Below are positions 1 to 32,000 of a stretch of 32,000 bases of DNA, one piece after another. The stretch is from NCBI GenBank assembly GCA_003144275.1, contig NJBF01000032.1:21142-53141 (forward strand). Direction: 5' to 3'. The notes below the pieces were generated by a model that made no database searches, was not told the DNA's origin, and worked only from the letters and a program-made list of their open reading frames with translations. Position 1 is the first letter of the stretch; each line of letters starts with the position of its first letter. Origin of the DNA: Candidatus Heimdallarchaeota archaeon B3_Heim (lineage in GTDB: Archaea > Asgardarchaeota > Heimdallarchaeia > Hodarchaeales > Hodarchaeaceae). Both the position numbers and the translations under genes were made by a program.

Positions 1-483
1 GTAAGGATCGTTCCCACCTAAAGGATCATTTTCCCGATATCCCCAAATCCATTCTTTATTCTCATAACATTTGTCACTTGTAATGTTAAGCATCGTTTTT
101 ACGGAGGGAGTTCGGCGTACAACCTCAAACAGGTTAACCAAACCCATGATATTGGTTTCGTATGTGTACTTAGGATCTTTGTATGATTCTCGCACAATCG
201 GTTGAGAAGCGAGATGAAAAACGTATTCAGGATTGAATTTTTTGAAAACTTCTTCTAGATGTTCCTCATCACGAATATCCCCAATGACGTGGTTCACTTT
301 ATTGCTTAGCTTAGCAGCCTCAAAAATACTTGGTGTTGTATTGGGTTCTAAGGAATAACCTGTAACATCTGCTCCAAGTGCTTTGAGCCACATGACTAAC
401 CAGGATCCTTTGAAACCCGTATGTCCAGTTACAAGAACATTTTTTCCTTGATAATCTAAGTTTTTTCTGTCTACTGTTGACAA
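1..483 (-). CDS. rfbG: CDP-glucose 4,6-dehydratase, 5' part only (runs off the window edge; absent from the supplied ORF track)
   Basis: Manual translation of the minus strand gives YQGKNVLVTGHTGFKGSWL...GYSLEP...FHLASQPIVRESYKDPKYTYETNIMG...ITSDKCYENKEWIWGYRENDPLGGNDPY, the characteristic RfbG motifs. Probable TTG start at 483 with a GAAGTGAT RBS-like sequence upstream. Lies directly downstream of rfbF. Confidence 0.93.
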   Translation of the reverse strand, partial: MSTVDRKNLDYQGKNVLVTGHTGFKGSWLVMWLKALGADVTGYSLEPNTTPSIFEAAKLSNKVNHVIGDIRDEEHLEEVFKKFNPEYVFHLASQPIVRESYKDPKYTYETNIMGLVNLFEVVRRTPSVKTMLNITSDKCYENKEWIWGYRENDPLGGNDPY

Positions 484-526
484 GTAATCACTTCTTTTTA
501 GGGGTCTAACCGTTTCTTATGTCAGG

Positions 527-1339
527 TTATCGAAACTTTTCACCAGGCCAAGGAATATTACCTGTTATTTTACCATCTTCCCAGATATGGTTTAATAACT
601 GATATTCTCTATAAGTATCCATGGGTTGCCAAAATCCATTATGGGGAAACATCATAAGTTCTCCGTCTTTCGCTAATTCACGTAATGGTCCCATTTCGAA
701 ATTTAAATCTTCACCTTCAGGTAGATAATCCCATATTCTTTTCGAATCAAATACAAAGAACCCACCATTAATTCTTCCACCTGTTGTTTGCGGTTTTTCA
801 TTAAACTCCGATATTTGATTATTAGCGGTAACTTCGATTTCACCAAACCGACCACTTGGTCTAACGCCTGTCACAGTCCCAATTTTTTTGTGAATCTTGT
901 GAAAGCGGACTAAATCGTCGATATTGACATCAGACAGACCATCTCCATAGGTTAACATGAAAATATCATCCTTTTCAACGAATTTCCTGATTTTCCGTAC
1001 TCTTGCACCTGTTTGTGCATTTTCTCCAGTTTCTACTAATGTCGTTTGCCAGTCGATTTCGTGATTACTGTCGTTATAATACTTGATATTATTAGGTTTA
1101 TCGATTTGGATTGTAAAATTGTTCGCCATTGCTTTAAAATTTAGAAAATAACTCTTAATCTGCCATCCCAAATATCCTAAACACAATATAAATTCCTTGT
1201 AATTGTAGTAAGCATAGTGATTCATGATATGCCATAATATAGGGAATTTACCAATTTGTACCAGTGGTTTGGGAATCGCATTGTCAGTTACTTCACGAAT
1301 TCTTGTTCCTCTACCGCCACAGAAAATAACTGTTTTCAT
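527..1339 (-). CDS. rfbF: Glucose-1-phosphate cytidylyltransferase
   Basis: CGGRGTRIRE, PKPLVQIG, LCLGYLG, LVETGENAQTGARV, FMLTYGDGLSDV, INGGFFV and GFWQPMDT motifs; adjacent to rfbG. ATG at 1339 preferred over GTG at 1348. Confidence 0.93.
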   Translation of the reverse strand: MKTVIFCGGRGTRIREVTDNAIPKPLVQIGKFPILWHIMNHYAYYNYKEFILCLGYLGWQIKSYFLNFKAMANNFTIQIDKPNNIKYYNDSNHEIDWQTTLVETGENAQTGARVRKIRKFVEKDDIFMLTYGDGLSDVNIDDLVRFHKIHKKIGTVTGVRPSGRFGEIEVTANNQISEFNEKPQTTGGRINGGFFVFDSKRIWDYLPEGEDLNFEMGPLRELAKDGELMMFPHNGFWQPMDTYREYQLLNHIWEDGKITGNIPWPGEKFR

Positions 1340-1606
1340 AAATAACACATTCTTTCGTGAAACTTTACCTTATACTTTGATAACTAAGTTTATTTCATTT
1401 TTACATGTTAAAGGTAGAATTTTTAATATCTCCTTTCAAAAACCAGTCTTCATAAAGCACGATAATTCTTTAGTAAACTTGAAGAATTGGAATATAATAC
1501 TTTACAAAACGGAATTTACTTCTAGTAAGGTAATCACAAGTAGATTTTTGATAGAGAAATGAAATAATTGAATTTTTTCTCACAAAACAGAAATAAGGTT
1601 GGTTAA

Positions 1607-2587
1607 ATGAAAAAGATCGATTTAGAAGCAATTTCAAAGAAAAAAATCTTGATTACTGGAGGAATTGGATTTGTCGGGACGAATCTGGTAATTAAATTAC
1701 TTTCAAACAGAATTAAACCGGCGATACTAGATTTTCTATCTAATGGGAACGAATTTGATCAGAATTTTATTCCATTCAAAAAGGATGAGGTTGAATTTTA
1801 TAATAAGGATATTAGAAATCGTGAGGAAATTCTTCATGCAGTCGAACAGGTGAATCCTGACTATATTATCCATTTAGCATCAATGACTAACCTAACAAGA
1901 GATTTTCACCATGCTCATCAATCTGTTGACATTAATATTAGGGGTACATTGAATCTCTTGGAGGCTACAAATTCACAGAAAATCGATAAATTTGTTTTCT
2001 TAAGTTCCAGTGATGTTTATGGTGGTGTAGCTCCTCCTTTCCAAGAGACTCAGAATGTTGTTCCAGCATCACCGTATTCTGTGTCAAAAGTTGCATCTGA
2101 ATTATATTCTCTTATGTTTAGTAAAGTCTATGATCTTCCCGTTGTCGTTCTTAGAGGATTTAATGTATTTGGAAAATATCAACAACCAAATAGAGTCATC
2201 CCGTATATAATAACTGAACTATTAAATGGTAGAGAGGTTAAGTTGACTGAAGGAGAGCAAAAGCGAGAATTTAATTATATCGATAACTTAATTGATGCTA
2301 TTTTGCTTGCACTAGCTAATTCTGAAATTCATGGGGAAATTATCAATATTGGATATGGAGAATCTGTAAAAGTTCGTGATATTGCTCTCAAAATAGGCGG
2401 AAAGCTTGAATCAATAGATAAACTTAAATTTGGTGCCATATCCTATAGACCAAATGAAATCTGGGACATGTACTGTGATAATAACAAAGCTAAACGCTTA
2501 TTAGGATGGGAACCACGAATAAGCTTGGAAAAAGGCCTAAATAGCACTATTGATTGGTTTAAGTCACAGTATTCCGGAAAAAGATGA
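1607..2587 (+). CDS. NAD-dependent epimerase/dehydratase (extended SDR), probably acting on an NDP-sugar
   Basis: TGGIGFVG Rossmann motif, HLAS, SSSDVYG, YSVSK (YxxxK), FNVFG, REFNYIDN, LLGWEP. Divergent from rfbF. Confidence 0.88.
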   Translation: MKKIDLEAISKKKILITGGIGFVGTNLVIKLLSNRIKPAILDFLSNGNEFDQNFIPFKKDEVEFYNKDIRNREEILHAVEQVNPDYIIHLASMTNLTRDFHHAHQSVDINIRGTLNLLEATNSQKIDKFVFLSSSDVYGGVAPPFQETQNVVPASPYSVSKVASELYSLMFSKVYDLPVVVLRGFNVFGKYQQPNRVIPYIITELLNGREVKLTEGEQKREFNYIDNLIDAILLALANSEIHGEIINIGYGESVKVRDIALKIGGKLESIDKLKFGAISYRPNEIWDMYCDNNKAKRLLGWEPRISLEKGLNSTIDWFKSQYSGKR

Positions 2588-2753
2588 GTATTTTAATTGT
2601 CAACGTATTAAGGGAAAATGCTTTATAAGATACTCATTGGCTGTTCTAATCAGTCTAAACAATTCCTTCTATCAATCTTAGCTATAACGATGCAACTTTA
2701 TCCTTTTAACGTTGTTAGGAAATTAAATGCAATCTTAGGCGGTGGAAACCAAG

Positions 2754-3500
2754 ATGACACACAAAAAGAAGCTTGCTGTAAAGTTGATTGTCACATGTTT
2801 AAATGAAGAAGGAAATGTTCAGGAATTCATACATGAATTGATGGAAAACATATCAACTGAAGTTGAACTCGCAATATTACTGATTGATAATGGATCCTTA
2901 GACAATACTGGAGCAATAATTTCTTCCTTAGCTCAGAAATACTCATCGATCACTCCAATTCATCGTAAAAATACTTTCGAATATGGAAAATCCATATTAG
3001 AAGCTCTTAAGATCCCTACTGATTTTGTTCCCGATTATATTGGTTGGGCTCCATCTGATAACCAAATCAGTGGAAAAGATGTGAATAAAACAATTAACAC
3101 ACTCATTTCAAGTTCATTGGACTTCATCAAAGTTGAAAGATATGAGAGAAATTATTCCATGTGGCGTAGAATTCAATCTTTCGGATTCAACGCTATAGTA
3201 TCACTCCTATTTCTTAAAAGGATAAAGGACATAAATGGGTCTCCAAAATTCTTCCATGTTGACCTCCTACCGAAACTTGATTTACAGAACGAAGGTTGGT
3301 TTCTTGATGGGGAGGCATTTCTAAAAGCTCTCAAATTAGTGAGTAAAAGAAAAATGTCTTCAATTTCTGTAAAATTTAATGAAAGGACACATGGAAGATC
3401 AAATACAAGTTGGATTACAGCATTTGAACTTTTAGTGAAGGTAGTAGTCTTTCGTTTTTGGGGGATAAGAAAATGGGCCAAAAAAAGTAAATCAAACTGA
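2754..3500 (+). CDS. Glycosyltransferase family 2, polyprenol-phosphate-sugar synthase (DPM1-like)
   Basis: CLNEEGNV, IDNGSLDNT, YGKSILEAL, WAPSDNQ (DxD-equivalent), DINGSPKFF, WFLDGE, ERTHGRS. GGCGGTGG RBS-like sequence 8 nt before ATG 2754. Confidence 0.82.
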   Translation: MTHKKKLAVKLIVTCLNEEGNVQEFIHELMENISTEVELAILLIDNGSLDNTGAIISSLAQKYSSITPIHRKNTFEYGKSILEALKIPTDFVPDYIGWAPSDNQISGKDVNKTINTLISSSLDFIKVERYERNYSMWRRIQSFGFNAIVSLLFLKRIKDINGSPKFFHVDLLPKLDLQNEGWFLDGEAFLKALKLVSKRKMSSISVKFNERTHGRSNTSWITAFELLVKVVVFRFWGIRKWAKKSKSN

Positions 3501-3576
3501 AAAACCGGATCTCATAGAAAGTAGATTACCAAATCCAATCCAATTCATTCGGAGGATTTGACGATAATGTTTATCT

Positions 3577-4938
3577 TCAAATGAGCCACAAAGACCAATG
3601 GGTGAATGACCATAACACCTTAAAGCTATAAAGAAGGAAGAAGCTGAGGATAAGCAAAAAGATTTTAGGAGAATTGGATAATTCATCTGTTAAGACAACG
3701 TGAGGATGAAAAACCGATCCGATATACCGCACAATTGACCAACCTGCTGCTGAATAACTTGCATATAGAATAACTTGCCCAATTATTGATAATGAAAGGC
3801 TGGGCCACTTTCTAAGAGGAAAAAAACCAATGATTGCTATTAAAAATACAAACGAGTATTTTTCTAATGTCCATCGAATATCTCCCCCGCCAAGCATCTC
3901 GAAAAACCCTGAAAAAAATCCATCAAAATCGGCTCCCCAAAACATCTTTCGTAAATCTCCTAGAGGAAGAGGAGCAGTTGCATCTATATGAAGAAGCCAT
4001 AACAATGGGAAGATTCCCCAAATTAAAACCCAACTCAGTTCTGTATTCAAAAAATCAAGAATTTGATGTGGTTCCTCAGGGCTTTTAATTTTTTCTGCGT
4101 AAGTGAGGGAAAGTTGTTTTCTAAATGAAAGTACTCGTTTTCGGATAATAATAGTAGTTTTAATCAAGATAATGACTGGGAAAAATGGAATAGCGAGCAA
4201 AGAACCAGCAAATAGTCTTTCATCCCTTTCTCTAATGCATCGTCCGAGATAAATTGCTGCATAAAGAAAGAAGAAAAGTGCTCCTTCGTATCGAGCAAAA
4301 GTAGAAATTGCTAAAAAGAGACCTGCAAGTGGATAACGTTGTTTTTCAAAGAAATACCATGATAAAATGACAAAAGTTAAGTAAATCGGTTCAGAATAGG
4401 CTACTGTAGAAAATACGAACACAGGTGGAAAAAAAGCAAAGAACAGAGTTGCATAAATAGATTTTATCTCATCTAAATAATGTCTAGCCATCAAATAAAA
4501 GGCCATTACTGAAGTTACCGAGAAAATATTTGTGATAATGACAGCTGAGACAGTATAATGAAGCTCAATCGGAGATATTTGTACAAGTATATTAATTAAG
4601 AAAGGATATAGTGGAGGAAATACCCAAGCACGGTAATCGGTGGAAGAATTTATAGGGGCATAACCATTTTCCGCCATAGGAATATAGATATTACTATCCC
4701 AGCGAGTTCCAAGTAAATCAAAGAATTCTATCCCAGAATGAAATCTTGGGTAATTATTGTCCCAAACTGTTTCTCCAAGGAGGTTAAAAAGCTCTATAAA
4801 TATAAAAAGCATAGTAAATTTAATACAAATGAATAAAATCATTGTAGTCAGAAAAGAATGCTCTCTAATCCAATTTTTGAACTCCTGTTCTTTCGCTTTG
4901 AACGTATCTATCCAAATGCTTATTTCGAACCCCATCAT
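3577..4938 (-). CDS. Polytopic GT-C glycosyltransferase, PIG-V / mannosyltransferase-2-like
   Basis: RWDSNIYIPMAENGY, VFPPLYP, ITNIF, FFPPVFVFSTVAYSEPIY and ARYEG motifs, with many hydrophobic segments. Confidence 0.75.
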   Translation of the reverse strand: MMGFEISIWIDTFKAKEQEFKNWIREHSFLTTMILFICIKFTMLFIFIELFNLLGETVWDNNYPRFHSGIEFFDLLGTRWDSNIYIPMAENGYAPINSSTDYRAWVFPPLYPFLINILVQISPIELHYTVSAVIITNIFSVTSVMAFYLMARHYLDEIKSIYATLFFAFFPPVFVFSTVAYSEPIYLTFVILSWYFFEKQRYPLAGLFLAISTFARYEGALFFFLYAAIYLGRCIRERDERLFAGSLLAIPFFPVIILIKTTIIIRKRVLSFRKQLSLTYAEKIKSPEEPHQILDFLNTELSWVLIWGIFPLLWLLHIDATAPLPLGDLRKMFWGADFDGFFSGFFEMLGGGDIRWTLEKYSFVFLIAIIGFFPLRKWPSLSLSIIGQVILYASYSAAGWSIVRYIGSVFHPHVVLTDELSNSPKIFLLILSFFLLYSFKVLWSFTHWSLWLI

Positions 4939-5214
4939 TCAACGAAATCTTCGAAAGTTCAAACCAATATTTAGGAATTATCATTAACCGAGGGATTCTG
5001 CAAAGTTGAGGAATCATCGAGAAAAATCGTTTTAGAACTTCGAATTTGTGTACCCATTTAGCATTGTTTATGTAATGGATTAGCTTATATCATTCTGATT
5101 ATTGCGTTTTATTGAATAAACAGTGTGAGTTCATAAATGAAACATCAAGAAGATTGTGAAAAGGGACGCAAAACAAGTAAATCTGAAAACTAAATAACTT
5201 AGGAGAGAAATAAC

Positions 5215-6432
5215 ATGGGTCAATTAAAACTACTAACAAAATCCATTGTCTTTAGCACACGCTCCCGCAGACGATTCTTTACATTTGTAGCAGTATTTGC
5301 TATACTCAGTGGAGCAACAATCATACTTATCAATTATTTTGATGGTTTTTCACGACAAGAATTATTGGATCAAAGAGGGATCGTATTAAAAGCATCGGCG
5401 TTCGGTACACCTTCTCCATTGTCGTTATTTGAAGCTGAAAGCAATAGCCCAGTTGGAATTGGAATAAATGATGGTCAGACTCTAGCGGGAGCCTCAAAAG
5501 TAATATTCTATAAGTATGTCGACTTTGGATCAACATTACGAATTTTCAGTATGAATCCAAGTTATCCATGGGCATTTTCAGATTTAAAACCAAGCAATCT
5601 TGCGAAAGGACATTTCCCTTATAGTACTCATCAAGTTTTAGTCTCTGAAGATATAACGATGACTTTAGCTGATGCAGAGGGAGGAAATCAAATCTATACG
5701 AAACCAGGTTTGGGGACCTTATTTACGCTTGGAACTGCTATTACTGACCCGTTCGAATTAAAAATTTCAGGGATATTTAAAAAACCCGCAGTTGCAGAAG
5801 CTGATTCTCGTGAATGGATATTTTTAACTGAAAAAGCTTTTACGACTCTCATTGATGAGTCCCATCTAGATTTTACCGAAAATGAAATTTATATACATTC
5901 TATCACAGTTATTGCGGGAGGAGATGTTTTTCTCGGTGGAACTTATACAGAAGTAGATCGACTTGCTGCTGAATTAAGGCCTTTGAGCCAAGGAGGAAGT
6001 GCCAATTTCAATGAACCCCTATTTACACCAAAATCCGAGAAAAATGAATTGCGTAACATGATGTTCTTATCATTAATATTTGGTCTCTTTGGAACGTTTG
6101 TGGTAAGTACATTGTATTCCTATTTAATCACCCGCTTCCGTAGAAGAGAAGTTGCAGTACTGAAGGCAATGGGTTATTCAAAATGGAGCGTACGAATCGT
6201 CGTGCTAAGCGAAATACTCGTGGTGGCGATCACTGGCTTTGCTTTTGGATTATTAGGTATTCAAGCATTTCTCTATCTTACAAGATCAAGTGCTTATGTT
6301 TTTAATATTGTTTTCAGTTCCACAGCCCTCTTATCATTTCTTGCAGTAGTCCTCTCAAGTGTCCCAGGCTTTATTCTTATAACTACACGAATTTTAGGTG
6401 TACGTCCAATTGAAATTTTCCGACAAAAGTGA
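5215..6432 (+). CDS. ABC transporter permease, FtsX/MacB/LolE type
   Basis: N-terminal TM, large extracytoplasmic loop, RRREVAVLKAMGYS motif, three C-terminal TMs, and a P-I-E-I-F-R tail. Confidence 0.88.
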   Translation: MGQLKLLTKSIVFSTRSRRRFFTFVAVFAILSGATIILINYFDGFSRQELLDQRGIVLKASAFGTPSPLSLFEAESNSPVGIGINDGQTLAGASKVIFYKYVDFGSTLRIFSMNPSYPWAFSDLKPSNLAKGHFPYSTHQVLVSEDITMTLADAEGGNQIYTKPGLGTLFTLGTAITDPFELKISGIFKKPAVAEADSREWIFLTEKAFTTLIDESHLDFTENEIYIHSITVIAGGDVFLGGTYTEVDRLAAELRPLSQGGSANFNEPLFTPKSEKNELRNMMFLSLIFGLFGTFVVSTLYSYLITRFRRREVAVLKAMGYSKWSVRIVVLSEILVVAITGFAFGLLGIQAFLYLTRSSAYVFNIVFSSTALLSFLAVVLSSVPGFILITTRILGVRPIEIFRQK

Positions 6433-6444
6433 TGAGGTATTAAA

Positions 6445-7122
6445 ATGAGTTCCAACACATTAATCGAAGCCAAAAATCTAACAAAGGAATATATTAGAGG
6501 AAGGAAAGAGGTAGTTGTCGCGGTTAACGATGTCGATCTTGAAATACCTCGCGGAAAATTAATCATGGTTACTGGACCCTCTGGATCCGGAAAATCCACA
6601 CTGTTGAACGTGTTATCAGGTCTAGATAAACCTACCGAAGGAAAAATCATCTTTAGCGATGAGGACATTTCAGGGTGGGAAGAAGAAAGGCTCTCGAAAT
6701 TCCGACAAGAAAATATAGGTTTTATATTTCAAAATTGGGAATTGATACGGACACTGACAGCTTTAGAAAATATTGAAAGTCCCCTGTATCCCTTAAAGAT
6801 CAAAAGTAAAGAAATCCGAACACGAGCAATCTCTCTGCTAAAACAAGTTGGCTTATGGGATAAAGTCGATAATTATCCCGATGAACTTTCAGGGGGAGAA
6901 CAACAGCGTATTGGAATCGCTAGAGCATTAGTCGGAAAACCAAAGATTATTTTTGCAGATGAACCAACAGGAAATCTTGATGTAGATAATGCTGGGTCAG
7001 TTATGCGATTACTGAAAAGTTTTACAAAACGGGATACTGCAATTCTTGTAGTCTCCCATAATGAGGAACTGAAAAAGTACTCAGACAAAGCTTTTCGAAT
7101 GTCCAATGGACGGTTCATCTAA
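6445..7122 (+). CDS. ABC ATP-binding protein, LolD/MacB type
   Basis: Walker A GPSGSGKST, signature LSGGEQQR, Walker B IFADEPTGNLD, H-loop VSH. Confidence 0.93.
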   Translation: MSSNTLIEAKNLTKEYIRGRKEVVVAVNDVDLEIPRGKLIMVTGPSGSGKSTLLNVLSGLDKPTEGKIIFSDEDISGWEEERLSKFRQENIGFIFQNWELIRTLTALENIESPLYPLKIKSKEIRTRAISLLKQVGLWDKVDNYPDELSGGEQQRIGIARALVGKPKIIFADEPTGNLDVDNAGSVMRLLKSFTKRDTAILVVSHNEELKKYSDKAFRMSNGRFI

Positions 7123-7132
7123 TGAAGAATAT

Positions 7133-7151
7133 ACCCCCTATCTCAGGGGGT
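7133..7151. terminator. 7-bp hairpin between convergent genes
   Basis: ACCCCCT-ATCTC-AGGGGGT lies between the stops at 7122 (+) and 7164 (-). Confidence 0.45.
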
Positions 7152-7163
7152 TATGTTAATGAT

Positions 7164-7961
7164 TTACTTAAAACCTTCTAATAGCGCAGTGGCTAGATTA
7201 TCGATGTGTTTAGAGAAAGGATGATCAGGATGTTTCAGGCTAAAGATATTTCTTGAACCTTCACGGGCCACCTCACAAAAACAAGGAATAGAGGTAAGAA
7301 CTTCCATACGCATTTCATTTTTAATCGTATTTTCAAATTTCTTTACCTGTTCCAGATCCGTACTACTCCAGACACCTTCTTCGGGAGGGCAGGATTCAGC
7401 TACAACACGATTTAAAACAACGTAATTAATACTATCAAGCAAAGAGTAAAGCTGAGTAACCATACTTTTTGTACCAGATATATCAAAATCATCAGCTTTC
7501 AATACAAGACAGGTGGCATCGCTAATAACTAATCCATCAATACTCTCCATTTGAACACCAGGAGAAGTGTCGATAATCGTAAAATCGAAGTTTGCATCAC
7601 TTAATTCGTCACGAAGTTTCAGAATACGTTTCAGGGAACGTTGACGCTGTTTTTTGTCTGCCCGTACAATTTCCCCCATTTTACGGAAGTCTGTCGAAGC
7701 AAAAGCTGCAAATAATGGGATTTGATATTCTTCCTCAAAAGAAACCAAGATGTCTTCGCTACTCAAATCAGGGTCAAACAGGAGATCATTGATAGTCGTC
7801 TTCGTTTCAACCCCACACAATGTTTGAAGGTTTGGTCCTCGAAAATCAAGATCTAGAATGCACGTTTTGTAACCACGCCGTGCTAATGCAGTGGCAAGGT
7901 TTGCACTAAGATGTGTTTTTCCCGTTCCGCCTTTATATGAATGAAATGCAACAATCTTCAT
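7164..7961 (-). CDS. MinD/ParA-family P-loop ATPase
   Basis: Deviant Walker A SYKGGTGKT, LDLDFRGPNL, IIDTSPG, VVLNRV. Confidence 0.9.
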   Translation of the reverse strand: MKIVAFHSYKGGTGKTHLSANLATALARRGYKTCILDLDFRGPNLQTLCGVETKTTINDLLFDPDLSSEDILVSFEEEYQIPLFAAFASTDFRKMGEIVRADKKQRQRSLKRILKLRDELSDANFDFTIIDTSPGVQMESIDGLVISDATCLVLKADDFDISGTKSMVTQLYSLLDSINYVVLNRVVAESCPPEEGVWSSTDLEQVKKFENTIKNEMRMEVLTSIPCFCEVAREGSRNIFSLKHPDHPFSKHIDNLATALLEGFK

Positions 7962-7983
7962 GCTTATCAGCTCTGTTTCTACC

Positions 7984-7998
7984 TATATATTATTCTTG
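7984..7998 (-). promoter_or_regulatory. Putative BRE/TATA box for the MinD/ParA gene
   Basis: The minus strand reads CAAGAATAATATATA, ending about 23 nt before ATG 7961, a spacing compatible with a leaderless transcript. Confidence 0.4.
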
Positions 7999-8023
7999 TC
8001 TTAATTCGTGTGAATTCAAAAGA

Positions 8024-8632
8024 TTATTTCAACTCAGAAGCATCCCGAACAGCCTGACGCCGTCTCTGAATGTAATCTTCTGGTGAGTTGGAGTTGTTAG
8101 TAGAGTAAGTAGTTATGTCTTTCCATGGTTCGCTAGATTTGATAAAAAAGACAACTCGTTTTCGGTTCTCAGGATCAGGTCTTTTCCGTAAATGTCCCAT
8201 ATCCCATAATTGATTAAGATAATCGCTTTCAAGGGGACGACTTTTACCCGTTTCATGGGAAACTTCTAATGCAGTCGCTCCAATTTCTTTTGTTAACATA
8301 ACTTTGTATGTTCTTCGTAAATGACTGGGGATATTCGTTAATATGTCTAGACCTGTAGAAATGAGTTCTGGTTCCTTTTCTTCCACGATGAAATCTTCAG
8401 TTAAGGACTCTAATCGTCTAAAATTGTTTTGAGTCAGGACCTTAATGTCGCGAATTTCCTTTTCTATTTCCATAAAGGAATTTCGAACATTCTGGGCAAT
8501 AACCTTCATTTCACTACGAACATCTTTAAAATTCTCTTGAAGAAATATACGAAAATCATCGTTAAGAGAGATTTTCACATCAGCTGAGGGTTTCTTGGAT
8601 AAAATTTTCTTTGCAGTGTCTTGTGACTTCAT
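8024..8632 (-). CDS. Coiled-coil + C-terminal winged-helix DNA-binding protein
   Basis: Heptad-like helix (FKDVRSEMKVIAQNVRNSFMEIEKEIRDIKVL), then a wHTH (TALEVSHETGKSRPLESDYLNQLWDMGHLRK...VVFFI). Confidence 0.7.
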   Translation of the reverse strand: MKSQDTAKKILSKKPSADVKISLNDDFRIFLQENFKDVRSEMKVIAQNVRNSFMEIEKEIRDIKVLTQNNFRRLESLTEDFIVEEKEPELISTGLDILTNIPSHLRRTYKVMLTKEIGATALEVSHETGKSRPLESDYLNQLWDMGHLRKRPDPENRKRVVFFIKSSEPWKDITTYSTNNSNSPEDYIQRRRQAVRDASELK

Positions 8633-8847
8633 AATGAAACCCGAATGAAATTTACTACGGTTTATCGCGAACTATTTTGGTATATGAATAACCTTTCAAT
8701 GAATATTTGATAATTTATACATACAAACAAAATACATGCCTTCTTAAGAACTATTCGGTTTTTCAGTAAAGAAAGAAAGAGAGGAAGAAGCAAGATAATG
8801 GGAAAACAGTAAGATTTTGCCTGATCCAATCTATATTCAAGTATCAC

Positions 8848-9114
8848 TTAATTAATTGCGTAAAAGTGAGTGCGTAAGTCGTGTAAGTCGGGTACTCTCT
8901 TGATTTGCCCTGCATCAACAAGTATTTTCAATCCATAGCGAATGGTTCTATGAGATAATGAGGTGTACAGCCCAATTTCACGGGGTTTAAGAGCGCCATT
9001 CGTCTGTAGAAGTTGATATATTTCCCGTGCCGACTTGGGTAATTTTGTTACTCTTTCGTCTATTCCCCCTAAGTTTAAATCGCTTACATTGGTTTTAGAT
9101 TCAATTGCTGCCAT
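8848..9114 (-). CDS. Small stand-alone winged-helix DNA-binding protein
   Basis: LPKSAREIYQLL...GALKPREIGLYTSLSHRTIRYGLKILVDAGQI matches small archaeal wHTH proteins. ATG 9114 preferred over TTG 9135. Confidence 0.78.
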   Translation of the reverse strand: MAAIESKTNVSDLNLGGIDERVTKLPKSAREIYQLLQTNGALKPREIGLYTSLSHRTIRYGLKILVDAGQIKRVPDLHDLRTHFYAIN

Positions 9115-9155
9115 TTGGGTCACTACCTTTGTCAATCACCTGTTTCTGACAGATT

Positions 9156-9199
9156 GTCAACACGTAATCAACATTTCATCATCAACACATCAACACTTT
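9156..9199. repeat. Four 11-bp-phased direct repeats (core RTCAWCA)
   Basis: GTCAACACGTA (9156), ATCAACATTTC (9167), ATCATCAACAC (9178), ATCAACACTTT (9189). Confidence 0.6.
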
Positions 9200-9315
9200 T
9201 AAGTATTACCCTAAATGCAAATATTTCCTTGATACCACGAAAAATTCTTTTTAAGCAGAATAGAAGTAATAGTTTGAAATTTGAACTTATATGGGTTAAC
9301 ATTTTATCGACAACT

Positions 9316-9364
9316 TTGATTTAAACCAAAATTGATTTTTCATCAACACAAAATCTCATCAACA
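9316..9364. repeat. Symmetric TTGAT/ATCAA array including two more ATCAACA copies
   Basis: TTGAT(9316)-N11-TTGAT(9332)-N5-ATCAA(9342)-N11-ATCAA(9358), with the dyad centred at 9339. Confidence 0.4.
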
Positions 9365-9477
9365 GTAAGTGTTTCTAGAAAGTTCCTAATTAATAAAAAT
9401 CTAGAAACCGCAGTTCCGATTCGGCGACGATAGTAATGCAAAGACTATATTCTAGAATTTATTGAGAAGAATTCAAG

Positions 9478-9912
9478 ATGTTAATTACTAAAGCCATTGT
9501 TCAAGATCTTCCAGAGGTATTGAAGTTACTTCAATTACTAGACCTTCCCATTGAGGGAGTAAAAGAGCATTTTCAACATTTTTTCATATTACGTGAGGAC
9601 GAAATGGTCGTAGGATGCATCGGAGTGGAAATCTATGATAATACTGGACTACTTCGGTCAATAGGGATACATCCCTCCTATCAGGGAAAAGGTTTTGGTC
9701 AACAAATGGTAAGCAGATTAGAAGAATTTTCGTCTGAAAAAGAACTTAACTCCCTTTATTTACTGACAGAGACAGCTGAAAAGTTTTTTTTGAACTTAGG
9801 TTACAAATATGTTTCCAGAGAAGAGGTTGATCCAAACATCAAGCAATCAATTGAATTTACAAAACTTTGTCCCTCATCTCCTGTAATGGTAAAACTATTT
9901 TCCTCCAAATGA
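9478..9912 (+). CDS. arsN2: GNAT acetyltransferase, ArsN2-like
   Basis: LLRS, YQGKGFG acetyl-CoA loop, LYLLTETAEKFF, and C-terminal SIEFTKLCPSS. Confidence 0.72.
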   Translation: MLITKAIVQDLPEVLKLLQLLDLPIEGVKEHFQHFFILREDEMVVGCIGVEIYDNTGLLRSIGIHPSYQGKGFGQQMVSRLEEFSSEKELNSLYLLTETAEKFFLNLGYKYVSREEVDPNIKQSIEFTKLCPSSPVMVKLFSSK

Positions 9913-9974
9913 TCTTTCACTTCTACTCGTTGTAAGGATTCAGTCACGAAAGGAAGAAACTGATTATCACAGAT

Positions 9975-10208
9975 TTAATCATCGTAGTCCTTCTTCATCC
10001 TTTGTAGATGTTCAATGTCAGACAGGGGCTTGTTCTCCCTGTCCGACTTTTTAATCCACAGAAATATGCAAAATATCTCTATTAACAAAAAAAGAAATCC
10101 AAAAAATAAATCTCGTAGAATAAACAGAATTGTAAGAATAAACAAAATTATCGTAAAAAGACTACTTGAACTATAATTGAGCCTCGATCTATACCTATGT
10201 CTATCCAT
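9975..10208 (-). CDS. Small membrane protein (two hydrophobic helices)
   Basis: ATG start, hydrophobic hairpin and charged tail; fills a gap between genes. Confidence 0.55.
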   Translation of the reverse strand: MDRHRYRSRLNYSSSSLFTIILFILTILFILRDLFFGFLFLLIEIFCIFLWIKKSDRENKPLSDIEHLQRMKKDYDD

Positions 10209-10473
10209 AATTTTTCATTCCGCTAGAAATTTGATCAATTTTGTATTAATACCTTTACTTGTTGGAACTAAATCGTTGTTTGGATTTTCTTAAAAAGTGG
10301 CTAATGCGCTTATTAGCACACGATTGTTTCAGGGATTTATATTACAATTCCGCGTTACAACTGAATGTTTCAAGAAATTATTAAATGGTACATTAAAATT
10401 ATATTTATTGGATAAAAAACAGTGAACCATCCTTTGTATAGTATTCATAACATAAAAGGTCATGTGATTGATC

Positions 10474-10950
10474 ATGGATGAATTTAAAATTCTAGTTGAA
10501 CCACGAAGTGAACGAAATGGATTATTTCCTGAAGAACAGAGTTTAAAGTTAGCCATCAAAGAATTAAATAATCCTAAACTATCATTCAAGCGGTCCACAA
10601 GAGGATACACCGCTCTTTACGAAAATAAAGATATTAATCCTATGTTAGCTAGAAAACGTAAAAAAGAAATGGAAGATCTCGTACATGAAATTCATTGTCG
10701 TTATATCAAGTTTTTAGCTATTCGTGATTTTAGAAAACCTGGATTTCTTCTTGGAGAAACCATTGATGAAAGTGACGAATATCAAGTTATTTTTAATAAT
10801 GACAAAGAGGGATCACAAATTACCATTGTCTGTAACAAACAAAAATGGCTGATTCAGATTATAGGTAGTGGATTTCCAACTAATTCTTCTCTAAGTTTCC
10901 TTACTTCATTTCAAGCACGAATTGGAAAAACTATACCAATTTCTGACTAG
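10474..10950 (+). CDS. Hypothetical protein
   Basis: ~158-aa ORF with globular composition and no competing long ORF. Alternative ATG at 10468. Confidence 0.65.
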   Translation: MDEFKILVEPRSERNGLFPEEQSLKLAIKELNNPKLSFKRSTRGYTALYENKDINPMLARKRKKEMEDLVHEIHCRYIKFLAIRDFRKPGFLLGETIDESDEYQVIFNNDKEGSQITIVCNKQKWLIQIIGSGFPTNSSLSFLTSFQARIGKTIPISD

Positions 10951-11006
10951 GGTATTTTGAGAAAATAGCTGGCTGACTGTTTCTTTTGTAGAAAGAAATA
11001 CTAAAT

Positions 11007-11028
11007 GTTTTTCTTTCGAAAAAAAAAC
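11007..11028. terminator. Near-palindromic T/A tract between convergent genes
   Basis: GTTTTTCTTTCGAAAAAAAAAC gives oligo-U on both strands. Confidence 0.4.
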
Positions 11029-11083
11029 TGAGGTGACCTCTGATTGGGAAGTTTTCGTCCTGAATACATGCTATGTAGAGTTT

Positions 11084-12823
11084 CTAACCGTCTATTGACT
11101 TTTTTCTTCCTGCTTTTTTCCATTCCATATCGCGAAGCTCCCGATGAAGAACTTTGCCAATGGTCGATTTAGGCATCTCATCAATGAATTGGACATGACG
11201 TGGGATCTTAAACCGAGCAATCCTACCTTTACAAAATTCAATGATTTCTTCTTGTGACGCAGTTTCGTCATCCTTTAAGACAATAAATGCCTTGACAGTT
11301 TCGCCTTTAATCGAGTGAGGGATACCTACGACAGCCACTTCTTGGATTGCTGGATGTTCCAAAATGAGTTCCTCAACTTCTCGTGGATAAACTTTTAGGC
11401 CAGATACATCAATCATATTCTTTTTTCGTCCTGTGATGAAAAAATAGCCATCTTCGTCAATATAGCCAACGTCTCCAGTTAAGAAAAAACCATCCTCATT
11501 AAACACATACGCTGTTTCCTCGGGTTTTTTCCAATACCCTTTCATAACTTGAGGTCCTTTTAGTCCTATTTCTCCTTCTTCCCCTTGAGGTAGTTCTTTG
11601 TTTTGATCGTTCAAATCATAGATCTTAGCGTCGGTGTTTGGAACGGGAAGCCCAATGCTTCCAGGACGTTTATCGTTTGGAGTAAATGGATTTACATGAG
11701 TAACTGGAGAAGTTTCCGTTAATCCGTATCCTTCAACGACATTTGCTCCTGTCAATTCTTCAAAATTATACATAACTTGCTCGGGAAGGGGAGCAGCTCC
11801 GGAGAGACAGGCTCTGATTGATGTTAAATCGTAATCCTTTATGTCTTTGTGATATAATAATCCCACATATAAACTTGGTACTGCGTGGAAAACGGTTGGT
11901 TGATATTTATACAGCGTTTCTAGCAAGTCCTGTAACATCGGTCTTCCTGCTAATGGATCCGTGATAATAATCATTTTGGATGCTTGACTGACTGCAGTGA
12001 TCATACACACATTTAGAGCATAAATATGAAATAAGGGTAGGGCAACAACATAACATTCATTTCCGTAATTTACAGGAGGATAATAAAGAATATTTACCTG
12101 ATTTACATTACTAACAATATTGTAATGAGATAACATTGCTCCTTTAGAGACTCCAGTTGTGCCTCCTGTGTATTGAATTAATGCCAGATCTTCCACAGGG
12201 TTAATTTCAACATCCGGTACACTATCAGGATCTCCTTCCTCAATCATTTGGTTAAATGGAATATCTTTATCATGAATTCTCTTTCTTAAGGGGACTTTAC
12301 CTGTTATCATACCCAGGTATCTTTTAGAAAAAGTCATTTCATCATGCAATGAAGCCACAATGATATGATTCAGTTTTACAAGCTTCTTATCACGTAATTT
12401 TCTAACTCTATCATACGTGATATCAATAGTAATAATAGATTCAGCGCCTGAATCATTCAGTTGATATTCGAGCTCGTGATCTACATATTGCTTATTAAAT
12501 GGGACGATAGTTGCTCCCAATCGATTTATCGCAAAGAACGCAATGATAAATTGGGGACAGTTAGGAAGATAAATTCCGATTCGATCCCCTTTTTGTATCC
12601 CTAACTTTGTCAACGAATGAGCAAATCGCAATACACGATCCCAAAGTTCACCATATTTAATTTTTTTGTCAAAAAAGATAGTAGCGACATTATCAGGGCT
12701 AGCTATTGCTGATTCCTCTAAAAATTTATAGATAGGAAAATCTTCCGGAAGGTCAATGCTTTTGGGTATCTCCTCTGGCCATAGTTTGAACCAAAGCTTA
12801 TCTAATTGCTCAACTTGTTCCAT
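11084..12823 (-). CDS. fadD: Long-chain fatty-acid--CoA ligase (ANL family)
   Basis: QYTGGTTGVSKG, EGYGLTETSP, GSIGLPVPNT, FLTGDVG, GRKKNMI, VYPREVE, KSTIGKV. Confidence 0.9.
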   Translation of the reverse strand: MEQVEQLDKLWFKLWPEEIPKSIDLPEDFPIYKFLEESAIASPDNVATIFFDKKIKYGELWDRVLRFAHSLTKLGIQKGDRIGIYLPNCPQFIIAFFAINRLGATIVPFNKQYVDHELEYQLNDSGAESIITIDITYDRVRKLRDKKLVKLNHIIVASLHDEMTFSKRYLGMITGKVPLRKRIHDKDIPFNQMIEEGDPDSVPDVEINPVEDLALIQYTGGTTGVSKGAMLSHYNIVSNVNQVNILYYPPVNYGNECYVVALPLFHIYALNVCMITAVSQASKMIIITDPLAGRPMLQDLLETLYKYQPTVFHAVPSLYVGLLYHKDIKDYDLTSIRACLSGAAPLPEQVMYNFEELTGANVVEGYGLTETSPVTHVNPFTPNDKRPGSIGLPVPNTDAKIYDLNDQNKELPQGEEGEIGLKGPQVMKGYWKKPEETAYVFNEDGFFLTGDVGYIDEDGYFFITGRKKNMIDVSGLKVYPREVEELILEHPAIQEVAVVGIPHSIKGETVKAFIVLKDDETASQEEIIEFCKGRIARFKIPRHVQFIDEMPKSTIGKVLHRELRDMEWKKAGRKKSIDG

Positions 12824-12951
12824 AATATGATCAACACCGGGTGAAAGGGACTTTTACGCTATCAGTATGCTGTCTTATATCTTCCTTATCATTACAATAA
12901 GTACATTTCGTCTGTAAATTGCATTCACTATACTCAAATTTCAGCATAAAC

Positions 12952-12959
12952 TTTATAAT
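12952..12959 (+). promoter_or_regulatory. Candidate TATA box in the fadD/SBP divergent region
   Basis: AAAC-TTTATAAT about 100 nt upstream of ATG 13061; sequence motif only. Confidence 0.3.
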
Positions 12960-13060
12960 TCTCATAAGCGTATGACCTTGAATTGTTCTTAAAGAATCAA
13001 TTTAATTCCCTGACGAGTTATCAAAAGGGGATTGAAATAAAAAAGTAAATGTGATTTAAT

Positions 13061-14581
13061 ATGAGGAAAATTAGAACGATATTCTTGATATCTATATTCT
13101 TCGCCATGTTTCTATCTTCATCAATTGATATTGTGCCTGCTAAACCACAAGCCAGGCCAACAATCAAGATTGGTGGACTTGGGCCCTTATCCATTACTCC
13201 TGGAAAGGACATGAGAAAAGGGATTGAACTAGCGGTCGATGAGATTAATGATGGCGACGGTGTAGTCGTTGGTGGAACAGCGTATGACTTTGAAGTCTTT
13301 ATTGAAGATAATTCAGGCACCACTGGACTCCCTGATACTGACAAAGCCCTTACAGCACTATCAAAATTAACGGTTGATGATGAAGTAGTTGCGATAGTAG
13401 GCGGATTCCGAACTGAAGTTATGTGGGGTATTCAAGCAAACTTGGGTACGACTGGAACACCCTTCCTAGGTGTAGGATCCACTGCTCAGTTAATTTCTCC
13501 GTATTATTGGAGAGTTGGTCCATCCAACGGCAGTCTCCTTGCTTTTGGACTTATTGATCTCTATGGCTTTGGATTGTTGAATACAGGTGTTGAAAAAATT
13601 ACAATTATTCGTGAAGATGTTGCCTGGACTCCCCCCTTATCTAAACTGGTACAATTTTACCTTGGATATTATCTAGCAGCGATGAATGTTACTAGTAAAG
13701 CAATTGTATTTACTGACGACATTACCGTTAGTCAAGAAGCGGGTCTTGATGCTGTAGCTGCAGCAATGGCGAATGTGGGTGATGATGTTGATGCTCTGAT
13801 GCCTATATTCTCTGCTCCAGTAGGGAAATATGTAACGCAGGCTTGGTTTAATGATAATATGTCACAAATGTTAGCAGGCATTAATGTTGAAGCTCAATCA
13901 AGTACATACTTTGAAGAGACTGAAGGGGCTGCTTACGGCGAAATAACGATGCATCCAAACCCTCCAGATTTAACCCCCACAGCCAAAACTGCAGCCTACA
14001 AGACTGGATATGATGCTAAGTGGGATGAAGACCCGACCTATACTGCTACATTCAGCTATGATGCCGTTTTTATCTTGAAAGAGGCTATTGAACGTGCTGA
14101 TTCCTTTGATAAGGCTGATATTCAAACTGCATTGGCTGATACTGACATGGTTGGTGCAGCATGGCAATATAAGTTTACTAGCGAGCTCGGCCCTCAATTA
14201 ATATTAGCTGATTTCTTACCAAATGGAACCAAAGTCGTAGTACCAGTTCCAGGTACAGAAAGCACACCATACGGCAGTATTACGGTACATGATCTCTATA
14301 CCGCATCAACTGTAGGATTTAGAAACAAACCTTTCCCTACTACATACTTCACGCAATGGCAACAAAATGGAACCGTTAAAACTGTCTGGGGAGCGACTGC
14401 TGCAATTACAGATGATGCAGTTGCTTTTGCTACAGGACAGTCAGCTTTAGAATGGCCAATTGATCACGCTGAACATGGGTTTTCCCCAAAACAAGCCCCA
14501 GGATTTGAACTACCATTGATTATCCTAGTGCTAAGCGGATTTGCGGCGATAGTACGTACGAGGAAACGTAAGAAATTCTAA
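13061..14581 (+). CDS. Liv/HAAT-family ABC substrate-binding protein with signal peptide and C-terminal PGF-CTERM-like anchor
   Basis: IKIGGLGPLS, GIELAVDEIN, AIVGGFRTE, YDAVFILKEAIERA. Tail APGFE + hydrophobic helix + RTRKRKKF. No lipobox Cys. Confidence 0.9.
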   Translation: MRKIRTIFLISIFFAMFLSSSIDIVPAKPQARPTIKIGGLGPLSITPGKDMRKGIELAVDEINDGDGVVVGGTAYDFEVFIEDNSGTTGLPDTDKALTALSKLTVDDEVVAIVGGFRTEVMWGIQANLGTTGTPFLGVGSTAQLISPYYWRVGPSNGSLLAFGLIDLYGFGLLNTGVEKITIIREDVAWTPPLSKLVQFYLGYYLAAMNVTSKAIVFTDDITVSQEAGLDAVAAAMANVGDDVDALMPIFSAPVGKYVTQAWFNDNMSQMLAGINVEAQSSTYFEETEGAAYGEITMHPNPPDLTPTAKTAAYKTGYDAKWDEDPTYTATFSYDAVFILKEAIERADSFDKADIQTALADTDMVGAAWQYKFTSELGPQLILADFLPNGTKVVVPVPGTESTPYGSITVHDLYTASTVGFRNKPFPTTYFTQWQQNGTVKTVWGATAAITDDAVAFATGQSALEWPIDHAEHGFSPKQAPGFELPLIILVLSGFAAIVRTRKRKKF

Positions 14582-14582
14582 C

Positions 14583-14604
14583 TCCCCTTCCTCTTTTTTT
14601 TTTT
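14583..14604 (+). terminator. Pyrimidine tract / oligo-T (T11) after the SBP gene
   Basis: TCCCCTTCCTC followed by 11 T directly after stop 14581; typical archaeal intrinsic terminator. Confidence 0.55.
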
Positions 14605-14674
14605 ATTACTTAAGATATTTAAATTACCTGTATCTATTTGCTTTACCCTTAACATGTAAAAAAGGAGATTTTCT

Positions 14675-16060
14675 ATGAGTTTTCTTGACAAAGTTATCCC
14701 TCCAGACCTATTGCAGAAAGAAAAATGGATAATCTTAGGATTAACGATCTTTTTTTCACTTTGTGTAATATTTCCATTCATCGTTCAAATTTCAGATTCC
14801 GGGCTCAATTTTAATCTTAGATTAGATTCAGGAATAAAAGTTAATATCTTCGCAATTCAAACTGGTGCATTATATGCTTTATTGGCTATAGGTTTTTCGC
14901 TCATTTATGGTGTTGCCAAGCAATTAAAATTATCTCTTGGAGGATATTTTGTCATAGGCGCTTATTGCCAATTTTTCCTATTAGAAACAATGGAAATAGT
15001 TCCAGAAATCCGAACTGACATTGATGGACTTATGTTCCTCGGATTGGTTTTGTTACCTATCTTACTTATCATCGTTTTATTGGTGTTTACATTCACTTTA
15101 TTTTCATTTCGTGATTATTTATTAATTTTGGTAGCCCCAGTAATTTCTGGAGGGAGTATCATCCTTATTGATGGAAATTTAGTTGCAGGTTTTTATGTCG
15201 GCCTTGCAGCGATTATCATCAGCTTGACAGGATGGTATTTAGAACTACCGAAACGTGAGATAGCTCTCGGTTCATTTATTTATGCATTGTCCATGCCTGT
15301 TCTATATATTCTAGGCTTTCCGTCAATTTATTTTTCTTTGATGATATTATCAGTAGTATTTACCGCGTGTGTTGCTATGATTTCTGATCGCTATCTTTTG
15401 GATACCGTGCGACATTCACACATTTCTGTTATGATAGTCACATTTGCATTGGCTTTAATATTACAAAGTATTGTTCAGGTAGTGTATTTCCCCCAAAATG
15501 GAAATAATTTCACACGTTTTCAATCAATTGATTGGAGTTTCCCTGGAATCGTCCCCAAAACTGGAATCACGGTTATTTTTGGCGTTTCTATTCCCACAAT
15601 TCGATTAATCTCACTCATTTTTTCCGTTATTGCAGTAGTTCTTCTTTATATCTTTATTTATTATACTAAATTTGGAATTGCGTTACGTGCAGTTTCACAG
15701 GATGAAGAAGCGGCTGCACTAGTCGGTATTAATATCCGGAAGACTACTGCACTAGTTAGCGGAGTAGGTATGGGACTAGCGGGTTTTGCTGCAGTGTTGA
15801 CTTCCTCGTTTTCGGCTCGTCCTTTGTGGAATCCTTTCATGGGCTGGCCTGTATTAATATGGGCTATTGCAGTAGTAACCTTAGGCGGAATGGGTAGTCT
15901 CGGAGGAAGTATTATCGCAGCTTTCGTAATAGGTTACTCTGAAATTCTTGTGAGTACCATTGATCCAAGCTATTCAGTAGCCATTCCCTTCTTGATCGTC
16001 ATTCTTGTTATGATTATGAAACCTGAAGGACTGTTTGGCGAGAAAAAGGAGGTAGAGTAA
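14675..16060 (+). CDS. livH: LivH-type ABC permease with extra TM segments
   Basis: GALYALLAIGFSLIYGV, TKFGIALRAVSQDEEAAALVGIN, VTLGGMGSLGG, KPEGLFG. Confidence 0.85.
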   Translation: MSFLDKVIPPDLLQKEKWIILGLTIFFSLCVIFPFIVQISDSGLNFNLRLDSGIKVNIFAIQTGALYALLAIGFSLIYGVAKQLKLSLGGYFVIGAYCQFFLLETMEIVPEIRTDIDGLMFLGLVLLPILLIIVLLVFTFTLFSFRDYLLILVAPVISGGSIILIDGNLVAGFYVGLAAIIISLTGWYLELPKREIALGSFIYALSMPVLYILGFPSIYFSLMILSVVFTACVAMISDRYLLDTVRHSHISVMIVTFALALILQSIVQVVYFPQNGNNFTRFQSIDWSFPGIVPKTGITVIFGVSIPTIRLISLIFSVIAVVLLYIFIYYTKFGIALRAVSQDEEAAALVGINIRKTTALVSGVGMGLAGFAAVLTSSFSARPLWNPFMGWPVLIWAIAVVTLGGMGSLGGSIIAAFVIGYSEILVSTIDPSYSVAIPFLIVILVMIMKPEGLFGEKKEVE

Positions 16061-16062
16061 TA

Positions 16063-17526
16063 ATGGACTGGTATGAGTTTTTTGAAGATATATGGGATGA
16101 AATTAAGGATCGTGGTTATTACATTTCAGGAATAGCTCTTTTAATTTTTCTACCCTCTATTCTTGGCGCATCTGATACTCCGAGTATTCCTATTCTAACC
16201 GATATTTATGCAATTGTTGGTAATATTGGATTGTTTGGGTCAACAAACTTCTTTTTGATAATCCTTTCACTTTGCGCGATTTGGGGAATATTTGCTGCCT
16301 CGTGGGATATTTTATCTGGATATACTGGGCAGATTAGTTTTGGTCATGCGATTTTTTTCGGATTAGCTGCTTATGTTGGGTATTGGACCTCGACAGGTTT
16401 TCAAGTTGATCCCCTTTTAGTTGGGCTTTTAGGAACAAGATTTAGCCTCGCTCCAGCGGTAGCTTTAATATTTAGTGGTTTTATATGTGCTTTACTTGCT
16501 GTATGTATTGGTATTCTCGCCTTGAGAGTTAAAGGGCCTTATCTTGCTTTAGTGACACTAGTAATACCCTTAATTGTTGCTTCATTATTCAAACTTGAAA
16601 TCTTTTACACTTTAACAGGAGGGGATCATGGATTCCCAAATGTACCTGATGTTTTAACACCTACCGGTATTCTGGACATTGATACACTGAACTTTTACAT
16701 TTTTTCAATAAGCGTTCTTTTAGTATCAGTAGGTATAATGATGCTAATAGCCTATTCACGGTATGGATTGGTTTTTCAATCGATCAGGGAAGACGAGGAT
16801 GCAGCGGAATCTCTAGGTATTAATCTGGCTTTTTATAAAATACTGGCATTCGCAATAAGTGCGTTCTTTGCTGGAATTGCAGGAGGAATGTATGCTCAAT
16901 ATCGGAGTATTGCGGTACCTTCTTTCTTTGATACGTCTTTTTCATTTTCGGTTATTATTATGGCCGTGATTGGGGGGATTGGGTCTATTTCCGGAGGAGT
17001 TGTAGGAGCTTTTCTTCTCACAATTTTGATAGAAATCCTTCTTGGTGACATTTTTCCATCATCTGTTCTTGAGGGAGTAGATATTCTGGCTTTTGGTTTA
17101 TTGCTGGTAATTACTCTCCGATATATGCCCTATGGAGTTGCACGTGCAAAGAGTGATCAAAAGAAAGCTATTGTATTCGGATTGTTATTTGCACTATCTT
17201 GGGCAATAATTCCCATTAGCAATTTTTTTGAATTTCTTTCTTCAATTTCTATAGGTAACATTATATTATTCCTAGCTATGGTTTTGATCACAATCCTAAC
17301 ATTACCAGCAATTCCAGTTTTCTTTGTGAGTGAGATAGTTGGTCTTTTTGTGCTCGAAGGATTAATGGGTCTTAGTCTTTCACCGAAAGCTCTTATAAAG
17401 GCGAAGTTTCTTATATATTGTATTGCAGGCATTCCATTTGCATATTATCTTCCTAAAGTATTTAAAATCCTCCGACTAAGATTCTGGGGTGTATGGCCTT
17501 CTGTTGGGAGATATGAACCAGAATAA
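16063..17526 (+). CDS. livM: LivM-type ABC permease with hydrophobic C-terminal extension
   Basis: SWDILSGYTGQISFGHA, LRVKGPYLALVTL, SIREDEDAAESLGIN, AVIGGIGSISG. Confidence 0.87.
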   Translation: MDWYEFFEDIWDEIKDRGYYISGIALLIFLPSILGASDTPSIPILTDIYAIVGNIGLFGSTNFFLIILSLCAIWGIFAASWDILSGYTGQISFGHAIFFGLAAYVGYWTSTGFQVDPLLVGLLGTRFSLAPAVALIFSGFICALLAVCIGILALRVKGPYLALVTLVIPLIVASLFKLEIFYTLTGGDHGFPNVPDVLTPTGILDIDTLNFYIFSISVLLVSVGIMMLIAYSRYGLVFQSIREDEDAAESLGINLAFYKILAFAISAFFAGIAGGMYAQYRSIAVPSFFDTSFSFSVIIMAVIGGIGSISGGVVGAFLLTILIEILLGDIFPSSVLEGVDILAFGLLLVITLRYMPYGVARAKSDQKKAIVFGLLFALSWAIIPISNFFEFLSSISIGNIILFLAMVLITILTLPAIPVFFVSEIVGLFVLEGLMGLSLSPKALIKAKFLIYCIAGIPFAYYLPKVFKILRLRFWGVWPSVGRYEPE

Positions 17527-17544
17527 TTAACATGGTGAATGAAT

Positions 17545-18327
17545 ATGACTACTACATTTTCAGAAAAACAAGTTTCGAATTCGCAACGATCTGTACTCAT
17601 TGAAGTACAGAACTTAAGTAAACATTTTGAAGGCCTTAAAGCTGTGGATGATGTAAACTTCAAAATAAAAGCGGGGGAGCTTATCGGAATCATTGGCCCT
17701 AATGGAGCTGGAAAAACTACGCTATTTAATCTTCTCACGGGATTTCTCAAACCTACAAAAGGAAAACTCATTCTTGATGAGAAGAAAAATATTGCAGGCT
17801 TGAGCCCCCATAAAATCGCAAAACTTGGAATAACTAGAACATTTCAGCTTGTTCGTCCCTTCAAATTGTTAAATGCTTTGGAAAATACAACTGTTCCTCA
17901 CATTCCTAAATCGAAATTAACTAGATCTTCCACTCTTAAAAATAAAGCAACTTGGTCATTAATAACAGTTGACTTAGCTGAAAAGAAAAATTATCCAGCT
18001 TTTATCTTACCACATGGCGATTTAAAAAGACTTGATTTTGCTCGTGCTATGGCTGTTCAACCTCGAATGTTATTGCTAGATGAACCGTTCGCAGGGTTGA
18101 GTGTTGAAGAAGCTTTCAGGGTAGAACGTGTCATACGTGAGGCAAATGAAAAAGGTATGACTATTGTTATTGTAGAACATAAACTAAAAATTCTTATGCG
18201 GTTAGTTGAGAGAGTAATCGTCTTACATCAAGGAAAATTAATAGGGGAAGGAACTCCAAAAGAAATTGCTAATAATGATGAGGTTATTACAGCTTATCTT
18301 GGGACAGAGGCTAAAGACTATGAGTGA
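17545..18327 (+). CDS. livG: LivG-type ABC ATPase
   Basis: GPNGAGKTT, GITRTFQ, LPHGDLKR, LLLDEP, IVEH, VITAYLG. ATG 17545 is better spaced from the GGTGA RBS than 17539. Confidence 0.9.
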   Translation: MTTTFSEKQVSNSQRSVLIEVQNLSKHFEGLKAVDDVNFKIKAGELIGIIGPNGAGKTTLFNLLTGFLKPTKGKLILDEKKNIAGLSPHKIAKLGITRTFQLVRPFKLLNALENTTVPHIPKSKLTRSSTLKNKATWSLITVDLAEKKNYPAFILPHGDLKRLDFARAMAVQPRMLLLDEPFAGLSVEEAFRVERVIREANEKGMTIVIVEHKLKILMRLVERVIVLHQGKLIGEGTPKEIANNDEVITAYLGTEAKDYE

Positions 18328-19099
18328 AACTAATAAACAATCATCCACCCTATTTGAATTACAAGAGGCATCCGTACATTATGGCAGAGCAATTGCTATC
18401 GCGTCTGTTTCGTTAACAGTTGAAAAAGGAGAACTAGTAGCCGTTATCGGACCTAATGGAACTGGAAAAACAACCCTTCTTAGAGCAATTTCAGGTTTGG
18501 TAGAGCTCGAAAGAGGAAAAGTATTCTTTGAGGGAAAGAAAATACTGGAGTCAACGAAATCAGAATTCAGAGTCATGGGAACAAATAAATCATTAAAACC
18601 ACATAGAATCGTGGAATTAGGCATAATCCACTGTCCAGAACGTAGAAGATTGTTCACTGAATCTAGTGTAAGAGAAAATCTAATATTAGGAGCATATACG
18701 AATAAGGATAAATTAAAAGTCGAACAAACTCTTGAATACGTTTTGAAACTCTTTCCAGTCCTTGAAAAACGATTGAATGAAAAAGCAGGTAATTTTTCAG
18801 GAGGGGAACAACAGATGATTGCAATTGGACGATCACTTATGGGAAACCCGAAATTATTACTACTTGATGAGCCTAGTCTGGGACTTGCTCCAATGGTTAA
18901 GAGAAATATAGTTGAAGCAATTCGCAAAATTCAAGAAAGAGGAACTACAATTCTTCTAGTAGAACAGGATGCGAGTATAGCCTTGGAAATTTGTGATCGA
19001 GGATATCTCCTTGAAGATGGGAGATTGGAACTCGAGGGCTCTCGTGATGAATTGTTAAAGAATCCCTATGTGAAAGAAGCCTATCTCGGCATTGCATGA
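18320..19099 (+). CDS. livF: LivF-type ABC ATPase
   Basis: GPNGTGKTT, CPERRRLF, FSGGEQQMIAIGR, LDEPSLGLAP, VEQD, VKEAYLG. ATG 18320 overlaps the livG stop. Confidence 0.9.
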   Translation: MSETNKQSSTLFELQEASVHYGRAIAIASVSLTVEKGELVAVIGPNGTGKTTLLRAISGLVELERGKVFFEGKKILESTKSEFRVMGTNKSLKPHRIVELGIIHCPERRRLFTESSVRENLILGAYTNKDKLKVEQTLEYVLKLFPVLEKRLNEKAGNFSGGEQQMIAIGRSLMGNPKLLLLDEPSLGLAPMVKRNIVEAIRKIQERGTTILLVEQDASIALEICDRGYLLEDGRLELEGSRDELLKNPYVKEAYLGIA

Positions 19100-19114
19100 A
19101 ATAGAAGTAACTAC

Positions 19115-20110
19115 GTGGTTCTCCCAATGGACAATTTTTCCACGAGAAATTTCTCTAACTATGGAAAAGTTCTTTCACCCCACGTGATTTTAATACGCCC
19201 AGAAAGAAGACAGTACTTGACATCTAATTCACTCCTCTTTCTTGGTGATCAAACCTATCTCCTTGATTCAGGTTATCAATATCAGGGAGATCAACTCAAG
19301 AAAATTAGAGATGCAATTGACATTGATGGCATCTTATTCTCCCACTATCACATTGATCATGTTTTCGGTTGCCATATTCTTCCTGAAAGTAAAAAAATGA
19401 TTCATGAAGAAGAAGTGGATGCACTGCGATCATTCGATAATTTTATTCAATTTTGCTTTAAAGATCAAACTATTTCTTCCCAACAATGGAATATTTGGAA
19501 ACTAAGGTTTAAGAATTTGCTTAAAAGAGAGGGAATTAATGATTGGAGTGATCTGCGGTTAGATAATGTAATTACTTTTGGAAGTAATGAAAATATTGAC
19601 CTTGGTGCAACCCAACTTCAAATACTTCACCTCCCTGGGCATTCACCGGGCCATTGTGGAGTATATGAGACTGAAAATCAAATTTTATTTATCGGAGATA
19701 TTGACCTCTCTGGAAAGTTTGGCCCTTGGTATGGTTGGTGGAATTCAGAACTAGATACTTTCAAAAAGTCGGTGGAGTACGTTATCGATTTTGTTTCCCG
19801 AAATGAAATTTCCAGAATTGTATCAAGTCATACACATGATGTATCTAAAGAGGAGGGGATGCATTTACTAAACAATTTTCTCCACCCATTTGATGAGCGC
19901 GAACAACAAATTAAAACTTACATTACCCAAAAAAGGACAGGAGTAACTCTCAAACAAATTACTGATCAATCGATTATCTACCAGGGAAAACAAAGTGATC
20001 CTCCATATGTCAGGGAATATTTTGAGTTTGTTCATGTCAAAAAGCATATTGAGGCATTAATGAAAAAAAATGAAGTTATCTCAGAGGGAGACAAAATTTT
20101 TAGTACATAA
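19115..20110 (+). CDS. MBL-fold metallo-hydrolase with C-terminal winged helix
   Basis: HYHIDH, PGHSPGH, FIGD and SSH metal ligands; wHTH-like C-terminus. Alternative ATG at 19127. Confidence 0.85.
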   Translation: MVLPMDNFSTRNFSNYGKVLSPHVILIRPERRQYLTSNSLLFLGDQTYLLDSGYQYQGDQLKKIRDAIDIDGILFSHYHIDHVFGCHILPESKKMIHEEEVDALRSFDNFIQFCFKDQTISSQQWNIWKLRFKNLLKREGINDWSDLRLDNVITFGSNENIDLGATQLQILHLPGHSPGHCGVYETENQILFIGDIDLSGKFGPWYGWWNSELDTFKKSVEYVIDFVSRNEISRIVSSHTHDVSKEEGMHLLNNFLHPFDEREQQIKTYITQKRTGVTLKQITDQSIIYQGKQSDPPYVREYFEFVHVKKHIEALMKKNEVISEGDKIFST

Positions 20111-20220
20111 TATTTAAAAAATTGTTCGAAAGATCTCGATTCTTTTCAGGGGGAAGACTGAAATATTGAACTGAAAACGAAAGAAACGGTGTTAGAAAGA
20201 ATTCGGGGTAAGTTTAATTC

Positions 20221-21192
20221 ATGGATGTTTTCGATAAGAGTATTCTCTTCAGCTTAGCAAAATCTTGCCGTATTTCATTTTCTCAGCTAGCTTCAGATCT
20301 TAACTTACCAGCGAATGAAGTAGGAACGCGAATCCAGCGACTCGTGAATGATCATACAATCCTCAAATTCACGGTGGCACTTAATCCCTATCTTTTACGT
20401 TTACACAATGTAATTATTATTTTTCGATCACTCACGCCCTTAGAGCTCAATCGATTGACATTACTTGGAATACATTCAGCTATTGAACATATTTCCATAG
20501 GAACAGCTCACGAAGGGTTTGCTTATGCCAGATATAGTAATAAGGAAGAATTTTTAGAATTAGCAGAACACTTCCAGCAATTTCACAGATCGTTCGAGGA
20601 ATTACACTTATATCCCGTCGTTCCTCTAGTGAATTCAGGTATTTCTCCTCCTACTCAAGATATCGTCTCTCTGGAAAAAGAAGATTGGTTAATTTTAGCT
20701 CATCTAAGAGAACAAGGACGACTTTCCCTTCAAGAACTTTCAAAACGGATTGAAATTGATGTGGAAGTCATAAATGAACGGCTGGATTATCTCCGACATT
20801 TTAATCTCATCCACGAAACAATTCAAATAAACCCTGTAAAATCTCTAAAAGAAACATTAACAATGTTTCAATGCGAATTTACGATTTTGAATCATTTAAT
20901 TCAGCAGGAAATAATGCAAGAAATTGACACCTTAGCACATTTTTGGCCCATCAGTTCATTTCGTTCAGCTGATAAACCAGTCTTATTCTTAAGTTTTTAC
21001 TGTTCGTCTTATACCGAAGTAGAAAAAATACAAGCACATTTAACTGAATTACCAGGAGTAAAGAGTATAATTAAGATTATGGGTGGCACAACATATTATT
21101 TCACTGATATACGAGACGAACTCATAGAAGAAAAACGAAGTCACGGTTGGTTCTCACCAGAAAGGTGGGTAACCGATTCCACTGGAAATTAA
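20221..21192 (+). CDS. Lrp/AsnC-family regulator with two tandem HTH+RAM units
   Basis: Unit 1: DKSILFSLAKSCRISFSQLA. Unit 2: EDWLILAHLREQGRLSLQELSKRI. Each is followed by a RAM-like region. Confidence 0.8.
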   Translation: MDVFDKSILFSLAKSCRISFSQLASDLNLPANEVGTRIQRLVNDHTILKFTVALNPYLLRLHNVIIIFRSLTPLELNRLTLLGIHSAIEHISIGTAHEGFAYARYSNKEEFLELAEHFQQFHRSFEELHLYPVVPLVNSGISPPTQDIVSLEKEDWLILAHLREQGRLSLQELSKRIEIDVEVINERLDYLRHFNLIHETIQINPVKSLKETLTMFQCEFTILNHLIQQEIMQEIDTLAHFWPISSFRSADKPVLFLSFYCSSYTEVEKIQAHLTELPGVKSIIKIMGGTTYYFTDIRDELIEEKRSHGWFSPERWVTDSTGN

Positions 21193-21224
21193 TGCTCAAT
21201 ATTGTCCATTAAGCACAAAATCAA

Positions 21225-21300
21225 TAGGGGAGAGTTGGCCTTTGGGGGAGATATCCCTCAAAAGCCTGGAAGAGTGTTTCCACTCGAATAATCCCTCCTA
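21225..21300. other. GC-rich three-way-junction secondary structure between convergent genes
   Basis: Outer stem 21225-33/21292-300, 13-bp hairpin 21237-66, and 5-bp hairpin 21272-85 (GAAA tetraloop on the minus strand). Confidence 0.5.
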
Positions 21301-21320
21301 AGTTAATAAACACCCAAATA

Positions 21321-21956
21321 TTATAGATCAACTAGTGGGTCATTTTCCTTTGTAGAATGTATTGATACTACTTCTACTATTGTTTGTCTTACTAAGTCAG
21401 ATGTTTCATGGTCTAGATGAATATTGAGTTGATCAATCACCTCTGAATTAATGAAATCGAGCATTCCCAAACCTACTACTGCACCAGTACGAACTACAAA
21501 AGATGTATCTTTCTGAAGCGTTTCCAACAAGATTTTTTCAGCTCCTTGTACTTTTAAGCGTCCTAAGGCTCTTGCACACCGATCCCTAATCTGGATGCTC
21601 TTTTCATTCATGCACTCAATGAGTTTTTCGGAGAGTATTTCACTAAGTGGTGCTTCCGAGAAACTTAGGGCTGAGATTGTATTACTTCGAACCATATCCA
21701 CAGAGTCTGATAACAGAGGCTCCAAGAGGGGAACAATTATTTCTCCTTCAAGAAAGACTAAAGTCATCACTACTTCTGCACGTACTTCAGGTGCTGGGTC
21801 GGAAAGCGCTTTAACTAGTCTAGAGTGAAGATCCATCGGAATATCAGTTAACGGGATTTCCATTCTACCTATTTTTCTAACCGCTTCGGCTCGTATAAAT
21901 GAACTAGTTGCCTCTAGTTCGTCTAAAAGTTTCGCAAGTTCCTTTTTTTTTGACAT
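21321..21956 (-). CDS. HEAT/PBS-lyase repeat protein
   Basis: About six repeats: IRAEAVRKIG, VRAEVVMTL, VRSNTISAL, IRDRCARALG, VRTGAVVGLG, VRQTIVEV. Confidence 0.85.
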   Translation of the reverse strand: MSKKKELAKLLDELEATSSFIRAEAVRKIGRMEIPLTDIPMDLHSRLVKALSDPAPEVRAEVVMTLVFLEGEIIVPLLEPLLSDSVDMVRSNTISALSFSEAPLSEILSEKLIECMNEKSIQIRDRCARALGRLKVQGAEKILLETLQKDTSFVVRTGAVVGLGMLDFINSEVIDQLNIHLDHETSDLVRQTIVEVVSIHSTKENDPLVDL

Positions 21957-21990
21957 TCTCTTGAACCTTTGTGTTTATTCTAAATAGATC

Positions 21991-22006
21991 AAATAGAATT
22001 CTATTT
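21991..22006. promoter_or_regulatory. Perfect 16-bp palindrome upstream of the HEAT gene
   Basis: AAATAGAATTCTATTT, 35-50 nt upstream of ATG 21956. Confidence 0.35.
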
Positions 22007-22010
22007 TTAT

Positions 22011-22060
22011 TTACCTCCTAAAAATTCATCTTTTGTTGCAATTTTACTTGTAGGAGGTAA
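22011..22060. repeat. 10-bp perfect inverted repeat with 30-nt spacer
   Basis: TTACCTCCTA (22011-20) and TAGGAGGTAA (22051-60); begins immediately after the stop of the Cys-rich gene. Confidence 0.45.
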
Positions 22061-22387
22061 TTAGGAACTTTGACTAGAATTTGTACCTGGATTTGAAGAT
22101 AGTTTTAGTGAACAGTTAGGACAATTAGGGGGATGTCCCGTTAATTCACAGATGAATGATTGTTTGTCATTAGATGCACATTGTACCAAGTTCTGAAAAT
22201 AGGTACATTCAAAGTCGTAATTAGCTTGATACAGATGATCAAAGGAAAGAGGTGAGCCGACCTTGTAATATGGGCACTTGGGTGGACAGGATCGTAAAAA
22301 CTCTTTAAACACTACACATAAGAATAAACATTCTTTTGTGCCCTGATCTATCACTTGATGTTGGCAAGGACCCATAACACTTTTCAT
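22061..22387 (-). CDS. Small Cys-rich protein with two internal 4-Cys modules (putative metal or Fe-S binding)
   Basis: 10 Cys in 108 aa; the ATG is 5 nt after the luxC stop. Confidence 0.7.
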   Translation of the reverse strand: MKSVMGPCQHQVIDQGTKECLFLCVVFKEFLRSCPPKCPYYKVGSPLSFDHLYQANYDFECTYFQNLVQCASNDKQSFICELTGHPPNCPNCSLKLSSNPGTNSSQSS

Positions 22388-22392
22388 TCCCG

Positions 22393-23856
22393 TTAAAGAA
22401 CAGATTTTTCATCGGTAATCCATTTACACATTCGACGTAATGGTTCAATAGCATCTTGGGGGGTTGCCATACTAGCATTAGCTGCAAAACCTAGGGATAC
22501 TACTCTCTGCACCCCATAAAGTGGTAAAATATCACGAATTTGTAATTTGAGAGATTCAGGGAAAATACCAACAGTTTGGGTATAAGAATTGACTGATTGC
22601 AAGGCTGTGTCAATTGTGTCTACAGGAACAAGATTTACTACACGACTACACAATCGATGAGAAAAATCGACTGGTTCATCGAATTGAGAAACAATTACTG
22701 CACCTTCATTAGACTTCCCTCCATAGATGTGATAAAAGTCATCATCAAGACGGATTCCCTCTATATCATCTTTTAGAGTTTCATTAAAAATCTTAGGAGG
22801 TGTAGAAACATGTGAAGGAAGGTTAACAAGGGCAGAATAGAGTATTTTTCCGAAGGTATTCAGTCGTTCAATTCCATCCTCAGTTGTCCCTGACTGCACA
22901 TACATAATGCGTGAATTTAAACAGGCTTCTTGATTGAATGCTCCCACATCTATAGCAGCTCTTTGAGCAACCGTATAAAGAGTCTGGTCATCCTGAAAAG
23001 CATCACGACCGATTATTGAGGTCGAAATTTTAGGGTCAAAGGTAATTAGATCAATTCCTGGTTGAAGGTATCGGCTAATATATTTAATTGAATTAAAACC
23101 GCCCCAGGCAATAATTTTTTCAATATTCTCAGGACGATAGAATTTTTCTTCAAAGTGAGTATCCCCCCCTCGCCAATAAAGGACACTGCAATGCTTTGTT
23201 ATGGGGTGTTGGGGTTCCATTTCCATCATTGTCTGAATCAAAGCGGTAGCAGTTAGTGGATCATTGGAAGGTAGTTTGAAAATCGCGTCACAGCGTGTAC
23301 CACAACTTCTAATGAGGGAGGCTGCAGAAACCGTTGGTACATTACCTGCAATAATATGGACTGTTCGGGAGCCAAATGCTCGAATAGCAATAGTTCTACC
23401 ATCCTCCATCTTTGTAGGTACCCAGCTTTCAAGATATTCTATGCCTATCCTTTTATCAAGCATCTCACGAATATTGGATGGATGAAATAGCATAGGTAAT
23501 GTTTGATATGTAGTATGAAGTACTTCAGGTGTTAAACCTGAGGCTTGACATGCAAGCTCATAAGCTGCTTGTAGATACTCATTTTCTTTTAAAATTAAAC
23601 GTTGACCCAAATCATGGAGAAAAGTTATTATCTCTTCAATAGATAGATCATAAAGATCTTTCATTTTTGATGGATCAGAGAGGGAAATTTGGTTTGCATA
23701 TTTCTTTGCGCTCGGAGTAAGAAATTTAGCCCCGTTTCTTCCACCGAAAGTCTCCGAATAATCCTTTATCAGCTTTCCCCGAAGTAAGATGGGGATCTCA
23801 AATACCTCAGTATCCATCGTCTTGACAAGTGTTGATTGCATTAGATTGTCCTCCAA
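22393..23856 (-). CDS. luxC: LuxC-family acyl-CoA/acyl-protein reductase
   Basis: HIIAGNVP, FKLPSNDP, YWRGG, IIAWGG, FDPKISTSII, FNQEACLNSRI (catalytic Cys position), QTVGIFP, GVQRV. Start is TTG 23856 or ATG 23841. Confidence 0.85.
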   Translation of the reverse strand: MEDNLMQSTLVKTMDTEVFEIPILLRGKLIKDYSETFGGRNGAKFLTPSAKKYANQISLSDPSKMKDLYDLSIEEIITFLHDLGQRLILKENEYLQAAYELACQASGLTPEVLHTTYQTLPMLFHPSNIREMLDKRIGIEYLESWVPTKMEDGRTIAIRAFGSRTVHIIAGNVPTVSAASLIRSCGTRCDAIFKLPSNDPLTATALIQTMMEMEPQHPITKHCSVLYWRGGDTHFEEKFYRPENIEKIIAWGGFNSIKYISRYLQPGIDLITFDPKISTSIIGRDAFQDDQTLYTVAQRAAIDVGAFNQEACLNSRIMYVQSGTTEDGIERLNTFGKILYSALVNLPSHVSTPPKIFNETLKDDIEGIRLDDDFYHIYGGKSNEGAVIVSQFDEPVDFSHRLCSRVVNLVPVDTIDTALQSVNSYTQTVGIFPESLKLQIRDILPLYGVQRVVSLGFAANASMATPQDAIEPLRRMCKWITDEKSVL

Positions 23857-23870
23857 AGAAAAGGAAGAAG

Positions 23871-25298
23871 TTACTCTTCCTTTGTATCGAGAAGGTAATC
23901 GATAAACGAGTCATATGCCTCTTGGCTACCAGCACAGCTAATTTTATCGTCACCATTATTCTTTTCACTAATACGTTGTATTTTCTTTTCTAACCAGGGA
24001 CCAGTTCGACCACAGGAACATTGATCATCATCCCAGTGGATTGTAACCTCGTCGCCTGTCAGAAAACCACCCCAATAACTTTCTGTTAATAGGTCATAAA
24101 ATCCAAAGCGACCAGTTTGCACACCTGTTCGTGGCAACACTTGCCCACCAATATCAAAAACGAATGGAATAAAGTGGGGATAAATATGGTAATGATTTTG
24201 ATCACAAGAAGGCATATAACCAGTACTCTCTGTCATACCATACCCATCACGGATGTTCTTAACACCATAAAAGGTACAAATTCTTTCGTACCAATCTTCA
24301 GGAACAACTTGTCCTTTCAATCCACCTCCAGTTACTAAAGCGGAATTGGAGGCAAAAACATTACTCAACCCTTGTTTTTCTCCTTCTAATGCTGCATCAA
24401 TCATCGAGGTAAGTGTCCCCAACATAAATACCTGACGACCTCGATAATTCTTCACCATATTATCAAAGAAAGCAGCCATATATTTAGGACGATTCCGTTT
24501 TAACCTAATTAGTTCTCCTCTATTGTAGCTTAAAGCTTTAAGCATTTGAAGTTTGCCCAACTCTCCTTTTGCCTTTGCTGCTTGCAGTCTGCCGGCCAAG
24601 GACATGAAATCCGCAGATAAATATCCAGGAATTGCGGTATGATATTCCTCCTTAGAACCTGCTAGCATGGGACCGAAGCGACTTAAAATTCTCTGAGCTA
24701 GTTGTCTACCATCGGCAAAACTAGGAAAAAAAACTGGCATTTTTGTTTTGTGAGGATTAACCCCCGTAAGAACTTCAATGAATAAATAAAACGCATTTTT
24801 GAAGTTTTCCATCTCGCTTTCGCTACGGGGGAGAAAACTCAGCTTTCCTGTTGTTCCCGTTGAATGGACAATTTGCAGATCTGATTGTTTTTCAATTGCT
24901 TCCAACCAGGAATCAATCGAGTTACAGTTGTCTGTCTTCATTGCTGATAAATCGTGTGTTGTTAATTTATCTAACCAAACAGTAAGCTTATCAAATTTCT
25001 TTTTCTCAATGAAAGCTAAGGGATAACTCTTGTAGACAGTATGGAGGAACAGAATTGGAGCTAAATCATTCAAAGTTTTGATTTCAGTTATATTTTGTTC
25101 ATCTGCGAGCTTCTTCAGAGCTTTAATACGTGGATAAAACCAGTCAAAGCGTTTTTGAGCACCAGCTAATTGAATTTGCTGTACAAAATCTGTTTCAAGA
25201 CTGAACAATTCGTCATTGGTGGCGTGAACCAGCGATTGCGGATTTTGAAACATTTCTGATTGTCTTTCCCCCGACAGTTTACTTGTTGATAAAACCAT
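23871..25298 (-). CDS. luxE: LuxE-like acyl-protein synthetase (adenylate-forming)
   Basis: HSTGTTGKLSF, TGGGLKG, YGMTE, RFGFYDLL, FLTGD, CSCGRTG, C-terminal KISCAG; 14 nt upstream of luxC. Confidence 0.78.
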   Translation of the reverse strand: MVLSTSKLSGERQSEMFQNPQSLVHATNDELFSLETDFVQQIQLAGAQKRFDWFYPRIKALKKLADEQNITEIKTLNDLAPILFLHTVYKSYPLAFIEKKKFDKLTVWLDKLTTHDLSAMKTDNCNSIDSWLEAIEKQSDLQIVHSTGTTGKLSFLPRSESEMENFKNAFYLFIEVLTGVNPHKTKMPVFFPSFADGRQLAQRILSRFGPMLAGSKEEYHTAIPGYLSADFMSLAGRLQAAKAKGELGKLQMLKALSYNRGELIRLKRNRPKYMAAFFDNMVKNYRGRQVFMLGTLTSMIDAALEGEKQGLSNVFASNSALVTGGGLKGQVVPEDWYERICTFYGVKNIRDGYGMTESTGYMPSCDQNHYHIYPHFIPFVFDIGGQVLPRTGVQTGRFGFYDLLTESYWGGFLTGDEVTIHWDDDQCSCGRTGPWLEKKIQRISEKNNGDDKISCAGSQEAYDSFIDYLLDTKEE

Positions 25299-25468
25299 TT
25301 TCAGTAACCTCTGATACCAATACCGAGAATGCTTTAAATATTCAAAATCAGGCTAAGAATCGTTTATTCGCATCATTCCTTATAAACTCCTTTTAAGAGA
25401 AATACTAAATTAAGAATAAAATCATTTTATATTCATAAGGTGAAGACAATATTCATCCATGAGCAAGA

Positions 25469-28228
25469 ATGACAGTAGCTCAAAAAGATGAAAAAAACCT
25501 CTGGAAACGTTATGAATCGGCCCTTGAAGATTACAGCTTAACACGCGATCTCGATGATTTGCTCACTATATTCAAGAAAATTATTAGATCTTCATCACCT
25601 AAACCATCTATTGCGTTACTTACCAACATAGCTGATCGTCTCGTCAAATTCAAACTCTATGACGAAGCGAAACTTGTTTTTGGAATGATATTACGCAAAG
25701 AGAGCCAACATCGTGAGACATGGAAAGCCCTTTCTTCTCTCTATTTTAAATTAAAGGATAATAGCAAGGCAGAGTTTTGTTTACAGAAGTACTACTCATT
25801 AAAGGGAGGAAGTGTATTAATAAGTTCCTCTGTTAAGAACCGCTTAGCGAGTGCAGGCAAGCTTAAAACATTACCTACTAACCAACCACTAGGTCTTCAA
25901 AAAGCCAAACAGATAGAAGTTCATGCACCGAAGAGTGTATTAACTTTAGATGAATTTACGAGGCGCTTCAAATTAAAAAATGTATCTATCCCCACGATTA
26001 TAAAGAAAATCGTTCATTTTGCTCAACATCAAATAATTGATTATAGAATCTTTGATAAACAGAGCGGAGAATTTGGAGACGATCTACACTTTCTTAGTAA
26101 TGGCCAAATCATAAAATATCTAACTGATAGAAATATAAAACGGCTTTACAAATTTCAAGAAGAAGCAATCCACAAAATTTTATCGAACCAAGATGTGTGT
26201 ATTGTTGCACCAACTGGTAATGGGAAAACAGAAGCCTTTCTTCTCCCAGCTCTTTTGAAAATCAAAGATTTTGCTGGATATGGCGTTCAACTTCTTATAA
26301 TTTATCCTCAGAAGGCCTTAGCCAAAGATCAATTGAGGAAGATTACTGAAGTTGCCTCTCTCCTAAATCTTAAGGTAGAGGTGTTTGATGGAGATACATC
26401 TCATTATCGTCGTAAGAAGATTTTTTCTGATCCACCAGAAATCTTGATCACTAATCCTGATATTCTTCACTATCATCTTGGAATTGGAAAGAATTCAGGA
26501 TTTTTCCAGAATTTAATCAGTAATTTGAAAATAATCATTTTAGACGAGGTTCACACGTATTCAGGTACTTTTGGAAGCAATATACACTTCATCCTTCGTC
26601 GATTGGAACGAATATTGGATCAACAAGTGCAATTCATCACAGCTTCTGCTACGGTAGCTAATCCCCAGACTTTCACAAGTCGCCTATTAAATCGACCAAT
26701 CACCGTGATTGAGTGCAAAAATGGACGAAGAGGACGATTACATTTTTTGATGGTCGCTCCATTTGATGGTATGTCTACTTTTGATGGAATGGCTAGTTTA
26801 TTGAATTCAATTAAACAGTATGGTAAAATTTTAGCATTTCAAGATTCACATAGAAGTGCAGAATATTTATTTCAAAGATTACGGGGATCTTCCAACAGGG
26901 TAGGAATCCATAGAGCTGGTTTAACAAAGAAGATACGAGAAGAAGTTGAAACACAATTTAGAGAAGGAGAAATCGATCTTTTAATCGCCACTCCGACATT
27001 GGAGTTGGGAATTGATATTGGTGAGCTGGAAATAGTAGTGACACCTCCAATATCAGTAAATCGGGCTATTCAACGAATTGGTCGGGCTGGGAGAAAAGGA
27101 CAGGATGCTATAGCGATCATCCACCTTAATGCTGATGATCCTATAAGTAATTATTATTACAACAATCCTGAACGGTATTTTCAAGAAGTAGAAGATGTTT
27201 TTTTTGATCCAACAAATCTAAATGTCGTTGATCATCAACTATTGGCTGCAGCTCTTGATCATCCGTTAGGAATTAATGAATTCCCTGAAAATGTACCAGC
27301 AGTAGAAGAATTAGTAAATAAAAACTTCCTTCAAAGATTTAACAATGATATTTTCGTCCCAACAGAGCAAGGAATCGAAAAAGTACGGAAATATTCAATC
27401 AGAGGGACTAATCACGAAATACAAATCAAAATTCGTGGAGGTAGACTCATCGGAAAACGGACAATGCCGATTGCGATGTTTGAACTATATCCAGGTGCTT
27501 ATTATTTAGCAGGCGGTACTAGGTATCGAGTTTTTAATTACAGCTTCAACGGCTTTCGTGGATGGGCCGAACTGACAAAGCCAAAAAATGTCTGGGGACA
27601 AACTTTTCCTTTAACAAAATTGAAACCTCAGATTTTAGAGGTTCAGAAGCCGTTAACTTCAATATATGGAATAGAAGTGGGATTAGTTACAACTAAAATT
27701 CTTCAGTCTGTTATTGGATATACACTACAAACATCAGCTGGAACCGAAACAAAGAAATTACGAGATCCATTACATTATCCATCCCAATCCAGAGGGTTGT
27801 TATTTCAAATTCCATTATCTTCCCTAGATGTGCAATTAGATCAGAATAGATTTAGCAATTCCTTACATACCATCGTACATGTCCTGCTACATGCAAGTTT
27901 GCCTTTTATTGGCGGACAGATTCATGAAATTGGGGGATTAACTTTATTACCCCAAGGATATATACTTATATTTGATCAAGCAACAGGTTATGGAATATGT
28001 GAGATGTTAATGGGCCATTTATCTGAACTCTTTACCCGAGCGCGTGTAATTCTTGAATGTGAATGTCCAGATGGTTGTCCCAAATGTTGCTTTTTATCTC
28101 GCTGCAGTAAAAATAATACATCATTAGACAAAGATGGTGCCCGAAAAATTCTTGATTATATCATACAACAAGATGTAACAATTCCCCTTGGAATGGATTA
28201 TAATGAATGTAGGATTTTTATTTCTTAA
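25469..28228 (+). CDS. SF2 DEAH helicase with C-terminal DUF1998 Zn domain (MrfA/YprA/Hrq1 family) and N-terminal TPR-like region
   Basis: APTGNGKT, LDEVH, SAT, HRAGL, TPTLELGIDIG, QRIGRAGR, and C-terminal CECPDGCPKC. Confidence 0.9.
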   Translation: MTVAQKDEKNLWKRYESALEDYSLTRDLDDLLTIFKKIIRSSSPKPSIALLTNIADRLVKFKLYDEAKLVFGMILRKESQHRETWKALSSLYFKLKDNSKAEFCLQKYYSLKGGSVLISSSVKNRLASAGKLKTLPTNQPLGLQKAKQIEVHAPKSVLTLDEFTRRFKLKNVSIPTIIKKIVHFAQHQIIDYRIFDKQSGEFGDDLHFLSNGQIIKYLTDRNIKRLYKFQEEAIHKILSNQDVCIVAPTGNGKTEAFLLPALLKIKDFAGYGVQLLIIYPQKALAKDQLRKITEVASLLNLKVEVFDGDTSHYRRKKIFSDPPEILITNPDILHYHLGIGKNSGFFQNLISNLKIIILDEVHTYSGTFGSNIHFILRRLERILDQQVQFITASATVANPQTFTSRLLNRPITVIECKNGRRGRLHFLMVAPFDGMSTFDGMASLLNSIKQYGKILAFQDSHRSAEYLFQRLRGSSNRVGIHRAGLTKKIREEVETQFREGEIDLLIATPTLELGIDIGELEIVVTPPISVNRAIQRIGRAGRKGQDAIAIIHLNADDPISNYYYNNPERYFQEVEDVFFDPTNLNVVDHQLLAAALDHPLGINEFPENVPAVEELVNKNFLQRFNNDIFVPTEQGIEKVRKYSIRGTNHEIQIKIRGGRLIGKRTMPIAMFELYPGAYYLAGGTRYRVFNYSFNGFRGWAELTKPKNVWGQTFPLTKLKPQILEVQKPLTSIYGIEVGLVTTKILQSVIGYTLQTSAGTETKKLRDPLHYPSQSRGLLFQIPLSSLDVQLDQNRFSNSLHTIVHVLLHASLPFIGGQIHEIGGLTLLPQGYILIFDQATGYGICEMLMGHLSELFTRARVILECECPDGCPKCCFLSRCSKNNTSLDKDGARKILDYIIQQDVTIPLGMDYNECRIFIS

Positions 28229-28345
28229 TTCCCTCATTTCACCACATTTCTCAATTCTCCCATTTTCAGATATTTAAGGTAAGTCAAGGATTCACTACTG
28301 AGAAGCCCAGATTAAGAAAGTGGAATGTTGTTTTAAAATAAAGGA

Positions 28346-29539
28346 ATGGATTCTAAAATGATAAATAGAAGCGTTTTAACCACTATTATCGGATTTTTAT
28401 TTGGGTACTTCCTGTACACTGTTATTGATTCTACTTCACTGTTCATCTTTCTTTTTGGAGGAGTGGGGTACTTCATTGGTTTGATACTTGATAATGCCGA
28501 TAGAAGACTCCAACTCGAGAATGTTCAGAATATTTCTTCAAGTCACAAGGTTTATTATTCTGATATCCTTCCAGAAGCTGTCATATTATATTCTATGCTT
28601 GATAATATAACGATTGTCTTAATTGATTATAAAATTGAGGCAAAACCTGAAGATTACCGGCTATCAGTTCTTAAGAACCTTCAAGAGTTTGATTTTCGAG
28701 TAACAGAAGATTCTCTTAAGACAATTTTCTCCTTGACCATTGAATTTCCGGAATTTAATTATCCCTCCATAAGTAATTCCGAAAAAGAACTGAAAAAATT
28801 CTTCTATGATATTAAGGAGCAATGCATTGATTTTCAAGGGGCTGTACAAAAGATAATTCCTGGATTAGTTCTTAGTACTATCTATAAACCAGATATATTT
28901 GGTGATCAGAATATATATAGCCATGAGACTCATAACCGTTCTGATTCAATGAAACCCCCAGATTTTAATAGCGGAGAGCGAAGCTCTTCTTCGCTTTCTG
29001 AGAAAGTAGATAATATTAATCCTAGTATTCCAAAAATCTCAACATCTAACTTGGAAATTCCAGAATTACAAACTGAAAATGAGGAGAAAATAATGTCTGA
29101 TCTTCTTGGGAATACTTCGAAACCCAAATTAGATTCAAAATCTCTTACCAAGTCGCTAGATGAAAAATTTGAATCTTCTATGCAGAATCGGCCTAAAATA
29201 TTAACTGCGGACAAAATTAAGGAAATTAGCAATAATTTATTCGCTTTCCAAGATAAGAAGGATGATGATTTTCCTGGTTCCGAAAAACCTGAAACTGACA
29301 TGAAACCTGAGATAATGACTTCAGTGGAAGCAGACTCAACAGGAAGATTACATGATCCTGGGAAGGATGAGGAGGGCACTTATGAACTTGTAGAAGAAAC
29401 ATTGGATGAAAAGGAAAGACCTCTATTAGCAAAACTCGCTGAACAACTTTATGATGAAAAAGAGCGACGAAGTAGTAATTCAGATCCTGAAGTGGATGAA
29501 GATTTTAGACCAAAAGAGTCCTCTAAACAAGAAATTTAG
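28346..29539 (+). CDS. Hypothetical membrane-anchored protein with acidic, probably disordered C-terminus
   Basis: Two N-terminal Gly-rich TM helices, an alpha/beta middle region and ~200 aa rich in S/E/D/K/P. Confidence 0.75.
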   Translation: MDSKMINRSVLTTIIGFLFGYFLYTVIDSTSLFIFLFGGVGYFIGLILDNADRRLQLENVQNISSSHKVYYSDILPEAVILYSMLDNITIVLIDYKIEAKPEDYRLSVLKNLQEFDFRVTEDSLKTIFSLTIEFPEFNYPSISNSEKELKKFFYDIKEQCIDFQGAVQKIIPGLVLSTIYKPDIFGDQNIYSHETHNRSDSMKPPDFNSGERSSSSLSEKVDNINPSIPKISTSNLEIPELQTENEEKIMSDLLGNTSKPKLDSKSLTKSLDEKFESSMQNRPKILTADKIKEISNNLFAFQDKKDDDFPGSEKPETDMKPEIMTSVEADSTGRLHDPGKDEEGTYELVEETLDEKERPLLAKLAEQLYDEKERRSSNSDPEVDEDFRPKESSKQEI

Positions 29540-29706
29540 CCCTTATCCCTTGATGACATTTTAAACAGGAAATCTTTCTTTGAAGGAAGTATAAATAATC
29601 TCCACCGTGAGAACTTTATATCTAATTGAATTATAAATTGTGTAAAATTTTGATTTTGGAACAGACCAATAACTGTTTATTACAAGGAATGATCTCTCTC
29701 TCCAGT

Positions 29707-30222
29707 TCAGCTTATTAACTGCCGAGGGCGATTCCATAAAGGAGTAGTTGAAAAAGGAATTTTATATCGTTGATTCATGGAATTTAGAATCTCTTTTCTG
29801 ACTTCCGAATTTAAATTCTGTTGAATTGAAGGGACCCGATTTCTTATTTTTCCTTCATTTGATATTGAAATGATTCCAATCCCGATTTCTCTTGCCCAAA
29901 GGAGTTGTTCTTCCAAAGTATCGTTGTTTAGCAACTCAAATTGTTCATCAGGACATAATAAGTAACAATAATCACAAAATTGGCTATAAATTGATGGATG
30001 ATTGATATGAATCTGAGTCTCGGCCTCGAAGAAGTGAATAGAACTATCTAGTTGACAAATACCTGCTAAATCAATCCGTATTTGCTTCTGACCCCCCTCA
30101 AGAAATTCAGATATTTGAAAATGGTCATTACTCCCTATTTGTAGCTCAGAATACGTCTGGAATTGTAGTTGATTTCTTAGGAATAGTTCTAACTGGTTGA
30201 CTAGCTGATTTTCTGTTAACAT
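29707..30222 (-). CDS. PD-(D/E)xK nuclease-fold protein, MmcB-like
   Basis: SE...RIDL...HFFEAE...YSQFCDYCY...GIGII pattern. ATG 30222 preferred over TTG 30231. Confidence 0.55.
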   Translation of the reverse strand: MLTENQLVNQLELFLRNQLQFQTYSELQIGSNDHFQISEFLEGGQKQIRIDLAGICQLDSSIHFFEAETQIHINHPSIYSQFCDYCYLLCPDEQFELLNNDTLEEQLLWAREIGIGIISISNEGKIRNRVPSIQQNLNSEVRKEILNSMNQRYKIPFSTTPLWNRPRQLIS

Positions 30223-30352
30223 CTTTCTCAATAATGATTGAGATTTTCATTTTTAAACTTAAAAATTGAGGAGATCAAATTTTGGATATTTAAGTCACAT
30301 TCACCATTACTAGATGTAAACATTCAGAACAGAATATTCAGGTGAGTCGCAA

Positions 30353-30580
30353 GTGACAAGTCAACCAATACTCCAACCGAAAGGTCTTCCCTTTCTGGAT
30401 GAAGTCTTTGTAAATAGTCCCCTTTGTCAAATATGTGAGTTTGCTAACTGGGGAATAGGAGGAATTTGTTCATTATTGTTGAACAGGCGTATACCATCCG
30501 TTTTAGTAATACAAGAAGCGCAAGTGATCTCTTGTAGCGCTCATCGCAACTGGGTTGAGCATTTAGATTTAAATGAATAA
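30353..30580 (+). CDS. Small putative Zn-binding protein (C25-x2-C28, C39, C61-x2-H64)
   Basis: AGGTGA RBS 7 nt before the GTG start; the stop overlaps the next ATG (30573). Confidence 0.6.
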   Translation: MTSQPILQPKGLPFLDEVFVNSPLCQICEFANWGIGGICSLLLNRRIPSVLVIQEAQVISCSAHRNWVEHLDLNE

Positions 30581-31889
30581 TCAAAAAAGGAATTATAACT
30601 CAATTAAGAACTGGATGGAACCAACTTTGAGCCTAACGAGGAGTGGTAATAAAATTTCTCATAAGCTTAAGTTTACTCCTTCACTGGATGAACAGATATT
30701 ACTAGCTAAAATTCAAAGACAGAATTGCTTAATTCAGTATCGGCTCGAAGAGAAGCTTAATCGTATTCTGTCCTTGCTTATCAGTCTACATATCTCTAGA
30801 GAAAAAACACATGAATCCATTCCACGAGTACTCATTCTTACTAAAAGACAAATTCAGGATATCTTCAGAGCAGGGATCCAGGATACCTTAAATCAGATTA
30901 TAACGATCCATAACGGCCTTATACTCCCCCAAGCTCGAAAACTGGATTATAGTCGGTTTAGCATAATTCTCTCGACCCCTAAAACGGTGAAAAATGATTT
31001 TAAGGAAGATTTCTTTGTAAAAGATCACTTTTCACTAATAGTGATTGATTATGCGGAAATGGGGGTATCCTCATCGACTTTACGATTTATTATCAAAAAA
31101 TTAAAGCCGAACCAAGTAGTTGGTCTATCGAGAGAGAAAAATACAATAAAGCTTGGACAAGCTTGTGTAAACCTAGAGCTCACGGAATTTGTCAATATCG
31201 ATGGAAATGCTAGGAGAGAACGGTCTAACATCCAATATTATTCACTTCCTTTACCTAAAGAATATTTCTTTGTGCTAGATATTCTTAATCAACTAAAAAA
31301 AAATAGATTAATACAACTTGAAAAGTTAGGGTTTGGAGTTACTGTGAAAAGCACTCCTCAAGAGGTAGCGGCAATCCATACTAGTTTGTTGAATGAAAAG
31401 AACCGAAAACTCTTAGTAAAAACAGCGAATTTACAACGAATAATGACAATGCAACGAATGGTAATCTCTCAAGGTTTTCCTGCTCTCATATCTTATTTTG
31501 ATGATATATGTCACCGTCTAAATGATAATGATTATGTCATAGGTAGAAAAGCTTTAGTTCAGTTTTTAGGAAATCCGATCATCAATAAACTCAATGAATA
31601 TGTTCGCTTATTTAGTGAGTTAGTTCATCCGAAATTTCGACAGGTTTTGAAATTACTGGAGGACTATGGATCATCTGTTTCCCTAGTAACCAATAATCGA
31701 TACAATGCAAAGTTTCTCCAGGAAAAGCTGAATGAAAAAGGAGTATCCACGATTAATATCACCCAACCGATATCTTCTCTAAAACGAATTCAGCTAGAAA
31801 AGAAACTCTTTGCTTTCAGTGGAAAGAAAACTCGAGTATGCATAACAAATACTGCTAATGAACTTATAGCTAATCTAGCATGGTTTTAA
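30573..31889 (+). CDS. Hef/FANCM-like helicase-fold protein with degenerate motifs, ending at about motif V
   Basis: Collinear with the Hef consensus as recalled (QNCLI, RVLIL, IILSTPKTVKND, SLIVID, VVGLS, LPKEY, QGFPALISY, HPKF, TNNRYNA, RVCIT), but lacking GKT, DEAH and motif VI. Confidence 0.72.
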   Translation: MNNQKRNYNSIKNWMEPTLSLTRSGNKISHKLKFTPSLDEQILLAKIQRQNCLIQYRLEEKLNRILSLLISLHISREKTHESIPRVLILTKRQIQDIFRAGIQDTLNQIITIHNGLILPQARKLDYSRFSIILSTPKTVKNDFKEDFFVKDHFSLIVIDYAEMGVSSSTLRFIIKKLKPNQVVGLSREKNTIKLGQACVNLELTEFVNIDGNARRERSNIQYYSLPLPKEYFFVLDILNQLKKNRLIQLEKLGFGVTVKSTPQEVAAIHTSLLNEKNRKLLVKTANLQRIMTMQRMVISQGFPALISYFDDICHRLNDNDYVIGRKALVQFLGNPIINKLNEYVRLFSELVHPKFRQVLKLLEDYGSSVSLVTNNRYNAKFLQEKLNEKGVSTINITQPISSLKRIQLEKKLFAFSGKKTRVCITNTANELIANLAWF

Positions 31890-32000
31890 CATAAAGATCG
31901 GAGAAACGTCTTTCTGGAGTGAAAACGCTTCTTTGGACTATTAAAGCACCGTTGGGCACGGACTTCATCATATTGATACCGATAAAGAGCGATGAGTTGG

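Follow-up and report, generated by a model that had tools for sequence, protein, structure and literature searches.

A 32,000-nucleotide stretch of the genome of Candidatus Heimdallarchaeota archaeon B3_Heim (contig NJBF01000032.1, positions 21,142 to 53,141; referred to as the window) contains adjacent genes resembling luxE and luxC, followed by a gene for a small Cys-rich protein. The locus raises the question of what such a pair accomplishes in an archaeon with no linked luciferase. We consider it likely that the LuxE-like and LuxC-like proteins together act as a carboxylic acid reductase of the LuxE/LuxC type, which has two components and no carrier, is of bacterial origin, and is accompanied by a Cys-rich third gene. 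An open reading frame (ORF) check of the window recovered three co-directional minus-strand ORFs at the positions given in the preliminary description of this DNA. These ORFs and their flanking elements are as follows.

25299..25468, no strand assigned: presumed promoter region, an AT-rich intergenic region of 170 nt common to the divergent helicase gene (sequence)
23871..25298, minus strand: long LuxE-like adenylating enzyme (acyl-protein synthetase type), 475 aa (ORF, motifs, and AF2 model)
22393..23841, minus strand: LuxC-family acyl-thioester reductase, 482 aa from ATG 23841 (PF05893 and 7xc6_A matches)
22061..22387, minus strand: clade-specific Cys-rich small protein, 108 aa, 10 Cys (ORF and alignment)
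22011..22060, minus strand: possible end of the transcription unit, a 10-bp inverted repeat (hairpin) right after the Cys-rich gene (RNA fold)

The luxC ORF as listed spans positions 22393-23856 and encodes 487 aa from a TTG start. A GGAGG sequence is located 8 nt before ATG 23841 and overlaps this TTG; the ATG is more likely to be the true start of LuxC, which would then comprise 482 aa and be separated from the synthetase gene by 29 nt; the 14-nt gap initially described holds for the TTG start. The 5 nt between the luxC stop codon and the Cys-rich gene and the 10 Cys residues of the third product were as described. The hairpin located after the Cys-rich gene (minimum free energy of -18.9 kcal/mol; z = -2.7 versus shuffled sequences) possibly marks the end of the transcription unit. 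A scan for sigma-70 promoters and terminators, based on a model that is not meaningful for an archaeon, returned fewer promoter-like sites than were obtained with shuffled sequences. The sequencing-run search listed no RNA run, and the DNA runs, from marine-sediment and cold-seep metagenomes, shared at most 0.25 of words. A Liv-type ABC transporter and an AMP-binding gene located upstream (11084-19099) were considered as parts of the module and were not retained because synteny is kept in the closest relatives only. Beyond the three genes, nothing in the archaeal neighborhood recurred across subclades, which leaves the substrate unconstrained.

Assignment of the reductase to the LuxC family is firm at the sequence level. 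The protein matched the Pfam LuxC family (PF05893) with 166.1 bits (cut-off, 21; E = 1.5e-48) over model positions 3-401 of 401, bearing out the preliminary assignment over the full length, and no other Pfam family, including ALDH, was matched at E ≤ 0.01. The NCBIfam equivalog for LuxC of luminous bacteria (NF052251) scored 155.3 bits versus a cut-off of 750, indicating that the reductase is a member of the LuxC family and not the luminous-bacteria equivalog. The reductase also matched LuxC from Photobacterium phosphoreum (7xc6_A; E = 1.2e-32), in an alignment that pairs both the catalytic Cys and the AGNVP motifs of the two proteins. The FNQEAC sequence, in which a retained Cys had been noticed, aligns with YDQQAC, which contains the active-site Cys of the P. 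phosphoreum enzyme (C296 in PMC9157457; C286 by chain count). This residue, C307 in the numbering from the ATG start, is invariant in 22 LuxC relatives, and the conserved HIIAGNVP motif of the cofactor domain is also present.

The synthetase is a member of a separate, unannotated family, which we designate long LuxE-like. A comparison of 20 diverse relatives showed no variation in the ANL motifs HSTGTTGK, YGMTE, and TGD or in residues K328, R442, K452, C365, C427, C429, and C455, the latter within the sequence DDKISCAG; both the adenylation motifs and the C-terminal Cys initially reported are thus retained across the family. The family-invariant GGGLK328 loop aligns column for column with 234-GGGWK-238 of LuxE (7xc6_E). 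In LuxE, K238 is reported to be essential and specific to this extended loop (PMC9157457), where it takes the place of the lysine that other ANL enzymes carry in the C-terminal domain. Further features of LuxE are an acyl-accepting Cys, C364, on a flexible C-terminal tail and Arg355. The HMM alignment of the synthetase to LuxE ends at residue 341, before R442 and C455. The synthetase was not matched by Pfam LuxE (PF04443; cut-off, 24.9 bits) even at E ≤ 10, and no match to this family was detected in the whole genome; 11 of the 20 relatives gave LuxE matches at E ≤ 1 (best value, 2.2e-7). The sequence profile is about equally near PaaK (4r1l; E = 3.5e-4) and LuxE (7xc6_E; E = 6e-4). The designation "luxE-like" stands with respect to the GGGxK loop and to the lack of the PaaK C-terminal subdomain (see below) but not with respect to the Pfam threshold. 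The outcome named as refuting the preliminary assignment, kinship with PaaK ligases or ordinary ALDH rather than with LuxE and LuxC, was not borne out: the reductase matched LuxC only in Pfam, and the synthetase displays features specific to LuxE and not to PaaK.

The AlphaFold2 model of the synthetase (pLDDT of 84) had three Swiss-Prot LuxE proteins, matched over their full length, as its top structural matches, whereas PaaK proteins matched through the N-terminal domain only (residues 1-330 of about 440). The model indicates that the mobile ANL C-terminal subdomain is absent, and no more than 45 residues remain after the CxCG motif. The segment containing C455 (residues 451-460) forms a block with a pLDDT of 59, lower values being found only at the C-terminal tip (53) and in the disordered N terminus (47). 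Motif spacing in comparison to LuxE of 7xc6 located the extra residues in three stretches: ~43 upstream of the P-loop, ~47 from there to the GGGxK loop, and ~12 at the C terminus. Together, these account for the ~100 additional residues initially reported, and in the model the second stretch contains helices 229-243 and 260-285. The additional length and helical insertion had been taken to indicate a subfamily different from that of Vibrio LuxE; this distinction holds, but these features are found family-wide in hundreds of bacteria and are not an archaeal peculiarity.

ORF and Pfam checks confirmed that luxA, luxB, luxD, and luxG are absent from the window, and a genome-wide search revealed three luciferase-like (PF00296) genes, all on other contigs and unlinked to the module. 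The LuxD family (PF02273) gave a single marginal match in the genome (23.6 bits versus a cut-off of 20.3), which is also located on another contig and covers only 142 of 294 model positions. The LuxE-type and LuxC-type genes form a stand-alone, predicted acid-activating and acid-reducing pair with no linked luciferase or LuxD, as first proposed. The preliminary description also set such a pair against the isoprenoid lipids expected of the organism. The genome contains seven acyl-CoA dehydrogenase genes and an acyl carrier protein (ACP)-like ORF, indicating that acyl metabolism is not absent and that this contrast is weaker than implied.

The long LuxE-like family is present in at least 215 species genomes, mostly from bacteria. 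LuxC is adjacent to the long LuxE-like gene in 63 of 79 fetched loci spanning Asgard archaea, Chloroflexota, Pseudomonadota, and Actinomycetota, and this recurrence in independent loci is beyond chance. Among 400 Asgard genomes, the LuxE-like gene was detected in 17 of the 21 genomes of one family-level clade and in none of the remaining 379; the counts were the same for the orthologous LuxC. The trees of the two proteins, which are unrooted, are congruent, and in both of them the nearest relatives of the archaeal sequences belong to the same proteobacterial group, suggesting one old transfer. A single acquisition from bacteria in the ancestor of this Hodarchaeales clade is the most likely origin of the module, in agreement with the bacterial acquisition initially envisaged. 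Distant paralogues from bacterial loci were tried as a root for the LuxE-like tree, but the candidate outgroups fell inside the ingroup, and the direction of the transfer, from bacteria to archaea, is therefore inferred from distribution only.

The pairs from Mycobacterium avium plasmid pP7a (WP_014941048/WP_014941047) and Caballeronia sp. Sq4a (WP_248324786/WP_248324263) resemble the archaeal pair, with a long LuxE-like protein (35-38% identity over 91-98% of the protein) and luxC immediately downstream. Unlike the archaeal module, the bacterial loci do not include the Cys-rich gene and contain additional genes for alcohol dehydrogenase, short-chain dehydrogenase/reductase (SDR), aldo-keto reductase, P450, and LLM proteins. 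An aldo-keto reductase gene follows luxC in 9 bacterial loci, an SDR gene is located nearby in 16, and a gene for an NAD(P)-dependent alcohol dehydrogenase follows the pair in Caballeronia. Other neighbors encode P450, acyl-CoA dehydrogenase, TonB receptor, MFS, and AraC or TetR regulators. This set of genes fits an acid-to-aldehyde-to-alcohol route acting on hydrophobic compounds.

In the Cys-rich protein, residues C24, C34, C38, C61, and C80 are invariant in the alignment, C92 is nearly so, and the protein probably binds metal. The family is present in 19 of the 21 genomes of the same family-level Asgard clade (f1) and in none of the 379 other Asgard genomes; in 15 of 18 genomes, the gene comes right after luxC, and it most likely joined the module within the Hodarchaeales clade as a conserved third gene. 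Unlinked paralogues exist, with one to eight copies per genome, indicating that the family is not dedicated to the module. Pfam and NCBIfam gave no match, a word-index search identified only three close relatives, and an exhaustive profile search recovered only 58 representatives among 1.84 billion proteins, with no informative relative. The AlphaFold2 model, built from an 11-row alignment, was unusable (mean pLDDT of 35). In the ESM Atlas feature search, the best value (0.85) was for unnamed viral clusters, and named matches were at chance level. Complex prediction for LuxC and the Cys-rich protein returned a score of 0.00 ("no answer"), which is evidence neither way. One paralogue has a neighbor of 445 aa with sub-threshold BAAT_C matches only in Pfam; a link between this neighbor and the genes adjoining the LuxE/LuxC pair in loci L019 and L049 was considered and dropped, as no similarity was found.

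We infer the following catalytic steps. The 475-aa enzyme would adenylate a carboxylic acid with ATP by means of its P-loop, YGMTE, and TGD motifs and K328. The acyl group would then be transferred to a thiol, most likely that of its own invariant Cys455 on a putatively flexible C-terminal tail, and be passed, perhaps within a physical complex, to Cys307 of the LuxC-type reductase, which would reduce the thioester with NAD(P)H and release a free aldehyde. A hydrophobic acid, either fatty or isoprenoid derived, is the probable substrate, and an enzyme encoded away from the module probably acts next on the aldehyde. The fatty-acid substrate and the alcohol, ether, wax, or signal products put forward in the preliminary description are conjectural. 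Carboxylic acid reductases of the Nocardia/Mycobacterium type (CAR; A-T-R) catalyze the same net reaction, converting acid, ATP, and NADPH to aldehyde. CAR combines a phosphopantetheinyl carrier domain and an SDR-type reductase in one polypeptide, whereas the archaeal module comprises two proteins, no carrier domain, and a reductase of the ALDH fold. A close parallel is the luminous LuxC-LuxE system of P. phosphoreum (PDB 7XC6; PMC9157457), which displays the same two-protein design encoded by adjacent genes. The synthetases have in common an ANL-type fold devoid of the C-terminal subdomain, and the GGGxK catalytic lysine loop, and each has a Cys toward the C terminus, with C455 a candidate equivalent of C364; the reductases have in common the ALDH fold. 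The archaeal synthetase differs from luminous LuxE by its N-terminal extension and conserved helical insertion, with about 12-13% identity in structural alignments, and the archaeal gene order, E-C plus the Cys-rich gene without luxA, luxB, luxD, or luxG, is unlike that of the luminous lux operon.

Instead of a lipid-type acid, the same two enzymes could act on a carboxylate that is small or aromatic, for example an aryl acid, an acid derived from a nucleobase, or part of a cofactor; we regard this substrate choice as rather unlikely. The nearest solved relatives by sequence do include the aryl-acid ligases PaaK, ClxA, NatL2, and AjiA1, and no conserved lipid gene lies beside the archaeal module. 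However, the P450, acyl-CoA dehydrogenase, TonB receptor, and AraC neighbors that accompany the pair in the nearest bacterial clade are those typically associated with the metabolism of hydrophobic compounds, and no cofactor gene or riboswitch was noticed on inspection of the archaeal loci. Kinship with the PaaK family (PaaK1, 2Y27; BT_0428, 4R1L; ClxA, 9S3L) also points to a possible CoA-ligase mode for the synthetase, with release of acyl-CoA and with LuxC acting as an ordinary acyl-CoA reductase in the absence of any acyl-protein relay. The synthetase belongs to the same clan, its N-terminal domain has the same fold (Foldseek E values down to 3e-12), its P-loop, YGMTE, and CxCG motifs are found in PaaK enzymes, including CxCG in PaaK-like ClxA, and its profile matches PaaK as well as LuxE. 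Moreover, LuxC is reported to accept acyl-CoA in vitro (PMC9157457), and RefSeq names the LuxC-type partner of the synthetase "acyl-CoA reductase." This mode is nonetheless improbable, as the synthetase has no counterpart of the C-terminal subdomain with which PaaK-type ligases form the thioester (containing catalytic K422 in PaaK1), possesses a LuxE-type lysine loop and an invariant C-terminal Cys, and is partnered by a LuxC reductase rather than by paa genes. Its near-obligatory adjacency to and coevolution with LuxC suggest direct hand-over of the acyl group.

The remaining alternatives give the Cys-rich protein a part in the chemistry. Acyl-protein synthetase activity is what defines LuxE enzymes (PMC9157457), and within the archaeal clade the Cys-rich gene shows a tight and conserved linkage to the pair, raising the possibility that the synthetase S-acylates the Cys-rich protein as an acyl carrier or acceptor in a protein-acylation or carrier-dependent system. 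Such a role is highly improbable, since bacterial members work without this gene, 3 of the 18 archaeal genomes with luxC have no adjacent copy, the family has unlinked paralogues, and the model, feature, and profile searches returned no structural or family clue. It is also quite doubtful that the locus specifies a new three-component system, in which the Cys-rich protein, as a metal- or Fe-S-binding subunit, would adapt a bacterial acid reductase to the physiology of an archaeon and the aldehyde would be directed to fatty-alcohol- or ether-type lipids in Hodarchaeales. Roles considered for the Cys-rich subunit in such a system were those of electron donor, acyl acceptor, and regulator.

The LuxE/LuxC-type acid reductase that we favor would perform chemistry of a known kind, on a substrate so far only predicted, with an uncharacterized enzyme subfamily and an uncharacterized extra gene, and we regard the finding as moderately, not highly, surprising. 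We found no paper in which LuxC or LuxE is considered together with Asgard archaea and none characterizing the long LuxE-like subfamily or reporting biochemical data on any of its members. RefSeq annotates the long LuxE-like proteins as "hypothetical protein"; this large family is now defined and appears to supply the acid-activating partner that was missing for many nonluminous LuxC reductases of bacteria and of one Asgard clade. This is of use for annotation and as a source of carrier-free carboxylate reductases for biocatalysis. In Hodarchaeales, proposed as the Asgard group closest to eukaryotes, the acyl-reducing module is near universal, clade restricted, probably bacterially derived, and accompanied by a Cys-rich gene specific to the lineage. 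Should a fatty acid prove to be the substrate, the module would contribute a concrete, testable element to the debate over lipid metabolism of the bacterial type among archaea related to eukaryotes; a three-component system, if real, would bear on the entry of acyl-lipid chemistry into the archaeal ancestors of eukaryotes. Finally, some bacterial long LuxE-like members have no LuxC and adjoin luciferase-like monooxygenases instead, indicating that the synthetase can work in other settings.

The preliminary description of three adjacent genes was confirmed by open reading frames (ORFs) on the minus strand of the window:

23871-25298, minus strand: LuxE-like synthetase, ORF of 475 aa
22393-23856, minus strand: LuxC-family reductase, ORF of 487 aa if translation starts at TTG
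22061-22387, minus strand: Cys-rich protein, ORF of 108 aa with 10 Cys

The 5-nt gap between the luxC stop and the start of the Cys-rich gene was as described. The proposed 14-nt gap between the synthetase gene and luxC was not retained, since the TTG overlaps a GGAGG located 8 nt upstream of the ATG at 23841; this ATG was taken as the start (482 aa), leaving 29 nt between the two genes. The Cys-rich gene is followed by a 10-bp inverted repeat (z = -2.7) and then by a co-directional HEAT-repeat gene. The GC content of the unit (0.38-0.40) is within the range of the window (0.31-0.41), indicating that the unit is not compositionally foreign. The window spans positions 21142-53141 of contig C70 in the source metagenome-assembled genome (MAG; 3.95 Mb, 94% complete), whose nearest relatives are labeled Hodarchaeota, Hodarchaeales, or Heimdallarchaeota by their submitters. 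The module is flanked by the following genes:

25469-28228, plus strand: 919-aa DEAD/DEAH helicase, divergent from the module; orthologues also with an MZB domain (PF09369)
20221-21192, plus strand: protein of 323 aa containing two winged-helix domains of the AsnC/MarR type
21321-21956, minus strand: 211-aa HEAT-repeat protein

Synteny of the helicase with the module in nine related genomes probably reflects common ancestry, not common function. For the winged-helix and HEAT-repeat genes, conservation of position is limited to the closest subclade (7 loci each). Further away (11084-19099), a 579-aa AMP-binding acyl-CoA synthetase (minus strand) adjoins a metallo-β-lactamase-fold gene and the genes for a binding protein, two permeases, and two ATPases of a Liv-type ABC importer; synteny of this cluster with the module is confined to the nearest relatives.

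In a Pfam scan, the reductase matched LuxC along the entire model (166 bits, E = 1.5e-48); neither ordinary aldehyde dehydrogenase (ALDH) nor any other family appeared at E ≤ 0.01. Its sole significant solved relative was Photobacterium phosphoreum LuxC (7xc6, chain A; E = 1.2e-32), with HIIAGNVP aligned to HLLAGNVP and FNQEAC aligned to YDQQAC, which contains the acylated active-site cysteine (PMC9157457). This cysteine is invariant in 22 relatives. The assignment to LuxC rather than to ordinary ALDH was thus upheld. The score against the equivalog model of luminous LuxC (155 bits for a cut-off of 750) indicates that the reductase is a member of the LuxC family but not an orthologue of luminous LuxC.

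The LuxE label of the synthetase held only in part. The protein did not reach the Pfam LuxE threshold, giving just a sub-threshold AMP-binding match, and no match was obtained in NCBIfam or in a search of the source genome with PF04443 (LuxE). Among 20 diverse members of its family (mean column identity of 55%), 11 gave Pfam LuxE hits at E ≤ 1 (best E = 2.2e-7), and the family profile matched PaaK (4r1l, E = 3.5e-4) about as well as LuxE (7xc6, chain E; E = 6e-4). Invariant residues include HS(T/S)GT(T/S)GKLS, YGMTE, GD, GGGxK328, R442, and K452, together with C365, C427, C429, and C455. The GGGLK loop can be aligned without gaps to 234-GGGWK-238 of LuxE, in which K238, reported as essential, stands in for the C-terminal-domain lysine of PaaK (PMC9157457). 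The best structural matches of the AlphaFold2 model (pLDDT 84, pTM 0.84) were three Swiss-Prot LuxE proteins, in alignments spanning both proteins from end to end (E = 9e-15); PaaK proteins matched only through the N-terminal domain (residues 1-330 of ~440). In a PDB search, PaaK1 ranked first; the LuxE structure in that database is incompletely resolved. Judged from the lysine loop alignment and the modeled fold, the synthetase sides with LuxE. The ~100 additional residues and helical insertion of the preliminary description are real: ~43 residues precede the P-loop, ~47 separate it from the GGGxK loop (with predicted helices 229-243 and 260-285), and ~12 are at the end. All are conserved in bacterial members and are therefore a family trait. 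The long LuxE-like proteins form a distinct, unannotated family. The CxCG motif is followed by 45 residues containing C455, in the model block of second-lowest confidence (pLDDT 59). This tail is a possible counterpart of the flexible tail that bears Cys364 in LuxE; the profile alignment to LuxE extends to residue 341.

A pattern scan with one genome per species returned at least 215 relatives of the synthetase, and LuxC adjoined the synthetase gene in 63 of 79 fetched loci. The synthetase gene comes first (E-C) in archaea, Proteobacteria, and Actinobacteria, and luxC comes first (C-E) in Anaerolineales. RefSeq names these proteins "hypothetical protein" (synthetase) and "acyl-CoA reductase." Short-chain dehydrogenases/reductases accompany the bacterial members in 16 loci. 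LuxC is followed by an aldo-keto reductase in 9 loci and, on a Caballeronia plasmid, immediately by an NAD(P)-dependent alcohol dehydrogenase. Other recurrent neighbors are TetR and AraC regulators, P450, TonB-dependent receptors, MFS transporters, and acyl-CoA dehydrogenase. These contexts fit an acid-to-aldehyde-to-alcohol route acting on hydrophobic substrates. A luciferase-like monooxygenase (PF00296) is encoded near the long LuxE-like gene in nine bacterial loci, mostly of Novosphingobium (L045, L054, L058, L061, L065, L069, L072, L075, and L084; e.g., L088:8001-12399, where a PQQ dehydrogenase also adjoins). LuxC is absent from the fetched stretch in 8 of the 9; the synthetase can evidently serve partners besides LuxC. 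The Anaerolineales neighborhood (L001/L002:6507-14931, L027-L042, L052) is conserved and odd: LuxC and LuxE-like genes are followed by a conserved gene for a 182-194-aa protein without family assignment (17 loci) and then by genes for a metallo-β-lactamase-fold protein and two ATPases, one AAA_10-like (604-613 aa) and one TraG/TrwB-like (818-833 aa) (12-13 loci).

Of 400 Asgard genomes, 17 encode the synthetase, and all 17 belong to one family-level group of 21 (0 of the 379 others); the orthologous LuxC was likewise present in 17 of the 21. Other Asgard families (f20 and others; e.g., G152:C174:15557-16342) have just a distantly LuxC-like gene, 560-590 aa in length and lacking the long LuxE-like partner. 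It was detected in 15 of 135 genomes of one such family, with E values against the LuxC alignment of 1e-33 to 1e-41. In the unrooted LuxC tree, the 18 archaeal rows form one side of a branch (SH-aLRT of 99), nearest to a proteobacterial group comprising Rhizorhabdus, Rhizomicrobium, Thauera, Cupriavidus, and Pseudomaricurvus. The same group clusters with the archaeal rows in the unrooted synthetase tree (support of 100%), in which archaeal monophyly was not rejected (support of 77). The congruence of the trees, combined with a narrow archaeal and a broad bacterial range, suggests that the pair was transferred once, long ago, from bacteria, in agreement with the origin previously proposed; its direction is one that we infer, the trees being unrooted. 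Several MAGs contain at least two copies, pointing to duplication after the putative transfer. A MAG with locus tags ACFFD4_ shows a marked expansion, with at least seven paralogues (P0042-P0046, P0051, and P0053; 48-51% identity to the window synthetase). Its submitter label, Odinarchaeota, conflicts with the confinement of the family to one clade in the phylum survey.

We consider it likely that the synthetase and LuxC convert an acid to an aldehyde by a LuxE/LuxC-type relay. The synthetase would adenylate the acid, the acyl group would move to a thiol, probably that of C455, before being handed to Cys307 of LuxC, and reduction by NAD(P)H would release the aldehyde. A lipid-type acid is a possible substrate, proposed tentatively; no conserved downstream enzyme was found at the archaeal loci. 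The source genome encodes seven acyl-CoA dehydrogenases and one ACP-like ORF of 82 aa (G000:C73:7117-7302), which scored 52.8 bits against the phosphopantetheine-binding (ACP) family; no true ketosynthase was matched. Acyl substrates are therefore plausible, though de novo synthesis is a less likely source than scavenging or catabolism. The preliminary interpretation was supported in part: the LuxE-like/LuxC pair stands, without Pfam LuxE membership of the synthetase. The pair shares the chemistry and two-protein logic of LuxCE but differs in its distinct unannotated synthetase family, its clade-specific archaeal occurrence, and a lineage-orphan third gene. A literature search found no paper on the module or its synthetase subfamily.

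Searches of Pfam, NCBIfam, and the Atlas did not assign the Cys-rich protein to any family; it lacks a hydrophobic segment, and its predicted fold was not usable (pLDDT 35). C24, C34-P-x2-C38, E-C61, and C80 are invariant, and C92 nearly so. As a cytosolic protein with many conserved cysteines, it would most simply bind Zn or an Fe-S cluster. Only 58 members were returned when 1.84 billion representatives were searched exhaustively with a profile. Within the Asgard phylum the family is confined to 19 of the 21 genomes of the module's group, each with one to eight copies. In 15 of 18 luxC-bearing genomes the gene immediately follows luxC, an arrangement that spans synthetase subclades just ~50% identical to each other. 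This linkage is conserved, yet the family is not dedicated to the module. An unlinked paralogue (G000:C11:83099-83323, in L094:1492-1797, minus strand; also L091:131-469) is convergent with the gene for a protein of 445-474 aa that begins with a hydrophobic segment and gives only sub-threshold matches (E = 0.26 and 0.0036) to BAAT_C, an acyl-CoA thioesterase-type α/β hydrolase. This arrangement recurs in a metagenome contig, and the Cys-rich family may therefore pair with acyl-handling enzymes more generally.

Follow-up and report, generated by a model that had tools for sequence, protein, structure and literature searches.

A lineage-specific Hef-like pseudo-helicase paired with a small four-cysteine protein in Hodarchaeales

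Close to one end of the window (the whole stretch of 32,000 nucleotides that was analysed) lies an open reading frame, P0001, that belongs to a lineage-specific paralogue of archaeal Hef lacking any residue for ATP binding or hydrolysis. Its upstream neighbour on the same strand encodes P0002, a protein of 75 amino acids with four cysteines, and the likely role of the two is that of a non-catalytic DNA-binding or adaptor subunit. The literature searched holds no description of a dead Hef paired with a Cys4 protein. The features of the locus are collected in Table 1.

Table 1. Features at the pseudo-helicase locus, in window positions
Feature	Position	Strand	Remarks
Divergent neighbour, MmcB-like (PD-(D/E)xK-type) predicted fold	29707-30231	-	174 aa
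Candidate BRE/TATA promoter TTTTGGATATTTAAGTC of two-gene operon	30280-30296	+	putative
Shine-Dalgarno-like AGGTGA	30340-30345	+	7 nt before the GTG; read from the sequence
Small four-cysteine protein (P0002)	30353-30580	+	GTG start, 75 aa
Hef-like pseudo-helicase ORF (P0001)	30573-31889	+	ATG start, 438 aa as it stands
Alternative start of P0001 (M15)	30615		
End of native P0001 sequence	~31872-31880		
IS-type repeat end	31872-32000	-	encodes the C-terminus of a DDE transposase-like protein; truncates the pseudo-helicase

Identity and fold of the pseudo-helicase

P0001 is confirmed as Hef-like by its sequence and, through the model of a family member (P0014), by its fold. As a single sequence it matches the helicase domain of P. 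furiosus Hef (1wp9) over residues 35-391 with an E-value of 3.5e-5, and a profile of the family finds the same structure in the PDB at E 4.7e-13. The Hef model NF010337 is the sole NCBIfam match of P0001. Family scores on this model are 65-75 bits (64.9 for P0001, 73.1 for P0003, and 74.8 for P0014) and set the family apart from archaeal Hef, all of them lying below the cut-off of 610; against this cut-off, the intact Hef of the same genome, itself helicase-only, reaches 484.5 bits. The AF2 model of P0014 (pLDDT 81) matches 1wp9 with a Foldseek E-value of 1e-22 and with a VIA Z of 25.9 over 436 residues, as compared with 20.9 for FANCM and approximately 20 for RIG-I, MDA5, and Dicer. Archaeal Hef (1wp9; nuclease 1j22/1j24) is the family's only significant sequence match and its best structural match, and the P0014 model and the alignment reveal the Hef architecture of two RecA-like domains with a helical insertion domain, as the original prediction had proposed.

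The catalytic motifs distinguish the family from Hef. None of the 16 aligned members retains motif I, II, III, V, or VI, each of which is replaced. When P0001 is aligned to the intact Hef from the same genome, motif I changes from LPTGLGKTI to YRLEEKLNR, motif II from ID--EVH to IDYAEMG, motif III from GFTATPG to GLSRE, and motif V from STSVGEEGLD to TNTANE--LIA, in agreement with the losses at Walker A, DEAH, III, and V that had been read from the letters alone. Motif VI is absent from P0001, and the orthologues read LNxLxVxIP at this position, without the arginine motif. Landmarks kept in common with Hef include the HPK element and motif Ic (TPxT..ND); the latter, which reads STPKTVKND, and about 50 further columns are invariant among the 16 aligned members. 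The RecA1-like domain carries a net charge of +3 to +12 in 24 of 24 members, a property that weakly supports nucleic-acid binding.

More distant members of the family are 606-654 aa in length and possess a C-terminal ERCC4-fold domain, arranged in the Hef order, whereas members of the window clade stop after the helicase-like core. The earlier statement that no ERCC4 domain is present holds for the window clade but not for the older members, which carry an ERCC4-fold pseudo-nuclease. The model of this domain (pLDDT 90) has as its top Foldseek matches the FANCM pseudo-nuclease, FAAP24, the Hef nuclease, ApeXPF, ERCC1, and EME1, with TM-scores of 0.6-0.7; the FANCM-FAAP24 and ERCC1 pseudo-nucleases (4m6w, 4bxo, 9hjo, 2a1i) match at E 7e-5 and TM 0.63-0.69. 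Only P23 and T59 of the domain are invariant, no D, E or K column is conserved, and the charge is neutral or acidic. Unlike Hef, the long forms lack the GDXnERKX3D nuclease residues, and they end right after the ERCC4-fold domain with no HhH2. The long forms are doubly dead Hefs.

Age and distribution of the motif loss

The same dead motifs are found in the 16 aligned homologues, at 43-74% identity, and the same replacements are carried by 29 homologues at E < 1e-54, a degree of sharing well beyond chance. Between the window pseudo-helicase and its closest orthologous locus (L007), dN is 0.20 and dS is 2.35, which is near saturation, giving an omega of about 0.09; the 12 closest pairs have omega values of 0.09-0.20. 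The search for orthologues with the same degenerate motifs and the dN/dS estimates, both suggested with the original prediction, support its proposal that the loss of the ATPase motifs is old and has been kept under purifying selection.

In the lineage that includes the window (GTDB family f1), the pseudo-helicase is present in 20 of the 21 genomes sampled. Open frames of 483-662 aa are found in 18 of 20 other genomes, and the other two have a contig-end fragment and one 602-aa frame. Within the class, six other families (62 genomes) gave no match. An exhaustive profile search returned only 7 clusters at E up to 1e-10. In an unrooted FastTree tree, built without eukaryotic XPF or FANCM, the family forms one clade on a long stem joined to Asgard Hefs, and this arrangement fits a lineage-specific duplication. 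The tree leaves the origin unpolarised, since only one unrooted topology exists when three clades meet at one node.

The small four-cysteine protein and its linkage to the pseudo-helicase

P0002 displays the pattern C25-x2-C28-x10-C39-x21-C61-x2-H64, in which the four cysteines never vary and only 2 of 24 sequences depart from H64, with Q in its place. The knuckle-like pairs C25-x2-C28 and C61-x2-H64 are conserved, and no zinc-finger family matches above threshold, the best being zf-CCCH_6 at E 0.05. No Pfam, NCBIfam, PDB or PADLOC family reaches its threshold with P0002. The protein is probably metal-binding, with an Fe-S centre as a possible alternative to zinc. Its 53 homologues all come from Hodarchaeales/Heimdall-type bins, and its gene evolves with a dN/dS of approximately 0.09-0.2. 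Across 29 other Asgard families (281 genomes), the protein has no match. A PDB profile search, ESM Atlas features, and an exhaustive profile search of 1.84 billion representatives turned up no relatives beyond its own family, and the best outside matches are weak, multi-stretch alignments to Cys-rich proteins (E 4e-6 to 4e-4).

In 20 of 20 family f1 genomes, the small gene and the pseudo-helicase gene are immediate neighbours with the same orientation; a further genome of the family (G304) has the pseudo-helicase and lies outside the sample searched for the small gene. The upstream Cys/His frame of the original prediction is real, and it is a highly conserved partner gene. This constant pairing with a Cys4 protein is another point on which the family differs from archaeal Hef. 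The AGGTGA sequence, which had been put forward as a good ribosome-binding site, occurs at the same place in L007. The 8-nt overlap of the two frames (ATGAATAA) is real for the first ATG, but it depends on the ATG chosen, M15 of the pseudo-helicase being the residue that aligns with the starts of the closest orthologues. Whichever ATG is used in the window, the genes are tightly spaced in most loci, with a gap or overlap of at most 10 nt in 8 of 13 other loci when frames are called naively from the first start. The block TTTTGGATATTTAAGTC, located about 57 nt upstream of the GTG, is the best-conserved part of the divergent intergenic region across 7 orthologous loci (consensus TTTCGGATATTTAAGC) and may be the promoter. 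Complex prediction with alignments for another pseudo-helicase of the family, P0007, and its own small protein gave a score of 0.00 in each of two runs, an outcome that does not count for or against an interaction.

Genome and neighbourhood context

An intact Hef paralogue, which had been named as something to look for, is found elsewhere in the genome as a 521-aa helicase with PTGLGKT, DEVH, and QRRGRGRK motifs, and a separate Hef/XPF nuclease of 245 aa carries ADY...ERK. Next to the pair, the gene for the 174-aa protein occupies the same divergent upstream position in 10 of 14 orthologous loci. Its invariant residues include D54, E69, E71, and C86-x2-C89-x3-C93, and its ESM Atlas model resembles MmcB-like clusters with TM-scores of 0.68-0.70. 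Profile searches of the PDB and Pfam, including the MmcB-like family PF06319, gave no sequence-level family match, and the MmcB-like assignment is therefore a lead only. A gene for XPD (DEAD_2 + Helicase_C_2) lies convergently downstream in 8 of the 14 loci. A search of this genome's assembly with the L007 XPD as query did not find it, so that the link to XPD rests on the related genomes; because the assembly is incomplete, the failed search does not show absence. On its own, gene neighbourhood is weak evidence for a shared pathway.

The 3′ end of the window copy

The end of the window is also the end of the contig, and it lies within an IS-type repeat. The 127 nt at positions 31872-31998 recur with 100% identity at the end of contig C20, which belongs to the same assembly, and they are 71% identical to the 3′ end of a split DDE-transposase gene on contig C82; matches of the repeat to Pfam DDE_5 and DDE_Tnp_1 fall below their cut-offs. 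The terminus of the frame, '...ANLA-WF-stop' (31880-31889), is not native. Orthologues of the same clade are 467-484 aa in length and run on as 'SIIIAYDVNAD...QTxEEARFFxLK', and about 37 C-terminal residues belonging to the second RecA-like domain are missing from the window copy, among them columns in which Y, D, A, Q, T, R, or F is invariant. The observation that the frame ends before motif VI does not extend to the family, since the orthologues have a complete second RecA-like domain with a degenerate motif VI; the early stop is due to the IS-type repeat or to an assembly break. The rest of the frame is free of stops and frameshifts, as had been claimed. The tail of the closest orthologue, searched for in the genome's own assembly, gave nothing credible (E 2.1). 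The window copy may be disrupted and non-functional in this strain.

Alternative explanations

A Hef pseudogene that decayed recently, and whose frame is open by luck, would also have lost every catalytic motif, and the 3′ truncation of the window copy by the IS-type repeat would be in keeping with such decay. This explanation is very improbable given that 16 homologues, the most distant at 43% identity, carry the same replacements and keep about 50 columns unchanged, that omega is about 0.09-0.2, that long open frames are retained in other genomes (483-662 aa in 18 of 20), and that an intact Hef coexists in the genome. It is rejected for the family as a whole; recent damage could account for nothing beyond the truncation in this strain. 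That the family is sound and the window copy alone is IS-disrupted and non-functional in this organism is a serious possibility, if one that falls somewhat short of even chances: the gene joins the repeat at ~31872-31880 with its last ~37 residues missing, and searches of the assembly recovered neither this tail nor XPD, whose gene is the downstream neighbour in 8 of 14 related loci. However, the assembly, a bin with 103 contigs, is 94% complete, and the contig simply ends in the repeat, so that the missing part could be on a contig left out of the bin; the population may be mixed and include an intact allele, and the remaining frame is undamaged.

The Hodarchaeales, to which the source names assign the lineage, are an archaeal order often placed nearest eukaryotes, and the inactive helicase-like module of XPF, or else the pseudo-nuclease of FANCM/FAAP24, could be viewed as having descended directly from the family. 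Human XPF chains align along the whole of the long-form model (680-721 columns), and the best Foldseek match of its C-terminal domain is the FANCM pseudo-nuclease. Direct ancestry is nevertheless highly unlikely. In the PDB, P. furiosus Hef is the one protein that the family profile detects, with no match to XPF (no chain at E up to 1), FANCM or MUS81; VIA puts Hef 5 Z units above FANCM; the family has neither HhH2 nor an active nuclease; it occurs in one GTDB family, with no trace in the other Hodarchaeales/Heimdall-type families searched; and the tree fits a lineage-specific duplication. It is also unlikely that the pair is an anti-virus defence or RNA-sensing system, acting as a RIG-I/Dicer-like sensor without ATPase activity. 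Hef-like helicase folds do occur in RNA sensing (RIG-I, MDA5, and Dicer, Z about 20), and a neighbouring 919-aa helicase matches the defence-system helicase models BrxHI and DruE. Against such a function, PADLOC matches none of the three proteins (pseudo-helicase, small protein, and 174-aa neighbour); the pair occurs with its synteny conserved in 20 of the lineage's 21 genomes, where a defence island would be patchy; and Hef is the closest relative by both sequence and structure.

Proposed role and significance

The explanation we favour, and consider somewhat probable, is that the lineage-specific dead Hef paralogue and the Cys4 protein constitute a non-catalytic module that acts as an adaptor or regulator of repair enzymes. 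The two genes would be co-transcribed, the small protein being found only with the pseudo-helicase, and their products would assemble into a module in which the small protein may bind metal. With its positive charge, the helicase-like core would associate with DNA or a different nucleic-acid structure but would not translocate; RIG-I and Dicer, which sense RNA, also have Hef-like folds, so that RNA is a possible ligand. The module could then serve active repair enzymes, candidate clients being the XPD helicase and the MmcB-like nuclease candidate next door in related genomes, and the intact Hef helicase and the Hef/XPF nuclease elsewhere in this genome. A more specific proposal makes the dead Hef and the Cys4 protein an obligate heterodimer without catalytic activity, which would recognise stalled forks or crosslinked/bubble DNA and would have XPD, the MmcB-like nuclease, and the active Hef/XPF nuclease as the enzymes that it loads or licenses. 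This proposal is tentative and rather doubtful; if true, the pair would be an independently evolved archaeal counterpart of the eukaryotic nuclease complexes built with pseudo-enzymes (XPF-ERCC1 and FANCM-FAAP24).

Eukaryotic genome maintenance uses half-dead descendants of Hef, namely the helicase module of XPF and the nuclease modules of FANCM, ERCC1, and FAAP24, and these dead modules provide a working analogy for the archaeal pair. Eukaryotic XPF/ERCC4 (6sxa, 6sxb, 9qec) retains a Hef-derived helicase fold without ATPase motifs that is a protein- and DNA-interaction module, and XPF aligns with the long-form model from end to end. The parallel is a functional one only: XPF has an active nuclease, HhH2, and ERCC1 as its partner, whereas the dead Hef family has neither an active nuclease nor HhH2 and is partnered by the unrelated 75-aa Cys4 protein. 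The FANCM-FAAP24 and ERCC1 pseudo-nucleases are likewise ERCC4 folds without catalytic residues, and they serve as dimerisation or DNA-binding modules. In contrast to these systems, the window protein has no such domain, the FANCM translocase is active, and FAAP24 and ERCC1 have HhH2. By analogy, the dead Hef family appears to parallel the non-catalytic subunits of the XPF/ERCC1/FANCM type.

An Asgard lineage would have made the same move independently and more radically, with both halves dead in the long forms and the dead helicase alone remaining in the window clade. A dead Hef has been kept for a long time together with a dedicated small cysteine protein, alongside a working Hef, an XPF-type nuclease and, in relatives, XPD. 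The pair offers a small prokaryotic system for asking what a helicase fold does without the use of ATP.

Sequence and fold of the pseudo-helicase

Sequence comparison identifies the longer ORF of the pair as a homologue of Hef that lacks an ATPase. The sole sequence match of its product in the PDB is the helicase domain of P. furiosus Hef (1wp9, E 3.5e-5, residues 35-391), a match that improves to E 4.7e-13 with a profile of the family; with that profile no XPF, FANCM or other helicase is matched at E up to 0.1. The Hef model NF010337 is the only NCBIfam model that matches (65 bits vs a cut-off of 610), and Pfam returns ResIII alone, below threshold. When one full-length member of the family was modelled with AF2 (pLDDT 81), 1wp9 was the top structural match (Foldseek E 1e-22; VIA Z 25.9 across 436 residues), followed in VIA by FANCM (Z 20.9) and by Dicer, RIG-I and MDA5 (about 20). 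Human XPF chains span the whole long-form protein, that is, the form with a C-terminal ERCC4-fold domain, in 680-721 columns of structural alignment.

Alignment of 16 family members to the genome's own intact Hef bears out the motif reading of the original prediction, and the losses are common to all 16. Motif Ic (STPKTVKND), HPK and about 50 further columns are invariant in the family.

Helicase motifs of the intact Hef and their counterparts in the pseudo-helicase family
Motif	Intact Hef	Window protein	Orthologues
I	LPTGLGKTI	YRLEEKLNR	
II	ID--EVH	IDYAEMG	
III	GFTATPG	GLSRE	
V	STSVGEEGLD	TNTANE--LIA	
VI	QRRGRGRK		LNxLxVxIP

Distribution, selection and the 3' end

Loss of the motifs could reflect either recent decay or, as originally proposed, an old loss under selection. 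A recent pseudogene is rejected for the family because its homologues are shared across a lineage and omega is far below 1, and the old loss stands. Database searches recover 29 homologues, all from Asgard bins; among whole genomes of one GTDB family, the present one not counted, 20 of the 21 sampled carry the gene, against 0 of 62 from the six other families of its class (E up to 1e-20). From the source names given for the homologues, the organism belongs to the Hodarchaeales/Heimdall group of Asgard archaea. Omega is about 0.09-0.20 in the 12 closest pairs (Nei-Gojobori); against the closest orthologous locus (L007), dN is 0.20 and dS 2.35, a dS near saturation that leaves omega approximate yet clearly far below 1.

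The stop before motif VI, noted in the original prediction, is not native. In orthologues of its clade (67-74% identity, 467-484 aa) the protein runs on past '...IANLA' for some 37 residues with the tail 'SIIIAYDVNAD...QTxEEARFFxLK', where the window has 'WF-stop'. Window positions 31872-31998 recur with 100% identity as the final 127 nt of another contig of the assembly, C20, and match, at 71% identity, the 3' end of a DDE-transposase gene that is split on contig C82; the gene sequence therefore runs into an IS-type repeat, where its contig, C70, of which the window is positions 21142-53141, stops at window base 32000. The genome has at least three copies of the repeat, and the one on C82, only 71% identical, has its transposase split into ORFs of 203 and 189 aa. 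Searches of the assembly (bin 94% complete) found neither the missing tail nor XPD, whose gene follows downstream in 8 of 14 related loci. In this strain the gene may be disrupted, or its remainder may lie on an unbinned contig.

Long and short forms

The original prediction noted no ERCC4 domain, which holds for the window's clade; in less similar members (41-50% identity, 606-654 aa) a catalytically dead one is present. Modelled alone (pLDDT 90), this C-terminal domain matches solely XPF/MUS81-family nuclease folds (TM 0.6-0.7), namely FANCM pseudo-nuclease (4m6w_A, E 7e-5), FAAP24, Hef nuclease (1j24), A. pernix XPF, ERCC1, EME1 and Zip2-Spo16. Its catalytic positions are not conserved, one Pro and one Thr being the only invariant residues, and the long forms lack HhH2 because they end directly after it. 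Both halves of Hef are dead in the family, and the second is absent from the window's clade. A FastTree phylogeny that adds 30 Asgard Hefs unites the pseudo-Hefs in a single long-stemmed clade; because the short forms, the window's among them, branch within it, the long architecture is probably ancestral. Two short forms of the family alignment (A1), P0009 (496 aa) and P0013 (483 aa), branch inside a clade of long forms in the tree; their contigs measure 2.5 and 5 kb, and they may have lost the pseudo-nuclease domain in a second event or stem from truncated gene calls.

The four-cysteine partner and the neighbourhood

The upstream ORF with its AGGTGA proves to be a real, dedicated partner gene, with 53 homologues (72-153 aa) and omega of about 0.09-0.2; in each of the 20 genomes in which it was found, it immediately precedes the pseudo-helicase gene in the same orientation. 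It is found in 0 of 281 genomes from 29 other Asgard families. Its core, LPFLDE[VI]F.NSPLCQICE[FY]A...GG[IV]CSLLLNRR.P...[IV]SCSAHRNW, is better conserved than the helicase; C25, C28, C39 and C61 are invariant and H64 nearly so (Q in 2 of 24 sequences). Among 1.84 billion representatives searched exhaustively with a profile, only its own family came up (7 clusters, E up to 1e-10), and no known family was matched in Pfam, NCBIfam, PADLOC, the PDB profile search or ESM Atlas features. The CxxC...C...CxxH pattern suggests that the protein binds metal, possibly as Fe-S.

The proposed overlap of the two ORFs, 8 nt (ATGAATAA), holds with the first ATG of the pseudo-helicase, but the starts of the closest orthologues align with M15 (30615). 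Most loci keep the spacing to a few nt, and tight spacing is typical of these gene pairs. A conserved TTTCGGATATTTAAGC-like box lies about 57 nt 5' of the small gene. Across the divergent intergenic region and its orthologous regions (alignment A10), two AT-rich boxes, TTTTATATTC-like and GATATTTAAGC-like, are conserved; they may serve the 174-aa gene and the pair as back-to-back archaeal promoters.

Features of the locus and related genes elsewhere in the genome
Feature	Location	Strand	Basis or detail
DECH/Lhr-like helicase, intact, 919 aa	window 25469-28228	+	TIGR03817, 292 bits
397-aa protein	window 28346-29539	+	no family match
174-aa protein, divergent from pair	window 29707-30231	-	Atlas model, alignment
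Divergent intergenic region	window 30232-30352		
Shine-Dalgarno-like AGGTGA	window 30340-30345	+	7 nt 5' of small-ORF GTG
Small four-cysteine ORF, 75 aa	window 30353-30580	+	GTG start
Pseudo-helicase ORF, 438 aa	window 30573-31889	+	
IS-type repeat	window 31872-32000; L004 (C20 end); L005:385-1608 (C82)		
Helicase-only Hef, intact, 521 aa	L002:1081-2646 (contig C96)	-	PTGLGKT, DEVH, QRRGRGRK
Hef/XPF-type nuclease, 245 aa	L009:1459-2196 (contig C4)	+	ADY...ERK

Gene order in the 14 orthologous loci is 166-aa gene (-), 174-aa gene (-; in 10 of 14), small protein (+), pseudo-Hef (+) and XPD (-). The 174-aa protein has invariant D54, E69, E71 and C86-x2-C89-x3-C93, and its Atlas model resembles MmcB-like DNA-repair proteins (TM 0.68-0.70), with no sequence-level family in PDB and Pfam profile searches; nuclease function with a metal or Fe-S site is possible. 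The 919-aa helicase lies 5' of the pair in the window and in L007, where its ortholog has an MZB domain. The 397-aa protein, hydrophobic in an N-terminal segment and with a long low-complexity tail that is acidic and rich in Ser/Lys, is kept at the same position in L007 (50% identity). No defence-system model in PADLOC matches the pair or its 174-aa neighbour.

An intact Hef paralogue, proposed earlier as something to look for, is present as the 521-aa helicase. The 245-aa nuclease scores higher against the Hef nuclease part (134 bits) than against archaeal Xpf (105 bits). The genome's active Hef is thus two unlinked genes, which related genomes have fused (751-759 aa).

Proposed role and origin

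Because the pseudo-helicase has the Hef fold but neither ATPase nor nuclease, is under purifying selection, has an obligate small partner gene and lies among repair genes, we infer that the pair is a non-catalytic module. The first RecA-like domain has a net charge of +3 to +12 in all 24 members; this basic helicase-like core would hold on to a DNA structure or a partner protein, with the four-cysteine protein as a structural or bridging subunit, and an active ERCC4 nuclease could be the partner of the pseudo-nuclease domain in long forms. No account of such a pair was found in the searchable literature. Such a module would work much as XPF's dead helicase module does, and as do the nuclease modules that are dead in ERCC1, FAAP24 and FANCM. 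The family belongs to none of these. Its sole sequence affinity is to archaeal Hef and it occupies one family-level lineage, which argues for an independent, lineage-specific origin and not for ancestry of the eukaryotic proteins.
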